DNA of 58,041 nucleotides from a virus (taxonomy: Duplodnaviria > Caudoviricetes): the IMG/VR virus record IMGVR_UViG_3300045996_002471, positions 1 to 58,041 of that record; one strand, written 5' to 3'. The position numbers and the translations under genes were made by a program. Below the pieces are notes generated by a model that had not been told where the DNA came from, searched no databases, and saw nothing but the letters and a program-made list of their open reading frames with translations. Of the stretch, positions 1-58,041 are shown piece by piece (the first letter of the stretch is position 1; each line of letters begins with the position of its first letter).

Positions 1-1
1 A

Positions 2-304
2 CAGGGACCGCTGCACATCACCATCGCCTCGACCATCCCGCTCTTCGTGGGCGAAGTTCGGACGGGCATGCGGATCGTGGGCTTGCCCGGTGTGTGGGCC
101 GTCCGCGCCCGGCTACAGCTGCGGCACCGGGTGCTGCTACTCGGGGCCGCGGGTGTCCGGCCGGTGTGGCTGCTGGCACGACATGACCGACCGGTCATGG
201 TCACCGCCGAGTCGGTGCAGGCCGCGGTTGACCGCGGATGCCTGCGTATGGACATCGCGCTCGACCGGGCCCCGTGGCCCGACGGCATCCGCCCTCTTCC
301 CTGA
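2..304 (+). CDS. Hypothetical protein, 5'-truncated at window edge
   Basis: Frame is open from base 2 to TGA at 304; co-oriented with the transfer cluster. Confidence 0.45.
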   Translation, partial: QGPLHITIASTIPLFVGEVRTGMRIVGLPGVWAVRARLQLRHRVLLLGAAGVRPVWLLARHDRPVMVTAESVQAAVDRGCLRMDIALDRAPWPDGIRPLP

Positions 305-333
305 CCTTTCCAGCACAGATGGAAGGACCCGTC

Positions 334-1173
334 ATGTACCCGGGGCCCACCCCCACCGTCCGCCCTCAGCCACCCGAGTTCAAGCTGAGCCGGCTGAAGA
401 AGGTCGCCTACGGCATGTCCGTGACCACCGGTGGCCTCGGCCAGGTGCTGTTCCTCGGCTCCGTCTTCGGTGGCACGGTCCTCTCCTACCTCGCCGCGAC
501 CGGCATGGCCGCGTTCGCGGAGTTCGTCATGGCGGCTTCCGGTGACGCCAGCCTGGACCACCGCGTGCACCACCGGGCATGGAAGCTGATGCTGGTCCTG
601 TCGCTGATCGTCGCCTGCTACGCGGGCGGCAACCAGATCGCGCACTTCTGGCACAACAACAAGGCGCTCGCGGTGATGTTCGCCGGGGCCAGCGTGGCCG
701 GGTTCCTGCTGCACATCCTCGACGGGCACATCCGGGCCGCCGCCTACCTGCGCGAGTTGTCCGCCTGGGAAGCCGCCGAGCGCAAGGCAGCCGCGCCGGT
801 ACAGCCGTCACAGACTGTCCGCGTCCAACCCCCGGTGCCGCGCCCAGAGGCCAAGCCTGTGGCCGTCACGCCCCCGGCTCCTGCCGTCAAACCCTCCGCG
901 GCCGAACCCGCTGCCGCGGTTCCGCAGCCGAGGTCCCTGCCCGCTGCCGACCCGAACAACGTCACCCCGATCACCAAGCACGGCGGGTTGTCGCAGCGTG
1001 AGCAGGCCTACCAGTGGTTCGCCGCGCAGATCGACGCAGCGGGAGGCGACCTGTCCGCCGTGTCCGGGCCCGACATCGCCGCACAGTTCGACTCCGACCA
1101 CCTGAAGAAGAAGATCACCGAATTCAAGCGGCGCTACGAAGCGGAACACCCGCCCGCCGCTGTCAACGACTGA
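334..1173 (+). CDS. Spd-like (DUF2637/SpdA-SpdB2-type) membrane spread protein
   Basis: GAAGGA RBS; about 4 N-terminal TM helices, Pro/Ala linker, C-terminal HTH-like segment (VSGPDIAAQF); lies upstream of traB-like gene. Confidence 0.6.
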   Translation: MYPGPTPTVRPQPPEFKLSRLKKVAYGMSVTTGGLGQVLFLGSVFGGTVLSYLAATGMAAFAEFVMAASGDASLDHRVHHRAWKLMLVLSLIVACYAGGNQIAHFWHNNKALAVMFAGASVAGFLLHILDGHIRAAAYLRELSAWEAAERKAAAPVQPSQTVRVQPPVPRPEAKPVAVTPPAPAVKPSAAEPAAAVPQPRSLPAADPNNVTPITKHGGLSQREQAYQWFAAQIDAAGGDLSAVSGPDIAAQFDSDHLKKKITEFKRRYEAEHPPAAVND

Positions 1174-1207
1174 CCGCCCGGACCAGGGCAAGGAGGAACG
1201 ATCCGTC

Positions 1208-1687
1208 ATGAATGGCGCAGACAGAGTGTGGCTCGGCGCGAACATCGTGGGTGTGGTCCTGCTGGTCTGGGGCGGCCTGCGGGTGTGGAAGAAGAAGCCG
1301 GCGAAGTTGACCACGTGGCTGTGGTTCGGCGCGGGCCTGACCCTCGGGGGCTGGCTCGTCGACAGCCTCCGTGAGCTGATCAAGAAAGCCGCGGCGGGTG
1401 CCAGCCCGGCGGTCGGCATCGGCATCTACTCGATCATCGGCATCACCGGCTGTGCCCTGATCTGGCTGATCCTGCACGAGTTCCCGCTCCGCAAGGGCCG
1501 CGGAGGCGGAGGGCCCGCGGTCGCCGGGGGCGCCGGGACAGCGGGGAAGACCTACATGCCGTACGTCGGCCTGCTCACGCCGGTCCTGCTCCTCACGACC
1601 CCGGGCGTCCTCGGCGACGGTGCCCGCTCGCTCAGCAACCTGCTGGGCAAGCTCGGGGGTCCCCTCGGCACGTTCATCGGGGCGTGA
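1208..1687 (+). CDS. Multi-pass membrane protein (spread/transfer accessory)
   Basis: AAGGAGG RBS; about 4 hydrophobic segments. Confidence 0.7.
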   Translation: MNGADRVWLGANIVGVVLLVWGGLRVWKKKPAKLTTWLWFGAGLTLGGWLVDSLRELIKKAAAGASPAVGIGIYSIIGITGCALIWLILHEFPLRKGRGGGGPAVAGGAGTAGKTYMPYVGLLTPVLLLTTPGVLGDGARSLSNLLGKLGGPLGTFIGA

Positions 1688-1688
1688 C

Positions 1689-2195
1689 ATGGAGATCGTC
1701 CTGCTCTGCCTTCTGGTCGCCTGGTTCCTCGTCTACCGCTGCGTCCAAGACACCGCGACCCTGGCCCGGCGGGGAGCGGCGTGGGTCGCCGACCGGCTCG
1801 GCGCCCCCGAAGTCGCCACGTGGCTGCGCGACCAACCTTCACCCACACAGCCACGGACCTCCGACGGGCAGCGGATACTCGCCGCGCTCGGCGAGGTGGC
1901 GGCCTCCGGGGTGTTGCTGTTGCTGCTGTGGCTGCGGTTGGCCGTGATCGACGCGATCGGCGCTGCCCGTTCCGCCAGCCGCCGCCGCCCGGCGCCGGTC
2001 CCGTGGGAAGGGCTGTGGGCGTGGCTGCTGTGGCTGCTGCGCTGGCTGACCCGCTGGTTCCGGTGGCCCCGCGACGGCGAGCCGCACGCCCCGGTCCGGG
2101 CCACAGCCACCCGCACGGACCGCCCGCCTCCCGCCGCGCTGCCCCCCGGGCAGCCGGTCAGCGTCACCTTCACCTTCACCCACAACAAGGAGTAG
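1689..2195 (+). CDS. Membrane protein of transfer operon
   Basis: ATG 1 nt after the previous stop; hydrophobic N-terminus MEIVLLCLLVAWFLVY; Trp/Arg-rich segment. Confidence 0.6.
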   Translation: MEIVLLCLLVAWFLVYRCVQDTATLARRGAAWVADRLGAPEVATWLRDQPSPTQPRTSDGQRILAALGEVAASGVLLLLLWLRLAVIDAIGAARSASRRRPAPVPWEGLWAWLLWLLRWLTRWFRWPRDGEPHAPVRATATRTDRPPPAALPPGQPVSVTFTFTHNKE

Positions 2196-2197
2196 TC

Positions 2198-2515
2198 GTG
2201 AACGAACTGGAATCCGCGTCGACCACCGTCGCCGCCGGCGAGAACAGCCTGGCCACCTACCTCAGCTTCGGCCAGGGGATGGTCGACGCCTGCGAGCAGG
2301 GCTCCGGCCTCACCGAGACCACGACCGCGAACATGCGCACCAACGACTGGTCCGGCCCGCGCGTCGAGCACTACGAGCGCGGCAAGGAACTGCTCGACCA
2401 GGCCCGTGCCGCGTTCGCCGACGGTGTGACGGCGCTGGAGGAGTCGAAGATCGTCGCCGACGCCTACAACGCCGCGCCGGGCACCGGCAACAAGGAAACC
2501 GCCACCAACCTCTAA
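2198..2515 (+). CDS. 105-aa helical protein with central W-S-G (WXG100-like / TraA-position protein)
   Basis: AAGGAG RBS, GTG start; WSG at residues 51-53; directly upstream of the FtsK-type ATPase. Confidence 0.6.
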   Translation: MNELESASTTVAAGENSLATYLSFGQGMVDACEQGSGLTETTTANMRTNDWSGPRVEHYERGKELLDQARAAFADGVTALEESKIVADAYNAAPGTGNKETATNL

Positions 2516-2521
2516 CCCCTT

Positions 2522-2557
2522 GCCTTGCACCCGGACGGTCTCGTCCGGGTGCAAGGC
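2522..2557 (+). terminator. Perfect 16-bp stem-loop upstream of traB-like gene (terminator/attenuator)
   Basis: GCCTTGCACCCGGACG-gtct-CGTCCGGGTGCAAGGC. Confidence 0.6.
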
Positions 2558-2584
2558 GGCCCGCCCGCCACGGAGGAACCCGTC

Positions 2585-4882
2585 ATGACCGTCCCGCCCA
2601 CCACCGCCCAGGTCGGATCCCAGGTGCTGCCCTACAACGGCGATCTCGCGTCGGTCGAGAAGCGGTTGCGCACCGAGCGGAAGTTGATGCTGCTGCCCGT
2701 GACCGGCGGGGCGGTTACCGTGTGGGCGGGGAGTGGGCTGCACGAGCAGATGCTGGCGGCGCTGGCCGTGGGCGGCCCGGAGATGCTGGCCATCGGGATC
2801 GGCGGGTCGGCGGCGGTGGCGACCGTGTCGACCGTTGTGCTGCTGGCCGCGGCGGCCCGGACGGGCACCGGTGACGCGCTGCCACATGTGGACGGGCACG
2901 TGAAGGGCCAGAAGCTGCTGGCGGTCCGCAGATTGCTGGCGGGTTCCGCGGGTGCGGGTGTGGCGTTGGCGGTCTTCGGCGGGCATCCGCTGATCGTCGG
3001 CGGCTACCTGGTGGCGGCGCTGATGTCCACCGGCCGCTGGCACCTCGAGCGGTTCCGTTCGCTTCGGGTGCTGAAGTCCGCCCGCGCCGAGATCTCACAG
3101 GCGGCGGTGCCCGCGCGGGGCGAGTCGCAGCCGACGGCCGAGGCGGAGGCCGTCGCGCCTGTCGCCCCGGTCGCGCCCGCTGAGATCGCCGAGATCGTGG
3201 AGCGGTGGCGGGTCGGTGTCGCGCCCAAGCACCTGCCGGGTACCTGGTTGACCAACGGGCAGGTTCACGACGAGGGCCGCATGTCGTTCGTGGTCAACTC
3301 CGGCCCGTCGGGTACCACTCTCGCCGCCGCACAGTCCGTGCTGGAGAAGCTTCCCGCAGCGCTGCGGCTGGCGCTGCCCGCGCCGGACGGTGGCGGCGGG
3401 CAGGACATCGTGTTCGACCAGCCCACCACCGGTGAGCTCGCCGACCGCTCACAGCTGCGGGTGCAGATCATCAACCGGTCGAGCAGGGCGGTGCGCGGCA
3501 GCCGGGTCACGCCCGAACTGGTGGTGTCGCCGACCAACCCGGGCGCGGCGCACATCGGCGGCTACGTCGACGATGCGAGCAACACGTGGTGGGACTTCGC
3601 CAGCGACTCCGGCGCCCACTCCGGCTTCGTGCTGGCCGGCACACGGCAGGGCAAGAGTTCGCTGTTCGACAACCTCGCCTACCGTGCCCGCCAGATGGGC
3701 TACCTGATCGCGTTCCTGGATCCGCAGCGCGGCGCGTCGTCTCCGGTGCTCGCGCAGCACGCCGACTTTCCTGTGCTCGGTGCCGAGCACACCCCCGAGT
3801 TCCATGCCTGGCTGGAGGCGGAGGCGGACCTGCGCGAGTCGTGGATGGGGGCCCACGGCCTGGGCAAAATCACCCCCTGGACACAGGCACCGTGTCGCCC
3901 CGGCGGGGAGCGTCCCGACCCTGACTGCCCGTGCGGCGGAGTCGTGCCGCCGGGGATCATGGCGTTCGTCGACGAGTGCGACCAGGTGTTCCGGCAGACC
4001 CTGCCCGGCACTACCACCACCCGGTGGGGTGGACCGTTCGGTGAGCAGGCCAAGCGCATCAACAAGCTCAACATGGGCTTGGTGACCGCCTCTCAGGTCC
4101 CCGAGCAGGCGATCTTCGGCGGCTCGGAGTTGCTGCGGTCCAGCCTGAGTACCCGCAACTTCCTGGCCATGAGGGTCAACGCCAACAGCGGCGCGGGCCT
4201 CATCCCCGGCCTGCCCTTCAACCCTTCGCTGCTGCCCCGCACCCCTGGGCGGGCGTTGATGTGCGGCGCCGAGTCCCGGCAGATGGAGGCCCAGTTGGAC
4301 TTCATGCCGCGCCGAGAGGACGCCGCGAAGCACGCCGGCCCGTACGCGGAGGACCTGTTCGAGCGGCTGCCGCGGGCACGCCAGTGGGCGCCGACCACGG
4401 CGGCTGCCCGCCGGTTGCTGCCCGCGCAGGGCGAGGACACGGCGGGGGTGTCGCGGCAGGCGGCGCGGAAGCGGTTGGCCCGGCTGATGAGCGGCGGGCA
4501 CGCCGAGCCGCGGGTATCGATCGCCGAGACCGTCCCTGCGGTGTCCACCGGGCCGGTGCCCGCCGCCGGCGGGTCGATGATTGCGTGGCCCGCCGCGGTG
4601 GGCGGCCCGGTCGCGGTCGCCGAGCGGCCCGCGACTGCGGGGACGCTGTCGGAGCGGCTGTTGCGTGCGCTGGACGGGCTGCCCGACGACCGGTGGGTGA
4701 CGATGGGCGACCTCGCCAAGCGCCTGGGTCGGGTCGCCGAGGACGCCGACACCCCCGAGGTGAAGGTGGCCGCGGCGTCGCTGGTGGCCGATCTGGCGGT
4801 CGAGGACGTCATGCTTCCCGGTCGACGCCGGACCGCGGGCATGTCCGCCACGGTCGGTCAGATCCGCGCGGTCCTGCAATGA
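2585..4882 (+). CDS. traB: TraB-like FtsK/SpoIIIE DNA translocase
   Basis: GGAGG RBS; N-terminal TM helices; Walker A AGTRQGKS; Walker B IMAFVDE; FtsK-type VTASQ.P..AIFGG...LR motif; C-terminal winged-helix-like segment. Confidence 0.8.
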   Translation: MTVPPTTAQVGSQVLPYNGDLASVEKRLRTERKLMLLPVTGGAVTVWAGSGLHEQMLAALAVGGPEMLAIGIGGSAAVATVSTVVLLAAAARTGTGDALPHVDGHVKGQKLLAVRRLLAGSAGAGVALAVFGGHPLIVGGYLVAALMSTGRWHLERFRSLRVLKSARAEISQAAVPARGESQPTAEAEAVAPVAPVAPAEIAEIVERWRVGVAPKHLPGTWLTNGQVHDEGRMSFVVNSGPSGTTLAAAQSVLEKLPAALRLALPAPDGGGGQDIVFDQPTTGELADRSQLRVQIINRSSRAVRGSRVTPELVVSPTNPGAAHIGGYVDDASNTWWDFASDSGAHSGFVLAGTRQGKSSLFDNLAYRARQMGYLIAFLDPQRGASSPVLAQHADFPVLGAEHTPEFHAWLEAEADLRESWMGAHGLGKITPWTQAPCRPGGERPDPDCPCGGVVPPGIMAFVDECDQVFRQTLPGTTTTRWGGPFGEQAKRINKLNMGLVTASQVPEQAIFGGSELLRSSLSTRNFLAMRVNANSGAGLIPGLPFNPSLLPRTPGRALMCGAESRQMEAQLDFMPRREDAAKHAGPYAEDLFERLPRARQWAPTTAAARRLLPAQGEDTAGVSRQAARKRLARLMSGGHAEPRVSIAETVPAVSTGPVPAAGGSMIAWPAAVGGPVAVAERPATAGTLSERLLRALDGLPDDRWVTMGDLAKRLGRVAEDADTPEVKVAAASLVADLAVEDVMLPGRRRTAGMSATVGQIRAVLQ

Positions 4883-4901
4883 CATCACCCTCGGTGACGG
4901 A

Positions 4902-4931
4902 AAGCCCTGTCCGGATCGTCGGGCAGGGCTT
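4902..4931 (+). terminator. Stem-loop after traB
   Basis: AAGCCCTGTCCG...CGGGCAGGGCTT. Confidence 0.6.
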
Positions 4932-4938
4932 CTCGCTT

Positions 4939-5107
4939 GGCCATGCAAGCTTGCATCGACCCATGCATTTTCGGCCATGCAAGCTTGCATCCCAATGCAA
5001 GGGTCGATGCAAGCTTGCATGGCCCATGACCTGCGAAAATGCAAGGTCGGGCGGGGTATGCAAGGGGTACCCTTGCATCTCGCCCAGTGGGCCGTTTTCG
5101 CAGGTCA
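4939..5107. repeat. Palindromic ATGCAAGCTTGCAT array with nested inverted repeats
   Basis: 14-bp palindrome at 4943, 4977, 5007; perfect 24-bp IR 4939-4962/5001-5024; half-sites at 4995, 5039, 5058, 5072; 13-bp IR TGACCTGCGAAAA/TTTTCGCAGGTCA near 5027/5095. Confidence 0.9.
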
Positions 5108-5222
5108 GGGGCCTGTGTGCACGGATTCCCACCGTCACGCCGGCCCCCATGCATTCGTCGTCCTCGCGGGGCCGCCGCCCGTTCGCGGGGTCATCACCCA
5201 CTGTCACAGATCGGAGTCAGCA

Positions 5223-5693
5223 GTGACCGACTCGACCGCCCTGCTCCTCGTGCTCGCCGCCGTTGCGTACGGGGTGTGGCACTGGCGCAACCGCTACACC
5301 GCGCCCGCCGCGCCGGGCGGACAGCTCGACACCGCGGAGTTGCGTGAGTTGGACATCGCGCTGGTGCGCTGCGAGCACCCCGACCATCACCCGGAGATGG
5401 TGCCGTTCGCGCCGGTCCGCTACCGGCACGCCCACGAGGACGTCCGCCAGCTCAGCCTCGACGGATGGGGAGCGACCGAGCGGATGAACACGTGCCGGGT
5501 GCACAACACCGCCGGCTGGGTCGGGGATCTGCACGTGCAGTGCTCGCAGCCCGGCTGCCAGACCCACCACCTGATCCCCGTAGCCGATCCCGAGGTGGGG
5601 ATGAGGGATCTGCGGAACCGGGGATGGTGCAACGTCGGGGACCGGGTGGTGTGTCCCTACTGCGCCGGTACCCGCTCCCGCGTCTGGCGCTGA
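5223..5693 (+). CDS. Membrane-anchored Cys/His-rich (Zn-binding) protein
   Basis: GGAG RBS + GTG; N-terminal TM; CEHPDHH, CRVH, CSQPGC, CPYC. Confidence 0.6.
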   Translation: MTDSTALLLVLAAVAYGVWHWRNRYTAPAAPGGQLDTAELRELDIALVRCEHPDHHPEMVPFAPVRYRHAHEDVRQLSLDGWGATERMNTCRVHNTAGWVGDLHVQCSQPGCQTHHLIPVADPEVGMRDLRNRGWCNVGDRVVCPYCAGTRSRVWR

Positions 5694-5842
5694 TCCCCGA
5701 TCCCCAGGGGAGTGCGGATCCCCACCTGCGATCCCCATCCGAGGTCCCCGCCGATCCCCACCTCGAACCCGCCCGCCGATCCCCACCGGCCCGCGGTCCC
5801 CACACCCCCGGTACCCACGTCGATCCCCAGGAGGTGGTCCCC

Positions 5843-6571
5843 GTGATGGGACGTACCCACGCCCTCACCGGCCTGTGCGCCGGCCTCGCCCTCGCGCCCG
5901 TCATGGCCGCGACGTTCGCGCAGTCGGTGCTGGTCGCGGTCGTGACCGCCGGATATGCACTGCTCCCGGACCTGGACCATCCCGGCGCCCGTGCCTCGCG
6001 CCTGCTCGGGCCGGTGACCGGGTTGCTGTCGCGGGCGGCCAGGGCGGGGAGCCGCTGGCTGTACGCGCGCACGAAAGGTCCCCGCGACGAACGCCACCGT
6101 GGGGAGCACCGGCACGCCACCCACACCGTCGCGTTCGCGGTGCTGGCGGGGATCGTGGCGGCGGCGGGTACCTGGGGAGCGGGGGCGTGGGTGGCGGCGG
6201 GGATCACCCTGCTGGGGACCCTGTTGGCGGTCGACGCGCTCGGGGACTGGCTGCTCCCCGTGGTGGGGATCGCGGGGATCGCGTGGTGGGGAGCGGCCGG
6301 CGGGGATGTCCTCGGGGAGTTGGCGGGGATCGGTCCGGCGTTGGGGATCGCGGTGGCGGTGGGGTGCGTGACGCACTGCCTCGGGGATGCGGTGACCCTG
6401 TCGGGGTGTCCGTTCCTGTGGCCGCTGCTGATCGCCGGGGAGACGTGGTACGAGCTGCGGCCGCCGCGGTGGTTGCGGTTCCGGACGGGCGGGGCGGTGG
6501 AGACGCGGGCGGTGTTCCCGGGGTTCGTGGTCTTAGCTGGGGCGTTGGCCCTCAACCTGCCACTGGGGTGA
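5843..6571 (+). CDS. Metal-dependent membrane hydrolase (YdjM-like)
   Basis: MGRTHALTG, LLPDLDHP, HRxxTHT, HCLGDAVTxSGCP motifs; AGGAGG RBS. Confidence 0.85.
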   Translation: MMGRTHALTGLCAGLALAPVMAATFAQSVLVAVVTAGYALLPDLDHPGARASRLLGPVTGLLSRAARAGSRWLYARTKGPRDERHRGEHRHATHTVAFAVLAGIVAAAGTWGAGAWVAAGITLLGTLLAVDALGDWLLPVVGIAGIAWWGAAGGDVLGELAGIGPALGIAVAVGCVTHCLGDAVTLSGCPFLWPLLIAGETWYELRPPRWLRFRTGGAVETRAVFPGFVVLAGALALNLPLG

Positions 6572-6580
6572 CTCGTCGAC

Positions 6581-6617
6581 ACGAGGGCCCCGCGCCAGAC
6601 TGGTGCGGGGCCCTCGT
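6581..6617. terminator. Bidirectional terminator between convergent genes
   Basis: ACGAGGGCCCCGCGCCAG/CTGGTGCGGGGCCCTCGT. Confidence 0.75.
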
Positions 6618-6630
6618 CGTGCATGGGGGA

Positions 6631-7203
6631 TCAGTTCCCGAAGGCGATCAGGTGCTTGTACTCGCTGCCCACCCAGAGGGCCGCAGCGTGGTCCGTGTCG
6701 GTCAGCGCCTTGCGGTTCGACTCGGGGACCAGGTGGGCATCGCCGTGACGGAAGAGGTTGAGCAGGGCGGCGTCGACGTCGTCGACGTGGAAGCGGGCGA
6801 CCTCGTCGTGGTCGCGGATCTTGACCAGGCTGACCCAGTCCTGACCCTTGACAGCCAGGTTGAGGTAGGCGAGGTGGATGCCGGTTTCGACGTCGGTGAA
6901 CTGGCGCCCGGCGGCGGCGTCGTCCTCTTGGAAGAAGCCGTCTTCGATGGCCAGTAAGTGGTTGGCTTCGCCGCCGACCCAGAGGGCCGCGTCGTGGTCG
7001 TCCTGGGTCAACACCTTGCGGTTGGAGTCGGGGGCGAGGTGGACGTAGCCGGTCTGGACCATGGCGAGGAGCATCTCGTTCTGGGCCGCGGGGTCGGAAC
7101 TCAGCATGGGGCGGAGCTTGGCGAGGCGAACCCAGTCCTGCGGTTTCCGGCTGAGGTCGTCGTATGCGGCGACGATCTCGTCTTGGATCGAGTTGTAGTT
7201 CAC
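6631..7203 (-). CDS. Hypothetical protein made of two similar ~85-aa domains
   Basis: Repeated DWVxLxKxR...HLxPxSNRKxLTxxDHxAALWVG..xHLxA; GGAGG RBS. Confidence 0.8.
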   Translation of the reverse strand: MNYNSIQDEIVAAYDDLSRKPQDWVRLAKLRPMLSSDPAAQNEMLLAMVQTGYVHLAPDSNRKVLTQDDHDAALWVGGEANHLLAIEDGFFQEDDAAAGRQFTDVETGIHLAYLNLAVKGQDWVSLVKIRDHDEVARFHVDDVDAALLNLFRHGDAHLVPESNRKALTDTDHAAALWVGSEYKHLIAFGN

Positions 7204-7238
7204 GGTGTCCTCCGGGGCTTCGGTCGGCTACCTCTCAG

Positions 7239-7298
7239 ACGCTAACTGTTCAGAACTGCGCAGTCAAACTTGACGGTGCAAAAGTGGACATCTAGGGT
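7239..7298. promoter_or_regulatory. Back-to-back sigma70/HrdB-type promoters
   Basis: +: TTGACG(7270)-17bp-TAGGGT(7293), 6 nt before ATG (leaderless); -: TTGACT-17bp-TAGCGT (7267-7239). Confidence 0.7.
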
Positions 7299-7304
7299 TG
7301 CGGC

Positions 7305-7820
7305 ATGAACCACGACCGCGCGGAACAGGACCTCATCGACTGGGGCATCACCAACCGCGAACGCGACGCCCGCATCCTCCGCGGAATCCTCGCCGGCATC
7401 CCCAAAAACCGCATCAGCCTGCTCACCGGCGTCGCCCGCAACACCATCACCAACCTCCTCAGGGACGAGTACCCCGAGGTCAACACCGCAGCCGTGCTCC
7501 GCGCCATGGCCCGCGTCCACGCCGGCATGACCGCCGCCGAGTTCGACTACAGCCTTTCCGTCGGTGACGGCCGCGCCCTACAGGCCATGAACGGTGCCGC
7601 CTACCTGCTGGCCAACGAGGACCACCCCGACGTGCAGTCCGGCGACACCGAACAGGCGCTGGCCGAGCGGCGGCAGCGGGCAGACGCCCTGTGGGAGCAG
7701 GTGTGGCCCGAGGTCGAGGCCATGGTGCGGCGCGCGAAGACGATGAAGTTCACCGGATGGTCGACCGAAGCCAAGGCCCGCGGCCAGAAAATCGCCTACG
7801 CGTCGAAGGGGGAAGCGTGA
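7305..7820 (+). CDS. HTH DNA-binding protein
   Basis: GIPKNRISLLTGVARNTITNLL HTH pattern. Confidence 0.7.
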   Translation: MNHDRAEQDLIDWGITNRERDARILRGILAGIPKNRISLLTGVARNTITNLLRDEYPEVNTAAVLRAMARVHAGMTAAEFDYSLSVGDGRALQAMNGAAYLLANEDHPDVQSGDTEQALAERRQRADALWEQVWPEVEAMVRRAKTMKFTGWSTEAKARGQKIAYASKGEA

Positions 7821-8257
7821 TCGACCCGATCTCAGGACTGTTCGGGCAGCTCGTCTGCGGCGGGTGGATCGGCGAAGACCCCCGTGACGGCAGCGACCTC
7901 GCGTTCCTCTACCTCGCCACCCCCGGCGACGGCGCGCTCGGTCTGCCTGCGGCGCGGGCGATGGCGCTGATCGCCGAGACCATGGGCATCGACCCCCGGC
8001 AGGGCGCCGTGACCCTCGACCCGCCCGCCACGACCACCGTCGAGGTCCGCGCTGGCGGCTGGGCGGCGCTCGTCGTCAACGGCGAGACCGTGGCCGAGCG
8101 TCCCACCTCCGCCGAGTGGGTCGCGACCGCGTGCGCCGTGGGCCGTGTCGCGGTCGGCCTGGCCTACACCGCCCTGCCCGCAGGCGGCACGGTCGAGCAG
8201 CTCACCGACGGCCCGTCGGTGCTGGCCCTGCTTTCCGTCGTCGACACCAGGAGATGA
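7817..8257 (+). CDS. Hypothetical protein (DUF5949-like)
   Basis: GTGA overlap with previous gene; GQLVCGGWIGEDPRDGSDLAFLYL resembles a conserved actinobacterial family (from recall). Confidence 0.55.
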   Translation: MIDPISGLFGQLVCGGWIGEDPRDGSDLAFLYLATPGDGALGLPAARAMALIAETMGIDPRQGAVTLDPPATTTVEVRAGGWAALVVNGETVAERPTSAEWVATACAVGRVAVGLAYTALPAGGTVEQLTDGPSVLALLSVVDTRR

Positions 8258-9156
8258 CCGCCGTGGACCACAAGCCGCTGCACGAAGACGTCCCGACCGA
8301 GCACGCCTGGGTAACGGGTCGCAGGATCTACGTGCGGACCCCCAAAGACTCCGCGCTCAACCAGCAGCTGGTCGAGCTGGGCGCGAAGTGGGACCGGGAG
8401 GTCCGTGCCCGCTGGGTCGGTACCGGCAAACGGAACCGGGTCCTGCCGCTGGTACTGGCCGACGAGCGGCGCGAGCAGGCCGAGAAGCAGGCAGCGGCCG
8501 CGGTACTGGCCGCCGGTCGGTGGGTGCAGCTGCCGCGCAACGTCGACGGGGTGGTCACCGCCATGCATCAGCGCGCGGGCCGGTTGGGCGCGGTGTGGGA
8601 CGCCGAAAGCCGGCGATACGCGCTGCCCAGCGACGACGCCCGCGACCGACTCCAGCGACAGTTGGACACCTGGCTGGCCGAGCAGCAGGCCGACCGGGAG
8701 CGCACCGAAGCGCAGCGGCAGGCACGACGGCGCGCCGAGGCCGAGCAGGTCGAGCGGGAACTGGCCGAGGTGCGGCAGGTCGAGGCCGACCGTGCCCGTC
8801 GCCGCATCGAGCGGGCCGTCGCCGACAGTGGACGCACCGCAACCGGTGAGACGGTGACGGTGCGCCGCTACGACGAGCGGTACATGAACCGTGCGGGCGC
8901 CGAGCAGGTCGCCTGGCAGGTCGGCACGGTGCGCCGCCTCGCCGACGGCCGCCGCGGGCTGGTCGTCGACCGGCACATCCGGTTCTGGTCCGAGGACGAC
9001 GCCACCGAGTACTCCCACGAGGTCCAGTTGCCCGACAACGCGCACTGGGCGTTCACCTACACCCTCGCGGTGATCGAGCCCACCGATGACGAGCGGCAAG
9101 CCGACACGCTCGGCGCTCACTCCCAACCCCGCGACACCGCGGGAGGTATCTCGTGA
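8254..9156 (+). CDS. Protein with two DUF5710-like (LGAxWD) repeats and coiled coil
   Basis: LGAKWDREVRARW and LGAVWDAESRRY; ATGA overlap. Confidence 0.6.
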   Translation: MTAVDHKPLHEDVPTEHAWVTGRRIYVRTPKDSALNQQLVELGAKWDREVRARWVGTGKRNRVLPLVLADERREQAEKQAAAAVLAAGRWVQLPRNVDGVVTAMHQRAGRLGAVWDAESRRYALPSDDARDRLQRQLDTWLAEQQADRERTEAQRQARRRAEAEQVERELAEVRQVEADRARRRIERAVADSGRTATGETVTVRRYDERYMNRAGAEQVAWQVGTVRRLADGRRGLVVDRHIRFWSEDDATEYSHEVQLPDNAHWAFTYTLAVIEPTDDERQADTLGAHSQPRDTAGGIS

Positions 9157-9355
9157 CCTGGAAGCCCTACGACCCCGCCACCCTGGACCTGGCCGGCGAG
9201 CAGGTGTTCGTCGAGACCGGCACCCGATCGCGGGCGGACGCTGGCACCTGCTCGCCGACGGCACGGTGGTGTACGAGAACCCGGCCGGGACGTGGATGCC
9301 GTCCACGCACAGCGTCGAAGCGCTGCGCGACCCCGCCCGGTTCACCCCGGCCTGA
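9153..9355 (+). pseudogene. Small gene split by a 1-nt frameshift near 9222-9225
   Basis: MTWKPYDP...ETGT continues as PIAGGRWHLLADG... in another frame; adding one C to CCC restores a ~67-aa ORF. Confidence 0.5.
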
Positions 9356-9372
9356 CCTGCCGCACACGCGAC

Positions 9373-9406
9373 GACGCCCCGCCCACCGTGTGGTGAGCGG
9401 GGCGTC
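9373..9406. terminator. Bidirectional terminator
   Basis: GACGCCCCGCCCACC-gtgt-GGTGAGCGGGGCGTC between convergent genes. Confidence 0.7.
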
Positions 9407-9419
9407 CGGCTGTCCAGGG

Positions 9420-10379
9420 TCAGGGGCGAACCAGGGCGGTGTCACCGTCCATCTCCGTGGACGCCGGCTGCCCCAGCACCATGCACTGCAGGTCCACGTC
9501 CTGCTGCAGGATCGGCGGCCGGCCGAACAGCAGCGCGCCGACCGCGACCAGGAACACGCGGGTGACCGCGTCGCTGCCCTTCTTGTACCGGGGGGCTTGG
9601 TAGAGCAGGTAGCGGGCCTGCTGCCATGCCGTCAGCCGCGCCAGCGGGGCCAGCTCGCCCGCGCCGGCCAGCAGGGTCAGGGCGATGTTGAACATCGTGT
9701 CAGCGTCGTCGGGGTCGGCGGTGACCACGTACATCAGCTCGCCGCCGTCCTCCAGGCGGGAGGTGTCCCGGCCCCGCGCGGCGGTTCGGGCCAGCAGCGC
9801 GTCGGCGATCCCGCGGGCCGCACCGCGGCGGACGATCCGGTTGCCGGTGATCGTGCGGCCGGCCGAGTTCATCCGCACCACGTTCTCCAACACGTCCTCG
9901 GTGGACGCCTCGCGGTCGAAGCGGGACTTCGCGGCCGCGCCGTAGTCGGCCATCACCTGGTAGGCGTGGGTCCAGCGCCCGTTCTGGTACGTGCGAGTGG
10001 CGGCGTCCCATTCCGGCTTGACCTTCAGCCTGCCGATGTCGCCGATGCGGTCGTAGTTCGGGCCGCCGTCGCGCAGTGTCGTCGTGAACCGGGCCACGTC
10101 CAGTGGCAGGCCCTCGCCGAGGCGGCGGGGGGTTTGCAGGGCGAGGCCTCGCCGCCATGCCGTCGCCTCGGCGTGCAGGCCGCGCAGCAGCGTGAGCCGC
10201 CGCAGCTGGTCGGAACCTGACCACTCCGGGGCGAGCCGCAGGCGGAGGGTCTCTGCGGTCTCGGCCTGCCGGTCGGCGAACGTGGCGATGCGGGCGATCT
10301 CGTCGGGGTCGTCGGTGCGCAACGCCAGGTGCGGGGTGGGGAAGCTGTCGGCGGTGATGAGGGCGGTGGTGGCGGTCAT
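9420..10379 (-). CDS. Fido (Fic/AvrB-like) domain protein with non-canonical motif
   Basis: YQAPRYKKGSDAVTR at the position of HPFxDGNGRxxR, followed by P...DVDL. Confidence 0.5.
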   Translation of the reverse strand: MTATTALITADSFPTPHLALRTDDPDEIARIATFADRQAETAETLRLRLAPEWSGSDQLRRLTLLRGLHAEATAWRRGLALQTPRRLGEGLPLDVARFTTTLRDGGPNYDRIGDIGRLKVKPEWDAATRTYQNGRWTHAYQVMADYGAAAKSRFDREASTEDVLENVVRMNSAGRTITGNRIVRRGAARGIADALLARTAARGRDTSRLEDGGELMYVVTADPDDADTMFNIALTLLAGAGELAPLARLTAWQQARYLLYQAPRYKKGSDAVTRVFLVAVGALLFGRPPILQQDVDLQCMVLGQPASTEMDGDTALVRP

Positions 10380-10430
10380 GGGGTTCAGCTTCTCTCTGGC
10401 CGGCGGGGTGCGGGAGGGTTTGCCCGTTGC

Positions 10431-10709
10431 CTACGTGAGCGGGTTGCCGTGCTTGTCGTTCCACTCGGAGAGGAGGGCGGAGCCGGGTTCGGTCAGGTCC
10501 ACACGCTTGCCGTAGTCCTCGGAGATGTCGCCGATCTTCGCAAGGCGATGCCCGAAGAAGCCTCCGATCACGTTCTCCATGCGGCCGTGCGTCGAGGCAT
10601 CGCTTCTGATCAGCCAGGTCCGGGAGCCGAAGCGTGCCCGGAAGACTCGACCGGCTGCGACCTCGGCGAGCATCCGGTGACGCAAGGGCGTGTGCTTAAG
10701 GGTGGCCAC
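10431..10709 (-). CDS. Hypothetical (winged-helix-like) protein
   Basis: Operon coupling; ends VDLTEPGSALLSEWN. Confidence 0.55.
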   Translation of the reverse strand: MATLKHTPLRHRMLAEVAAGRVFRARFGSRTWLIRSDASTHGRMENVIGGFFGHRLAKIGDISEDYGKRVDLTEPGSALLSEWNDKHGNPLT

Positions 10710-10972
10710 TACTCACACTCCGGGTCGTCGGTGTCGGGCTCGGAGTCGATGACGGTCAGGTACCGGCGGACGCCGAAGTAGGTCACGCCACCCGGCTCGT
10801 AGCCGGGGAAGGTGCCGGGGTTGACGACCTTGCCGCGCCACGTCTGCGTCTCGGCGATCCACTCCACGACGGTGGCGGTGAACCAGCGGTCGCTGGCCTC
10901 CCACCGCACGGTCTTGCCGATCAGGTCCATCGGAGTGCCGGAGGCTCCCGGCGTAGCCGACTGGGAGGTCAC
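10709..10972 (-). CDS. Hypothetical protein
   Basis: Translationally coupled in operon. Confidence 0.55.
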   Translation of the reverse strand: MTSQSATPGASGTPMDLIGKTVRWEASDRWFTATVVEWIAETQTWRGKVVNPGTFPGYEPGGVTYFGVRRYLTVIDSEPDTDDPECE

Positions 10973-11367
10973 GACCGAGTCTCCGGCTGGGGCCCGGTGT
11001 AGATCGTCCGCCAGCCGATACGCTCAGCCTCGCGCGCTAGGGTCTCCCGCCAGCCGTCCGGTGCCGGGTAGTCCTCCAACTCCCCGTCGCCCTTGTAGTA
11101 GAGGCTCGGATCCCGGAAGGCGATGCCGAGCTGGGCGGCGTCCGTGACCAGCGCGTCGATGGCCGCAGACAGCCCCGAAGTGGTTCCGGTACCTCGGACG
11201 AAGTACCGAGTGCGCAGGGTGCCCTCGGTGGACACTCTGCCTTCGTCGGGGTCGTCGTTGACGAATCCGTCGTCCAGGAAGTCCAGGCTGGCGGCCCAGC
11301 CGTGAGTATCGGCGCGCTGGTGCACGGTGATACCGGTGGACCAGTACATGCCGGTATTGCTGATCAT
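10969..11367 (-). CDS. Hypothetical phage protein
   Basis: RBS; overlapping start/stop; normal composition. Confidence 0.65.
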   Translation of the reverse strand: MISNTGMYWSTGITVHQRADTHGWAASLDFLDDGFVNDDPDEGRVSTEGTLRTRYFVRGTGTTSGLSAAIDALVTDAAQLGIAFRDPSLYYKGDGELEDYPAPDGWRETLAREAERIGWRTIYTGPQPETRS

Positions 11368-11406
11368 GCTTGTCTTCCCCTTCCGGGAATGGAGAGATGG
11401 GGGAGG

Positions 11407-11778
11407 TCAGGTACGCACTCGTCGGTGACACCACGAGCACTTGAGCGTGCCGGGGTCGCCATAGTCGACCAGCCGAAACCCGGCCTGCGGGTGGACACCG
11501 TCATGCTCTCCGCTGGCGAGCACCGGGCCCAGCGCGACCGTGCCGGGCACACCGTATTCCGAATTCCACTCATACAGATAGACCTCGCCGTCCTGCGTCA
11601 GGCCGACCGGCTGGGCCCGCCCGGACTCCCACCTGACGTGGATCAGTCGATGCAGGCTCAGGTAGTCGACCGCCTGTCGCTTTCCCGACCCGCTGTAGAG
11701 ACCGCCCGAGGTGAAGGTTCCGGCGCTGATCGCGGCGAGAGTTTCGTGGCGTGTCTCCGTGTAACGGATCGGACCCAC
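11407..11778 (-). CDS. Hypothetical (winged-helix-like plus CxxC) protein
   Basis: LTQDGEVYLYEWN resembles the 10431 ORF; C-terminal CSWC. Confidence 0.55.
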   Translation of the reverse strand: MGPIRYTETRHETLAAISAGTFTSGGLYSGSGKRQAVDYLSLHRLIHVRWESGRAQPVGLTQDGEVYLYEWNSEYGVPGTVALGPVLASGEHDGVHPQAGFRLVDYGDPGTLKCSWCHRRVRT

Positions 11779-11788
11779 TTCTCTTCTC

Positions 11789-12007
11789 CTAGCTCTCGGT
11801 ACGGGAGGGGGACGGGGGTGAGGACTGGTCGGACGCGGCTTCCATGCCGTTGATGAAGGCCAGCACGGTCTCCAGCTCGAACACGCAGCCTGCGGTGAAC
11901 TCCGACGGGTTCGGACGTGCCTTCAACCTGTCCACGGTCTTGGCGATGTGGTCCTTGAGGATGGAGTAGCGCATGGCGTCATCCGCCTGCGTCGACCTGC
12001 TGGTCAC
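11789..12007 (-). CDS. Hypothetical protein
   Basis: GGGGGAG RBS + GTG. Confidence 0.55.
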   Translation of the reverse strand: MTSRSTQADDAMRYSILKDHIAKTVDRLKARPNPSEFTAGCVFELETVLAFINGMEAASDQSSPPSPSRTES

Positions 12008-12085
12008 GTCTCCCCCTTCCCGGGGTGTCGTTGTAGTCGGGGGTTGTCTTCGGCCCCTTCGGGGAGGGCCTGCGGCGCGCGATGG

Positions 12086-12490
12086 TCAGTCGGCGGGCGG
12101 AAGCGACACGTCCACGACGGCGGGGGGCTGCGGCTTGATCGGAATGGGGTCGAAACCATCGCGCGACGAGGCCTGTCGCGCGAAGTCGCGCCCCGCCAGA
12201 CTGGCGAGGTCGGCGGCCAACCGGTGCCGATGCTGGCTTAGCTCGGTGATCAGCCTGTCCAAGCTGCCGAGCGTGTCGCGAACCGCCTGCTCGGCCTCTT
12301 GCTTGGTGTCATCGACACTGCACCAACGGCGCGCGGTCGTCGTACGCACAACCGGCATTTCGGTGTTGATCTCAACCATGACCCTGTTGTAGCCGTGGCT
12401 GAAGTACGGTTCGTCGATGCTAACGCCGATCCGTCCGTCGACTTGTCGTGACGAGCCGACGATCGGCTGGCGAACGTCCCACTGCGGCAC
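12086..12490 (-). CDS. Hypothetical protein
   Basis: AAGGAG RBS + GTG at 12490. Confidence 0.55.
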   Translation of the reverse strand: MPQWDVRQPIVGSSRQVDGRIGVSIDEPYFSHGYNRVMVEINTEMPVVRTTTARRWCSVDDTKQEAEQAVRDTLGSLDRLITELSQHRHRLAADLASLAGRDFARQASSRDGFDPIPIKPQPPAVVDVSLPPAD

Positions 12491-12568
12491 GTCGGTCTCC
12501 TTGGTCAGTAGGTGAGCGGCACCAGAGGGGGTGGCGGGGCGGGCGTCGAAGGCCCGCCCCACCGGGGA

Positions 12569-12853
12569 TCAGGCGACAACCGCCGCAGCGAGGTCCAAGT
12601 CGAGCGCGTCGCAGATGACCTGCACGGCCTCACGCTCGTCGTCCAGGCTCTCGGCCCACGCGTCGTAGGCGGCCTGGACCTGCGGGTGCTTGTCGTACAG
12701 GCGCTCGGTGATGACGCCGCGCACCAGCTTCTCCTCGGCCGTGAGAGCGCCAGCGGTCTCCAGTGCCAGGAGCGCGACCAGGTTCGTCTCGTCGGACGCC
12801 TGGGCGATGTGGGCGGCGAGCTTGGCGCGGAGGGCGGTCGCGGTCGCGGTCAT
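12569..12853 (-). CDS. Hypothetical protein
   Basis: GGAG RBS + ATG; divergent from the RHH gene. Confidence 0.6.
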   Translation of the reverse strand: MTATATALRAKLAAHIAQASDETNLVALLALETAGALTAEEKLVRGVITERLYDKHPQVQAAYDAWAESLDDEREAVQVICDALDLDLAAAVVA

Positions 12854-12885
12854 TTCGGCTCCCGATGCTGGCCAACTGCGGTCTG

Positions 12886-12953
12886 CGTATATACGTACCG
12901 TACGCCTGTCCACGAGAGAACGCAACAGGTAGACTGACCTTCACGTATATACG
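12886..12953. promoter_or_regulatory. Two CGTATATACG palindromic operators in divergent intergenic region
   Basis: Exact 10-bp palindromes at 12886 and 12944. Confidence 0.65.
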
Positions 12954-12961
12954 GAGGTCAC

Positions 12962-13150
12962 GTGACTGAGGATGAGTGGGAGAAGGTCCGCACGCTGCGA
13001 GCCAGTGACGAACTGTGGGGCGCGTTCGGCGCCGCCTGTAAGGACGACGGCGCCGACCGATCCACCGTGCTCCGTCGCTTCATGGCCGCATACGCCGGGT
13101 TGCCGGGAGCGAAGGTGCCGCGACGGAAACGGCGACCTGCCCCCGAGTAG
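12962..13150 (+). CDS. Ribbon-helix-helix (CopG/Arc-like) regulator
   Basis: VRTLRASDELWGAFGAAC...DRSTVLRRFMAAY pattern; GGAGG RBS. Confidence 0.7.
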   Translation: MTEDEWEKVRTLRASDELWGAFGAACKDDGADRSTVLRRFMAAYAGLPGAKVPRRKRRPAPE

Positions 13151-13199
13151 CCCTCCCGGTCAGGCGGCGGACGGAGACGCCCACCGCCAGACCGGGGGG
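13151..13199. terminator. Stem-loop between convergent RHH and whiB genes
   Basis: CCCTCCCGGTCAGGCGG...CCGCCAGACCGGGGGG. Confidence 0.55.
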
Positions 13200-13454
13200 T
13201 CAGGCGTTGGTGCGGGCCCGGGTGCGGGCGTTGCGGCGCTTGAGGGCGCGACGCTCGTCTTCGGTCATGCCGCCGTAGATCCCAGAGTCGAGCCCGCGGT
13301 CGAGCGCCTCGGCTAAGCAAGCCGTAAGCACCGGGCAGCGTCGGCAGACAGCTTTCGCCTCCTCCGCCTGAATCACCGCGGGCCCAGAGTTGCCCACCGG
13401 GAACCAAAGCTCGGGATCTTCGTCCTTGCACAGAGCCGCATGTCGCCAGTCCAT
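13200..13454 (-). CDS. whiB: WhiB-family Fe-S transcriptional regulator
   Basis: DWRHAALC..EDPELWFP..AKAVCRRCPV...C; GIYGGMTEDER. Confidence 0.95.
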   Translation of the reverse strand: MDWRHAALCKDEDPELWFPVGNSGPAVIQAEEAKAVCRRCPVLTACLAEALDRGLDSGIYGGMTEDERRALKRRNARTRARTNA

Positions 13455-13467
13455 GGTCGATCTCCCC

Positions 13468-14013
13468 TCAGATGAGCGCGGTGAGCAGGGCTGAGATGAA
13501 CAGTGCGGCGATGTGCAGGGACTGGTCGAGCGAATAAGCCCCCGTGCCGAGCACCGGATTGTCCAGCGGGACCCGCACGGTCTCCTCGGCGTGGTGGTGC
13601 TGGCCTCCCGGGGTGACCTCGGTGGTGACGTGCAGGGCGTGGACTTCGAGCCGGCGGGGTTGCCCGAGCTGGTGCAGGTCGTGCTTGCCGAGCGCGCGGG
13701 CGAGCACGGCGAGGGTCCAGCGGCGGTCGATCGCGTAGTGGGTGACCGCGGAGAACACCTGCCCGGCGGCGATGCCCCAACCGGTGGCGTGAGCGCCGAG
13801 CGGAAGGTGCACGACGGTGAGCACGGCGGCGAAGGTGAGCAGGGTGTAGGTGGTGACGTGCTTGGCGCAGTTCCACTGGCCGTAGCGGGAGAGGTCGCCC
13901 TTGCGGATGGCCTGGTGGTGGGACTGCACCCACAGGTCCCCGAGGCCGTGGACGGCCCACATGGCGGCGAAGGCGAGCACAGTGGTGAGGCCGGCGGTGA
14001 TGGGGGTTGGCAT
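13468..14013 (-). CDS. DUF3307-family membrane protein
   Basis: HGLGDLWVQ, THYAIDRR, LDQSLH motifs. Confidence 0.75.
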   Translation of the reverse strand: MPTPITAGLTTVLAFAAMWAVHGLGDLWVQSHHQAIRKGDLSRYGQWNCAKHVTTYTLLTFAAVLTVVHLPLGAHATGWGIAAGQVFSAVTHYAIDRRWTLAVLARALGKHDLHQLGQPRRLEVHALHVTTEVTPGGQHHHAEETVRVPLDNPVLGTGAYSLDQSLHIAALFISALLTALI

Positions 14014-14087
14014 GATGGGGTTCCGTCCTGGTTGGCGGGTGCCGGGCCCGGCGGTGGCTGTGGAGGCTGGTCCGCCGGGCCGCGGCG

Positions 14088-14318
14088 CTACTCGCTGGGC
14101 TTGGGTTTGGGTTGGAGCGGGTTGACGTCGTCGATGAGACCGAGGATGGCGAGGAGTTCGCGGCAGGTCTCGGCGCGCCGGGCCTTGGTTTTGGCGGTGC
14201 GTTGGGCGTAGGCGGCGATGTAGACGCCCGCTTGGCGGCGCTTGTCTTCGACGGAGGGGTTTCGGTCGATGCGGCCGACGCTGTAGCTGTGAATGTCGCT
14301 GTTGTCGTTCGTCATCAC
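14088..14318 (-). CDS. Hypothetical protein
   Basis: Coupled to upstream gene. Confidence 0.55.
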   Translation of the reverse strand: MMTNDNSDIHSYSVGRIDRNPSVEDKRRQAGVYIAAYAQRTAKTKARRAETCRELLAILGLIDDVNPLQPKPKPSE

Positions 14319-14923
14319 GCCAGTCCTTCCGCTTCGAGTACCTGGCGGGCGGTGTCGAGCGTGTCCCAGTCCGTCCGGTCGCCGACACGGTCCGGGTGCA
14401 GCTTCGCCGAGGCCTGCCGCAGCAGGCTCCGTCCGTCGGTGGAGTGTGGTGCGCCGACGACCTCACGCAGCCACTGCATCGCGGCGTCAGCGGTGGCGAA
14501 CCCTGCAGGCTGAGGGTTCGCGATCGCCCGCCAGCCTTGGTACTGCTCGCCGGAGCGGGTGACGCCGTACCGGTCGACCGCGCGGAGTGCCTGCAGGCTC
14601 AGGGCGATGGCGCGGAGATTGGCCTGCCAGCCGGTGTAGGCGTCGGTGGCGTAGGTGAGCGGGCCGTGCCGGGAGTCGAACGACACGACGACGCCGGGAT
14701 GCCCGACTTTGGCGTTGACGCGGAGCATCCCGTCACGGCGGATGTCGCCGCGCTGCACGTCGACCTGGACGGCGATCGCGCCGCGCAGCCCGAGCTTCTC
14801 GATTTCGGCGGTGAGCAGGTTCATGGTGTCGGCCCAACTCGCGGTGAAGCGGGCGGACGGGGCGCGGTGCTTGGTTTCGGGGCGGTCCCAGGTGCCGAGG
14901 GGTTCGATTTGCCAGACAGCCAT
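14315..14923 (-). CDS. Phage J-domain protein
   Basis: NLRAIALSLQALRAVDRYG conserved block; C-terminal KLHPDR. Confidence 0.85.
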   Translation of the reverse strand: MAVWQIEPLGTWDRPETKHRAPSARFTASWADTMNLLTAEIEKLGLRGAIAVQVDVQRGDIRRDGMLRVNAKVGHPGVVVSFDSRHGPLTYATDAYTGWQANLRAIALSLQALRAVDRYGVTRSGEQYQGWRAIANPQPAGFATADAAMQWLREVVGAPHSTDGRSLLRQASAKLHPDRVGDRTDWDTLDTARQVLEAEGLA

Positions 14924-15438
14924 CACGCCACCTTCGGGGTGGTGAGCAGCGGCCAGCGTGCCTTGTCCAGCCGGTCGCGTTGCGCCTGCGGCAGCGGGAA
15001 CAGCGGCCCGCCGAGCCGGTCCAGCCCCGCGGCACGACACCACCAGGCGTCGCAGGCGTTGTCATCAACGAACTCGACGCCCGCGCGCTTGAACGCGGCC
15101 ATCGCCATCGCGGTCTTGTCGCCGTTGCCCTTCCCGGTCGCGTAGGCCTTGAGCGTGGCGGGCGGGATCAGTACGTAAGGCACCTCATGCTCGAGCAGCG
15201 CCGCGCGGACGGCGCCGTGGACCATGCCGGTGATGCCCGCGGACTTGGCGTGTGTGGGCAGGTCTTCGATGACGGCGAGCATGGTGTCCGGGTCGAGTGC
15301 GTCGGCGACGGCTGCGGTGATGTGCAGCAGGCGCCGGTCGCCGTCGGCGAGGCGGGTCTTGACGGTGGTGGTGGTGCCGTCGGCGTACGCGATGCCGGTG
15401 GCGGTGAGGCTGAGGTCGAGACCGATCACGGTGGTCAT
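14923..15438 (-). CDS. RuvC-like Holliday junction resolvase
   Basis: VIGLDLSLTATG, VIED, PATLKAYATGKGN.DK, DNACDA. Confidence 0.85.
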   Translation of the reverse strand: MTTVIGLDLSLTATGIAYADGTTTTVKTRLADGDRRLLHITAAVADALDPDTMLAVIEDLPTHAKSAGITGMVHGAVRAALLEHEVPYVLIPPATLKAYATGKGNGDKTAMAMAAFKRAGVEFVDDNACDAWWCRAAGLDRLGGPLFPLPQAQRDRLDKARWPLLTTPKVA

Positions 15439-15635
15439 GCGGCGTCGCCTTGGTCGGTGATAAAGAAGGTGGCGTCACAGTCGCCGTCGCACGACCAGAG
15501 GTCTCCGGGGCTGGAGACTCCGCCTTGCCTACCGAGCCAGAACCACCGCAGCGACTCACACCCGGGGTCGTGGGTGTCCCACTTGGCTCGCACGCTCGGC
15601 AGCAGCGTGTCGTAGCACCACGGCTTGGCGGTCAC
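15435..15635 (-). CDS. Small Cys-rich protein
   Basis: Coupled; HDPGC...CDGDC. Confidence 0.45.
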   Translation of the reverse strand: MTAKPWCYDTLLPSVRAKWDTHDPGCESLRWFWLGRQGGVSSPGDLWSCDGDCDATFFITDQGDAA

Positions 15636-15928
15636 TGGTTCCCGCCTTCCTGGGAGACGGGAGCCGACCGGGGGTGCCGGATCTCGTCGGCCGCGTCGAT
15701 GTACTTCAACCGGGCGAGCCCGAGCCCGATTGTCTGGGCGGCCTTGGCCTTCCGGTCCAGGGACCCGGCGTTGATCCGCTGCTTCCACGCGTCGAGGTCA
15801 TCGGTGAGGACGTCGAGGACGGCGGCTACGACCTTCCGCGCAGCCTCATCGGTGTGGCGGTCGTCCGGGGTGTGCTCGACCAGGGGCAGCGCGGCGGCTG
15901 CGATGAGACGTTCGGTGAAGGCGCTCAC
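15632..15928 (-). CDS. Hypothetical protein, paralogous N-terminus to 20643-21137
   Basis: GAGGAG RBS; RLIAAAALPLVEHTPDDRHTDEAARKVV. Confidence 0.6.
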   Translation of the reverse strand: MSAFTERLIAAAALPLVEHTPDDRHTDEAARKVVAAVLDVLTDDLDAWKQRINAGSLDRKAKAAQTIGLGLARLKYIDAADEIRHPRSAPVSQEGGNQ

Positions 15929-15929
15929 G

Positions 15930-17333
15930 TCACTCCTCCTCGTGTCGGATGGGGGCGACTCGATCGGGGCGGAGGGTGTCGGCCTGGTGCTGGTCCGCGT
16001 CATCCTGTGCGTCGCCCTTGTCGGCGTAGTCGCCCAGCCATCCGCAGCCGGACTGGCATGTGACCCGGTGCCACTCCAGCGACAAGGGCTTGATGTCGGC
16101 TCGGTGACCTCCCTCGTTCGGGGTTGCGGCGTCCTCGCTTGCTCCAAGAGTTGGAGCAACTTGGAGATCACTTGGAGTTGGGGTTGCGGCGTCCTCGCGT
16201 GCGGCCGGGGCGTCCGTGTTGATTTGGCCGTGCGCATTTGACGATTTGGTCGGCCCCGCCGGGGCCTGCGGCGCGGCGGGCACCACTCGCCACGTCGAGC
16301 GGGTCACCGTGCGGACCGCGATTCCCGAGCCGAGGTCGGAGCGGTACCACTGGAGGTTCTCGCGGGCGTCGTCCTCGTCGTCGTACGACTCGATCCCCGC
16401 CGCGTTGTAGGGATCCGGCCCGCCGTACCAGACGGCCCACTCCTCGTTGGTGCTGGCCGCTGCTGCGGGTGCCGGGCCCGTAGTGCGAGTGGCCCCGAGG
16501 CGCTGGACCAACTCCTCGGCGATGCCCTCCACGTTCACCCAGTGGTCGATGCACCCGCCGGGGTCGCTCTGGCTGTCCTCGGTGGCCACGAACACCGGCA
16601 TGGTGCCGTCGTCCGGGTCGACGACACCGAGGTCGCGAAGCTTGTCCGCCAGCCGCTCCGCTGCGTCGTCGGGGATGGTGTCGACGGCGGGAGCCGCCAG
16701 CCACCGGCGGACCAGCCCCATCACCGCGTGCGCTTGGCCGTGCTCGGTGTCGTCGGCGTCCTGCCGGCGGCCACGCAGTTCGATCCAGTAGTCCGACAGG
16801 CACTGGGCTACCTGTCTGGTCGCGTCGTCGGGGATGGGGCGGGCACCGGCACGCAGGCCCTGTTCGATCAGCTCGTTCCGAATCGCCTCGCGGGTCGACA
16901 CCGACTCGCCGTCGAACAGGTGACCGGCCAGCGCCCGCTTCAGGGTCGCAATGGTCTCCAGCGCGGTCATGTTCGCCGCGACCGCACTGCGCCAGTTCGA
17001 CTGCGACTGCCGGTCGGCGTTCCGGTACGCGTCCCGCTCGGTGCTGAGTCGTTCGACCTGGCGGCGCAGGCGCTCGATCTCGTCCCACCGCTCATCGGCG
17101 CGACGGCCTATCGCACGCCAGTCCTGGCGGGCTTGGTCGAGGTCGGCGCGCAACCCCGCCAGCACGGGGGCGTAGACCACCCTGGAGACCAGTTCGGCGT
17201 AGAAGTCGGCCGCCTCGTCGTCCAAGGCGTCGACGTCGCGCGGCAGTGGGCGGTGGCGGTACAGGATCGCCGCCGCCTGCTGTCGCAGTGCTTCGGTGTC
17301 GGGGGCGGGCGTCACGGGCTCGGGGGTGGTCAT
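15930..17333 (-). CDS. Large mosaic hypothetical protein with coiled coil
   Basis: 467-aa ORF with GGAG RBS in operon. Confidence 0.65.
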   Translation of the reverse strand: MTTPEPVTPAPDTEALRQQAAAILYRHRPLPRDVDALDDEAADFYAELVSRVVYAPVLAGLRADLDQARQDWRAIGRRADERWDEIERLRRQVERLSTERDAYRNADRQSQSNWRSAVAANMTALETIATLKRALAGHLFDGESVSTREAIRNELIEQGLRAGARPIPDDATRQVAQCLSDYWIELRGRRQDADDTEHGQAHAVMGLVRRWLAAPAVDTIPDDAAERLADKLRDLGVVDPDDGTMPVFVATEDSQSDPGGCIDHWVNVEGIAEELVQRLGATRTTGPAPAAAASTNEEWAVWYGGPDPYNAAGIESYDDEDDARENLQWYRSDLGSGIAVRTVTRSTWRVVPAAPQAPAGPTKSSNAHGQINTDAPAAREDAATPTPSDLQVAPTLGASEDAATPNEGGHRADIKPLSLEWHRVTCQSGCGWLGDYADKGDAQDDADQHQADTLRPDRVAPIRHEEE

Positions 17334-17740
17334 GAGAACTCCATCTGGAAGTGCATGACGGGCATGGCGTTCGGAGCGTCCGGGGCGCAGTCCTCGACCA
17401 CCCACGAGTAGGTGTCGTTGCACGGCGGCAAGCCCCAGTGCTCGCAGTTGTCGCACTCGTGGTCGTCCGCGTCGTGATCCACACAGCCGCAGTGGTTGAA
17501 CGCCTGCGCCCAGGTGGAACGGACATGGCCGATCACCGCCGCCCTGTCACCCATCGAGCGCGCGAGGGCGTTCAGCGCCGCGAGCGCCCGGCGGTGGTCA
17601 GCGGTGAACGCGATGTAGTCGCTCTCGGGCTCCTCCCCCAGCCAGCTCACCTTGACGCCGTAGAACTCGGCGTAGGTGTCGACCTTGTCCAGCGGGAGGG
17701 TCGCGCCGCTGCCCGTGGGGTCCGGGGTGAAGGTGCTCAC
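17330..17740 (-). CDS. Hypothetical Cys-rich protein
   Basis: Coupled; HCGC...CDNC. Confidence 0.6.
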   Translation of the reverse strand: MSTFTPDPTGSGATLPLDKVDTYAEFYGVKVSWLGEEPESDYIAFTADHRRALAALNALARSMGDRAAVIGHVRSTWAQAFNHCGCVDHDADDHECDNCEHWGLPPCNDTYSWVVEDCAPDAPNAMPVMHFQMEFS

Positions 17741-18108
17741 CGGTCGCCTCCCATCCCGAGCGCGTCGGCCACGGTGTAGCCGTTGACGATCAGGGTCGGG
17801 GCGATCCGCTTCGCCAGGGCGAGTGCGGTGTCCAGGTCGAAGCGGTGCTTGGCGGCCCACGCCTCGAAGTCCTCCAGCGGGAGACGCGGCTCGATCTGGT
17901 CACCGTTGGCGTCACAGATCTCGCCGTTCACGCGGACGACCCATCGGTTCGGCTCGCGCTCGAACACGTACACCACGAAGTGGCGGTAGTTGCGGTGCTC
18001 GCGCGGCAGGCACGACACGCGGTACTCGCCTACGGTCGCGGCGGGCTCAGGCACCGGAGTGCCGGGGGCCATCGGCTGAGCCGGCTCAGGGGCGGGGGTG
18101 GTGGTCAC
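17737..18108 (-). CDS. Hypothetical actinophage protein
   Basis: YRVSCLP...HRFDLDTALALAK; coupled. Confidence 0.65.
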   Translation of the reverse strand: MTTTPAPEPAQPMAPGTPVPEPAATVGEYRVSCLPREHRNYRHFVVYVFEREPNRWVVRVNGEICDANGDQIEPRLPLEDFEAWAAKHRFDLDTALALAKRIAPTLIVNGYTVADALGMGGDR

Positions 18109-18365
18109 TGGGCACCGCCGGCGGGCTTATTGGCGCGCAGTTCGCGGCCGACGTTGAGCACGTGCGCGGCCAGCCTCGGCGGCAGCCCTTCGGCGACGTG
18201 CATGATCCGAAGGTGCTTGAGCAGGCACGCCACCGCAGGCGGGAGCTGGTCGTCGGCGTGCTGCTGGATCTCGGTCAGCGCCTCGTTCAGGGTGATGGGG
18301 TTGGCCTCGGCGCGCTCCCTGGCGAGCGCCATGGCGGCGACGATGAGCGGGTCGGTGTCGGTCAT
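18105..18365 (-). CDS. Hypothetical protein
   Basis: GAGGAG RBS. Confidence 0.55.
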   Translation of the reverse strand: MTDTDPLIVAAMALARERAEANPITLNEALTEIQQHADDQLPPAVACLLKHLRIMHVAEGLPPRLAAHVLNVGRELRANKPAGGAQ

Positions 18366-18375
18366 GGGTGTCTCC

Positions 18376-19097
18376 TCAGGCCGCGGCGGCGGCGTGCAGG
18401 TGGGCGAGCAGGGCGGCGCCGATGTGCTCGGCGTAGAGCGGAGGGATCGCTTCCGAGAGGCCGTTCCCGGTCATCCAGTCGATGCCCATCGCCTCCGGGC
18501 CCACGTACGTGCCGATGTCCCCAGTCACGGAGGCGTGATAGCCCTGGTTCCACAGCTCGCGGCGCCGGCTGTGTGCGGTCCGGACCACGTGCTTGGGGTG
18601 CGCGGGGGCTACGAGCGAGAGGCCGGGCGAGGGTTCGAACCTGCGGTGCCGGTAGGTGCGCAGGCCGAACATCCCGCCGCACAGAACGATGGAGCGCTCC
18701 TTGTCGAGCGGGGCTTCCATCACGTTCTCGATGACCCACGGCATGTCGTAGGTCGACATCAGCTCACGGCCGGGGGTGACCAGGTCGGGCTTGTCCGACC
18801 AGAGCGTGCCTTTCTTGAACCCCTGGCAGGGCCACGAGGCGTGCACGGCGTCGAAGGACTCGACGAACGTCCGGTCGCGCAGTACCTCCATGGCGTCCGC
18901 CTGGATGAACACGCCTCCGCGGTGGCGGGCTGCGGCTCGATGTCGACGGCGGTCACGTCGAACCCGGCCCGGCGGTATCCCTCGGAGGCGCCGCCCTGCT
19001 TGGAGCAGAGGTCCAGCAGGCGGGGCCGGGTCAACCGCGGCGGGTTGGGGTGTGGCTGTCTGCCTCCGGGCAGTCGGGGCTCCGTGGGTGCCGTCAT
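18376..19097 (-). pseudogene. Short C5-cytosine DNA methyltransferase, frameshifted at ~18928
   Basis: Motif I LLDLCSKQGG and DIEPQP in one frame; FIQAD, SWPCQ, IENV, RHRRF, EAIPP in another; one extra base restores the ORF. Confidence 0.8.
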
Positions 19098-20215
19098 GAC
19101 GCGACCCGCTCGGCGCGGAAGTTGGGCAACTGGCGCACAAGGTGTTCTTTGAGCAGGTGCACGTCCTGCGGGGTGTTCTGGATGCCGTCCCAGCGGCGGC
19201 GCTCCTCGTCGATGACCCATGTGCGGCCGGCGGTCCAGGCGCAGTAGGCGGCCAGGGTGTTCAGCTGGACACGCAGCCGGTCGCGATCGATGCCAGCGGC
19301 GGGGGTGTCCTCGGTGATGTGGTCCATGACGAAGCCGAGGGCTTGGATTCCGGCGCCGTGGGTGAGCCGGGACTTGCGGGGCGGGAGTTCCCACTGGTCG
19401 GCCCATACCTCGGCGACCGCCGACCAGAAGGCGTCGAGGTGCGCGGTGATTGCGTCGAGGTCGCCCATGCCGGTGGCGGGGTCCCGGTACTGGTAGAGGG
19501 CTCCGTCGGTGAGGCTGTTGCGGATCATGCGCAGGACGGCGGTGCCGGTGATGTAGCCGTCCGGGCAGGTGGTGGTGCGGATGCGGCCGGCGAACGCGTG
19601 GCTGGCGGTGTTGAGCCGTGCCACGACCGCCGCGGGCAGGCGCCGGGCGGCCATCGCGGGGGGCAGGGTGGCGTCGACACCGGGCAGCAGCTCGTTGACC
19701 AGTCCGGCCGGGAGCGGCTTGGTGTTGTTCACCAGCAGGAACTGTGAGCGCTGCTCCTCCTCGGATTCCGCGGTGAACCCGACCACGGCGACCGCGAACG
19801 GGCCGGTCAGGGACGCGTCGCGCAGGGCGGCGGCGCGCTGCTGGCCGTCGACGATCCACGCGGGGCGTTCGTGTTCGGGCTGGTCGGAGTCGACCGGGAT
19901 GACCAGCTCGCCCGGGACGGCATAGTCGACGGGGCTGGGCACCAGCAGCGGTTCGAACCGGACGCGTTGGTCGAAGGCGACGACGATCGCGTTGGGCAGC
20001 ATGGCGCCGTGGCGTTCGAGGTAGCGGCGGATCCCGCGGATGTGGGCGAGGGCCTCCGGGCGCTGGTAGCCGCGGAGTTCCTGGTCGGTGTCGCGGTGGA
20101 CGCGGGACACAGCGGCGAAGGTGTGCAGCTGGGGGCCGTCGACGGCGAAACTGACGACCCGGCGGCCGCCTTGGACGAGTTGGAGCGCGGGGAGGCGGAG
20201 GACGTGTGCGGTCAT
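19094..20215 (-). CDS. dpdB: DGQHR-domain protein, DpdB/DndB-like
   Basis: GYQRP, MLPNAIVVAF, WIVDGQQR, QFLLVNNTKPL, SRLTHGAGI. Confidence 0.75.
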   Translation of the reverse strand: MTAHVLRLPALQLVQGGRRVVSFAVDGPQLHTFAAVSRVHRDTDQELRGYQRPEALAHIRGIRRYLERHGAMLPNAIVVAFDQRVRFEPLLVPSPVDYAVPGELVIPVDSDQPEHERPAWIVDGQQRAAALRDASLTGPFAVAVVGFTAESEEEQRSQFLLVNNTKPLPAGLVNELLPGVDATLPPAMAARRLPAAVVARLNTASHAFAGRIRTTTCPDGYITGTAVLRMIRNSLTDGALYQYRDPATGMGDLDAITAHLDAFWSAVAEVWADQWELPPRKSRLTHGAGIQALGFVMDHITEDTPAAGIDRDRLRVQLNTLAAYCAWTAGRTWVIDEERRRWDGIQNTPQDVHLLKEHLVRQLPNFRAERVAS

Positions 20216-20646
20216 GCTGCGCTCCGGTCAGCGGTCGGACGGCGGTCGTGGACTGTTACCTCGGGGGCGTCGACGGCCGGGCCGGGACGCCTGTCGGTGC
20301 GTCCCACCCACCACAGGGCTCGGTCGACGGTGTCGTTGCCCAGGTGCTCGCGCGCCCAGAGCTCGACGTCGTCCGGGACGTGGAGAAGTAGCTCTCCGAG
20401 GACGTCGTTGGGGATCCGACTTGCGATCGTGCGACGCCAGTGGGCGGGTGGGCGCAGTTCACGCTCGGGTTGGTGGCGACGCTTCCGTGCCCGCCGCTCG
20501 GCGTCGTAGACGCGATGGGCCTCGACGCAGGCCTGACAGCGGTCCATCTCACCGCTGGCCCAAAGCTTGACGTGCCCCCGTGCGACATGCCGGGCGTAGC
20601 CACGATTGGTGCCGTGCTTGATCGGCGTGCGCTCGCGGGCTGTCAT
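20212..20646 (-). CDS. Hypothetical Zn-finger protein (HGT..GY...CxxC)
   Basis: HGTNRGYARH...CQAC. Confidence 0.65.
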   Translation of the reverse strand: MTARERTPIKHGTNRGYARHVARGHVKLWASGEMDRCQACVEAHRVYDAERRARKRRHQPERELRPPAHWRRTIASRIPNDVLGELLLHVPDDVELWAREHLGNDTVDRALWWVGRTDRRPGPAVDAPEVTVHDRRPTADRSAA

Positions 20647-21137
20647 GACGTGCCCTCCGGGGTGACGACCTCGGACAGGACCCCGCCGCCCACGTCGGAC
20701 CAGGGGAGCTCTGACCACGCCTTGCCGGGTGACCACGGGGTGACGCCGTAGTCCTTGCCCTCGACTCGGGTCCACACCCAGCCGTTCACGGTCCGGGCGA
20801 TGCGGTCACCCTCGGCGTCTTCGAGCAGGTCGTAGCCGACCGGCGGCTCGGCGTCCCCTTCACGCCACTCGCGGGGTGCGGGGGGGGGCTCGGACCGGTC
20901 CTCACCCGACACGAGGTCGGCGGCGATCTCGTTCACGACCTCGCGAACGTCGCGGATCTGGCGGGCGACGTCGGCACTGGCGGTGCGGGTGAGCTGGTCG
21001 AGTACGGCGAGCACGACCTTGCGGGCGGCCGGACCGGTGTGGTCGTCGCCGGGTGTGTGCGGCACGAGGGCGAGTTCGGCGGCCAGTAGCAGGCGTTGGG
21101 CGAGCGGCATCGTGATCGGAATCTGGTTCGCGCTCAC
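20643..21137 (-). CDS. Hypothetical protein
   Basis: Coupled; N-terminal domain shared with 15632-15928. Confidence 0.6.
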   Translation of the reverse strand: MSANQIPITMPLAQRLLLAAELALVPHTPGDDHTGPAARKVVLAVLDQLTRTASADVARQIRDVREVVNEIAADLVSGEDRSEPPPAPREWREGDAEPPVGYDLLEDAEGDRIARTVNGWVWTRVEGKDYGVTPWSPGKAWSELPWSDVGGGVLSEVVTPEGTS

Positions 21138-21502
21138 TGCTCACCTCGCAGGGAGGCGGCGTGCTTGCGGGCGGCGCCGATCAGCTCGGCCAGTGACGTC
21201 CCGGCGTCGGCGGACCGGACGTGGACGCCGTCGTCGTCCTCGTTCGGGTAGTACGTCAGCGCGGGGTAGCCGTCGTCGTTGGTCATGTAGAAGCCCGCGA
21301 AGTCCTCGTTCGCCTTGGCGGTGTTCAGGACCGGGAGGGCGGCGGCCAAGGCGGGCCTGATGACCTGTGCCGCCGCAGCAGCGTCTCGGGTGCCGATCTT
21401 CCGGACCAGCGACTGCCAGTCCTCGGCACCGACCCAGCGGGCGTAGCCGTCCTTGGCCGCGTCCATCACGGCCTCGTCGGGGATGTCGGAGAGGTCAGCC
21501 AC
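21134..21502 (-). CDS. Hypothetical protein
   Basis: GGAAGG RBS + GTG; DLSDIPDEAV. Confidence 0.55.
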   Translation of the reverse strand: MADLSDIPDEAVMDAAKDGYARWVGAEDWQSLVRKIGTRDAAAAAQVIRPALAAALPVLNTAKANEDFAGFYMTNDDGYPALTYYPNEDDDGVHVRSADAGTSLAELIGAARKHAASLRGEQ

Positions 21503-21998
21503 GGGAGAGTCCCTTCCTGGCGGCGGCGGGAAGACGGCTGGGGTAAGTCCGTCTGCACGTGACGCACTCGCGGTGACGTGGCCGTGACGGACGTCGGTAG
21601 GTGTTGGACTCATCGAATGGGTGCCCGTTCACGCAAGTGGTTTTGCGGACCTCTTGGTGTGTCCGATGACGAACAGCGTCCAGGCGGTTCTCGCTCGCCG
21701 TACCCCACGCCAGGTTGTCGGCGCAGTTGTTCAAGCTGTCGCCGTCCAAGTGGCGAACTTCCAGGTCCGATCGGTCCGGCACGCCGTGGAAAGCAAGGGC
21801 AACGATCCTGTGGACGGACATCACGCGGCGCACACCCGGCTTGCTAAGCACTGCGTGGCGGTAACAGCCCCGGCTTCGCGTGATCGATCCGCGCAGATGC
21901 CTTTGCGTGTCACAGCGACGGATTGCGCCCCAAGTGCTCGTCTCGTAGATCCCCTCCCATCCAGGGAGGGGCATCCATACAGGTTCGTACGAGTTCAT
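21495..21998 (-). CDS. NUMOD4-HNH homing endonuclease
   Basis: WMPLPGWEGIYETS..G; VHRIVALAFHG...VRHLDGDSLNN...NL; CVNGH...CVTC. Confidence 0.9.
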   Translation of the reverse strand: MNSYEPVWMPLPGWEGIYETSTWGAIRRCDTQRHLRGSITRSRGCYRHAVLSKPGVRRVMSVHRIVALAFHGVPDRSDLEVRHLDGDSLNNCADNLAWGTASENRLDAVRHRTHQEVRKTTCVNGHPFDESNTYRRPSRPRHRECVTCRRTYPSRLPAAARKGLSRG

Positions 21999-22000
21999 TG

Positions 22001-22408
22001 TCAGCCCTTCGGGGTGGAGTCGGAGACGGGCGGCTGGTCTGCCTCCGTGGTGGTCCCCTCAACCGGAGAGGAGGGGGCGGGGTCGACTTCCCACGCGCCG
22101 TCGTAGACGCGGTTCGCCACCAACGCCATGCGCTGCGCGAGCGGGTAGCACTCCTCGCACTCACCCGGCTCGTCGCAGCCGCCGTTGTCGTGCAGCCACT
22201 GCGCCAGCTTGAGAACCAGGTCCGGGTCGAGTCGGGCGATGGTGTCCTGGTCTCGCTTGGCGTTGCGCTCCTGGACGCTGCGGATGGCCGCCGCGACCGC
22301 CTTGGCCTCTGGCAGCCACGCATCCGTCTCGGTGAGCCTGCTTCCGGCCGGCGCGTGGGGGCGGTAGCTGTCGGCGATCGCCTTGGCGACGAAGGTCTCG
22401 GTGCTCAC
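22001..22408 (-). CDS. Hypothetical protein
   Basis: In operon. Confidence 0.55.
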   Translation of the reverse strand: MSTETFVAKAIADSYRPHAPAGSRLTETDAWLPEAKAVAAAIRSVQERNAKRDQDTIARLDPDLVLKLAQWLHDNGGCDEPGECEECYPLAQRMALVANRVYDGAWEVDPAPSSPVEGTTTEADQPPVSDSTPKG

Positions 22409-22523
22409 TTCTCGGTCCCTTCGGGGCTGTCGGAGGTGTCGATGCGGGACAGGGCGGCGGCGCGGCGCTCGGAGAACGTGAGGTTGGTGGCGGTCACGTC
22501 TGGGTCCTCTCGGGGATTGGGGC

Positions 22524-22760
22524 TCATCGCGCGCTCAGCTCCTCGGGGTTGACGTGGATGACCGTGTTGCCGAGCGCGCTGGCGACGCGGATCTCGATGT
22601 GGTCGGACGTCACCCGCTCCACAAGGGCGTCACGGGGCTTGCCGTGGATGTCCGTCCAGACGGCAAGGTCACCCTTGTCGTACGGGCCGAACCCCGGTCG
22701 GCGGGCGGCTTTGCTGGCGCGGATGTCCCGCAAGAACTCGGCGATCGGGCCGGAGGTCAC
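22524..22760 (-). CDS. Small beta-rich (SH3-like) protein
   Basis: GDLAVW...ALVERV; coupled. Confidence 0.55.
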   Translation of the reverse strand: MTSGPIAEFLRDIRASKAARRPGFGPYDKGDLAVWTDIHGKPRDALVERVTSDHIEIRVASALGNTVIHVNPEELSAR

Positions 22761-22927
22761 GACTGCTCCCCGCGGGCGGTGATGTAGGTGCGGATGCGGT
22801 CGATCTCGCGGTCGAGGTAGTCCAGGGCGTTGAGGGCGTGGGCATGTCCGGTGTCGGTGTCGAGGTCGGCGCGAGCCAGGTCGTGGAGGGCGTCCTCAAG
22901 CGACGCGGTGGAGGTCGTTGTGGTCAT
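22757..22927 (-). CDS. Hypothetical protein
   Basis: GGAG RBS; coupled. Confidence 0.5.
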   Translation of the reverse strand: MTTTTSTASLEDALHDLARADLDTDTGHAHALNALDYLDREIDRIRTYITARGEQS

Positions 22928-23187
22928 CGGTTCTCTCCGAGGTCGTCGCGGTCGTTGTCGCGGTTGGGGTTGCGGAGTTCCTCGCGGAAGATCCGGGCCT
23001 CGACCTCGGCTGCCCTTCGCAGGGCGCGGCGGGCCAACGTCCACGCCATCGGGGCGGCGGCGCAGGCGGCGTAGACGAGGGACCAGCCAGCCGGTTGGCC
23101 GGTGGCGAGCGCGGTGGCCAGCACCGCGGCGGGCAGGACGACCAGACCGGCCAAGGCCGTGAGCCGACGGGCGGTGGTGGTGCGCAT
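22924..23187 (-). CDS. Two-TM membrane protein
   Basis: GGAGG RBS; hydrophobic segments. Confidence 0.6.
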   Translation of the reverse strand: MRTTTARRLTALAGLVVLPAAVLATALATGQPAGWSLVYAACAAAPMAWTLARRALRRAAEVEARIFREELRNPNRDNDRDDLGENR

Positions 23188-23333
23188 CAGGACTTCCTCC
23201 ATCCGCTGGGCTTGACACCGGTACCGGGGCAGCGGACGGAGCGTCCGCCGCGGATCTTTCGGGTGTGGCGTTCGACGTCCTGTGAGCCGGTCAGCTCGCG
23301 GCGCGCGCCGCAGTGAGTGCAGATGCCGTTCAC
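23187..23333 (-). CDS. Small Zn-ribbon protein
   Basis: CTHC...H...CPGTG. Confidence 0.55.
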   Translation of the reverse strand: MNGICTHCGARRELTGSQDVERHTRKIRGGRSVRCPGTGVKPSGWRKS

Positions 23334-23442
23334 GGCTGGCCTCCGGTGCGGAACTGCCGAACCGTGCGGATGGTGGCGCCGGTCAGGATGCCGAGGTTGA
23401 TGAGGACGGCGGCGAGCATGGCGGCGCAGATGAGGGTGTCCA

Positions 23443-23901
23443 TCAGGCACCGCCGGCCAAGGCGATCGCGGCCCAGGTGGCGCGGGTTTCGGCTTCGACC
23501 CGTGCCCGTCCGTCGGCGGTGAGGGGGTGTTCGCCGATGTAGTCGCAGCGGATGAGCTGGCGGAGCATGGTGACCTCGGCGCGCAGCCGGTCGATCTCGA
23601 GCGCTTCGACGTGGTCTCGGTCGGCGGCTTCGGCGCGCAGGACCCGGAGGTGGTCGACGGCGTCGGATTCGAGGATCGCGGCGGCTTTGAGCAGGTCGTC
23701 GGCGCGGACGATCCGGTAGCAGCCGGTGGAGGTGTTGACGGTTTGGCGGGCGGCGGCGGCGATCTCGCGGAGCGTGGTCGCGCCTTGCAACGGGGCGGTG
23801 GCGGAGACGACGTCGTGGGCGCACTCGGTGGAGATGTGGTCGAGGGAGGCGACCTGGTCGGCGGCGGCGAGGACGGCGTGGTTGAACAGGGTCGCGGTCA
23901 T
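23443..23901 (-). CDS. Hypothetical protein
   Basis: Coupled start/stop. Confidence 0.55.
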   Translation of the reverse strand: MTATLFNHAVLAAADQVASLDHISTECAHDVVSATAPLQGATTLREIAAAARQTVNTSTGCYRIVRADDLLKAAAILESDAVDHLRVLRAEAADRDHVEALEIDRLRAEVTMLRQLIRCDYIGEHPLTADGRARVEAETRATWAAIALAGGA

Positions 23902-24827
23902 CGCTGTCCGCCTTCGATCTCGCGCAGCACCGCTTCGGAGCCGACATAGGAAGCGCCGTCGTGGAAGCCGCCCGCGTTGCCGATCCCGGTCGGGGCCCAG
24001 CCTTCGCCGACGAAGCCGCGCGCCTGGCTGATGGTCAGCGGCTTGTGTGACGGCCCGGCCGCGTGGCCGCCCTCGTCCGTTGTGAGCCACTGGGCGAGGG
24101 CTTCGGCGGTGGGGAACACCGGCGAGACGGGAGAGCCCTCGGAGACGGTCTCCCACAACTGCCAGCCGTCACCGGTGGGCGGCTTGACCGGTTCCCACGC
24201 TTCGGCCTCGGCGCGCTGGCCTTCGTACGCTTCGAGGCTGCCGTGACCATCGCAGGTCGCGCAGGTGTCGCGCACACCCTCGCGTTCGCAGCGAGCCCGG
24301 ATCACCACACCCGCGTTGATGCCGTCGTGACCGAAACCGTGCAGCGCCCACTCGTTGACCTGTACGGCGGTCGGGACGACCGGCGGGTCGATCCGCTGCC
24401 AGCGCGTCTCCGGGGTGAACGTGTGGGTGAAGTCGTAGAGGCGGTCGGCGGCGACCAGTGCGTCCACGTCCTCTTGAGAGAGGTGCTTGGACCACTGCCC
24501 GTTCCACAGGTCGGCCAGCCGCTGCGCCTCCCGAACAATGGCGCGCTCACCGGAGCCGTAGAAGTCGGGTGCCCGGGTGACGTTGCGCTCGGCGAACGCC
24601 CGCACCGCCGGGGTGTCGTGCCGTAGCGGTGTCGAACCGGTGGTCGCCGGGTCGAACGGGATGTAGCCGTACCAGAGGTCGTGCAGGTGCTTCGCCTGCG
24701 GTGAGTACCCGTTGTCACAGTCGGGGCACGGCTTCTCGTGGAACCGCTCGGGGGTGAGGTAGCCCTCCCAGGTCTTGCGGAGCGGCCAGTCGAAGTCGAG
24801 CGGCACTCGGCGAACTTCGCGGCTCAT
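23898..24827 (-). CDS. Conserved phage protein with split DnaJ-type Zn finger
   Basis: REVRRVPLDFDWPL; CPDCDNGY; CATCDGHG; GWQLWETVSEGSP. Confidence 0.75.
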   Translation of the reverse strand: MSREVRRVPLDFDWPLRKTWEGYLTPERFHEKPCPDCDNGYSPQAKHLHDLWYGYIPFDPATTGSTPLRHDTPAVRAFAERNVTRAPDFYGSGERAIVREAQRLADLWNGQWSKHLSQEDVDALVAADRLYDFTHTFTPETRWQRIDPPVVPTAVQVNEWALHGFGHDGINAGVVIRARCEREGVRDTCATCDGHGSLEAYEGQRAEAEAWEPVKPPTGDGWQLWETVSEGSPVSPVFPTAEALAQWLTTDEGGHAAGPSHKPLTISQARGFVGEGWAPTGIGNAGGFHDGASYVGSEAVLREIEGGQR

Positions 24828-25123
24828 CGGGTCCTCCGGGTGAGGCGGGAGACGCTGCGGGCCGCACGGGCACGCAGCGAAAGACGGGTGACGGGGCGGG
24901 TCTGTGCGAGCAGGGCGACCGCCTGCTCGGTGTCGACCAGCACGGCCATCGGCTCGGCGTCGACCTCGCGACGCCACGCCCACAGCAGCCCGTTCAGCTC
25001 GTCGTCGACCAGCACCTCGGCGGCCGGGATGACACGGCCGCCGAGGGCGTCCAGCAGGGCGTCGTCGGCGCAGAGGTTGGCGAGGTCGTCGGGCGTGGCC
25101 GTGTCGACCACATCGGCGGTCAC
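24824..25123 (-). CDS. RsdA-like anti-sigma (sigma-binding) domain protein
   Basis: DLANLCADDALLDALGG...DELNGLLWAWRREVD. Confidence 0.55.
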   Translation of the reverse strand: MTADVVDTATPDDLANLCADDALLDALGGRVIPAAEVLVDDELNGLLWAWRREVDAEPMAVLVDTEQAVALLAQTRPVTRLSLRARAARSVSRLTRRTR

Positions 25124-25449
25124 CCGGCACCACCCTCGGCCAACAACTCGTCCAAGCTGCGCCGGGTGACCAGGGCATCGGACGAGTAGCGGGCGCGGGC
25201 GACCGACAGGGCGTGGAACAGGATGCTGTCGGCCGCCCTGCCGGACGCGGGCAGCGGCATGACCGCCATGGCGCGGTCGAACAGATCGGCCAGCGTGGTC
25301 TCGGCGTCGAGCATTTCCCGGTAGCGGGCGATGTGCTCGTCGCGGGTTTGGGCGGGGTGGTCGAGGATTTCGCTGAGGGCTTCGCGGGCGGCACGGACCT
25401 CGGTGACGAACAGCTTGTCGAACCCGCGCAGCGTCTTCGGGGCGCTCAT
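25120..25449 (-). CDS. Hypothetical protein
   Basis: Coupled. Confidence 0.55.
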   Translation of the reverse strand: MSAPKTLRGFDKLFVTEVRAAREALSEILDHPAQTRDEHIARYREMLDAETTLADLFDRAMAVMPLPASGRAADSILFHALSVARARYSSDALVTRRSLDELLAEGGAG

Positions 25450-25682
25450 CGGGCACCGTCGGCGTTGAGCTGTTCGGAGCGGGCGACCGCGCCGTCGAGG
25501 TTGTAGTGGCGGATCTGGCCGTTGACGGTCTCGTCGTACTCGAACGGCACGAACGCGCCCGGCTGGCGGCGGAGGACGCTGTAGGGCTTGTCGCCGGTGC
25601 CGGAGCAGGCGGGCTTCCACACTGGCGTGTCCTGGTCGGCCTTGTTCAGGTCGCGGAGGCGGTTGAACACGTCGGCGTTCAT
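25446..25682 (-). CDS. Hypothetical protein
   Basis: Coupled. Confidence 0.55.
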   Translation of the reverse strand: MNADVFNRLRDLNKADQDTPVWKPACSGTGDKPYSVLRRQPGAFVPFEYDETVNGQIRHYNLDGAVARSEQLNADGAR

Positions 25683-25845
25683 CGGACGGTCACCAGCTTC
25701 AGGGCGGCGATCTCGGCGCGGACCTCGGACCGCCAGCCGTTGCGTTCGGCTCGCTTGGCGTGGCGGGTAGCGACACGGGACGCGTGGGTGCGGTGCGCGG
25801 TCGCGGCGGCCAGACGGCCGGCGAGCGGCCCGGTCGTGGAGGTGG

Positions 25846-26310
25846 TCACCGGGTCACCTCGGGCATCGGCACCGCGTACGGGGACACCTCGGCGAGACCG
25901 TGGCAGACCAGGTGCAGCGTGCGGTCGGCGCCGTCGAGCACCGGCAGCTGGTGGGTCTGCTCCTCCGGGACGCCGGTGACGACGCTCATCCACGAGACGC
26001 CGAGCACGACCCGTCCGGACATGGTGGTGTACGCCTGGCGGACCAGGGCGCGCATGCCGTGGCCTTCGCTGATCACGTCGCCCGCCTGGATGGTGGCGGC
26101 GGCGATCGGGTTGCGGTGGGCGGGCGACAGCATCTGCTCGCGGCGGGTCTCGTGGGCGCGGCGGTCCAGTTCCCAGCGGCACTGCGGGGCGCGGGCGAGG
26201 GGCTTGGCGGCGCAGCGGGCGAGGAAGCTGGGGCTGAACTTGGCGAGGGCCTGCTTGGCGCGCTCGGCGACGTTCATGTCGCGGTTGTCGTCGGTGAGGG
26301 TGTGGCTCAT
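25846..26310 (-). CDS. Hypothetical protein, first gene after the duplicated early promoter
   Basis: GGGAG RBS + ATG. Confidence 0.6.
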   Translation of the reverse strand: MSHTLTDDNRDMNVAERAKQALAKFSPSFLARCAAKPLARAPQCRWELDRRAHETRREQMLSPAHRNPIAAATIQAGDVISEGHGMRALVRQAYTTMSGRVVLGVSWMSVVTGVPEEQTHQLPVLDGADRTLHLVCHGLAEVSPYAVPMPEVTR

Positions 26311-26344
26311 CGGGTGCTCCCGTGGTCCGGGGTGGTGTTCGCAC

Positions 26345-26380
26345 CGCCTACCTTACGCCTACCAACGCCTACAAACAAGC
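26345..26380 (-). promoter_or_regulatory. Early promoter/operator, copy 1
   Basis: 33/36 identical to 32853-32888; TTGTTT-17bp-TAAGGT; 3x CGCCTAC. Confidence 0.75.
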
Positions 26381-26408
26381 ACGAAGTCCGTGATCAACAG
26401 GACTCAAG

Positions 26409-26684
26409 TGCAGGGTCTGCAGGGTCTGGTCTCCAAAATGCAGGGTTTGACACCTAATGTGGAAACGTGCCCTGACCAGGGATATGCAGGGTGTGCAGGG
26501 TTTGCAGGGTTTGTTTTCTACCCCTACACATAGCGCGCACACACGCACACGCACACGGACCTCTCCACGGACCCCGCAAACCCTGCACACCCTGCAAACC
26601 GCAGGTCAGGAAGCACGTCGTCTGGCCCCGCAAACCCTGCACCCAGACCCTGCAGACCCTGCAGCGCCACCCGCAAACCCTGCA
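26409..26684. repeat. Iteron-type replication origin candidate
   Basis: 6x TGCAGGGT (26409, 26418, 26439, 26485, 26494, 26503) and 6x ACCCTGCA (26580, 26589, 26634, 26647, 26656, 26677) flanking a T-rich/GCACAC spacer; immediately downstream of the helicase. Confidence 0.8.
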
Positions 26685-26747
26685 GACACGACGACGCCCG
26701 GCAGCCGAACGCGCCACGGGACACCGACACCACCTGCTCCACAGTCA

Positions 26748-28328
26748 TCACTCCACGACCACCACGCGGTACCGCCACGTCTTCGTCCGGTCCTTCGCAC
26801 GCATCAGCTTCAGCCCGCGGCCCTGGTCATCCAGACCGAGCACAGCGCCCCGCTTGTCCGACAACTTCTTCCCAAGCGCTTTGGACGAGGTGAACTGGTC
26901 GATCCCCAGCGGAAGCTCCGGCACCGCCGCCGAACCGTGCTCGGACTTCAACGCCGCCAACACCTCGCCGGCGGTCGCGCCGTCGGCTTTGACCTTGCCG
27001 ATGTCCTCGAGCAGCCGGTACACCAACGCGAACTGTTCCCACTGCTGGGTCTCTTCGTCGACCTCGTCTAGCTGCTCGATGCGTCCGTGCATGAGGCCTT
27101 CGATGCCAGCGTTGCGGAGGATGCCGTCGATGACGCGGCACCAGGACTCGAACGAGGGCAGGATGGCGGTGCCTTCGGGTTGGCCGGCGGCGATCCATGC
27201 CTGCACCAGGGTGGCGAGGGCACCTTGGATGCGGCCGCGGTTGACGCGTGCCCATCGGTCGAGGTCTTTGTGGCGCCAGGTCGTGTAGTCGCGGGGGTGC
27301 GGTTCGATGCGCACGATCATGGAGCGGCGGGCCATCTCGGCGGACATGGACATGCCGTTGCCGGTGACGACCCACGCTGCCGGGGAGGCGAGTTCGATGT
27401 TGTCGGAGGTGCCGAGGATGCGGGCTTCCCAGGCGGGGTAGGCGGTGACGGCGGCGGCGAACGTGCCGGAGTCGATGGTGTCGTTGACGTTGTCGAACAC
27501 CATGACCGCGCGTCCCTTGCGGGCTTGGGAGACGAGGGCCTTGCCCCATTCTTCGCTGGTGGTGGGCGCGGTGGGCAGGGTGCTGTCGCCGACGGCGTGG
27601 CCGGTGACCATGCGGGTGAGCTTGGTCTTGCCGCTGCCGGCGGAGGGGGCGTCGAGGACGTACAGGGGCCGGGGCCCGTTGATGAGTTCGGTGACCATCG
27701 GGGTGAGCATCAGGCCGAGGAGCGCGGCCAGGTCGCCAGCCGGGTTGGTGAGGAGGAAGTCGCCGAGGAGGTCTTCACAGAGCAGCGCGAGCGCCTCTTG
27801 TACGTCGGTTTCGGTGGGCTTGTCGGGGATGTGGGGGACTTCGACGCCGCTCTCGGGGGCGAAGTAGGTAGCGGACTCCCAGATGTAGCCAGGCTGGTCG
27901 TGGTAGCCGCCGCGGCTGTCGAATGTGGGGCACATGGTGACTTGCTTGAGCCTGGGCAGGCCGAGCGCGTGGGCGCGGTCGTAGAGGCCTGACAGGTCGT
28001 CGAGTGCGGGTTTGGTGGCGACGAGCGCCCCACCCTTCTTGGCGTCGGTGCGCATGGTTTTGACCATGGCGACGACGCGGGACCGGAACGCGGAGGGGGT
28101 CATGTCGCGGAGTGCAGGGGCTTCGCCGTCGCGGCCGAGGTCGACTTCGACGAGGCGTCCAGAGCGGATGTAGACGAGCGGGTTGTGGTCGCGGGCGTTT
28201 CGGGTCTCGATGTGTTTGGCGAGTTCGAGTTCGAGTTCGTGGAGGTCGCGGTCGTTGATCACGACGACGGGCCGTTCTTGGGGTTCGGGGGTGGTGGGCC
28301 GCGCGGAGGCGAGGCGGAGGTTGTTCAC
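26748..28328 (-). CDS. SF3-like replicative helicase/initiator without primase domain
   Basis: Walker A APSAGSGKT; Walker B VMVFDNV; VTGNG; MARR; SFESW. Confidence 0.75.
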   Translation of the reverse strand: MNNLRLASARPTTPEPQERPVVVINDRDLHELELELAKHIETRNARDHNPLVYIRSGRLVEVDLGRDGEAPALRDMTPSAFRSRVVAMVKTMRTDAKKGGALVATKPALDDLSGLYDRAHALGLPRLKQVTMCPTFDSRGGYHDQPGYIWESATYFAPESGVEVPHIPDKPTETDVQEALALLCEDLLGDFLLTNPAGDLAALLGLMLTPMVTELINGPRPLYVLDAPSAGSGKTKLTRMVTGHAVGDSTLPTAPTTSEEWGKALVSQARKGRAVMVFDNVNDTIDSGTFAAAVTAYPAWEARILGTSDNIELASPAAWVVTGNGMSMSAEMARRSMIVRIEPHPRDYTTWRHKDLDRWARVNRGRIQGALATLVQAWIAAGQPEGTAILPSFESWCRVIDGILRNAGIEGLMHGRIEQLDEVDEETQQWEQFALVYRLLEDIGKVKADGATAGEVLAALKSEHGSAAVPELPLGIDQFTSSKALGKKLSDKRGAVLGLDDQGRGLKLMRAKDRTKTWRYRVVVVE

Positions 28329-28906
28329 GCTGCACCGACTTCCTGGACCGTGGTGTCGCCGGCGGCGATGCGGTGGCGGCGCCAGAGGTCCCGGAGTCGG
28401 TCGCGGTCACCGAGGACGTGTTCGTAGTCGTCGAGGCTGGCTTCTTCGGCGGCTTGGCGAAGTCGGGTGGCGTACTCCACGCCGGCGCGGCGGTAGGCGT
28501 TCTCGAGAACTGCGGCGGCCATCCAGTTCAGGTTCTCCGCGGTGGCGCCGAGCATGGCGTCGATGACGTGCCCGGTGAGTTCTTCGCGGTGGAGCTGTTC
28601 GGTGGTGTCCGCAGTGGTGAGTGCGTGCTGAAGGACGGCCGCGGCGCTGGGGGCGACGCCGCGTGTGACGAGTTCACGGATGAGGCGTAGCGCGTAGCGC
28701 TCGAGGGGGAGTGGCATGTCGTCGTCGGCGACGAGGCCGAGCGCGGTGCGCGCGTCGGTGAGCGTGCTTCTGAGGAGGCAGCCGATGAACTCGGTGGTGG
28801 GGCTGAGGATGATCGGCTCCCGATGAGCGTTGGGGGCATAGGCGAAAGGTGGCGCGGTCTGGTCGGCGGCGGTGTCCCGCGGCGGGTTGCTGGTCGAGCG
28901 GGTCAC
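28325..28906 (-). CDS. DnaB N-terminal-like domain protein
   Basis: EFIGCLLRS...LVADDDM...VLENAYRR pattern; adjacent to helicase. Confidence 0.55.
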   Translation of the reverse strand: MTRSTSNPPRDTAADQTAPPFAYAPNAHREPIILSPTTEFIGCLLRSTLTDARTALGLVADDDMPLPLERYALRLIRELVTRGVAPSAAAVLQHALTTADTTEQLHREELTGHVIDAMLGATAENLNWMAAAVLENAYRRAGVEYATRLRQAAEEASLDDYEHVLGDRDRLRDLWRRHRIAAGDTTVQEVGAA

Positions 28907-29005
28907 TGCGCACCTCCTGGGTTGGGGTTGGCGGGCGGGCTCCGTCGAAGGAAGTCCGCCCGCCGGGTTCAGCGGCTGGCGGTGGGAACCGCGTAGGTGG
29001 GCATG

Positions 29006-29368
29006 TCACATCACCTGCGCCCACGTCGCCTCGCGGACGCGGCGCACCATGCGCACGATCTGGGCGATCTGCGGGCGGATGGTGGTGGAGCGGAGGTCGT
29101 AGCGGTCCCACCACTCCATCGCCGCACCGATCTCGGCAAGCGCGGGCCGGTCGCCCCAGAACTCTGTCCGCCAGCGACGCCCGTCAGCAGCGGCCTGTTT
29201 TCGCCAGCCGGGTTCGAAGCGCTCGTAGAACTGGCAGCGTGGGCAGGTTGGGCATTCGACGCAGCAGGGTCCGCAGTCGGCGGGGTCGCAGCACGTGCCG
29301 AGCGGGCCTTGGCGGTGAGCGCCACAGCACACCGTCAGTTGGCCTGTCGGCACCAGCGTGCCGGTCAT
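29006..29368 (-). CDS. Cys-rich metal-binding protein
   Basis: CCGAH..CCDPADCGPCCVECPTCPRC. Confidence 0.6.
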   Translation of the reverse strand: MTGTLVPTGQLTVCCGAHRQGPLGTCCDPADCGPCCVECPTCPRCQFYERFEPGWRKQAAADGRRWRTEFWGDRPALAEIGAAMEWWDRYDLRSTTIRPQIAQIVRMVRRVREATWAQVM

Positions 29369-30279
29369 GCTTCGGCCACATCGACGACCTCGCCGTCCAT
29401 GAACAGCTCGTCTTCGAGAAGCCCGGCGGACACGCCAGCCTGTTCACCGGCCGAGCGCATCAACGGCGCGAAGTCCGCAGGCTTCTCGGCCGCGACGTCG
29501 CGGACCGCACGCAACTGCTCCCTCATGTACTCGGCAGAGGTGGGCACCCACTTCGCCAGCTGCCGGGTGGCGGACTTCAGCCACATCGCCGCCTCGTGGT
29601 TCTTCCACGGGCTGTAGCTGGTGTCGGCACCCTGGGAGGAAGCTTTGATCCGGTTGATGTCGGCGCGGTTCAGCACGACCACCTTAGAGGTCGCGCTGTC
29701 CTTCATCACGGCGTAGGCGTAGACGAGACGGAGTTCGCCGCGGTCCTCGGTGTCCCAGTCGATCTGGTGCAGGGGGCGTTCCTGTGGGCCCTGCCAGCGC
29801 GGTGGCTGCTGGGTGTCGAGCGCGCCGGGTGTCCACACGAACTGGTCCTTGGTGTAGACGCACTCGGCGATGACGCTGGAGATCGCACCGGCGCGGTACA
29901 TCAGCTCGATGAACCCCTGGTAGCCGACGATGCCGAGGATCTCATCTCGCCAGTTGTCCCCGACCTTCACTCGACGCGGGGTGAGGTAGTACTGCTCGGT
30001 GCCGGGTTCCAAGCCGAGGCGCGCGGCTTCCATGAGCGAAGCCATGAAGGCGGTGGGGTTGTTCAGTGCGGCCAGTTCGAGTTGGGTGATCTGCTGCTTG
30101 GGCTCCTGCGGGTTCGGGACGCGCTTGCCCTTCTTCAGTGCGCCCTGGGCCAGGCGGACCCACATGTCGGACTTGATGTGGGAGGGCAGCACGGCGCTGA
30201 AGTCCTGCGAGTGCTGACGGACCATCGCGCCGGGTGTGTTGCTGCGGACGGCGACGGCGGCGGTGATGGATTCGGTCAT
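29365..30279 (-). CDS. recT: RecT-family single-strand annealing protein
   Basis: AARLGLEPG..YYLTP; IVGYQGFIELMYRAG; AMWLKS. Confidence 0.9.
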   Translation of the reverse strand: MTESITAAVAVRSNTPGAMVRQHSQDFSAVLPSHIKSDMWVRLAQGALKKGKRVPNPQEPKQQITQLELAALNNPTAFMASLMEAARLGLEPGTEQYYLTPRRVKVGDNWRDEILGIVGYQGFIELMYRAGAISSVIAECVYTKDQFVWTPGALDTQQPPRWQGPQERPLHQIDWDTEDRGELRLVYAYAVMKDSATSKVVVLNRADINRIKASSQGADTSYSPWKNHEAAMWLKSATRQLAKWVPTSAEYMREQLRAVRDVAAEKPADFAPLMRSAGEQAGVSAGLLEDELFMDGEVVDVAEA

Positions 30280-31190
30280 CAGGCGGCGCTCACTTTCAGG
30301 CCAGCGGCCTTGCGGGGGGTGGCTTTCACGAACGGCGTGCCGCCGCCCTTCGACTGGCGCATGGCGATCTGCTGCCCGTCGAAGTAGCCGCGCTGCGCCG
30401 AGCCGAGGAAGTCGGCGAGCACGGCGGTGGCCCGCTGCTTCTCGTCCTTCGCGGCGTTGAACGCGTCGTTCGCGTCGAGATAGGGCACCGCGATGTCCGC
30501 AGGGACGTCCACGCGGGCGCCGTCGATGTCGGGGTGCAGTTCGCGGATCACCTCGTAGGTGGCGTCGTGCTCGTCGATCGACGGCCGCTGCTCCTGCTCG
30601 ACGGTGTCGAGGAACGCACGGACCTCTCGGCGCATGAACTCCGCCTCGTCGGGAGACGAGGTCACCTGGTACTCGCGGTAGTCGTTGCCGCCGATCAGCA
30701 CGGCGACGTGCGCCAGGTCGAAGCCGAACACGTCGAGGTACCAGAGCACCTGAGTGCGGTAGTAGACGGGGATCTGGTCGGTGCCGGGTTCACCCCAGCC
30801 GTCGTCGCTGCGCGCGGTCTTGGCTTCGAACAGCGCATCGGGGAGCAGGCCGTCGGGGTTGGCGATCTGCCACGGTCGGTCGGCGTGCCGCCACGTGCCG
30901 GCATCGACAGCCAGCGAAATTCCAGCGTCGGCGCGGCGGCGGTTGAACTCCTGCTGGATGACGTGTTCGAGCAGCTTGCCCCAGTACATCCCGTCGTTCT
31001 CGGTGACCGGGGTGGCGAGTCCGCGCTTGCGGTGCCACAGGCTGAAGCGTGACTCCCACGGCGACAAGCCGAGGATGGCAGCGACTTCGGAGCCTCCACT
31101 GCCGTTCGCGCGGGCGGCGTGCCATTCGGGCGTTCCGGGTGGGTAGTGGCCGACGAACTCGGCGTCGTTGATGCGGGTCATGGCGATCAC
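30279..31190 (-). CDS. YqaJ/RecE-type exonuclease
   Basis: EWHAAR..GSGGSEVAAILGLSPW; ANPDG; FEAKT; YRTQVLWY. Confidence 0.9.
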   Translation of the reverse strand: MIAMTRINDAEFVGHYPPGTPEWHAARANGSGGSEVAAILGLSPWESRFSLWHRKRGLATPVTENDGMYWGKLLEHVIQQEFNRRRADAGISLAVDAGTWRHADRPWQIANPDGLLPDALFEAKTARSDDGWGEPGTDQIPVYYRTQVLWYLDVFGFDLAHVAVLIGGNDYREYQVTSSPDEAEFMRREVRAFLDTVEQEQRPSIDEHDATYEVIRELHPDIDGARVDVPADIAVPYLDANDAFNAAKDEKQRATAVLADFLGSAQRGYFDGQQIAMRQSKGGGTPFVKATPRKAAGLKVSAA

Positions 31191-32044
31191 GCGGCCACCG
31201 CCTCGCGCTGTTGCCGCAACGGCCACGCCTGGTCGATGCTGACGGCCGCCGCCGCGGCGTCACCTGAACCGTCGAGCGCGGCGCCGCACGCGCACAGGGC
31301 TTCGTCGTCGGCCCATGTGCGGCACGGGAAGCGGTGGCCGGCGTTGTCCCACCAGGCGTGGTTCGCGGTGTCGCGGTCGACTCCGCGCTTGTACTCCTGG
31401 TAGTGGGTGGCCCATTCGCGATGCCAGGCGCGTTGTGCCCGCCACAGGTGACGGAGGTCCCGGCGTCCGACCTTGAACTTGTGGCGCTTGGCGATGGCGT
31501 AGGCGAGGCGTCCGGCTGCGGTGGCGTCGGCTGCGGAGTTGTGGGCGTCTTCCTCGGACAGCGGCACTCCGTAGTGCTCGCATACCGCGACCAGCTTGCG
31601 CGGGCCCTTGCGGTAGCGGTCGACGCCGCGGTCGATGACGAGCGGGTCCAGTACCGGCCCGGCGAGGGCGAGTGTCCGGTTGTGGTGGCGGCGGAGTTCG
31701 CGGTCGAGGACGGTGAAGTCGTAGGAGGCGTTGAACGCCACGATCGGATAGGTCTCCCGCCACGCGGTTTCGATGTCGTTGAAGAGCAGGAGCACGACGT
31801 CGGCGACTGGGTCGCCGTGGGTGCGGGCGTGTTCGGTGGTGATGCCGTGCACGGCGGTGGCTTCTTCGGGGATGTCGATGCCAGGGTCGGCCAGGTAGTG
31901 GCGTTCGGAGACGACGTTGCCGTCGGGGTCGAGTTGGACGAGGTCTGCGGTAACGATGCGCGCGGTGTCGGGATCGGGCCCGGTGGTCTCGAGGTCGTAG
32001 GCGACGAGGTGCCGCTTGTGCCACGGGACCTCCCTCTGCGACAT
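31187..32044 (-). CDS. DnaQ-like DEDDh 3'-5' exonuclease
   Basis: YDLETTG; AFNASYD; AHNSAADA. Confidence 0.9.
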   Translation of the reverse strand: MSQREVPWHKRHLVAYDLETTGPDPDTARIVTADLVQLDPDGNVVSERHYLADPGIDIPEEATAVHGITTEHARTHGDPVADVVLLLFNDIETAWRETYPIVAFNASYDFTVLDRELRRHHNRTLALAGPVLDPLVIDRGVDRYRKGPRKLVAVCEHYGVPLSEEDAHNSAADATAAGRLAYAIAKRHKFKVGRRDLRHLWRAQRAWHREWATHYQEYKRGVDRDTANHAWWDNAGHRFPCRTWADDEALCACGAALDGSGDAAAAAVSIDQAWPLRQQREAVAA

Positions 32045-32117
32045 CTCAGTGACTTCAGTGTGGATCAAGGTCACACCTCCTGGGCAGGCCAAGGACATGC
32101 GGAACGGCGGATGAAGG

Positions 32118-32594
32118 TCAGGCGGAGTGCGCGTGGTGCATGGGCTCGTCGGCACCGTCGAGGTACTCGATCAGTGCGGAGCCGGGGATCTTCCGGGGAT
32201 GTCCGCGTTCGAGCTGGTGGCTGCGAATTCGGCCGGAGTCGAGCAGCAGCAGCGCGGTCATGCGGGAGATGCCGAGCAGTTTGCGCAGGTCGGGTACGCC
32301 GTACTTGACCAGCGGGTCGACGACGGTCCGGTGGTCATGGATCCCGAGCTGCTCAACGGCGTGCGAGGGTGCGTCGAGGTAGGCGATCAGGGCGGCACCA
32401 GCGACGATGTAGCGGCCTTGTCCGCGGCCCTGGTCCGTGTTGCGCGCGGGCAGTTCGCCGTTGGCGATCAGGCGGCGGACGGCGTACTCGGAGACGCCGA
32501 GGGCTACGGCGGACTGCTGCACGGTGTACGCGACTTGCTCCAGCACGACCTGCCGATGGGTCTGAAGGACCTGTCGGGTGACGGCGGGGGACAT
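32118..32594 (-). CDS. Excisionase-like protein with two tandem HTH_17 domains
   Basis: YTVQQSAVALGVSEYAVRRLIANGEL...ALIAYLD and YGVPDLRKLLGISRMT...GRI...ALIEYLD. Confidence 0.7.
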   Translation of the reverse strand: MSPAVTRQVLQTHRQVVLEQVAYTVQQSAVALGVSEYAVRRLIANGELPARNTDQGRGQGRYIVAGAALIAYLDAPSHAVEQLGIHDHRTVVDPLVKYGVPDLRKLLGISRMTALLLLDSGRIRSHQLERGHPRKIPGSALIEYLDGADEPMHHAHSA

Positions 32595-32851
32595 CAGGCA
32601 GCGCCCAGCACGGCCTGCTCCAGCCGCGTCAGCCGCTCTTCCACGGTTCGCGGGGGGAGTCGGTCGTCGATCACCCGGTCGATCGCGGCGCGGGTCTCCG
32701 GGCTTGGCCGGCGGGCACCGAGTTCGATCGCTTGGATCATCTTGATGCTGATGCCGGACTGGTCGGCGAGGGCCTTGCGGCTGAGGTTGGCGGCGGCGCG
32801 CCGCCCGCGGAGGCTGGTCGCCCAGTCGGGCGGAGAGGCGTCGGAGGTCAT
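32594..32851 (-). CDS. Cro-like XRE HTH protein
   Basis: LSRKALADQSGISIKMIQAIELGARRPS; divergent from repressor. Confidence 0.85.
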   Translation of the reverse strand: MTSDASPPDWATSLRGRRAAANLSRKALADQSGISIKMIQAIELGARRPSPETRAAIDRVIDDRLPPRTVEERLTRLEQAVLGAA

Positions 32852-32852
32852 G

Positions 32853-32888
32853 CGCCTACCGTACGCCTACAAACTCCTACAAACAAGC
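32853..32888 (-). promoter_or_regulatory. Early promoter/operator, copy 2 (leaderless cro promoter)
   Basis: TTGTTT-17bp-TACGGT, 6 nt before cro ATG; CGCCTAC repeats. Confidence 0.75.
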
Positions 32889-32981
32889 GCTCTGCCTTCG
32901 GTGCGCGCCTGAACAGCGTATCCCGTACCAAGGCGACACCCCTTCGTGGCGTTAGGGCAGCCTTAGTGGAACGATGCGCGC

Positions 32982-33566
32982 ATGAGCAACGGGGAGCGCG
33001 ACCTCGTGGAGCTTGGACGTCTCGTCGCCGAAGGTCAGGGGACGGAGAAGGACAAGCCCTTCGCACGGCGTGCGGGCGTCAGTCCGGAACTGGTGTGGCA
33101 GATCAAGCATGCGCGTCGTCGAGACGGGAAGGACTGGGGTGGCCCGAGCGCGCCTCACGTCCAAGCGGTCGCGAGAGCTGCGGGTATCCCGGAGGACAAG
33201 GCTCTGCGCCTCGCTGGCTACAACCCCGATCGCTACATCACGCCTGTCGATGACGGTCCACCTCTGAAGTCCGAAGCGGTCCTCGTCCAAGAGATCCGGA
33301 ACCTGCCTGTGCCTGATCGCCGTGCGGTCGAGCAACTCGTCGGATCGTTGCGCGAACGCGCCACATTGGTGGACCGAGTCGACGCACTACTCCGCGAGGG
33401 CGGCTACATTGCGGCGGATGCGCCGAGGCCTGGACCGGGGTCTGGGGTCGAGGCCGAGCACGACGCCGAGGAACCGGGCAACGTGACGGGTCAGGCGGAC
33501 AGCGAGTTCGGCACGCCCGCGCCCAGTAGGGCGTCGGTCAGAGAATCGGGAAGTGCCGGTCACTGA
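32982..33566 (+). CDS. Immunity repressor (XRE-like HTH)
   Basis: FARRAGVSPELVWQI...VQAVARAAGI...ALRLAG; between cro and integrase. Confidence 0.7.
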   Translation: MSNGERDLVELGRLVAEGQGTEKDKPFARRAGVSPELVWQIKHARRRDGKDWGGPSAPHVQAVARAAGIPEDKALRLAGYNPDRYITPVDDGPPLKSEAVLVQEIRNLPVPDRRAVEQLVGSLRERATLVDRVDALLREGGYIAADAPRPGPGSGVEAEHDAEEPGNVTGQADSEFGTPAPSRASVRESGSAGH

Positions 33567-33834
33567 GGTTCAGCAGCGCGGTCACGTACAGGCCGCGTTC
33601 GGTCGCCGGGTCGATCGGCCCCAGCAGGGGCAGTCGGTGCATGGTGTACAGCGGCTGCCCGTCGATGATGCGGACGGTCTGCCCGAGACCGAGCAGGTGT
33701 TGGATCTGGGTGTCGTCGTGCCATTCGCCTCGTTCGATGAGGGCGTTGCGGAATCTGGCGCGGCTGCTGCAGGGGTCGGGGATGCCGTGGGCGTAGTCGT
33801 AGTCGGGGCTCGGTTGGTCGACCAGGTCGGTCAT
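33538..33834 (-). CDS. Hypothetical protein
   Basis: GAGGG RBS; convergent and overlapping with repressor 3' end. Confidence 0.5.
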   Translation of the reverse strand: MTDLVDQPSPDYDYAHGIPDPCSSRARFRNALIERGEWHDDTQIQHLLGLGQTVRIIDGQPLYTMHRLPLLGPIDPATERGLYVTALLNLSDRHFPIL

Positions 33835-34169
33835 GGCGGCGGTCCCTCTCGGCGGCGTCGTCGGCGTCGTCTGCGGGTCGCGCAGGCGGAGGAAGATATT
33901 TACCTCATCAAGCGCTTCTGTGCGTGTCAGTAGGTGACTCGCCCGGTTCGTCACAATGGCGTAGCCGGTTCACTGTCCTGGCTCAACTCTGGTTCATGTG
34001 CTCTACCCCGAGTGGCGGCATCCTGTCCGGTTTCCGCCCGTTTGCCGCGTAACCTTTGCGCCGTCCGGAGCGTTAACCGCTGTAGTGCGGCCCCGTTCGT
34101 GATCGATACCGACACGTTCCGGAACCCGCCGGCCACCCGCCCGGCCCGCAGATCCGCCGCCCCGCGCGG

Positions 34170-34421
34170 CCATGCCCTACCCGCGCTTTACACGCAGACG
34201 CTTCGTCCACAATGGTGTCTACGCACGAGCAAGCCAGGCCTGTTTTCCCAGCCCAGGCGCACAGGCGCAGTCACTCCCACACGGGCGTGGACACGCTGTC
34301 ATATACATCCTGATTCCATGTTACTTACGAAGAAGGTCCGACAAAGAGGCAGCTCAGAGCCATAGTGCTCCCGCAGTCGGGGCGTTAAGGTGGATGAAGC
34401 CATGCTTTACCCATGCTTAAC
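34170..34421. other. Candidate attP
   Basis: Tandem 11-bp arm-type repeats CCATGCCCTAC/CCGCGCTTTAC (34170-34191) and CCATGCTTTAC/CCATGCTTAAC (34400-34421) flanking an AT-rich core (~34296-34331) upstream of int. Confidence 0.55.
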
Positions 34422-34435
34422 CCTTGGAGGTCGCC

Positions 34436-35653
34436 GTGGGACGCCCACCCCTCGCACTCGGTGAGTGCGGCTCCATCCGCACCTTCGGCCACCTCGGCGG
34501 CCGATGGATCGCCAAGGCCAACCTGCCCGACGGCGCGAAGCCCGAGAAGTGGCGGGCGGTCGCGAACTACCGCGGCTACGACGGCGTCACCGCGCCGATC
34601 GAACGCCACGGCCGCACCGAGACGAAAGCCAAGTCGGCGCTCAACGCCGAAGTCCGCGACCGCGCTGGCAAGCGCTCCGCGCTGTCCGGCTACTCCAAGT
34701 TCAGCGAGTTCGCCGACGTGTGGCTCGCCGACGCCGAGGAACGCTGCGCGCCGACCACGATGGTCCACTACCGGCTGAACCTCACCAAGCACGTCCTGCC
34801 GCACCTCGGCGAACTCCGCATCAGCGAAGTGCGCGTCGCGCTGCTCGAAGAGTACTTCCGCGCGCTGCGCGCCACCCTCGCGCCGACCACCCGACGCCGG
34901 GTCCGCAGCGTCGTCAAGCAGGTCATGGACGTGCCCGTCCGGCGCGACATCATCGACCACAACCCGGTCACGGCGGTCAGCGCCATCACCGGGTCCACGG
35001 CGATGCCGCCGCGCGCCCTGTCTTCCGACGAACTGCTCGAGTTGCTCGCGCTTGTCGACGCCGACCGTGGAGCCCGCCGCGCGGACCTGCCGGACCTGCT
35101 GCGCGTCATGCTCGGCACCGGTATGCGTGTGGGTGAGGCGTGCGGGCTGCGCTGGTGCGACATCATCATGGGTCCGACGCCCGAGGACAGCCTCGTCCAG
35201 GTCACAGGCAACGCCGTGTTCGTGCCGCGGGTCGGGGTGCTCCGGCACAGCGGTAAGACGTTCGCCGCACGGCGCAACATCGGGATGCCCGCGTTCCTGC
35301 ACACGCTGCTCGCGGTGCGGCGCCCGGAGGACGCGCTTGACACCGATCCGGTGTTCCCGAACAGCATGGGCGGCATGAAGAACCCGCAGACGTTCCAGAA
35401 CGCTCTGGTCCGGTTCAGGCGGCGTGTCTCCCCCGAAGGCGACGAGCAGCGGTGGGAGTGGTTGGTGTCGCACGCCCTGCGTAAGACGACGGCGACGCAA
35501 CTGGACGAGGGCGGGGCGACGGCGCGTGAGATCGCAGACCTGCTGGGACATGTGGACCCGTCGATGACGCAGCGCGTGTACCTCGGGCGGGGGATGCCCA
35601 GTGCCCGTGTCGGCCGGATGTTGGACGCGGCGCACCGCAAACCTGAGGTGTGA
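34436..35653 (+). CDS. int: Tyrosine integrase
   Basis: TGMRVGEACGLRW; K; SHALRKT; LLGH; TQRVY; GGAGG RBS + GTG. Confidence 0.95.
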   Translation: MGRPPLALGECGSIRTFGHLGGRWIAKANLPDGAKPEKWRAVANYRGYDGVTAPIERHGRTETKAKSALNAEVRDRAGKRSALSGYSKFSEFADVWLADAEERCAPTTMVHYRLNLTKHVLPHLGELRISEVRVALLEEYFRALRATLAPTTRRRVRSVVKQVMDVPVRRDIIDHNPVTAVSAITGSTAMPPRALSSDELLELLALVDADRGARRADLPDLLRVMLGTGMRVGEACGLRWCDIIMGPTPEDSLVQVTGNAVFVPRVGVLRHSGKTFAARRNIGMPAFLHTLLAVRRPEDALDTDPVFPNSMGGMKNPQTFQNALVRFRRRVSPEGDEQRWEWLVSHALRKTTATQLDEGGATAREIADLLGHVDPSMTQRVYLGRGMPSARVGRMLDAAHRKPEV

Positions 35654-35792
35654 TGGACGGGGGCTGAGGACCGATGAACGGACCCAGAGGTCCGGCGCGA
35701 ACACCTCCTCAGCCCCCGCCCGATCATTCTGCCCGATCGGGCGACCGGCGTAAGTCTCGGCTCGGCGCCTGCCCTGTGCGACACTCGCCGAC

Positions 35793-35924
35793 ATGAAGGA
35801 AGCGGTAGCGACGGTCCCCGCAGAGGACGGCCCGACTTGCCCGGCGTCGCCCAGCGGACAACACGTGAGGTCGACCGTTCCCGGGCGCAACAGGTGCCAG
35901 TTCTGCGGGGCGGTAATGACGTGA
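35793..35924 (+). CDS. 43-aa Zn-ribbon peptide (not in ORF track)
   Basis: MKEAV...CPASPSGQH...CQFCG; GTGA-coupled to next gene. Confidence 0.4.
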   Translation: MKEAVATVPAEDGPTCPASPSGQHVRSTVPGRNRCQFCGAVMT

Positions 35925-36196
35925 CGGCGGCGCAGCTTCCTCACGACAAGCGCGGCGAGGCTTTGTGCCGCCATCGGCAGCCCGGCCGCTGCACTTGGTG
36001 GTGCAGCTACCGGCGAGGTGTTCTCTGCATCGGTCCTGTCGTCGCCGGGCTGGTCGCGCTGGGGCTGGGTTTGTGGTTGACCGGTGACCCGGCCGCTCGC
36101 GAGCGGGTGAGCGAGGCGTTCACCGCGGTCAGCATCCTGTTGGGTATCACCGTGCCGATCGTGATCGTCGCCAACGCCAAGAGTCACAGCACGTGA
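35921..36196 (+). CDS. Two-TM membrane protein
   Basis: Hydrophobic C-terminal helices. Confidence 0.5.
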   Translation: MTAAQLPHDKRGEALCRHRQPGRCTWWCSYRRGVLCIGPVVAGLVALGLGLWLTGDPAARERVSEAFTAVSILLGITVPIVIVANAKSHST

Positions 36197-36244
36197 TACG
36201 ACGTCCGGAGTAACGTCCGGAAGTGCTCAGGCGACGATGAGGGC

Positions 36245-36748
36245 ATGCGTACCGCCTTACTCCTCGCCGCCGCCGGCCTGCTGCTCACCGCGTGTTCCAG
36301 CTCCCCGCCTGCTTCCAGTCCGGCCACGCTTGAGTCCGAGGTCATCAACATCCCGTCCACGACGTCGTCGGCCGCACCGAAGATCCTCACGTGGGGCGGC
36401 CGGGGCACGTCGACTGGCGTGGACATCCAGCTCGGCACGCCGGTGCCCGACCCGGCGAATGTGGCGGACCTGGGTAAGCGGTACGTGCTGATTCCTGTCA
36501 CCGTGACGAATCGGGCACAGGGGACGGCGACCATCTCGTTCTCGGGTCGGGTGGGTCAGGTGGAGGCTCCGCCGATGGACGTCGGTGCGGAGCCGACGGC
36601 GAAGTTCTTGCCGGGCGAGTCGGGCACGTTCGATCGGCGGTTCGAGGTGCCGGAGGCGGGCGGGGAGTTGATCGTGGAGACGTACGCGAACATCGATCAG
36701 GCCCCGACGGAGAACCGGCTCACGTTCAAGGGTCCGCTGCCGTCCTGA
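36245..36748 (+). CDS. Lipoprotein (DUF4352-like Ig fold), possible superinfection exclusion
   Basis: Lipobox LLLTAC; VTVTN...LPGESG; located between int and lysis genes. Confidence 0.7.
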   Translation: MRTALLLAAAGLLLTACSSSPPASSPATLESEVINIPSTTSSAAPKILTWGGRGTSTGVDIQLGTPVPDPANVADLGKRYVLIPVTVTNRAQGTATISFSGRVGQVEAPPMDVGAEPTAKFLPGESGTFDRRFEVPEAGGELIVETYANIDQAPTENRLTFKGPLPS

Positions 36749-36762
36749 TCTCGGAACGACCG

Positions 36763-36807
36763 AACGCCCCCGCTTCACCGGCCCGGAGGCTGGCGAGCGG
36801 GGGCGTT
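36763..36807. terminator. Bidirectional terminator ending late operon
   Basis: AACGCCCCCGCT...AGCGGGGGCGTT. Confidence 0.75.
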
Positions 36808-36823
36808 GTCCTGTCGGACGGAA

Positions 36824-37222
36824 CTACAGGCGGCGCGGGTAGTCCGTGCCCGCGGACGCACCCGCACCGGCCGGCGTGAGGTCGGCAGCCGGTGGCACCG
36901 GGGCCACGACTACCGGCCGCACCAACAGCCCGGTCAGCACGAGCTCGATGACCACCATGAACGATCCTTGCACCTCGGGCGCCAGGGACCAGCCGAAAGC
37001 GAGACCGATCGCGATGGCGGCCTTGAAGAAACCGACCAGTGCGGCGACGAGCCGCTCGCCCTTCAGTGCCCAGGCGGTGATGACGCCGAGCACGGCGGCG
37101 GCGCCAGCGTTGAGGTAGCCCTGCTGGTCGACCGTCAGCGGCAGCACGGCCGACGAGATGAGAGCGATGAGCCCGGAGGCCAGGGCGAGCCAGTAGGCGG
37201 GCTCGCGACCGAAGACACGCAT
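36824..37222 (-). CDS. Holin
   Basis: MRVFGREPA; 4 TM; follows endolysin. Confidence 0.8.
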   Translation of the reverse strand: MRVFGREPAYWLALASGLIALISSAVLPLTVDQQGYLNAGAAAVLGVITAWALKGERLVAALVGFFKAAIAIGLAFGWSLAPEVQGSFMVVIELVLTGLLVRPVVVAPVPPAADLTPAGAGASAGTDYPRRL

Positions 37223-38148
37223 CAGGCGGCCTCCGTCCCGGTGAGGCGTTCGCCGAGCTTGCGGACGATCTCGTCGGCCTGCCCGGCGTTGTCCTCGCCG
37301 AGCACGTCGCGCACGGCGTCCTCCATCGCCTCACGGTCGATCTGGCGCGCCTGCTCCAGGCGCCGCTCGACCTCGGCCCACTGCTCGTCGAGTTTCGCGT
37401 CCAGGCGGGCGAGGACGTCGGCGTCGGACAGGTCGTCCTTCTGGGCGGCGATCACCGCGGCCAGCAGCGCCTTCACTGCGCCGATGTCCGACAGGATGCT
37501 TTCCCGGATGAACCCGAGGTCCAGGTTGAGCTTGGCGGTGCGGGTCGCTCCGGACACCACGACCTTGTGCAGGTCGAGGAGCCATTGCTCTTGGGGGCCT
37601 GTGAGCACGTCGTCCTCCTGCGGGGAAGTGCGCCATCCGCCGCCGGCGGCGACGTACGGGATGATGTCGTTGCGGATCTGGGCGTTGCGGGCAGTGCCGG
37701 GGCATCCGCGCGGGCCGCCCGCCCAGGGGTAGGGGAACCAGTTGTGGCCGCCGATGCCGCCGCCGTTCCAGGTCTGTGCCGCGGCGCGCTTGATGCCGTG
37801 CGTCTCGCACACCCAGGCGGCCAGGCGCTTGGCGGCGGCGAGTTGTGCCGTGCTCCAGGCCATCGAGTCGGGGGTGTTGCCGCCGTCCCAGGTCTCGACG
37901 CTGATCGCGAAGTTGTTGGCGTCCATGTTGGCGTCGGCCCTGGCCGACGTGTCCATGAACTGGTAGATGGTGCCGAACTGGCCGATGTAGAAGTGGGACT
38001 CCAGCTCCACACCGGGTGTGGTCCAGTAGCCGAGCAGCGACTCTGCCGAACTGACCGCGCGGTGGTAGATCAGCGTGGTGGGCGTGATCCGGCCCTGCGA
38101 GTACGACTCGGGGATGATCTGCTGCACGGCGAACGGGCAGATGGCCAT
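37222..38148 (-). CDS. Endolysin, amidase_2 type
   Basis: LIYHRA; ESHFYI; AISVETWD; GGH; CPG; helical C-terminal domain. Confidence 0.85.
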   Translation of the reverse strand: MAICPFAVQQIIPESYSQGRITPTTLIYHRAVSSAESLLGYWTTPGVELESHFYIGQFGTIYQFMDTSARADANMDANNFAISVETWDGGNTPDSMAWSTAQLAAAKRLAAWVCETHGIKRAAAQTWNGGGIGGHNWFPYPWAGGPRGCPGTARNAQIRNDIIPYVAAGGGWRTSPQEDDVLTGPQEQWLLDLHKVVVSGATRTAKLNLDLGFIRESILSDIGAVKALLAAVIAAQKDDLSDADVLARLDAKLDEQWAEVERRLEQARQIDREAMEDAVRDVLGEDNAGQADEIVRKLGERLTGTEAA

Positions 38149-38149
38149 G

Positions 38150-38668
38150 TCAGGTCTCCGTTCCGCTGTCGGACAGGCGCGCGGCCGTCGCTTCGATCTC
38201 CGTGCCGTACGCGGCCGACGGCGCCCATCGGGTGCCGAGGTCGGCGAAGTGCACGCAGCGGTGCTTGCCGACCACCAGCCAGTACCTCGGGTCTACGACC
38301 GTGCCCCCGACGGGGCAGTTCGCGTAGGCCCTCAGGTGCTGGATGTGGGCGATCGCGCCGACCTCCCACGATGGGAAGATCTGGTGCGCGAAAGGCTGGT
38401 CGCCGGAGGCGATCGGGTCGAACCCGAGGTTGCGGATCTTGAGGCCGCAGGTGTTGTAGAACTGCGGCTTCACCTTGCCGGTGAACCGTCCGCCGCCGGT
38501 CTCCTTGTAGGACTGGGCGACCGCTCCGACAGGGTCCACCGCGTAGTGCAGTGCGGCCTGCCAGACCGCCGGCAGGATGTCGTTCAGGAACAGGTCGTTC
38601 GCGCCCAAGCGGGAGAGGTTGGCGCGGACAGTCGGATGTTCTGCTGAGGGTGGTCCGATGATGCGCAT
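38150..38668 (-). CDS. Second endolysin, glucosaminidase (GH73-like)
   Basis: AQSYKETG; NTCGLK; FPSWEVGAIAHIQHL; RWAPSAAYG. Confidence 0.75.
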   Translation of the reverse strand: MRIIGPPSAEHPTVRANLSRLGANDLFLNDILPAVWQAALHYAVDPVGAVAQSYKETGGGRFTGKVKPQFYNTCGLKIRNLGFDPIASGDQPFAHQIFPSWEVGAIAHIQHLRAYANCPVGGTVVDPRYWLVVGKHRCVHFADLGTRWAPSAAYGTEIEATAARLSDSGTET

Positions 38669-38675
38669 GGTGGCC

Positions 38676-38873
38676 TCACGTTCTGTCGTCGGATCGGGGT
38701 GTGAGGTCGCCAACGACCCAGACACAGCCCTCACGGATCTCGGTACGCACCCGCACCGCCACGCCAGTCAGGCCGGCCCGCGCGACGGCGTCCTCAATGC
38801 GTGCCCGCACCCGCCGTATCGCCTCGTCGACCTCGTCCTGGTCCACGTCCTCCGGCAGCGGAGACGTCTCCAC
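38676..38873 (-). CDS. Hypothetical protein
   Basis: In late operon. Confidence 0.5.
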   Translation of the reverse strand: METSPLPEDVDQDEVDEAIRRVRARIEDAVARAGLTGVAVRVRTEIREGCVWVVGDLTPRSDDRT

Positions 38874-38876
38874 CAG

Positions 38877-39407
38877 TCACCCGCACACGTCACGAGGCGG
38901 CTCCGGCAGCGGATGGTCCGCCTGCTTCTGCCGCGACTCAGCCCGCGTGTCCAGGTACTCGCGCAACGCCGTCCTGAACCGCTCCCGGTTCTCCGGCGTC
39001 GGGATTTCGTTGGCCAGCCTGCCGACCTCGGTCATCAGGCCGTCCAACGCCAGTTGCCACTCGGTGTTCGCGTTGGCCCGCGACTCGAACGCGTCCGCGA
39101 ACCCGTCGCTGTAGGCCCGCACACAGTCCGCGACCCGGCGGGTAGCCGAGTCTTGGTAGAGGCTCGACGCGGCAGTGAACAACCCCAACAGCACCAGCAC
39201 GGCACCGACTACCTGCTCCGACCGCGGACGCTTCCGTCGCCGCACCGGCACTGGCGCTTCTCCTTCGGTCACCACGTCCGCGATCACCTCCACGTCGTCG
39301 GCCAGCCGATCCACCGTGCGGGTCACCCGGCCGACTGAGAACCCGACCACCAGCCCGGCCGCGGCCCACAGTGCCGAGTGCAGGGCGTACTCGAACGTCG
39401 GGTTCAC
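38877..39407 (-). CDS. Membrane protein of lysis region
   Basis: Two TMs, coiled coil, C-terminal PEPP..C. Confidence 0.65.
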   Translation of the reverse strand: MNPTFEYALHSALWAAAGLVVGFSVGRVTRTVDRLADDVEVIADVVTEGEAPVPVRRRKRPRSEQVVGAVLVLLGLFTAASSLYQDSATRRVADCVRAYSDGFADAFESRANANTEWQLALDGLMTEVGRLANEIPTPENRERFRTALREYLDTRAESRQKQADHPLPEPPRDVCG

Positions 39408-39697
39408 GAGTCATCACCCCGGGATGGGTCGGCGGCCGGGGGCGGTGTGTCCTCGGCGGGTTCCTGTGGCGGTTCGTCCCCGGATGTGCGCAGCAGGCGC
39501 CGCCGCGCGGCGGCGAATGTCTCCCGCTTCGGCGTGAGACCGAACACCGCACCGACGATGATCGCGAAGATCGCGTTGATGGTCGCGTCGTGCCGGTCCG
39601 GGTAGAGCGCTCCGACGACGACGTTCGCGGCCCACACGGTCGAGACGAGGATCGTGATCCCGATCGCCAACGGTCTGGACAGCACCTGCACCCCCAA
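39404..39697 (-). CDS. Two-TM membrane protein of lysis region
   Basis: Hydrophobic helices; coupled. Confidence 0.6.
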   Translation of the reverse strand: MGVQVLSRPLAIGITILVSTVWAANVVVGALYPDRHDATINAIFAIIVGAVFGLTPKRETFAAARRRLLRTSGDEPPQEPAEDTPPPAADPSRGDDS

Positions 39698-39762
39698 GGG
39701 TCAGTGGTGGACGTGGAGACCACCGACCTGCCCGATCAGGCGGTGAAGAAGGCATCTGCGGC

Positions 39763-40080
39763 TCAGGCCGCCGCGGCTGGTGGCGCGCCGGCCACCGCGT
39801 CGAACACCGAGTTGACGGTGAACTGCAGGTCACTGTCCGACGAATCGGTGGTGATCACCGGATTCGCGGCGACGGCGTGCGCGAACCGCTCCTCGTGGTC
39901 GTCCAAGTCCGCGAAGATGTTCGTCGCCAGGGAACGGCGCAGATTCGACCGTTCCGGCTGGTTCGGGTTCGCCTGCTCGGCGGCCACCTGTACCGCGGCG
40001 ACCACCATCGCCGCCCGCACCCGGCGCCGGAACGCCGGGTCTGTCGCGAGGTCTGCGATGTCGACCAAAACGCCTGCCAT
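39763..40080 (-). CDS. Tail-associated protein
   Basis: LATDPAFRRRV...SDSDLQFTVNSVF; GGGGAG RBS. Confidence 0.65.
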   Translation of the reverse strand: MAGVLVDIADLATDPAFRRRVRAAMVVAAVQVAAEQANPNQPERSNLRRSLATNIFADLDDHEERFAHAVAANPVITTDSSDSDLQFTVNSVFDAVAGAPPAAAA

Positions 40081-40091
40081 GTCTCCCCGAT

Positions 40092-40322
40092 CTATGCGAT
40101 CTTGCCTGTGACGAGCCAGTAGTCGCCGCTGCAGTCGATGGCGACGGTGTCCCCCGCGGTGGGGGTGTAGGTGGACAGCCGGCGTAGCGCCATCGACGTG
40201 CCCTCGACGGTCACCTGCACCCGGCCACCGGTCGCGGCACCGGTGACGAAGCCGGAGCGGCGGGTGCGCTGGTCCAGCCAGCGGGCCAGGACCATCAGGA
40301 ACGCGCGCGCGAACCGGTTCAC
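40092..40322 (-). CDS. Small minor tail protein
   Basis: YTPTAGDTV...LVTGKI. Confidence 0.65.
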   Translation of the reverse strand: MNRFARAFLMVLARWLDQRTRRSGFVTGAATGGRVQVTVEGTSMALRRLSTYTPTAGDTVAIDCSGDYWLVTGKIA

Positions 40323-40331
40323 GAGGCCTCC

Positions 40332-41411
40332 TCACTGTTCGGGGGGCAGGTCCACCGACCTGGTGCCGATCTGCTGCGTCCCCTCCGGGCCCAGCGGGAT
40401 CGGAACCCGATCGAGGATGATCAGCCGGGTGGTGTCCTCGTCGACGGCCATCCACACGTCACCCGGATCCGCCGCCGGGTTCACCAGGCCGGTGTAGGAC
40501 ACCTGCACCGCGGTGCCCTTCGACCGGGCCAGCAACGCCTGACCGGCGGTGGTGCACATGCCGGTGGTGGTGAGCGTGTCGCTGGAGTAACGGCGGGACT
40601 TGCGGCCGAACGGACCGCCCCACCGGGTGGGCGACAGCGGATCGTCATCGGTGACCGTGGCCGTCACTCCGTCGCGGCCCACCACCACCCACCGGTTGTA
40701 GACCAAGGCGCTGTCGAGCACGTCGTCCGCGGTCAGGATGTTCGCCGTCGGGCCTGTGCGGACCTGCCACACCCACGACGACGACAGCACCGGCTGCGCT
40801 CGGATCACCCCGGCGCCGAGCCGGTCGAAGAACACCTCGGCCCCGATGGACAGCGCGAGCGTCTCCACGCCCTCCCACCGCTCCCGCGGCAGCTCGATCT
40901 GCGCGGCGACCTGGGCCGACCCTGTCTGGTCAACCACCGCCACCCCCGTACCGAGCGTCTCCTGGATCAGGCGGCGGATCTCGACCGTGGTCAGCGCCCC
41001 GGACACCGTCTGCACCGGCGCGTCAAACCGGTCGTCGGCCACGGGCTTGGACCGGTCGACCAGTTGCACCGTCGTGTCGTCGGTGACCGGCCGCTGCCGC
41101 GCGACGCGCGACATCCGGTACCGGCCGCACGGCACCCACTCGAAGTCCCCCGAGCGCAGGCCGATGCCGTACTCGACCAGCACCTCGCTACCCCACGGCG
41201 TGAGCAGGTCCGTCGGGGACTTGGGCCAGTAGGAAGGGTCGGCCTGCAGGGTGCCAGTCCAGCGCACCGCGCTGGTGGCGTCGCCGACGACCTCCCCGTC
41301 CGAGATCGGCAGCTCCAGCACGCCGAGGCTGGGCGAGTAGATCGTGGCGCGCGCGGACATGGCGTGCGACTCGTCCAACGCCAACCGGGCCGCCGAGCTG
41401 ATCGGCCACAT
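40332..41411 (-). CDS. Minor tail protein (DUF5047-like hub)
   Basis: LTPWGSEV; EVFFDRLG; YNRWVVVG; GGPFG; NPAADPGD. Confidence 0.8.
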   Translation of the reverse strand: MWPISSAARLALDESHAMSARATIYSPSLGVLELPISDGEVVGDATSAVRWTGTLQADPSYWPKSPTDLLTPWGSEVLVEYGIGLRSGDFEWVPCGRYRMSRVARQRPVTDDTTVQLVDRSKPVADDRFDAPVQTVSGALTTVEIRRLIQETLGTGVAVVDQTGSAQVAAQIELPRERWEGVETLALSIGAEVFFDRLGAGVIRAQPVLSSSWVWQVRTGPTANILTADDVLDSALVYNRWVVVGRDGVTATVTDDDPLSPTRWGGPFGRKSRRYSSDTLTTTGMCTTAGQALLARSKGTAVQVSYTGLVNPAADPGDVWMAVDEDTTRLIILDRVPIPLGPEGTQQIGTRSVDLPPEQ

Positions 41412-42820
41412 CACGACACCAGCGCGGACGGCGCATCCACCGGGTCGAACTCGGCGCTGATCGCCCACGCGTCCTGCCAGGCCTTGCGGCCCTCCGGGTC
41501 CTCGGTCAGGTCCCCGAGCGACACCCAGTCCACGTCTCCGAAGTTGAACTCTGCGGGGGTGCGCAGCAGCACAGGTTGTCCGTCGGCGAACACGGCGAGC
41601 AGCCACTCCCGCTCCGCCGCCGAGATCGCGTTGAACACCAGCGTGCCGCGCGGCGCCTGCCGCCGAGCCTCCGTGACCACCACTACCCTCGTCCGCCCGA
41701 GCGCTTGGTGTCGGCCGCGGCGGATCGGACGTACCAACGCCGGTTTCACGCGCAGGTCCGCCATCGCCGGATGTCCCGGCGTGCTGGGGTGTGTCAGCCA
41801 TGTCCGGCCCAGCGATTCCAGTACCACCGGCTCTGCGGTCATCCTGCCCCCGACCGCGGCCGGGTTGGTGAGGATGTAGGTGACCCGCTGGTCCAGCGGG
41901 CACTCGCCGTCCACGACCTCGACCACGTCCGCGAGCAGGCTGGTGGACAGCTCGGGCGTCCCGATCCACTGGCCGCCGAGCATGTCGCCGTCCACGTAGG
42001 AGCCGTCGCTGTCCGCGGTCGGCTCGATCAGCACGCGGGTCAGATCCATGGTCGCCCCGGCGGGCAGGCCGGTGGCTGTCACCCGCAGCCCGGTCAACGT
42101 CGTCGCGGCGGTCGGCGGGACCAGCGCCAGACTCTGTCGTGCCCACTGCTGGACGCTCTGCACCACCGACGACGCTGAGGCCACCGCTGTTGTCGAGGCG
42201 GTCGCCACACCCACGGCATCCGCCCACGTGGCGATGACACCCCATGCCGACGGGGTAGCCGACAACTGCAGGTCTAGGGCGACGGTCAGGGTGGTCGCGC
42301 CCGGCACCGAGCGGGGAATGTTCACCTCGCACGTCCCGGCGGATGCGATCAACGCGCGCAACGCCCACGTGTCGGTGCCGGTGGAGATCCGCGACAGCGT
42401 CGGTGAACCGGTGCCTGCGGTGTAGCCGGTGGTCGCGCCGTCGAGTTTGGGGTTGGTGGACAGGTTCCGCCGGGTCGCGCCCGGTAGGGCGGGGTAGCTG
42501 CCGCGGACCGGGGTGATCGTGCCGTCGTCGGTCTGTCGCATGACCTGCAGCCCGACCGCGTCCGGCCACCACACCAGCAGCCGGCACACGCCGAGTTCCG
42601 GTTCCGTCACCACGACGATGCCACCGCCGGGGTAGAGGGCGACGTTGCCACCACCGCCCCACACCAGCACCGACCACGGTTCAACTCCACGCTCGAGGGT
42701 GTAGGTGTAGGTGCGGGTGCCGCCGTCCACCGGCGGAGGAATCTGTTGGCCAGGGCCAGGCGGGGGTGTGGTGCCGCCGCCCCACGCGGTCGCCCCGTAG
42801 GCGTCGAGAGACCACGTCAT
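41411..42820 (-). CDS. Minor tail protein with carbohydrate-binding-like domain
   Basis: RNLSTNP; YVDGD...WIGTP; DGECPLDQRVTY; synteny. Confidence 0.75.
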   Translation of the reverse strand: MTWSLDAYGATAWGGGTTPPPGPGQQIPPPVDGGTRTYTYTLERGVEPWSVLVWGGGGNVALYPGGGIVVVTEPELGVCRLLVWWPDAVGLQVMRQTDDGTITPVRGSYPALPGATRRNLSTNPKLDGATTGYTAGTGSPTLSRISTGTDTWALRALIASAGTCEVNIPRSVPGATTLTVALDLQLSATPSAWGVIATWADAVGVATASTTAVASASSVVQSVQQWARQSLALVPPTAATTLTGLRVTATGLPAGATMDLTRVLIEPTADSDGSYVDGDMLGGQWIGTPELSTSLLADVVEVVDGECPLDQRVTYILTNPAAVGGRMTAEPVVLESLGRTWLTHPSTPGHPAMADLRVKPALVRPIRRGRHQALGRTRVVVVTEARRQAPRGTLVFNAISAAEREWLLAVFADGQPVLLRTPAEFNFGDVDWVSLGDLTEDPEGRKAWQDAWAISAEFDPVDAPSALVS

Positions 42821-42821
42821 G

Positions 42822-43628
42822 TCAGGACCCGGTATCCCACAGTTCCAGGCGGCGCCCGTTGCCTGCCAGGGTGACGTTGTTGGCGGACTGCGCGGTGAGG
42901 CCGACGGTGTAGGTGCCGGTGGTGGGGACCGTGAACTGGCCGTCGATGCTCAGGGGTCGAGAGTTGGTGGAGCCGTCGATGGTGTTGTCCCAGAATGCGG
43001 TGCCGCTGGCCGTGGTGAGCGTGCCACCCGACTGGTATCGCATCCGCAGCGTCGGGAACGCGGGCGGGGCGGCGGCCAGCGAGTAGGTGCCATGCCACCG
43101 CAGCGAGTAGGTGACGTTCTGAGCGAAGACCCGGGTGATGGTCTCCAACACCGTTTCGGTGGAGCCCACGACATCGCTCACCCGGGTCGCCGTGTTCAGC
43201 AGCCGCGAGATGCCTTTCCATCCGCTGCCCGTGAACTCGACCAGGCGGCTGGCTTCGTCGGCCACCAGCGCCCGCATGCCGTAGTGCGCGTCAGTGGGCA
43301 AACCCGCCCGCGTGTAGTAGCCAACGGTGTCACGGGTCGTCGGCGTGCAACGGAACGCGCTGCTGCTGCCCCACGCCACCGCCGTGGTGCCCTCACGGCC
43401 ACGCACGACGGTGATGTTCGACGAGGACGCGGCGTGCCCGGTGACCCACACGACCTCTCGGACACCGAGCGTGTCGTTGGACAGCACTAACGGCATGTAC
43501 ACGGCGGTGGTGTAATCGGTCGGCAGCGCCGCGAACGTCGGAGACGTCAGCGTGACGTCACTGATCGTGGCCTCCGCGCTGAGCTGGCCGAAGAAGTAGT
43601 CCCGCGGCCTGCGGATCTCGTACACCAT
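42822..43628 (-). CDS. Minor tail protein
   Basis: EVVWVTGH...VVRGREGT.A..W; follows tape measure. Confidence 0.7.
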   Translation of the reverse strand: MVYEIRRPRDYFFGQLSAEATISDVTLTSPTFAALPTDYTTAVYMPLVLSNDTLGVREVVWVTGHAASSSNITVVRGREGTTAVAWGSSSAFRCTPTTRDTVGYYTRAGLPTDAHYGMRALVADEASRLVEFTGSGWKGISRLLNTATRVSDVVGSTETVLETITRVFAQNVTYSLRWHGTYSLAAAPPAFPTLRMRYQSGGTLTTASGTAFWDNTIDGSTNSRPLSIDGQFTVPTTGTYTVGLTAQSANNVTLAGNGRRLELWDTGS

Positions 43629-43640
43629 GGGCAGGGTCTC

Positions 43641-46600
43641 CTAGATCCGTGTGCCGCGCAGTAGCGCGTCGGCCGAGTCCTGGTCGTAACGCTCGATGCG
43701 GCCGTCCACGTAGGCGGTCAGACCGTCGCCGCTGATCGCCAACTCGCCGGTGATCCGGCCACCGCCGCCGCCGGACGAGGCGAGGGTGTTCCACTGCTGG
43801 TCGGTCAACACGGGTTCGGGGCGTCCGGTGCCGTTATAGACGGTCGAGTAGCCGGGAGGGATCAGGCCGCCCTGGTCGAACGCCCAGTGCACGTGATCGT
43901 GGTGATCAGCCTGCGTGGGGCCGTCGTAGGTGAACGGGCGGCCGTTGAGGATGTTCGCGCCCGGCGTGTAGATCAACTGGGTGCTATTGGGGTAGACCTT
44001 CGCGATCCACGAGTTGATCGCACCCATCGGTCCGCCGATGTCGATCGCCCGACCCTTGCCGTGGTAACCCGGGTCACCCGGACGGAACGCGCTGTTCAGC
44101 GTGGCCGACGGGAACTGGGCGCGGACGATGTTCCACATCTGCTGCCAGCCCATCGGGCTGCCCCCGGCCGCGCCCGCCGCCGCCGCGGCCTCGTCGTTGG
44201 AGAACCCGAAGAAGCCCTTGATCCTGCCCCACAGCCAGCCCGAGCCGCTGTCGATCAGTTTCCCCGGCGCCCGCGCGACGAGGTCTGCCCACCCGGTCGA
44301 CCCGATCTTCGTCTTGATGAACGCGACCGGGTCCTTCCACAGGTTGACGATGTCGTCGCCGATGCCGGACACCCAGTTCAGGAGGTTCCCGACGATGCCG
44401 CCGTCGGCGAACCGCTGCACCACCCCGCCCTGCGAGAACCCCGCAGGTCCGCCGGTGCCGACACCGCCGTCCGAGCGGCCACCGGAGAAGTAGCGGTTCG
44501 CCCAACCCACGAACCCGGCGCCCAGACCGCGTACCGCCTCCGGGACCAGCCAACCCTCGCCGGGCGAGGCGAGCACCGGGACGCTGTCGACGCCGGGCGC
44601 ATAGCCGGGCAGCACACCGCCGTGCGCCATGTGCCGCATCGGACCGCCACCGCCAGCTGCGGTGCCACCGAAGTTGATAGGAGCGAGTTCACCCAACCCG
44701 ACCAGCCCGGCGACCTTGTTCCACACCGCGCGGATGCCGTTGTTGTAGACGACGTCGATGACCCACTTGATCGGCGTGGACAGGATGTCGTACACCCGAT
44801 CCCACGCCGACTTGATCATGTTGACGGCGACCTCGAACGCGGTGCCCACCGTCGACACCGCCGACTTGACGGCGTCGAACACCGGGCGGATCAGGTTCTC
44901 CCACACCCACGAGATCGCCGCGCCGAGCGCATCCCACGCTGGTTTGATCAGGTTGTTCCACGCCCACACGAACGCGTTCCCGACCGCGGTGACCGCCACC
45001 CCGATCGCCTCGCCGACCGGCTGGATCACGCTGACCCACAGCCACTCGAAGATCAGTCCCCAGCCCTTGACCGCCGCGACGATGAAGTCCACCACCGGCG
45101 AGAGCACGTTGCTCCACAGCCACGAGAACGCGGTCCCGATCGCCGACAGCGCCGGGGAGATCGCGTTCGTCCACAGCCACGAGAAGATCGCGCCCCACGC
45201 CTGGACGTAGGCGATGACGTACCCGATCACGGGCGACAGCACGTTGTTCCACAACCACGAAGCGGCTGCCCCGATCGCCTCGAACACGTACTTCAGCACG
45301 TTCTCCCACAGCCACATGCCGATCGCGGCCAGCAGCTTGAACGCCACCACCGCGGGCGTCACGAAAACGGTGATCAGGATCGCCGCGGCGATCCGGGCCG
45401 CCAGCCAGATCCCCTCGAACACCGGCTTGAGGATCGTGTTCCACAGCCACGACGCCGCCGTGCCGATCGCCCGCCACGCGGTCACAGCCACGTCGGCCAG
45501 CCACACCGCCGCGTCGCCGACCCAGCGGACCGCGGCGGCGATGCCCTCGAACGCGGGCTTCAGCGCGTTCTCCCAGACCCACACCGCAGCCTGCTTGATC
45601 GACTCCCACAGGCCGATCCAGAAGTTCCGAAACCCCTCGGAGTTGTTCCACAGGTAGATGAACGCCCCGACCAGTGCCGCGACCGCGATCACGATGAGCG
45701 CGATCGGGTTGAGCGACATCGCCACGTTCAGTGCGAGCTGCCCGGCGACCCACGCCTGGTACAGGCGGACGATCGTGGCGATGATGGCGTAGCCCTTCAA
45801 CGCCACAGCTCCGGCCAGGAACCCGGCGGCCACCACCGGCAGCGCCGGTCCGAGCCACGTCAGCAGATCCACCAACGGCGGCAGGATCCCCGCAGCCAGA
45901 TAGGCGAGATCCGTAATCAACGGTGCGACCGCCACCGCCGCCGCCGAGAACGCCATCGCGACCCCCGGCAGCTGCGGCCCGATCGCGACGATCCCCGCGA
46001 ACAGTGCGCCGGCCACCGCCTGCAGACCGGGCAGCAGCGCCTTGACCACCTGGTTCAGCGTGGAGAACAACACCGACAAGGCCTCGGTGCCCGCAGTCGA
46101 CTGCAGCAGCGCCCGGATCTCCCCCGTGACCAGGATCAGCGTGCCCAGAATCCCGCCGCCCTCAGCCTGCGCCGCACCGAAAACCGTGTTGATGATCCCG
46201 CCGACCTGCGAGAACAGGACACCGAAGTCCTGGAGCGTGTCCAGGCCCGCACGGATCCACGCCTCGAGTTGACCGGTCGCGCGGGCCTGCGCGATGAACG
46301 CCGCGAACCCCTGCGTCGTGGTGTCGAACCCCATGGTCAGGTCGGCCAGCACCATCGCGCCGACCGCGGCGATGTCCCGCAACGCCGATAGCAGCGGCTG
46401 CGTCCCCGCCGTCAAATGCCCGACCGCCACGGTCGACCGGTCGAAGATGAACGGCAGGTCAGCGACGGTCTGCTGCTGCTTGAGGAACCCGACCACTCCG
46501 GCGGCAGCGACGTTCCAGGCCCCGGCCATCTCCACCAGGCCCTTGTGCGCGGCCGGCAGATAGTCCCCAGACAGGGCCCGCACCTCGCGTGCCACCCCCG

Positions 46601-47468
46601 CGAACAGGCGGGACTGCACATCCAGACGCAGCCGGTCCAACGCGGGCTGCATCCGCACGTACTCGTCCACCAGCGCCCGCGCGGGCGGGGCGAGCTTCGC
46701 GGTCGCCTCGGCCAGCTTCTTCGCGTCACCCTCGGCAGCAGCCTTGAACGCATCCCCCAAGCCGGACACGCCGACCTTGAGCGCAGCCACCGCCGTGCCG
46801 CCCGCGACCAGCACACCGGGCAGCAACAGCGCGGCGCCCGAAGCGGAACCCAGCGCGCCGGCCAGACCGGCGACGGCCGGTACCGCCGACCCGATCGCCG
46901 CTGTGGCCGACGCCGCCCGGTACGCCGAGCCGGAGAACGCCAACGCGTTCTGGCGGGCACCGCGGAACGACTTGGACAGGGCGTCGATGCCCTCGCCCTG
47001 CTGCCACAGCCGGGCCAGCATCGCCGACCCTTGCTTGGCCGACTTCTCCAAGTCGTCCACGGCGGCCTTGTGGCGGCGCTGCGCGGACTCCAGAGTCTTC
47101 GCGGTCTTTGCCGCTTCGACCTGGGCCTGCCCCGAAGTGCGGGTGGCCTTGGCCAGGTTCTCCTCCGCCGCGGCCAGCTGCGCTGCGGTGGCCTTGCCCT
47201 TGGTGCGCAGGTCCTGCAGTCGCTGTTCGGCGACCCGCACGCGGCCGGCCGCGTCGGCTTCCTTGTCGCGGGCCTTGGTCAGCTTGTCGGTCAACGCCTG
47301 AATGTCGCCCTCGGCCTTGTCCGCGGCCTGCTTGTCGACCTGGGGCACGATCCTCGCGACGGCCTTGACGTCGATCGCCTTCAGCTCGGTCGCGGTGACC
47401 TTCTGGAACCCGCGCAGCGACGGCAGGACCTGCACATAAGCGGCACCGGCGAGGTAACGGGCAGCCAC
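43641..47468 (-). CDS. Tape measure protein with C-terminal peptidase-like domain
   Basis: 1275 aa; Trp-periodic repeats; GYHGKGRAID...HHDHVH; GGLIPPG...NGTGRPE. Confidence 0.9.
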   Translation of the reverse strand: MAARYLAGAAYVQVLPSLRGFQKVTATELKAIDVKAVARIVPQVDKQAADKAEGDIQALTDKLTKARDKEADAAGRVRVAEQRLQDLRTKGKATAAQLAAAEENLAKATRTSGQAQVEAAKTAKTLESAQRRHKAAVDDLEKSAKQGSAMLARLWQQGEGIDALSKSFRGARQNALAFSGSAYRAASATAAIGSAVPAVAGLAGALGSASGAALLLPGVLVAGGTAVAALKVGVSGLGDAFKAAAEGDAKKLAEATAKLAPPARALVDEYVRMQPALDRLRLDVQSRLFAGVAREVRALSGDYLPAAHKGLVEMAGAWNVAAAGVVGFLKQQQTVADLPFIFDRSTVAVGHLTAGTQPLLSALRDIAAVGAMVLADLTMGFDTTTQGFAAFIAQARATGQLEAWIRAGLDTLQDFGVLFSQVGGIINTVFGAAQAEGGGILGTLILVTGEIRALLQSTAGTEALSVLFSTLNQVVKALLPGLQAVAGALFAGIVAIGPQLPGVAMAFSAAAVAVAPLITDLAYLAAGILPPLVDLLTWLGPALPVVAAGFLAGAVALKGYAIIATIVRLYQAWVAGQLALNVAMSLNPIALIVIAVAALVGAFIYLWNNSEGFRNFWIGLWESIKQAAVWVWENALKPAFEGIAAAVRWVGDAAVWLADVAVTAWRAIGTAASWLWNTILKPVFEGIWLAARIAAAILITVFVTPAVVAFKLLAAIGMWLWENVLKYVFEAIGAAASWLWNNVLSPVIGYVIAYVQAWGAIFSWLWTNAISPALSAIGTAFSWLWSNVLSPVVDFIVAAVKGWGLIFEWLWVSVIQPVGEAIGVAVTAVGNAFVWAWNNLIKPAWDALGAAISWVWENLIRPVFDAVKSAVSTVGTAFEVAVNMIKSAWDRVYDILSTPIKWVIDVVYNNGIRAVWNKVAGLVGLGELAPINFGGTAAGGGGPMRHMAHGGVLPGYAPGVDSVPVLASPGEGWLVPEAVRGLGAGFVGWANRYFSGGRSDGGVGTGGPAGFSQGGVVQRFADGGIVGNLLNWVSGIGDDIVNLWKDPVAFIKTKIGSTGWADLVARAPGKLIDSGSGWLWGRIKGFFGFSNDEAAAAAGAAGGSPMGWQQMWNIVRAQFPSATLNSAFRPGDPGYHGKGRAIDIGGPMGAINSWIAKVYPNSTQLIYTPGANILNGRPFTYDGPTQADHHDHVHWAFDQGGLIPPGYSTVYNGTGRPEPVLTDQQWNTLASSGGGGGRITGELAISGDGLTAYVDGRIERYDQDSADALLRGTRI

Positions 47469-47475
47469 GGAGGCG

Positions 47476-48248
47476 TCACCTCCCCGGCAGCACGCGACTC
47501 ACGATGTCCAGATGGGTGTGGTAGTCCGCGCGGCGGGACACACGCTGTGCCGCGGTCATCGGCCGCGGCGACGGTTTGGGCCGGATTGGGTTCTTGCCCT
47601 TTGGGCGTTGCGAGTTGGCGATGGCCGCCTCGACGCGGGCGATCCCGTCGCGCAGTTCGGCGCGCAGTTCCTCGAGCGGATCCCACTCACGTAGCCGCAG
47701 CCGCCCGCCCCGACCACTGTCGCCCCGGGCGGCGTGGGCGAGTTCAGCGAGCTCGTCGTCGTCGGCCAGGCCGAGCTTGTAGTTCGACCACTTCGGCAGC
47801 CGGTCGATCAGCCGGTACAGCTTCCCCCACGGGTAGACCCCCCGGAAGAAGTCCAAGAGGTCCAGCCCGAGGTGGTCGTGCAGGTCGTACTCGATGGCCT
47901 CGCCGGCGCGTTCTAGGAGCGCCGCGAGGCCCGAGAACCCCCCGGCGGCGCCTGCTCCGGGGTGATGCCGAAGTGACGCATCATGTCCTGCACCAGTGCC
48001 GACATCGCCCCGGCCGGCGCCGGTCCGAGAAGCTCGAGTACTTGGTCGGCGTGCTTGCCGCACAGCAGTTCGATGTTGGTCCGGGAGGAGCCGGACTCTT
48101 CGACCTCCAGCATGGTGTCGCCGTCGGGGCATTCGATCTCGATCGTCATCGGCACGCCGTCGAGGTGCTCGTCGCCGTCGATCTCGAGCACGAACGGCGG
48201 TTTCGTCGCCTCGCGCACGTAGTTGCTGAACTTGTGCGTCTTGCCCAC
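47476..48248 (-). CDS. Tail assembly chaperones G (47913-48248) and GT (-1 programmed frameshift)
   Basis: Slippery GGGGGGTT at 47943-47936 joins PPGG to GFSGLAALLERAGEAIEYDL; lies between MTP and TMP. Confidence 0.8.
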
Positions 48249-48283
48249 GGTGTTCCTCCGGGTGTGTGGGTAGGTGGATCAGG

Positions 48284-48595
48284 TCAGGTGTTCGACGACG
48301 CGCCCGTCGAACCGGCCGCCTTGCCGCCGGTCTTCGGCGCCGCCTTCGTGGTGCTGCCGACGTCCGGGGTCGACGGCGCGCCCGTGCCCTCCGCCGACCG
48401 GTCCGCCGTGTCCGCCGCGGCCTGGACTGCGGCCTCCGGGTCGCTGTCGCCCTTGAGGCGGTAGCCCTTGCCGTAGACGAGGTTGTTGACCGCCTCCGGG
48501 CTGCGGACGGTCACCTCGCCGCCGTGCGGGTCGACCAGCACCACACCGTCCTCGGCGTCGTGCTGCTGCGTTTCGCTGGTGGTGTCGTCGGCCAC
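48284..48595 (-). CDS. Hypothetical virion-region protein
   Basis: GGAGG RBS + GTG. Confidence 0.55.
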   Translation of the reverse strand: MADDTTSETQQHDAEDGVVLVDPHGGEVTVRSPEAVNNLVYGKGYRLKGDSDPEAAVQAAADTADRSAEGTGAPSTPDVGSTTKAAPKTGGKAAGSTGASSNT

Positions 48596-48683
48596 GAGGC
48601 CCTCCACGGTTCGAGAACGGTCCGGGTGAGGACATGCCGGGCGGGGTGGCGCGCGACACCCGGTGCGCGCGCCACCCCACGTC

Positions 48684-49346
48684 TCAGACCAGCGCCGGGA
48701 ATCCCATCGCGACCAGCAGCGACCGCCACCCCGGCCCGCCGAAGAAGTGCCGCACGCTGTAGCCCGCCGTCGAGTCGACCGCCGCCGACATCGTCATCTG
48801 GTAGGCGACCGGATCGTCCCCGTCGGTCCACACCTGGTCCCCGCGTTCGGTCACCGACGCCCGCGGCAGCAACCGGCCCACGTAGATGGCGTCCGTACCT
48901 GCCCCGTCCACGAAGATGCCGTAGGCGCGGTAGTACTTCGTCGACGGCCGGGTCGGCTGGGAGAACGCGATCTCACCGGTGATCGCGGTCGGCGTCACCC
49001 CGGACAGGTCGACGTCGTAGTACATCTGCAGGGTCTGCAGCTTGGTTTCCTGGGCGGTGAACTGCAGCCCGTTCACGTCGCTGTTGATGTCGCGGCGGGT
49101 GGGGTCGAACGCGCCCCACGACGTCACCTCCGACACCTCGGTGCTGCGGGACCAGGTGGCGCCGTCGTCCTTGGACACCCAGCCGATGTCGTCGTACCCG
49201 GCGGGCAGCGCCGCCAGGTCGGCGCCCGCGCCGGTGGTGAGGGTCGCGGGCAGCGTGCTGGTCATCGGCGCGAAAAACAGGCTGCCGGCCAGCGCCTTGC
49301 GGATCAGTTCGACCTGCTTGTTCGCCAGGTCCTCGTATGCGGGCAT
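48684..49346 (-). CDS. Major tail protein
   Basis: DIGWVSKDDG; SWG..P.RRD; FGGPGW; synteny. Confidence 0.85.
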   Translation of the reverse strand: MPAYEDLANKQVELIRKALAGSLFFAPMTSTLPATLTTGAGADLAALPAGYDDIGWVSKDDGATWSRSTEVSEVTSWGAFDPTRRDINSDVNGLQFTAQETKLQTLQMYYDVDLSGVTPTAITGEIAFSQPTRPSTKYYRAYGIFVDGAGTDAIYVGRLLPRASVTERGDQVWTDGDDPVAYQMTMSAAVDSTAGYSVRHFFGGPGWRSLLVAMGFPALV

Positions 49347-49425
49347 CCCGCGGCCTCCCTATCGGGTTCGGGGCGTGGTGAGACGGCCCCGTGAACAGCG
49401 GGGCTGAAAAGACTCGGATGAGGTG

Positions 49426-49836
49426 CTACTGGGGGCGCGGCCTGCGCCACGCGAACCGGAACGTGCCGACCTTGCGCCGCAGGTCCGGGTTGTCGTACGG
49501 GACCCGCACCGGCGAGCTCGCCGTCTCCGCCTTGTCGATCAGCACACCGGTCGGATAGTCCTCGGTGACGACCTTCGTGTTCGGTGCCGCCAGGATCGTC
49601 ACCAGGCAGTCCCGGGCGAGCTTGCGTGCCGTGTCGTAGGTGGTCGCGAAGCAGGCGACCTCGACGAGCGGCCGGTCGGTGATGCCGTCGTCCTCACCGC
49701 CCACCCGGGCGACCTGGATGACCGGTGTCTCGTCCTCCAGGTCGGCGTCGGTGGAGGTGGTGGTCGGTGCGCGTTGGGCGAGCAGCGCCATCACCACGTC
49801 CTCGGCGTCCGGGAACGGCGGCAGCTCGGCCGCCAT
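49426..49836 (-). CDS. Tail terminator
   Basis: FPDAE; IQVARVGG.DDG; synteny. Confidence 0.75.
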   Translation of the reverse strand: MAAELPPFPDAEDVVMALLAQRAPTTTSTDADLEDETPVIQVARVGGEDDGITDRPLVEVACFATTYDTARKLARDCLVTILAAPNTKVVTEDYPTGVLIDKAETASSPVRVPYDNPDLRRKVGTFRFAWRRPRPQ

Positions 49837-50153
49837 CAGCCCGCCTCGATGATCGGGATGGAGGACCGCAGGGCGTGGTCACCGCCGCGTTTGTTACGAC
49901 CGAACTCGGCCGGTGCGGAGTGGTCGGAGTCCGCGATGATGTTCGCGCCGACCCTGTCCTTGCGCAGCCCGGCGTTGCGGATGCGTTCGACGTGGATCGA
50001 GTCGGCGTGTGCCCCGGTGAGCCTGCTCGCCCGGCCGCGTGCGTGCGCCGCGCCCAACTCAGCACGTTCGGCCACGAGGTCGGCGAGCTCGTCGGACTGC
50101 AGCAGAGGACGCAGGCCGACGCTGTTGGGCCGATAGTCGGTGATGCGTGCCAT
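49836..50153 (-). CDS. Neck/tail completion protein (HK97 gp10-like)
   Basis: TGAHADSI; AEFG; synteny. Confidence 0.65.
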   Translation of the reverse strand: MARITDYRPNSVGLRPLLQSDELADLVAERAELGAAHARGRASRLTGAHADSIHVERIRNAGLRKDRVGANIIADSDHSAPAEFGRNKRGGDHALRSSIPIIEAG

Positions 50154-50500
50154 CAGCCCTCCACGTTCTTCAGCACGATCTCGACGCCGGGTGTCCACCC
50201 GGTGTACGGCGACGTCCACGAGCCGGGTTCGCCGTCGACGTGGTAGCGGGTGCCGTCTGGCAGCACGACCTCGTCGGTGGCCTTGATGTCCGCGCCGAAC
50301 GGTGCGAGCAGCACGAGCCCTTCGGTGATGGTTTCGCGGGCGGCCAGTTGCTCACGTGCGGCGTTGCCGGATCCCCGCGGGTACACCGCGCAGCCCGACA
50401 CCAGATGCTCGCTGCCCGCGCCAGTCCGGTCGCCCCAACGGTCCTTCACAGCGGGCCGCTTCACGACGACAGTGACGGTATGGGTGAACCCGCTGGTCAC
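50153..50500 (-). CDS. Head-to-tail stopper
   Basis: DRWGD; CAVYP; YHVDGEP..W.SP. Confidence 0.75.
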   Translation of the reverse strand: MTSGFTHTVTVVVKRPAVKDRWGDRTGAGSEHLVSGCAVYPRGSGNAAREQLAARETITEGLVLLAPFGADIKATDEVVLPDGTRYHVDGEPGSWTSPYTGWTPGVEIVLKNVEG

Positions 50501-50949
50501 CAGTGGTCCTCGGGTTCGGGCCCGTTGGACCGGATCACAGGTTCGGGATGGCGGGGCGACCCGGCCAGGTACGGCAGGGCGTCGTCGACCATCTCCACCG
50601 ACACGGGCCCGGACCGCAGACCGAGTCGCCGCCGGTCATCGCGGGTCAAGTACAGCTTCCCGGACGCCACCGCCTGGTCGACCTGGACCGAGAACGGCCC
50701 GGCGGACTGCTGCGCCACCCCCGCAGGGTTGCGCAACACCCGCAGGACCATGTCGCACACCACCAGCCGCACCAGCGCTGCTGTGGTGTGTCCGGCGGCT
50801 ATGTGCGCGGCCACGTCCCGACCGCGCACATAGCTCGCCACGATCTCTTCGGCGTTGTCGAGCTTCTGCTGCAGCTTGTCGTCCTGGTCCTCGGCGAGAG
50901 TTCCTTCGAACTCCAGCCGCAGGTCCTCGAGGGAGGCGTACACCGACAC
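50497..50949 (-). CDS. Head-to-tail adaptor
   Basis: YAS.EDL; VCDMVLRVLRNP.G..QQSAGPFS. Confidence 0.85.
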   Translation of the reverse strand: MSVYASLEDLRLEFEGTLAEDQDDKLQQKLDNAEEIVASYVRGRDVAAHIAAGHTTAALVRLVVCDMVLRVLRNPAGVAQQSAGPFSVQVDQAVASGKLYLTRDDRRRLGLRSGPVSVEMVDDALPYLAGSPRHPEPVIRSNGPEPEDHW

Positions 50950-50978
50950 GATCGACCTCCCTGAACGTCAAGCCGCGG

Positions 50979-51236
50979 TCAGGACAGGGGCTTCCACTTC
51001 GACCGCACCGAGTCCGCCGCGCCGGACGGGGGCGTGTCCTGCGCCTTCGCGGTGCTGCCGGTCACCCCGGCGACGGTGTAGTCGTCCCGGTTCTTCTCCG
51101 GGTGCGCCTCGCCGACATAGCCGTACTCGGGGCCGTCCGCCGGGGCCACCACGTTCGCGGCGGCGTCCGTCTGCAACGGCTTGGCCTGCTCGTCCGTCGC
51201 CTGGTCGGTGTCGGTGGTCTTACGCTGGGTTGCCAT
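50979..51236 (-). CDS. Small hypothetical head-region protein
   Basis: GAGG RBS; GYVG...YTVAGV. Confidence 0.55.
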   Translation of the reverse strand: MATQRKTTDTDQATDEQAKPLQTDAAANVVAPADGPEYGYVGEAHPEKNRDDYTVAGVTGSTAKAQDTPPSGAADSVRSKWKPLS

Positions 51237-51250
51237 CAGGTCAGTTCCTC

Positions 51251-51661
51251 TCAGCTCGACGCGGTGCGGGACACCGTGACCCGCACCAACCCGCCAGGGT
51301 CGGCGATACCGGTGCCCACGGCCACGGACCGCCACTGCAGGACGTCGCCCTCGGCGATCACCAGGTCGGCGGCGGTGGCCGACAGCGGGATGGTCTTCTG
51401 GTCGTTGGCCGTGGCGTTGACCCCGGACGCGAAGTTCAGCGTCGCGATCACCGTCGTGCCGGACCCGGCCTGTCCCTTGTTGACCAGGGACACGGTGCGG
51501 TTGTTGGTGGCCGCGCCGGTGATCGCCGCCTCCGGGATGTACTCCACGGCGGTCACGGTCCCGGCGAACGGCGCCTGGGTGAGGACGGAGTCGTCGGAGT
51601 TCCCCGCGGTGCTCACGGCGGGTACGTCGGCCTCGATCGGCCGGATGAAGGGTGCGCTCAT
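51251..51661 (-). CDS. Capsid decoration-like protein
   Basis: Thr/Ala/Gly-rich beta protein after MCP. Confidence 0.6.
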   Translation of the reverse strand: MSAPFIRPIEADVPAVSTAGNSDDSVLTQAPFAGTVTAVEYIPEAAITGAATNNRTVSLVNKGQAGSGTTVIATLNFASGVNATANDQKTIPLSATAADLVIAEGDVLQWRSVAVGTGIADPGGLVRVTVSRTASS

Positions 51662-51678
51662 CGCTGCGTCTCCTCGGC

Positions 51679-52635
51679 TCAGAAGATCATCGCGGCGGCC
51701 GGGTACCGGGTCGCGTCGTTGGGGTTGTCGTCGTTCAGGGTGTTCGCGACCTGCCAGCCGACCCGGAACTTCACGCGCATGGCGACCATGTCCTGCTGGG
51801 CCAGGTTGAACACGATCGCGCCGGTGTTGTCCTGGATGACGGCCTGGTCGAGCATCTTGAAGCTGATGTCCTGCCGGACACCGACCTTGAACTCGTTGGC
51901 GAAGTCCCCGGCGAACAGTCGCACGTTGGTGCCCGCGCCGCCACTGGTCGACCAGGCGCCGCGCATCGGGTAGGCGACCGGCGCCCCGTCGATGGTGGAC
52001 AGGTCGCCGGACACGCGGCCGACGTCGAGCTTGCGGCCCTGCGTGTCCCGCGCCGCACGCAGTCGGCGCCGCGCGCCGCGGGAGGCGACGAAGCCGGTGA
52101 CGTCGAAGCCGTCCTCTTCGACCGCGCCGATGAGGTTGTCCAGGTCGCCCATGTAGCCGCCGGCGGCGGCCGTCGCGGTGCCCTCGGTGACGGTGTTCCC
52201 GGCCGCGATCGCTGCGGCGAGGACGTTGGTCGGGAAGCTCGCGGGCGCGTTCGTGCCGAAGAACACCGCGGTGTCCAGGGCCTTGTGGAACGCCTCGACG
52301 ATGTACGGCTCCGAGGTGTCCCAGATGTCCATCTCCATGTCGGCAACCACGTTCTCCGGGACCGGCATGATGATCGCCAGCTCCTCGATGGTCATGAACT
52401 TGTTCGCCCATGCCATCTCGGTGGTCTGCTTCAGGCCGGTGTCGCCGGTGACCCACTGCGCAACGGGCAGCGCCGACAGGATCGGGAACCGCACCTGGTT
52501 CCGGGACACCGGCACCCGACCGAACAGGTCGAGCACGGCGGAGCCCTGCGTGTCCTTACCGAGCATCTCCCGCGAGACCTCTTCGGGGATCGTCGACTCG
52601 ACGTCCGCCCGAGTGGTGATGTTGTTGTACGGCAC
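51679..52635 (-). CDS. Major capsid protein (HK97 fold)
   Basis: IPEEVSREM; EELAIIMPV; LDTAVFFG; FAGDF; NLAQQDMVAMR. Confidence 0.9.
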   Translation of the reverse strand: MPYNNITTRADVESTIPEEVSREMLGKDTQGSAVLDLFGRVPVSRNQVRFPILSALPVAQWVTGDTGLKQTTEMAWANKFMTIEELAIIMPVPENVVADMEMDIWDTSEPYIVEAFHKALDTAVFFGTNAPASFPTNVLAAAIAAGNTVTEGTATAAAGGYMGDLDNLIGAVEEDGFDVTGFVASRGARRRLRAARDTQGRKLDVGRVSGDLSTIDGAPVAYPMRGAWSTSGGAGTNVRLFAGDFANEFKVGVRQDISFKMLDQAVIQDNTGAIVFNLAQQDMVAMRVKFRVGWQVANTLNDDNPNDATRYPAAAMIF

Positions 52636-52685
52636 GGTCTACCTCCAGATTCTGCGCACAGCGGTCCGGCCGTGCCGCTGGCTGA

Positions 52686-53288
52686 TCAGCCGATCCCGAC
52701 GGAACGTCGGATCAGCGCGTTCATGTCGCTCGGCTGCTTGCCGCCGGACTTGCCCTGGTCGGGATCCGGGGTGGGGCGACCCGCGGCCTTGCGCAGCGCA
52801 CCGACGATGCGGCCGATGGCCTTGTCGTCCGGCTCGCCGTCCTTGAGCAGTCGCTTCGGGTCGAGCTCGTCGAGCAGTTCCTGCACGTCGTCGGCCTTGA
52901 TGCCCGACTCCGCGAGGCCACTGCGCACCCGTGTCAGCGCGAGCTGACCGGCGCGCTTGACGTCCCGCTCGTCGCGCTCCGCCAGTGACCGCTGCATCTC
53001 CTCGACCTGCTGTTGCAGCGTCGTGGCCTGGTTGGCGGCACCCTTATTCTCCCGGGCGCGCTGCTCCCACGTGCGGGCGTGCCCGAGCCGTTCCTTGACC
53101 TTCTGCGGCGACAGGCCGACTTCCTTCGCGAACGCCTTCCAGTCGTCGGCATCCCAGTCGTCCGTGGCGGTCGTGTTCGCGGTTCCCGTTCCGGTCCCCG
53201 CGGTGTCCGTCGATCCGGCCGACTTCGCCGCCTCGTTGCCCTGCTGGCCGCCGTCTGCGGGCGCGCCAGTACCAGCCTCAGTGCTCAT
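52686..53288 (-). CDS. Scaffolding protein
   Basis: ARTWEQRAREN; PDPDQG; upstream of MCP. Confidence 0.8.
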   Translation of the reverse strand: MSTEAGTGAPADGGQQGNEAAKSAGSTDTAGTGTGTANTTATDDWDADDWKAFAKEVGLSPQKVKERLGHARTWEQRARENKGAANQATTLQQQVEEMQRSLAERDERDVKRAGQLALTRVRSGLAESGIKADDVQELLDELDPKRLLKDGEPDDKAIGRIVGALRKAAGRPTPDPDQGKSGGKQPSDMNALIRRSVGIG

Positions 53289-53293
53289 GTGTG

Positions 53294-53328
53294 CTCCCGT
53301 TTCGGGATGAACCCGCGCCCGTTCCGGG
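53294..53328 (-). promoter_or_regulatory. Double-hairpin leader motif overlapping scaffold RBS
   Basis: CTCCCGTTTCGGGATG-N8-CCCGTTCCGGG; repeated at 57931. Confidence 0.6.
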
Positions 53329-53338
53329 CACGGAAACC

Positions 53339-54142
53339 TCAGGAAGGCAGATCCGCCTTCGACGTGAACCGGTCACGCGGCCGCACCAACAGGACACCCA
53401 GCTCGCCGTGCTCCGCCGACATCGACACCATCAGGTCCCGATAGTCCGGAGCCCGGCCGCCACGGTCCTCCTTGCCGGTCAGGTCCTTCACCGCCGCGTG
53501 CACCTGCTCCAGCAGGCCTGGGGCGATCACCTGGCCAGGGTCGCGGCCGAACACCGCCAGCACGTAGCAGTCACAGCCCGGATGGATCGGGTTGAGCTCA
53601 CCGATCGTGTAGCGCTGCGTCGACGCGATCACGCACAACCCGCAGTTCTCCAAGCCGGACAGCATCCGGCGCCAGAACCGCGGGCGTGCCGACTCCGGCA
53701 GGCCTTGCAGCGCCGCGCGGGTGGCGTGCGCGTAGGTCTGCTGCAGGTCCATCTCGGCAACCTCTTCGAGCCGCACCCGGCCCAACTCGACCGCCGCGGT
53801 CAACGGCCTGCCCTTGGACAGCGCGTTGTAGACCGTCGCGAACGGGCGCTGATACACGGCGTCCGCGTCGATGTCGCGCCGCAGATTCACTGCCTCGCCG
53901 TCCGGCACACCGGGCGCCGCGAACACGGTCCCTAGCGCCTCACCGGCCTGCGCGGCGACGAACGCCGCCGTCAATGCCGCCAACCCGCGCTGGCTGCCCT
54001 CGACCAGCGGCACCGCCTGCTTCACGAACCGCGCCGCGTCGGCGTCCCGCCACGACCCCAACCCCAAGAACAAGCGGGCCAGCGTCGTGACCAGCCGCAT
54101 CGACAAGCTGCGGCGCAGCACCGCGAACTGCTCCGGCGTCAC
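53339..54142 (-). CDS. MuF-like minor head / capsid maturation protein
   Basis: CGLCVIASTQRY...IHPGCDC; between portal and scaffold. Confidence 0.75.
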   Translation of the reverse strand: MTPEQFAVLRRSLSMRLVTTLARLFLGLGSWRDADAARFVKQAVPLVEGSQRGLAALTAAFVAAQAGEALGTVFAAPGVPDGEAVNLRRDIDADAVYQRPFATVYNALSKGRPLTAAVELGRVRLEEVAEMDLQQTYAHATRAALQGLPESARPRFWRRMLSGLENCGLCVIASTQRYTIGELNPIHPGCDCYVLAVFGRDPGQVIAPGLLEQVHAAVKDLTGKEDRGGRAPDYRDLMVSMSAEHGELGVLLVRPRDRFTSKADLPS

Positions 54143-55608
54143 ACCGACTCACCCGGCGCCTGAAACACCGGCACCCGGGTCGCCGCCGGCTGCTGCCCGA
54201 TCGGCGCCGCCAAGCCCGCCAACGCCGCCTGGGTCGCCATCTCCGACCGCAACGCCTGCACCCGCTGCGGCGACCAGCCGACCTCCTCCACCGCCATCGG
54301 CAGCGGAATCCCGGCGTCCTTCATCTTCGACAGGTAGTCGCCGATCTGGGAGGGCACGAAGTTCTCCGGCCGCGCCCACACGATCTCGCTGTCGGACAGG
54401 TCCCGCGGGCCACCGTCCGGCGCTTCGAGCTCGGCGGCGTCCGCCATCAACTGCAGGACCTCCTCGAGGTCCTCGCCCCACAGCGTGCTGTTCTGCCTGA
54501 CCTGCGCGTTGTGCCCGGCGTCCAGTGCGCCGATCGCATCCGCACCCAGGTTGGTGATGTCGCCCGGCAGGTAGTACACCGGAGTCAGGGTGACCGCGGC
54601 GAACGCCCGCATGTCCGCGTCGACGCCGCGCAGCATCTGCGAGGTGTCCGTCTGCTGCAGTTGGATCAACTGCACGGCCGGGTCGCCCGGCTCGTCCGGC
54701 GGGGGGATCGTGCCGATCTGTGTGACGCCGGGCTTCCACGGGGCGATCGGCTCGCCGGTGACCGGATCCTCGTCGACCTTGTAGTTCAGCAGGATCGCCT
54801 GTCGGAACGCCGCATACCGCTCGGAGGACAGCCTGTTGAGCAGAGTCAGGTTCAGCCGGTTCTGGTCGTCGATTCCGGCGTCGAACGCCGCGACCGGCTC
54901 CTCACCCTCGTCGCCGTTGAGGAACGGCACCACCGGCACACCCGGCAGCGTCCGACCCTCCTGATCACGCTCCTCCCAGGCGTCCGGCTTCCACGAGATC
55001 CGCTGGCCAGCACGTTTCTTCCCGACCTGCTGCTTCGACTGCCAGTGCAGCCGCCGTCCCGGCGCCGTGTCCGAAGCGCCGCGCAGGTACAGGGTGGCCA
55101 TCCACCGCTTCGCGATGTCGTCGTGCCACAACCGCAGCGCCGCCAACCGCCGGCCCGCGTCCGCCGGATCGGTCTCGACGATGACCGTCTCCGGGCCCTC
55201 GATCGTCACCCGTGGTGTCTGCGGCTTGCGCGGGTCAACTCCGACGATCACGTACGCCGCGGACCGGCTGTAGGCCTTGCGCCAGATCCCGTACTGCCGT
55301 GCGTCGAGCCTCGCCCGCTGCCACAGCTGCCACACCGGGTCCGGATCGGTCGACGTCCACTTCGGGTCACGGAACCCGATCGCGTTGGTCCGGTGCACCC
55401 GCGACTCCACGCACAGCTTGCACAGGTTCGTGCGCGCCATCTTCTGGAACCGCCGGTAGGCGGCGGCGTGCTGGTTCGGCCCGGCGGGCAGGTCGTGATT
55501 GCCCTCGTAGTAGCGGCGCCAGAACCGCACCGCCGGCTGACGGTCCAGCAGCTTCGGGCCCAACCGGGCCAGCCACTCGAACGGCTCCAGATCGGTGGCC
55601 TCAGCCAA
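54139..55608 (-). CDS. Portal protein (SPP1 gp6-like)
   Basis: YYEGNH; N.C.L.V; PVVPFLN; synteny. Confidence 0.9.
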   Translation of the reverse strand: MAEATDLEPFEWLARLGPKLLDRQPAVRFWRRYYEGNHDLPAGPNQHAAAYRRFQKMARTNLCKLCVESRVHRTNAIGFRDPKWTSTDPDPVWQLWQRARLDARQYGIWRKAYSRSAAYVIVGVDPRKPQTPRVTIEGPETVIVETDPADAGRRLAALRLWHDDIAKRWMATLYLRGASDTAPGRRLHWQSKQQVGKKRAGQRISWKPDAWEERDQEGRTLPGVPVVPFLNGDEGEEPVAAFDAGIDDQNRLNLTLLNRLSSERYAAFRQAILLNYKVDEDPVTGEPIAPWKPGVTQIGTIPPPDEPGDPAVQLIQLQQTDTSQMLRGVDADMRAFAAVTLTPVYYLPGDITNLGADAIGALDAGHNAQVRQNSTLWGEDLEEVLQLMADAAELEAPDGGPRDLSDSEIVWARPENFVPSQIGDYLSKMKDAGIPLPMAVEEVGWSPQRVQALRSEMATQAALAGLAAPIGQQPAATRVPVFQAPGESV

Positions 55609-55625
55609 CAGGCCACCCCCTCCGG

Positions 55626-57305
55626 TCAGAACGCTGCAGCCCTACGCTTCTTGCGCGGCTTCGCCAGGCCCTTCGCGACCGCGTCACCGCGGCACTGGAA
55701 CGCCAACACCGCCGCCATCGCCGCGTCGATCTTCTTCGGCGACTTCGCGTACTCCTTGCCGATCGTCACGCCGACCTTCCCCGCCAACCGGCGCCGCGCG
55801 TGCAGCACGTGCTGGGTGAGGATCGCGTCGCCGCTGTGCGTGACCTGCTTCGACCGCACCGCCTCGTACAGGCGATGAACTGCGGCCACCACCGCTGTCG
55901 GCCTAGTGGTCCACCACTCGATCGGCTTGTTCAACGTGGCCTTGACCCGCATCCGCCGGCCGTACAGCGAACCCCACCGGTCCACGTACGTCTGCCAATA
56001 CGGCGGGTCCGCATAGAACCCAACCACCTCGTACCGCTCCATCACCGCAGCCACAGCGGCGTCCACGATCTCGCCGTCGACCCGCCAGTCCTTGCCCGCA
56101 GGTCCGACCGGTTTCTGCCAGATCGTCGGCTCGCCATCGTACTCCGGCACGAACAAGTGCCCGTCGGACACCCGGCAGGCGATCAGCGCGGTCGAGTCCT
56201 CGGATACGGCGCCGTCGAAGCCGAGCACGATCCGCTCGCCGTCCGCCACGACGACCGACGCGTCCGCCGCGGCTTCCCACGCCTCCACCGGCATCCACGC
56301 GTTCCCGGCGGAGGTGCGGGCGTTCAGGAAGTACCGGCGGGAGTCCTCCGGGTCCTTCCGGGGGTCGTAGAACTCGTCGACGATGGAGTCGACGTCGTTC
56401 CACTCGATCGCCTCGCCGAACGCCTCCTGGATCGCCGCGCGCAGCATCTCCTCGCGCGACAGGTCCTCGCACACCCCGTAGCGGTGGTCGTACAGCAGCC
56501 GCTGCCGGCGGGTGGTGCGCTTCTGGGTGATCGCCTCCGCGAGCCCGTACGTGGCTTCCGCCACCGACTCCTCGCCCGGCGAGAACATGGTGGTCGTCTC
56601 GAGGTACCAGGTGCCCGCGGTCTTCTTCCGCTTCCGCAGGTTCCGGGTGACCGTGTTGTACATGCGCCGCAGCTCAGGCTGGTTGTACAGGTGCGTCTCG
56701 TCGAAGACCACGAACGTCTCCAGCCCGCCGTCCTTCGACGCCGACGACGCGGTGGACGGCCGGATCTCGCCGCCGCCCGGCAGGAACGTCCTCGTCAACC
56801 CGGCGTCCGCGCCGACCTGTGACAGCAGGGCGTCCTCGTCGGTCAGGTTGTAGTGGATCGAGTCGTACACGTTCCCGGTCTGGCCCTCTTCGGTGGCCAG
56901 CACTCGGATCATCGGCTGCACGACGTGCCGACCCATCGGCTCGCCCGGCTCGTAGACGTACTCGAACCCCAGCCCCCACGGGTCGCGGTACACCTCGCCG
57001 CCCTGGGCGAACCCGGCGAACCGGCACGGACCGAACGCCTCGAACAGTGCGAACCGCGCACCCAAGCCGCTCTTGTCGCAGCCCTTCGGCCGGGAGAAGA
57101 ACGCCGAGTCGTATAGCTGGCCCCCGACGGGGTCCAGCGCGTAGCAGTCGACGACGAACCCACAGAACTCGTCGCCGTGCGACACCTTCATCCCCGCGGC
57201 GTCACCGCGGCCGTGGACGACGAAGTACTCCATCCACGCGACCGCGAGCCACCCGAGAGACCGGGTCCGGTCGTGCTGCGGCGCCCGCACCAGCGTGCGG
57301 GGCAT
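55626..57305 (-). CDS. terL: Terminase large subunit
   Basis: SRPKGCDKS; VVFDETH; LGFDGA..DSTA; KIDAAMA. Confidence 0.95.
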   Translation of the reverse strand: MPRTLVRAPQHDRTRSLGWLAVAWMEYFVVHGRGDAAGMKVSHGDEFCGFVVDCYALDPVGGQLYDSAFFSRPKGCDKSGLGARFALFEAFGPCRFAGFAQGGEVYRDPWGLGFEYVYEPGEPMGRHVVQPMIRVLATEEGQTGNVYDSIHYNLTDEDALLSQVGADAGLTRTFLPGGGEIRPSTASSASKDGGLETFVVFDETHLYNQPELRRMYNTVTRNLRKRKKTAGTWYLETTTMFSPGEESVAEATYGLAEAITQKRTTRRQRLLYDHRYGVCEDLSREEMLRAAIQEAFGEAIEWNDVDSIVDEFYDPRKDPEDSRRYFLNARTSAGNAWMPVEAWEAAADASVVVADGERIVLGFDGAVSEDSTALIACRVSDGHLFVPEYDGEPTIWQKPVGPAGKDWRVDGEIVDAAVAAVMERYEVVGFYADPPYWQTYVDRWGSLYGRRMRVKATLNKPIEWWTTRPTAVVAAVHRLYEAVRSKQVTHSGDAILTQHVLHARRRLAGKVGVTIGKEYAKSPKKIDAAMAAVLAFQCRGDAVAKGLAKPRKKRRAAAF

Positions 57306-57309
57306 CGGT

Positions 57310-57924
57310 CTACCCTGCCGCGACCCGCGACCGGCGGTCCATCCGGGTCACCGTGCCGCCTGTGGCCGGCTCGGCAGGAGCAGCGGGGGACGTGCCGCCC
57401 TGCTGCTGCGGTGCCTCATCGAACGCCACCGTCCACCGCAACCTGGCCATGGCCAGCGGCGTGAGCCCGAGCCGGTCGGCGTACTGGCGCGCTTCCTTGC
57501 CCGCGTCGAGGTCACCGGAGGCGGCGAGCACCATCCACCGCGTGTACAGCGCAACCTCTTCCAACCAGCCCGATGCCTGCCACTCCACAGCCTGCGGGGT
57601 CCGCCACAGCTTCTCCCACAACGCCAGCTCACGCTCCGTCTGGCCGTCGAGCACCAACCGCAGCGTGGCGACCTTCTCCTCCGCGCGGACCAACTGGACC
57701 TCAGCCACCGGCGCGCCCTCGGCCCGCTTGTCCTCCAACGCCACCAACCGCCCCTCGGCGACCTGCAGCTTGGCCTGCGTGTGCAGATCCGGACCGAGCG
57801 GCCACTCAGGCGTGTCGCCTTGGCGGCCAATGGACGGAAGCTGAGTCAGGCCCGGCTGCTTGTTACGCCGAACCCGCTGGTCAGGATCCTTCGGCAACCT
57901 GCCTGCCATCTGCGTGCGGATCAT
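57310..57924 (-). CDS. terS: Terminase small subunit
   Basis: RVRRNK; W..LWRTPQAVEW; E.R...DRLGLTP.AMARLRW. Confidence 0.85.
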   Translation of the reverse strand: MIRTQMAGRLPKDPDQRVRRNKQPGLTQLPSIGRQGDTPEWPLGPDLHTQAKLQVAEGRLVALEDKRAEGAPVAEVQLVRAEEKVATLRLVLDGQTERELALWEKLWRTPQAVEWQASGWLEEVALYTRWMVLAASGDLDAGKEARQYADRLGLTPLAMARLRWTVAFDEAPQQQGGTSPAAPAEPATGGTVTRMDRRSRVAAG

Positions 57925-57930
57925 GGATCA

Positions 57931-57965
57931 CTCCCGTTTCGGGATGCGCGGCACCCCGTTCCGGG
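57931..57965 (-). promoter_or_regulatory. Double-hairpin leader motif overlapping terS RBS
   Basis: Same motif and spacing as 53294-53328. Confidence 0.6.
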
Positions 57966-58004
57966 GAAACCGCTAGGCCTCAAACAACCGCGCGCACACC
58001 CACA

Positions 58005-58020
58005 ATCGGGGATCCCCGAT
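58005..58020. repeat. Perfect 16-bp palindrome upstream of terS (packaging-site region)
   Basis: ATCGGGGATCCCCGAT. Confidence 0.7.
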
Positions 58021-58041
58021 GCGTACAGACCGCGCCTACCA

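Follow-up and report, generated by a model that had tools for sequence, protein, structure and literature searches.

We find that the left end of the 58,041-nt viral record IMGVR_UViG_3300045996_002471 (this whole stretch is called the window below) carries a single plus-strand operon, g01-g08, at 47-6571. Its sixth gene encodes an ATPase modeled with the FtsK fold, a repeat array lies directly behind that gene, and the block is conserved inside phage genomes. The stretch 47-6571 is best explained as an accessory operon that is conserved in a family of temperate siphophages from Pseudonocardiaceae-type actinomycetes. By analogy with plasmid systems we favor, by a modest degree of belief, a TraB/clt-like module that moves phage DNA between cells or compartments without virions. 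If true, a phage of mycelial actinomycetes would have a second, virion-independent DNA route.

The operon and its candidate DNA pump

The features of the module are listed below.

47-304, plus strand: g01, small soluble protein, 85 aa from GTG 47, the module's first gene in the record
319-1173, plus strand: g02, membrane protein with 4 TM-like segments, a Pro/Ala-rich linker and a soluble C-terminal domain (hydropathy)
1208-1687, plus strand: g03, small membrane protein with 3 TM-like segments (hydropathy; syntenic homologs)
1689-2195, plus strand: g04, small membrane protein with 2 TM-like segments (hydropathy; syntenic homologs)
2198-2515, plus strand: g05, 105-aa soluble protein without a known family (hydropathy; syntenic homologs)
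2525-4882, plus strand: g06, putative membrane-anchored FtsK/TraB-like P-loop translocase with a predicted C-terminal winged helix (motifs, model, hydropathy)
4898-4935, plus strand: G+C-rich hairpin directly 3' of the g06 stop, with a 13-bp core stem at 4902-4931
4943-5078, no strand: clt-like repeat array of 10 ATGCAAG half-sites (word counts)
5021-5113, no strand: conserved inverted repeat within the array, 19-nt arms at 5021-5039 and 5095-5113, 95% complementary
5223-5693, plus strand: g07, a single TM-like segment near the N terminus and a C-terminal part rich in Cys/His (hydropathy; syntenic homologs)
5834-6571, plus strand: g08, YdjM-family membrane-bound metal-dependent hydrolase (PF04307, E 7e-21; phrog_20744, E 3e-44)

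The product of g06 is 785 aa long from TTG 2525 (765 aa from ATG 2585 in the database form) and contains Walker A (AGTRQGKS) and Walker B (FVDECDQ) motifs. In Pfam, a threshold as loose as E<=10 brings up only a weak MarR_2 signal (E 0.056), and there is no match in PHROGs, NCBIfam or PADLOC. Pfam FtsK_SpoIIIE (PF01580), a criterion in published AICE surveys (excerpts of PMC3218068), is likewise not matched at E<=10. In a Foldseek comparison with the PDB, the AlphaFold model (pLDDT 79.4) best resembles the FtsK motor (6t8o, 2iut, 2ius) and TcpA of pCW3 (E about 1e-10, TM by target 0.60-0.68), followed by EccC/EssC, HerA and VirB4. The model has a single P-loop domain and long helices over residues 21-173, a region in which hydropathy predicts TM-like segments at 76-106 and 146-164. 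FtsK/SpoIIIE clusters are among the ESM Atlas neighbors, and a SpoIIIE cluster is a structural neighbor over the full length (TM 0.52, residues 49-765). The last 85 aa are modeled as helix-strand-helix-helix-hairpin-helix, a winged-helix topology (pLDDT 89). Winged-helix domains fill the top Foldseek rows for this part, but no match is significant (best E 0.12, none E<=0.001), so a specific likeness of this protein to FtsK-gamma is not supported. An insertion between Walker A and B is specific to the family, with invariant H424, C437, C448 and C450. In the favored reading, g06 is probably a hexameric, membrane-anchored FtsK/TraB-type double-stranded-DNA translocase.

Sequence ties to authentic Tra proteins are weak: hhalign gives a probability of 20% against pIJ101 Tra (E 1.1e-3; a weak profile alignment in which Walker A, DPQ/DPK, Walker B and TQxP co-align) and 27% against pZL12 Tra. 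Among 62 distant relatives scanned, picked from the 150 listed, PF01580 appears weakly in 6 (one reaching the cut-off), FtsK_gamma in 2 (one above the cut-off) and a C-terminal HTH or winged-helix family in 23.

The membrane genes g02, g03, g04 and g07 lie tightly spaced on the same strand as g06, and g08 is the best conserved gene of the block (72-78% identity). Five related elements and the plasmid pAS20800 carry homologs of g02; the homolog in G002 matches DUF2637 at E 1.6e-40 and that in G001 matches it weakly. Directly 5' of g02, g01 has no family match in Pfam, PHROGs or NCBIfam, and 87-91 aa homologs occupy the same place in G001 and G003, matching window 179-307 in the same frame.

The preliminary description had called this a complete-looking module, with Spd-like membrane genes ahead of an FtsK-type ATPase with N-terminal TMs. 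The ATPase is borne out by the Foldseek matches to FtsK and TcpA, by hydropathy and by the modeled helices. The Spd-like label appears to hold by topology and position only: compared with one Spd protein, pIJ101 SpdB, g02 has no similarity (best E 0.36). DUF2637 is not found in phiC31, and pIJ101 SpdA, SpdB and KilB are themselves without a Pfam family. “Complete-looking” is too strong, since neither a GntR/UTRA (TraR/KorA-like) regulator in the window (Pfam; PHROGs only for the virion genes at 40.3-57.3 kb) nor a NUDIX gene among the window genes scanned is found, and the record ends 46 bp 5' of g01.

The repeat array behind g06

ATGCAAG occurs 10 times in the 58-kb record, every time within the 136 bp of 4943-5078, a stretch that begins 60 bases 3' of the g06 stop; the expectation for the whole window is 2.07 (0/100 shuffles reach 10). 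The clt-like repeats that had been reported 3' of the ATPase gene are real. They comprise three perfect 14-bp palindromes (ATGCAAGCTTGCAT), three single sites and one spaced inverted pair. The array is largely palindromic and lies between the hairpin and the g07 start. The hairpin is terminator-like without a T run (fold -30.9 kcal/mol, z -3.43, 0/200 shuffles as good); a consensus terminator scan does not call it, and the relatives have comparable hairpins in the same place as judged by eye.

The core of the inverted repeat is the 11-mer ACCTGCGAAAA, at 5029 (plus) and 5095 (minus), whose 2 copies in the window compare with 0.01 expected. In the corresponding position, L005 and L011 have two copies as inverted pairs and G003 has two on one strand, and G001 and G002 have one exact copy each. 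Five relatives carry repeats in the same intergenic slot, each with a different TGCA-core word, and their arrays all surround the conserved inverted repeat. The slot holds 6/6 copies of the word in L005, 8/8 in L011, 5/6 of TGCAAGG in G001, 6/16 in G003 and 7/19 in G002 (CATCGA-type CATGCA). The copies in L005, G003 and G004 are arranged as blocks of direct repeats that face each other, not as operator palindromes. For comparison, pIJ101 clt is described as combining an inverted repeat with short direct repeats (in part of PMC3583192).

The module within phage genomes

Apart from this module, the record is that of a complete siphophage, whose integrase gene lies centrally.

33955-34423, no strand: putative attP interval (cuts in G001 and G002)
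34424-35653, plus strand: tyrosine integrase (phrog_1, E 1e-47; PF00589)
36824-57924, minus strand: lysis and virion module (PHROGs; Terminase_7 for g89), with holin, lysins, tail proteins, tape measure, major tail, connectors, major capsid, protease, portal, TerL and TerS
55626-57305, minus strand: TerL (PHROGs)
57310-57924, minus strand: TerS (PHROGs)

The g02-g08 block is syntenic in G001, G002, G003 and G004. The first two are in prophage order, with the module 18-26 kb from the record ends; G003 is a 60.5-kb record with terminal repeats (CheckV 100%) in which the module spans the end-join, and G004 is an 84-kb record with terminal repeats and an HK97 capsid (E 1e-51). A GntR+UTRA regulator lies near the module in G001, G002 and G004, while none is found in the region of G003 that was scanned. 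In G004 this gene points away from the operon; korA and tra of pIJ101 have the same divergent arrangement, and so do pZL12.80 and the tra operon of pZL12. That operon includes a NUDIX gene, which shares 46-51% identity with NUDIX genes adjoining the module in G002, L006 and pAS20800, a ParAB/MobF plasmid that also has distant homologs of g02, g06, g08 and g13. Both observations would suit a module with plasmid origins and plasmid-type control.

These genomes speak to much of what the preliminary description had claimed about context. Contiguity with an intact phage holds: the virion, lysis, integrase and recombination modules are all complete, and the genes at 6.6-14 kb have homologs in related prophages or plasmids. 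Co-location with phage genes is repeated in all four relatives, with the capsid gene in G004. The argument that the module is not DNA flanking an att junction also stands, for it is internal in G001 and G002 and syntenic in G003 and G004. The records of G001 and G002 open with xis-side genes and close with the integrase; this cut between the homologs of g58/xis and the integrase would place attP within 33955-34423, internal to the window as had been suggested, and no tRNA is found in that interval. Circularity of the record fares less well: it has no terminal repeats, and, given the 8-13 kb between module and TerS in the relatives, some end DNA may be missing.

Since the record is linear, lacks terminal repeats and has the module at its extreme end, 1-6.6 kb could also be an assembly chimera, or host DNA or a separate AICE that adjoins the phage. 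We consider this extremely improbable. The independent G001 repeats the junction order RuvC, WhiB, g23, g10, then g08 to g02 at 56-82% protein identity; the module is internal or spans an end-join in other records; and a search with the integrase of the window finds only one integrase place per record. The sequence comparisons support the view that the module belongs to the phage genome and is conserved there, rather than being flanking DNA, a separate AICE or a chimera.

Possible functions and known systems

The anatomy supports a parallel with TraB/clt: a membrane anchor, an FtsK-fold motor, a predicted winged helix and a repeat array directly 3'. By this analogy we infer that g06 binds the array, that its substrate is DNA and not protein, and that transfer follows. 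The C-terminal winged helix of g06 would dock on the TGCA-core array 60 bp 3' of its own gene, and the motor would then drive the circular phage genome, either excised or replicating, through the membrane or through septal cross-walls. Help may come from the membrane hydrolase g08 and from the small membrane proteins of the same operon, g02-g04 and g07. The outcome would be virion-free spread between hyphal compartments or mating hyphae, beside ordinary infection.

An identical anatomy would be expected if g06 were a SpoIIIE/FtsK-like pump and the array a centromere-like site, by which phage or prophage DNA is cleared or delivered across septa as they close, into spore compartments for instance. 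The gain would then be vertical inheritance or compartment-wide lytic infection, not transfer to other cells. The SpoIIIE cluster among the ESM Atlas neighbors is in keeping with this, as is the absence of ParA/ParB from Pfam scans of 1-40.3 kb, and segregation was proposed for the FtsK-like ORF63 by the authors of phage P1312 (excerpts of PMC4569894). However, the tyrosine integrase and the prophage-form relatives mark an integrating phage, which once integrated needs no separate means of segregation, and the membrane proteins of the operon, together with the GntR control and NUDIX of the relatives, mirror plasmid tra operons. We regard segregation as rather unlikely.

Because the array is largely palindromic and lies between the hairpin and the g07 start, it could instead act as an operator or promoter for g07-g08, or as an origin or a set of iterons, with some other regulator binding there; the ATPase would then function in exclusion, defense or envelope remodeling, not transfer of the phage genome. 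Three perfect 14-bp palindromes are typical of dimeric repressor operators, and the GntR-type TraR of pSVH1 binds repeats 5' of spdB3 (in part of PMC4447253). Yet no regulator gene is found in the module of the window (Pfam, NCBIfam), PADLOC gives no match for a defense role, and the opposed direct-repeat blocks of L005, G003 and G004 are not palindromes. The repeat word varies among relatives, and g06 is the sole protein with a DNA-binding domain that always accompanies the array. We regard an operator as unlikely. Very improbable is a small type VII-style secretion system in which an EccC/EssC-like ATPase exports the g05 protein. EccC/EssC domains are among the structural matches of g06 (E 4e-8 to 1e-4), and g05 has about 100 aa, is helical by composition and contains a W-S-G tripeptide, but FtsK and TcpA outscore EccC, and g06 has one P-loop domain and a C-terminal winged helix of DNA-binding type, not two or three tandem FtsK-like domains. 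Moreover, g05 has no WXG100 match in Pfam at E<=0.01, and secretion leaves the dedicated DNA repeat array unexplained.

The reading as a TraB/clt-like module draws on Streptomyces conjugative plasmids and AICEs of the pSVH1, pIJ101 and pSAM2 type, whose TraB/Tra proteins combine a membrane anchor, an FtsK-type motor and a C-terminal winged helix, the last being predicted for g06, with short repeats near the gene that act as the recognition site. These elements share small membrane proteins in the operon and the GntR control seen in the relatives (excerpts of PMC4447253). SpdB2 has four TM helices (same excerpts), like the 4 TM-like segments of g02; g03, g04 and g07 have 1-3. Like g06, pIJ101 Tra has a weak C-terminal MarR_2 signal, but it matches PF01580 (38.8 bits). 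The family-specific His/Cys insertion between Walker A and B sets g06 apart from TraB/Tra as well. The repeats of the window also differ from known clt in being partly palindromic 7-mers with a TGCA core, and a GntR-type TraR/KorA repressor paired with tra (kil-kor) is not found among the window genes scanned. Unlike plasmids and AICEs, the element has virion genes: AICEs are defined by Int, Rep and Tra without virion genes, and the element has an integrase and a Tra-like gene, but with a full virion and lysis module it is a phage, not an AICE.

TcpA of Clostridium perfringens pCW3, the second-best structural match of g06 (E 1.1e-10, TM by target 0.62), is also a membrane-anchored conjugation ATPase of the FtsK superfamily. 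TcpA acts within a multi-protein Tcp apparatus with a relaxase; unlike that system, the window shows no relaxase or Tcp genes (Pfam and NCBIfam, window genes scanned).

The novelty of such a phage had been overstated in the preliminary description. FtsK-like ATPases of about 700 aa occur in virion-sequenced genomes of isolated actinophages (Streptomyces phage Hiyaa gp102; Thermobifida phage P1312 ORF63, excerpts of PMC4569894). Hiyaa gp102 lies 2 kb from the DUF2637-like membrane protein gp98 and has no PF01580 match at E<=0.001; no sequence relation to g06 is detected, with no match in tblastn and an hhalign probability of 0.4% against the FtsK-like protein of Hiyaa. A plasmid-style pump in a phage has a published precedent in the Streptomyces plasmid-phage pZL12/phage ZL12 (GQ919031; Zhong et al. 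2010, J Bacteriol 192:3747, as cited by others). The FtsK-like Tra of pZL12 (pZL12.71c; roughly 725 aa, without a Pfam match and with no PF01580 at E<=0.001) is barely alignable with g06 (no blastp match) and, by eye, has no comparable repeat array 3'. As a prophage, pZL12 is a circular plasmid of 90 kb that encodes ParA/ParB. The window phage differs in having a tyrosine integrase with a putative central attP zone; ParAB is not found in Pfam scans of 1-40.3 kb, and the integrase together with G002, labeled a provirus, indicates integration rather than pZL12-type maintenance. In the pZL12 record a GntR+UTRA gene is divergent from an operon of small or membrane proteins, a NUDIX hydrolase and Tra, and head and packaging genes adjoin. 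What pZL12 and the phage described here have in common is a tailed-phage genome with a tra operon inside it, a putative one in the window.

The operon within the phage genome

The window record (58,041 bp, G+C about 70%) is classed as linear, without end repeats, and has a CheckV completeness of 97. A gene call based on codon usage gives 89 genes, among which we find a complete temperate siphophage gene set.

Gene blocks of the window (the operon aside, assigned by PHROGs and Pfam)
Left 6.6 kb, plus strand: operon g01-g08
32851 down to 9420, minus strand: excisionase-like, Cro-like, RecE/RecT, exonuclease, primase/polymerase-like, methyltransferase, RuvC and WhiB genes
34424-35653, plus strand: tyrosine integrase
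36824-37222, minus strand: holin
Between tape measure and holin, minus strand: tail proteins, lysins
43641-47468, minus strand: tape measure
Virion block after TerS, minus strand: TerL, portal, protease, major capsid, connectors, major tail, chaperones
57310-57924, minus strand: TerS

This layout, with g01-g08 lying beside the complete siphophage genes, confirms the preliminary description of a TraB-like module joined to an intact phage. BLAST of window 1-7000 (DNA) and of the ATPase g06 (protein) against phages gave no match; eight viral and three genomic related loci were found, and g02-g08 are syntenic in the five listed below.

Phage, prophage and chromosomal relatives with g02-g08 in synteny
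G001: 57.5 kb, prophage order (xis-side genes first, integrase last); module 18.3-24.0 kb, TerL 34.4 kb
G002: 65 kb, labelled provirus; module 20.5-26.5 kb, TerL 40.2 kb, integrase 63.3-64.5 kb
G003: 60.5 kb, terminal repeats, completeness 100; module across the record's end-join, TerL 48.6-50.2 kb
G004: 84 kb, terminal repeats; lysis genes beside the module, HK97 capsid gene
L005: chromosomal contig

Besides this synteny, G001 shares with the window the junction between the module and the early region (RuvC, WhiB, g23, g10, then g08), at 56-82% identity, which rules out an assembly chimera. The co-location of terL with a pump gene, raised in the preliminary description, is seen in G001, G002 and G003; TerL (phrog_9) was not found in G004, which has the HK97 capsid gene, or in the plasmid pAS20800. 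Identity between these phages is about 29-35% for TerL, 45-65% for g06 and 72-78% for g08, so by this measure conservation is higher in the module than among the virion genes. Judged from the prophage order in G001 and G002, the attP of the window lies between 33955 and 34423, in agreement with the internal site suggested earlier. Based on anatomy and comparison, the reading of g01-g08 as an integral phage module of the TraB/clt type is well supported.

The ends of the record allow two readings. The record begins 46 bp upstream of g01 and ends 117 bp upstream of TerS, while 8-13 kb separate the corresponding points (module side to TerS) in the relatives; therefore the record may lack some DNA at its ends, or the control region of the window phage may be compact and divergent. 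The two ends do not overlap, and open frames cross a hypothetical end-join in five frames, which is uninformative in DNA of 70% G+C. Among public runs, no RNA run is listed and the best DNA run contains 0.27 of the words; from four runs, the only contigs obtained were short metagenome pieces belonging to relatives, none spanning the record ends or 6.6-13 kb.

Several genes outside the module were also noted. The early genes include a DndB-like gene (19094-20215, minus strand; PF14072, E 6e-25); another (24824-25123, minus strand) encodes a small protein in which the sigma-binding region of the anti-sigma-D factor RsdA (PF16751) is found, and the WhiB gene is at 13200-13454. Next to the module, the g09 product (6631-7203, minus strand) is a tandem duplication of a domain about 90 aa long that matches no family; a homologue of single-copy length in provirus G002, lying between module and TerS, matches both halves. 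The 319-aa product of g13 (9420-10379, minus strand) belongs to no known family and is 42-46% identical to genes in G002 and on pAS20800, where the homologue is directly upstream of the YdjM hydrolase gene. ARAGORN calls a 97-nt tRNA-Arg(CCG) at 8907-9003 (plus strand) within the coding region of g12; this is probably a false call, and an Rfam scan of the window returned no tRNA and no other family.

The putative pump protein and the membrane genes

The g06 gene (2525/2585-4882) encodes Walker A and Walker B motifs and, by hydropathy, N-terminal TM-like segments. It has no family in PHROGs, NCBIfam or PADLOC, and in Pfam, even at E<=10, none apart from a weak MarR_2 match; PDB sequence searches, with a single sequence or a profile, gave nothing useful. 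A word-indexed search recovered 31 homologues (40-100% identity), every one unnamed or "hypothetical", whose named sources are Saccharothrix, Actinosynnema, Lentzea and one "Streptomyces sp.". Searching by Foldseek with an AlphaFold model built on the homologue alignment (pLDDT 79.4), we find the best matches to be the FtsK motor and TcpA, a conjugative coupling protein (E about 1e-10, TM by target <=0.68), followed by EccC/EssC, HerA and VirB4, with 51 matches at E<=0.001. The C-terminal 85 aa are predicted to adopt a winged-helix topology (model pLDDT 89), and the structural matches of this domain in a fold search are winged helices, none of them significant.

A profile search of 1.84 billion cluster representatives returned 383 relatives at E<=1e-3. 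For 62 of them, chosen from 150 listed, a family scan gave weak PF01580 matches in six (21-24 bits, one at the cut-off), FtsK_gamma matches in two (35.6 bits, over the cut-off, and 29.9 bits) and a C-terminal HTH or winged-helix family in 23. By profile, g06 aligns weakly with pIJ101 Tra (probability 20%), and Walker A, DPQ/DPK, Walker B and TQxP are collinear in this alignment. As a calibration, pIJ101 Tra matches PF01580 (38.8 bits) and MarR_2; pZL12 Tra and the annotated FtsK-like gp102 of phage Hiyaa, like g06, match nothing.

Between Walker A and Walker B, g06 carries a family-specific insertion (residues 424-450, numbered on the 765-aa form; at about 3854-3934 in the window) in which H424, C437, C448 and C450, the last two in a C-P-C motif, are invariant in all 31 aligned homologues. 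This insertion may be a metal site; it is not known as a feature of FtsK or TraB.

Among the other genes of the operon, g08 is a YdjM-family membrane hydrolase (Pfam, PHROGs), and g01-g07 have no match in Pfam, PHROGs, NCBIfam or PADLOC. Hydropathy gives TM-like segments in g02 (four), g03 (three), g04 (two) and g07 (one). The soluble g05 product (2198-2515, plus strand; about 100 aa), encoded just upstream of the ATPase gene, has a W-S-G tripeptide that recalls the WXG100 proteins found beside EccC-type ATPases, with no Pfam match. An equation of DUF2637 with SpdB2 was dropped because phiC31, which encodes an SpdB2 homologue according to PMC4447253, gives no DUF2637 match. Literature searches on DUF2637 and phage FtsK found no functional study.

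A repeat array as candidate cis site

Directly 3' of the g06 stop is a strong hairpin (-30.9 kcal/mol, z -3.4), followed by the array; in a consensus signal scan the hairpin was not reported as a terminator, and there was no promoter call. All ten ATGCAAG sites of the 58-kb record fall within 4943-5078 (2.07 expected), and among them are three perfect 14-bp palindromes (0.02 expected). The array also contains an inverted repeat whose 11-mer core occurs nowhere else in the window (0.01 expected). Five relatives share the layout of this g06-g07 intergenic slot (hairpin, repeats, conserved inverted repeat, further repeats), each with its own word around a TGCA core.

Repeat words in relatives (copies in the slot / all copies in the DNA examined)
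L005: CTGCAAAG, 6/6
L011 (the G004 locus): CTGCAACA, 8/8
G001: TGCAAGG, 5/6
G003: CTGCAAC, 6/16
G002: CATGCA, 7/19

The copies are arranged as two opposed blocks in L005, G003 and G004. A fixed architecture with a changing word is as expected of a specificity site for the accompanying winged helix. According to PMC3583192, the pIJ101 clt likewise consists of an inverted repeat and short direct repeats.

We compared the g06 C-terminal domain (window 4625-4879) with those of L008, L010, L005 and L011, and find that a single position in the predicted recognition helix changes along with the base that follows the TGCAA core of the local repeat: Lys with G in the window and G001, Arg with C in G003 and G004, and Gln with A in L005. 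The pattern holds in 5/5 sequences with a TGCAA core, which represent only about three independent lineages; G002, with Arg and an ATGCA[TCG] word, does not fit simply. The address of the array may be set by a simple recognition code of residue against base.

The conserved 11-mer ACCTGCGRAAA, the core of the inverted repeat, has three further copies within 250 bp of each other in a Saccharomonospora contig (L007, 1630-1876), 8 kb upstream of a distant g06 homologue, and two on pAS20800 (at 9836 and 26354). A conserved factor may act at this sequence.

Plasmid relatives and known transfer systems

Distant homologues of g02, g06, g08 and g13 occur together on the Amycolatopsis plasmid pAS20800. 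This plasmid has ParAB and a MobF relaxase and, in its annotation over 1-50 kb, only plasmid genes and no virion genes; no HK97 capsid gene was found. A GntR+UTRA regulator lies near the module in G001, G002 and G004, and in G004 it is divergent from the HTH_17 gene that opens the operon, which is the korA/tra arrangement of pIJ101 and of pZL12. NUDIX genes also flank the module in G002, L006 and pAS20800, and they share 46-51% identity with the one in the tra operon of pZL12. Pfam scans found no GntR, NUDIX or ParAB among the window genes (the virion genes at 40.3-57.3 kb being covered by PHROGs only). The chromosomal loci L005 (4560-5938) and L006 (650-2019), and pAS20800 (1778-3185), carry near the module a DUF6879 protein with an HTH_31/DUF5753 regulator in place of the GntR regulator.

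In Streptomyces, transfer of double-stranded DNA is driven by TraB together with clt, and spreading by Spd proteins. Based on the analysis here, we slightly favor the view that the module transfers phage DNA. We advance more tentatively, at somewhat less than even chances, the broader proposal of an integrating temperate siphophage family of mycelial actinomycetes with two routes of spread, virions and a previously unrecognized TraB-like pump; this pump would read a phage-specific address array and push the excised phage genome, independently of a receptor, into neighboring hyphae or compartments.

If the pump does move the phage genome, temperate actinophages could pass from hypha to hypha and from strain to strain with no need to adsorb. 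Receptor-based resistance would then be escaped and the line between prophage and AICE blurred, with a bearing on host range, on how lysogens spread and on gene flow in actinomycetes that produce antibiotics. Surveys of AICEs and conjugation built on PF01580 would miss the g06 family, and the pair of repeat word and winged helix, both of them variable, would be a tractable system for how FtsK-type pumps read DNA.

FtsK-like genes are annotated in the isolated actinophages Hiyaa and, according to PMC4569894, P1312. In the literature searched, we found no paper on a family of integrating prophages that has both a TraB-like pump and a cognate array. A close comparison is pZL12, a plasmid-phage according to its GenBank record (GQ919031), whereas the window phage integrates. 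Further new features are that its TraB-like family is very divergent and unrecognized, and that its TGCA-core array includes a conserved inverted repeat.

Follow-up and report, generated by a model that had tools for sequence, protein, structure and literature searches.

A 7-bp word, GATCCCC, and its reverse complement, GGGGATC, are crowded behind the gene of an FtsK/TraB-like translocase, partly inside coding sequence, in the window analysed here, which is the complete 58-kb genome (58,041 nucleotides) of a temperate tailed phage. The question is whether this repeat array, called array B below, is a selected element at all and, if so, what reads it. It lies in a module of three genes (Table 1), which code for the translocase, for a small Cys/His protein with a membrane anchor and for a YdjM hydrolase; the same layout was found in eight related loci with translocase identities of 45–67%. 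The resulting nine-locus set (the window plus L001, L005, L014, L015, L016, L021, L022 and L023) contains only about 2–3 independent contrasts.

The phages carrying the module are a lineage or family in soil actinomycetes. A DNA similarity search of deposited phages gave no match to the window, and tblastn with the translocase gave none among phages and only three weak matches among plasmids, one of which (L037) has no comparable array 3' of the gene. An initial genome scan with a single protein as the query yielded no match, and of 401 sampled Pseudonocardiaceae genomes just 3 contain the translocase, which added no relatives to the set. Contigs from four metagenome runs contributed only near relatives and one spacer-length variant, and a tblastx comparison of the flanks between loci returned noise only.

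Table 1. Features of the module and its surroundings (positions in the window; a dot marks features without strand)
Feature	Position	Strand	Basis or remark
TraB-like dsDNA translocase, 765 aa form	2585..4882	+	Translation, AF2 model, Foldseek
Terminator-like hairpin, inverted repeat with arms 4902-4913 and 4920-4931	4902..4931	+	Repeat search; not called by the consensus scan
Array A: 10 ATGCAAG, either orientation; three palindromes of 14 bp and half-sites	4939..5079	.	Repeat families
Inverted repeat inside array A: TGACCTGCGRAAAM with a second arm about 55 bp away	5021..5113	.	Repeat search
Small protein (156 aa) with a membrane helix at the N-terminus and a Cys/His domain	5223..5693	+	Alignment, AF2
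Intercistronic array B, C-rich sense strand: 7 GATCCCC, 3 GGTCCCC, 1 GGTACCC	5692..5842	+	Motif mapping
YdjM-family membrane hydrolase with G-rich array B	5843..6571	+	Pfam, phrog; start placed by alignment
Hairpin, 13-bp stem, 3' of the hydrolase gene, between two convergent genes	6581..6617	+	Read from the sequence; not called by the consensus scan
Seventh reverse copy	6626..6632	-	Overlaps the stop codon of 6631-7203, a convergent gene; not part of the hydrolase gene or transcript unit

Distribution and codon context of the array B word

An earlier note on this DNA had listed eight forward copies, six of them as GATCCCCA, followed by seven reverse copies. All of these were recovered, the forward ones at 5573, 5692, 5699, 5717, 5730, 5753, 5778 and 5822 and the reverse ones at 6148, 6199, 6265, 6274, 6325, 6343 and 6626, but the limits drawn for the array had to be amended: the forward block is preceded by one more reverse copy (5523), position 5573 belongs not to the spacer but to the small ORF, which holds words in both orientations (for example 5523 on the minus and 5573 on the plus strand), and the spacer contains two further forms of the word in addition to GATCCCC. 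The two orientations together occur 32 times in the whole window versus 12.3 ± 3.7 times in 100 dinucleotide shuffles, none of which reached 32, and 16 of the 32 copies fall into 5500-6640, where the rate outside predicts 0.32 (Poisson P = 4e-22). Array B extends from about 5520 to 6350, with TCCCC(A) or (T)GGGGA as the core and G-R-T-M-C-C-C as the full word. The tetramer GATC is neither avoided nor enriched genome-wide (386 vs. 382 expected), and a restriction or methylation reading was dropped.

The intercistronic part is strongly biased between the strands, carrying 11 C-type cores and one G-type core at 49% C and 24% G. Its first copy overlaps the TGA of the small ORF and its last one lies between the SD sequence (GGAGG) and the start of the hydrolase gene; one copy occupies this gap in 8 of the 9 loci. 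Summed over the nine loci, the sense strands of the spacers carry 73 C-type vs. 6 G-type copies. The spacer length ranges from 57 to 252 nt with tandem units, such as a 9-bp unit repeated four times in L015. In one metagenomic relative, 131 nt of the spacer are replaced by 35 nt.

The downstream part of the array is written into the hydrolase gene, whose product was assigned to Pfam family YdjM (PF04307; 1.7e-21, 76.9 bits vs. a cut-off of 29) and to the hydrolases of phrog_20744 (8e-45). Between 6148 and 6349 this gene contains 6 GGGGATC, 1 GGGGACC and 1 GGGTACC, and the GGGGA/GGGTAC cores add up to 17. The six GGGGATC copies, described earlier as glycine-isoleucine codons, represent all six Gly-Ile dipeptides of the protein, each encoded as xxG-GGG-ATC. 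GGC, stated earlier to be the usual glycine codon in such genomes, accounts for 478 of 801 glycine codons in 24 other ORFs, where GGG makes up 165 of 801 compared to 23 of 35 in the hydrolase gene, which is generally rich in G3 and GGG (G3 0.56). A comparison with codon-shuffled nulls, made for the hydrolase gene, confirmed the enrichment: within-gene synonymous shuffling gave a mean of 2.7 GGGGATC copies vs. the six observed (P = 0.005), and codons drawn at the overall usage of the phage gave 0.6 copies, with none of 10,000 draws reaching six. In the hydrolase genes of the nine loci, 8–11 copies of GGGGATC, GGGGACC or GGGTACC were counted vs. within-gene synonymous-shuffle means of 1.9–4.2 (P <= 0.001 each), and three distant hydrolase homologues contain 0 copies of this word set. 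Across the hydrolase genes, 84 of the 106 amino-acid contexts able to encode a G-type word actually do so (79%), and 38 of 41 Gly-Ile pairs are coded as GGG-ATC. Within the small ORF, the words occupy 34 of the 45 sites that could carry a G-type and 21 of the 44 that could carry a C-type.

In all nine loci (translocase identity 45–100%), the word keeps to the spacer and the two genes that it separates (the small ORF and the hydrolase gene) and is near background in the translocase gene and the flanks. Its form changes between relatives, appearing as GATCCCC, GGTCCCC or GGTACCC. Locus L001 contains 32 copies of GGTACCC vs. 1.9 expected, and all seven of its Gly-Thr pairs are coded as GGT-ACC, at places that hold Gly-Ile (GGG-ATC) in the window. 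GGTACCC upstream and GGGTACC in the hydrolase gene occur together in L001, L005, L016, L021 and L022; in L014, L015 and L023 the hydrolase gene lacks GGGTACC, and GGTACCC occurs upstream 0, 1 and 0 times, respectively. Because the coding copies follow the change of the word via Ile/Thr swaps and the choice between GGG and GGT, selection acts on the nucleotides. Synonymous shuffling and conservation across the loci thus support the earlier note in that array B is a real and selected cis element written into coding sequence.

The translocase, array A and the small protein

The protein encoded upstream had been taken for a TraB-type translocase, and its predicted fold (AF2, pLDDT 78.5) agrees with this architecture, with membrane helices at the N-terminus, a motor like those of FtsK and TcpA, and a winged helix at the C-terminus. 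In the translation, GTRQGKS resembles a Walker A and FVDECD a Walker B motif, and Foldseek retrieved TcpA (6o1x, E 5e-12) and the FtsK motors 2iut, 6t8o and 2ius (E 1e-11 to 1e-10). Because a Pfam search gave no match, with the FtsK_SpoIIIE model remaining below significance, the protein is placed in the TraB/FtsK-HerA group by fold and not by sequence. Its 31 homologues (40–100% identity, including the window's own protein) are all annotated as hypothetical.

Recognition of array B by helix 3 of the winged helix, as expected for a clt, is not favoured. Although their words differ (GATCCCC vs. GGTACCC), the window and L001 have 67% identity in helix 3, whereas the helix differs strongly in L014 and L015, which have the window's word in common at a helix 3 identity of just 22–28%. 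Array B is decoupled from helix 3. A different behaviour was observed for array A, which starts about 57 bp past the translocase stop, compared to about 640 bp for array B. All copies of ATGCAAG in the window lie within array A (2.07 expected anywhere), and the 8-mers at this place fall into several classes across the loci (ATGCAAG-type, CTGCAAAG, CTGCAACA and CTGATGCA), which follow the similarity of helix 3 and not the overall phylogeny. For example, the motors of L005 and L016 are 87% identical and share the array B word, but helix 3 is only 44% identical and the 8-mers differ; the motors of L015 and L020 are 50% identical, but helix 3 is 67% identical and the 8-mer is the same. Because its 8-mer co-varies with helix 3, array A is more likely than array B to be the putative clt/TRS recognised by the translocase, although this coupling is confounded by physical linkage, as both lie within about 300 bp.

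The gap after the translocase gene has further conserved features. The hairpin at its beginning has a counterpart in about 9 of 10 other gap sequences, the exceptions being L014 and L020. Both arms of the TGACCTGCGRAAAM inverted repeat are visible in most gap sequences, and a degenerate pattern of it matches exactly in 7 of 10 distinct loci, with none in L014, L021 and L023. A promoter and terminator consensus scan of 4700-6900 called no site, and an Rfam search gave nothing but microRNA models below threshold, placed on the palindromes of array A.

The small protein has homologues in all ten loci of the clade, with eight invariant Cys/His residues in the alignment (C50, H56, C91, H94, C107, C112, C144 and C147), which we read as two putative metal sites. 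Its AF2 model (pLDDT 84.6) retrieved no match in a fold search, known DNA-binding folds included (best Z 2.6), and the sequence matched no Pfam family. Locus L020 contains the small protein without the array B word and has an array of GGACC pentamers in an extra gene instead.

Possible functions of array B

Our preferred reading, which we hold tentatively and rate somewhat short of an even chance, is that array B represents a selected multi-copy locus for sequence-specific protein binding in a plasmid-type dsDNA transfer or spread module, namely a second, sps-like locus that is overlaid on the intercistronic spacer and two coding sequences. We infer that array B acts as double-stranded DNA, that it is read by a protein, and which protein this may be; irregular spacing and identical short words in both coding orientations are typical of the sites of a trans-acting reader. 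Since helix 3 of the TraB-like winged helix co-varies with array A, it is probably not the reader of array B, and a conserved factor appears more likely. Our guess for a candidate is the membrane-anchored Cys/His protein encoded within the array, which would hold the phage DNA to the membrane next to the translocase, in the manner of SpdA2, which on Streptomyces plasmids binds sps sites within its own gene. The flip in orientation is largely a matter of coding constraint, because the C-rich orientation needs proline codons and the G-rich one suits Gly-Ile and Gly-Thr in membrane helices. Some of the data fit this reading less well. The 73 to 6 bias of the spacers is not predicted for an orientation-indifferent reader, unless the arrays grew by tandem duplication, and the C-type words upstream and the G-type words downstream are complementary on one transcript. 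The unmatched fold of the small protein, its occurrence in L020 without the word and the small number of independent contrasts also weigh against it.

That complementarity leads to an RNA-level alternative, which explains the same co-variation and which we consider unlikely, if less so than the other alternatives weighed here. The C-rich words, including the copy between SD and start, would pair with the G-rich words of the hydrolase gene on a bicistronic mRNA and thereby gate the translation or stability of a potentially harmful hydrolase. The two orientations are complementary and share a strand, the consensus scan called no promoter-like site in between, the strict strand bias of the spacer and the almost invariable copy in the SD-to-start gap are in line with pairing, and the upstream and downstream words switch class in concert, with mixed classes in similar proportions on both sides; because cis pairing would explain such a joint change, an altered reader is not required for it. 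The minimum free energy fold of 5685-6400 joins the two blocks at -436 kcal/mol vs. -410 ± 7 kcal/mol for 20 shuffles (z = -3.6), but any folding program pairs many copies of one identical word, which would itself be unusual for RNA helices. The consensus fold at the start codon does not have a conserved structure, as double changes are seen in only 1 of 14 predicted pairs, with a covariation term of -0.17 kcal/mol; moreover, no Rfam family matches, and the small ORF upstream is also full of G-type copies. Mimicry of the 16S rRNA 3' tail or SD-like pausing was rejected as a separate candidate, since it fits GAUCC/GGGGA and not the GGUACC of L001.

We regard it as rather improbable that array B is the clt itself, as the earlier note had suggested. 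In this reading the winged helix would recognise a 7–8-bp word, and the inversion near 5.85–6.15 kb would mark the loading of the hexamer or the direction of translocation. This proposal gains from the TraB architecture of the neighbouring protein, from the several 7–9-bp repeats near or over the tra gene in known clt loci (passages of PMC3583192), and from the conservation of the beta1/helix 2 region and the wing across the loci, which parallels that of array B. It suffers from the co-variation of helix 3 with array A, and from the position of array B far behind the translocase stop, beyond array A and inside the next genes. The inferred loading point fares no better, as the switch falls at the onset of coding sequence, where codon constraints largely explain it. 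A KOPS-like polarity was not recovered either: the copies outside the cluster are split into 8 on the plus and 8 on the minus strand without a switch pattern (9 fit a switch model and 8 do not by our own count), and one 8.2-Mb host genome, G029, contains TGGGGATC 152 times forward and 146 times reverse, without skew or excess (43 plus and 57 minus among the matches listed, the first 100 in the first 3 Mb).

An explanation without any specific function appears very unlikely to us. The array would then be a by-product of GGG codon usage in a glycine-rich membrane protein, of C-rich slippage, of non-B DNA (G-quadruplex or i-motif tracts), or of a C-rich Rho-loading spacer, with the exact word being irrelevant. 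The generally G3- and GGG-rich hydrolase gene, the variable spacer with its tandem units, the exchange of 131 nt of the spacer for 35 nt in the metagenomic relative and the GGG/CCC run as the invariant part of the word are all compatible with it. However, the enrichment persists in all nine loci when synonymous codons are shuffled within the gene, most of the sites that could encode the word do so, the copies are absent from distant homologues of the protein, and the part outside the G run (ATC, ACC or TACC) is kept and switches in coordination with amino-acid replacements.

Returning to the two-locus reading, its fullest version is speculative and in our estimate doubtful: a lineage of temperate tailed phages of mycelial Pseudonocardiaceae would carry a complete plasmid-style dsDNA conjugation or spread module, in which the winged helix reads array A and a membrane metal-binding protein of unmatched fold reads array B, allowing virion-free spread through the hyphae. 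If the two-locus reading is true, array B would impose a DNA-binding code on two proteins, strongly enough for Ile/Thr replacements in membrane helices. If confirmed, array B would offer a plain natural example of codon and amino-acid choice in two genes yielding to a non-coding signal, and the word evolving between relatives would provide a ready-made covariation series for finding the reader. Telling apart two cis loci in a TraB-type module would also sharpen the search for clt in actinomycete mobile elements and add evidence for conjugation-type DNA pumps in tailed phages of mycelial actinomycetes.

Comparison with known systems

With the KOPS and SRS sequences read by the gamma domains of FtsK and SpoIIIE, array B shares short, G-rich and strand-asymmetric words near an FtsK-like motor, but it is local and lacks a replicon-wide polarity, and one host chromosome has neither skew nor excess. 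The pac site of phage P1 consists of short GATC-containing repeats in two blocks inside coding sequence; unlike it, array B lies about 6 kb from the terminase genes, its word is not always GATC-based, and we found no link to a methylase. A precedent for tailed phages with conjugation-type DNA pumps is pZL12, reportedly a plasmid-phage described by Zhong and colleagues in 2010 and cited in PMC3583192 and PMC4487206.

Known clt loci consist of several 7–9-bp direct repeats, with or without inverted repeats, adjoining or overlapping the tra gene; that of pWTY27 has two types of 7-bp repeats and includes 16 bp of traA, and helix 3 of the pSVH1 TraB is reported to read the repeats (passages of PMC3583192 and work cited there). 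Like the clt/TRS of the TraB-type conjugative Streptomyces plasmids pSVH1, pJV1 and pWTY27, array B is a cluster of 7–9-bp direct and inverted repeats downstream of a membrane-anchored FtsK-like translocase with a C-terminal winged helix, and part of such a locus may fall inside coding sequence. It differs in not being tracked by helix 3 and in running 0.6–1.5 kb off the gene through two other genes; the element here is a tailed temperate phage and not a plasmid, and array A fits a clt better.

A further parallel is sps. According to passages of PMC4170104, the zinc-finger protein SpdA2 of Streptomyces plasmids binds palindromes inside its own coding sequence or over a start codon, and the gene of its homologue, spdA, adjoins traB on pSG2. 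The sps site is a 12-bp palindrome in 1–3 copies, whereas array B is a 7-mer in about 25–35 copies that combines a palindromic core (GATC, GGTACC or GGWCC) with a C run, and the small protein of the phage differs from SpdA2 in having a membrane helix. The layout of the two systems is analogous: a cis site in a TraB/Spd module is written into the gene of a small protein, putatively metal-binding in the phage, or spans the start of the neighbouring gene, and it is conserved even though the proteins vary (passages of PMC4170104).

The phage and its three-gene module

The 58,041-bp window represents a complete virus genome with a G+C content of 70%, which codes for an HK97-type capsid protein, an SPP1-type portal protein, RecT, a YqaJ-like recombinase, an exonuclease, a DndB-like protein and a primase/polymerase-like protein. 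Because integrase, capsid, portal and recombination genes are present, it is, to judge from its gene content, a temperate tailed phage. No other dnd genes were noticed in the phage genome besides the DndB-like gene. Homologues of the window genes are found on contigs of Saccharothrix and Actinosynnema that resemble prophages, as well as in genomes of Lentzea and other Pseudonocardiaceae.

The repeats belong to a module of three plus-strand genes, coding for a translocase, a small Cys/His protein and a membrane hydrolase. An 8-mer array (array A) follows the translocase gene, and an array of GATCCCC/GGGGATC-type words (array B, about 5520-6350) extends over the small ORF, the spacer and the hydrolase gene. 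The translocase had no Pfam match; its predicted model (pLDDT 78.5) consists of N-terminal membrane helices, a motor domain and a C-terminal winged helix, with the TcpA coupling protein and FtsK motors as top Foldseek matches (E 5e-12 to 1e-10), and its architecture, as modelled, is that of TraB. The small Cys/His protein was modelled confidently (pLDDT 84.6), and no solved fold matched it.

Protein-guided scans added eight distinct full loci in which the genes follow one another as in the window (L001, L005, L014, L015, L016, L021, L022 and L023), a partial locus (L025) and a variant locus (L020), the translocases of related loci being 45-67% identical to that of the window. Duplicates of one contig were L003 and L013 (of L001), L034 (of L005) and L036 (of L014). 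Homologues of the convergent gene follow the hydrolase gene in L021 and L022, on the same strand as the latter. In the more distant L006 (translocase 36% identical), a WhiB-like gene (L006:8500-8826) lies directly upstream of the hydrolase gene and replaces the small membrane Cys/His protein; array B is absent there.

Features of the module and selected further genes of the window
Feature	Position	Strand	Remarks
Translocase, 765 aa	2585-4882	+	TraB architecture from predicted model
Array A	4939-5079	both orientations	directly after translocase gene
Inverted repeat TGACCTGCGRAAAM and partner	5021-5039 and 5095-5113		embedded in array A
Small Cys/His protein, 156 aa	5223-5693	+	one N-terminal membrane helix and a domain with eight invariant Cys/His
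YdjM-family membrane hydrolase	5843-6571	+	start fixed via alignment
Convergent gene, 190 aa	6631-7203	-	no family; two internally repeated halves, each ~90 aa
DndB-like protein	19094-20215	-	PF14072, 6e-25
Tyrosine integrase	34424-35653

Words of array B in the window and related loci

Every copy of the polarised array listed by the earlier note is present at its position. GATCCCC/GGGGATC occurs 32 times in the window (12.3 expected), and 16 of these copies fall within 1.1 kb, where 0.32 would be expected. The proposed layout needs amending, since one reverse copy, at 5523, lies ahead of the forward block; the copies of this block (5573-5828) are real, with the one at 5573 lying within a gene. 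The spacer also contains three GGTCCCC and one GGTACCC, word spacing is irregular (7-25 bp), and the last of the seven reverse copies runs into the stop codon of the convergent gene. Six hydrolase-gene copies had been read as Gly-Ile, and indeed all six Gly-Ile dipeptides are coded xxG-GGG-ATC; the Gly codon GGG makes up 23 of 35 in this gene versus 165 of 801 elsewhere. The copy number in the hydrolase gene far exceeds the mean of 0.6 given by phage codon usage, and the excess persisted when synonymous codons were shuffled inside the gene (P = 0.005; mean of the shuffles 2.7).

A single 12-bp palindrome, CGGGGATCCCCG, at the record end (58006-58017) contains the array B word in both orientations. 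It is located about 80 bp upstream of the gene neighbouring the presumed large terminase gene, both genes being assigned from position and size only, with no family match.

In all nine full loci, words of the type G-R-T-M-C-C-C (GATCCCC, GGTCCCC and GGTACCC) are restricted to the small ORF, the spacer and the hydrolase gene; the family is near background in the translocase gene and in the flanks, and GATACCC is never above background. If C-rich words on the sense strand are called C-type and their reverse complements G-type, the spacers contain 73 C-type versus 6 G-type cores, and the hydrolase genes 12-20 G-type versus 1-6 C-type cores. Together, the three full G-type words number 8-11 in each hydrolase gene and 1.9-4.2 after synonymous shuffling (9 of 9 loci with P <= 0.001), and they are absent from all three distant hydrolase homologues (L002, L004 and L006). 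Over the nine hydrolase genes combined, 84 of the 106 amino-acid contexts able to hold a G-type word contain one.

The preferred word differs between loci. GATCCCC is almost absent from the module of L001, the closest full relative, in which GGTACCC occurs 32 times (1.9 expected), with 12 forward copies located in the spacer and 8 reverse copies in the hydrolase gene, and the Gly-Ile (GGG-ATC) of the window is replaced there by Gly-Thr, coded GGT-ACC, in 7 of 7 cases. L023 favours GGG-ACC (5 of 5) and has a spacer with GGTCCCC/GGGGACC; L005, L016, L021 and L022 mix GATCCCC and GGTACCC upstream and GGGGATC and GGGTACC downstream. GGGTACC is absent from the hydrolase genes of L014, L015 and L023, with 0, 1 and 0 upstream copies of GGTACCC, respectively. 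Because the word changes between loci and the coding copies and proteins follow, the comparison shows selection on the nucleotide word, powerful enough to direct synonymous choice as well as Ile/Thr replacements. As the nine loci share ancestry, we put the number of independent switches at only about two or three.

In the variant locus L020, the translocase, array A (CTGCAACA) and the small protein are retained, but the small ORF and the hydrolase gene are separated by an extra gene without a Pfam match (L020:5561-6622). The disordered middle of this extra gene is coded by tandem GGACC pentamers (32 CGGACC, read as D-R-T-G-P repeats) and is followed by a C-terminal membrane domain. Because another word is coded at the same place, this locus argues that module position, rather than a particular word, is conserved. 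A relative represented by a metagenomic contig of 20.6 kb has 35 nt in place of 131 nt of spacer (window 5706-5838), with a single GGTACCC and a single GATCCCC retained, so the spacer array is plastic in length.

Orientation switch and candidate clt arrays

The polarity switch near 5.9-6.1 kb had been proposed as a loading or entry point. In frame, C-type words mostly require a Pro codon (D-P, S-P, I-P, G-P, V-P, Y-P) or a next codon starting with C; G-type words call for a Gly-Ile or Gly-Thr pair after a codon with G in its third position, and this G can be chosen freely among synonymous codons. The relevant part of the hydrolase consists of Gly-rich membrane helix, where 106 G-type versus 37 C-type sites are possible; 15 of the latter are nevertheless used, and the soluble small protein uses both orientations (34 of 45 G-type and 21 of 44 C-type sites). 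Because of these codon constraints, the switch coincides with the change from non-coding to coding DNA and need not be an entry point. Likeness to a KOPS-type orienting sequence also fails in the window, where eight forward and eight reverse copies lie outside the cluster with no positional switch; by our own count, nine copies fit a switch model and eight do not. TGGGGATC was rejected as a host orienting sequence on its strand counts in the 8.2-Mb genome hosting the L014 prophage (152 forward, 146 reverse; 43+/57- in the first 100 sites listed, over 3 Mb).

Known clt loci are described as clusters of 7-9-bp direct and inverted repeats adjoining or overlapping a tra gene, and TraB is reported to recognise 8-bp repeats via winged-helix alpha-3 (PMC3583192, PMC4447253, PMC4170104). 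That array B is the clt, as the earlier note held, seems distinctly improbable to us, because helix 3 of the translocase (model residues 723-739) does not track its word: this helix is 67% identical between the window and L001, yet their words differ, and L014 and L015 share the word of the window with a helix no more than 22-28% identical to its own.

ATGCAAG of array A occurs 10 times in the window, all within 4943-5078, with 2.07 copies expected anywhere. L001, L005, L014-L016, L020-L023 and L025 have such an array at the same place; the arrays comprise 6-10 copies, in either orientation, of an 8-mer that has a TGCA core and is specific to the locus. Most are built as a hairpin with two or three copies one way, then three the other, further copies being placed around an inverted repeat that recurs across loci. 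The 8-mer tracks helix-3 similarity rather than overall relatedness: L005 and L016 (motor 87%, helix 3 44% identical) have different words (CTGCAAAG vs. CTGCAACA), and the word is the same in L005 and L022 (66% and 67%) and in L015 and L020 (50% and 67%). Because of this co-variation, array A is a better clt/TRS candidate than array B and likely the true recognition array, with the caveat that array A lies next to the DNA coding for the helix, so that both could have been exchanged jointly. The inverted repeat TGACCTGCGRAAAM recurs in most related loci while the surrounding 8-mers change (exact pattern in 7 of 10 distinct loci); it may serve as a promoter element or be bound by a conserved factor. 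The entire non-coding gap between translocase gene and small ORF is framed by a direct repeat of 19 nt (4883-4901 and 5192-5210; 79% identical).

Possible readers of array B

Because array B consists of many identical short words with irregular spacing, used wherever coding permits, we tentatively regard it as a set of sites for a trans-acting protein, which, by analogy with the sps palindrome of Streptomyces plasmids, would make it a second binding locus of the transfer or spread module. Its first candidate reader, we infer, would be the membrane-anchored Cys/His protein coded within it, although a fold search of the predicted model found no recognisable DNA-binding fold. In the main rival reading, the upstream C-type copies would pair with the downstream G-type copies, to which they are complementary on one transcript. 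Such cis pairing would make coordinated turnover with mixed intermediates easy and is consistent with the strict strand bias of the spacer, with a word copy between SD and start codon in 8 of 9 loci, and with a predicted fold of 5685-6400 that pairs both blocks (z = -3.6 vs. 20 shuffles). However, helices from one repeated word are unusual and a search for local covariation found none; we consider RNA pairing unlikely. An origin of array B as a by-product or as non-B DNA appears very improbable.

The observation of array B is confirmed and is stronger than the earlier note could know. For the tentatively favoured protein-binding sites, the closest precedent is sps of Streptomyces plasmids, a palindrome reported to be bound by the small zinc-finger protein SpdA2, to sit within SpdA2's own coding sequence or over a start codon and to affect segregational stability; spdA, an SpdA2 homologue, adjoins traB on pSG2 (PMC4170104). 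Array B represents a new form of the cis-acting repeats described for TraB-type elements, located here in a tailed phage.
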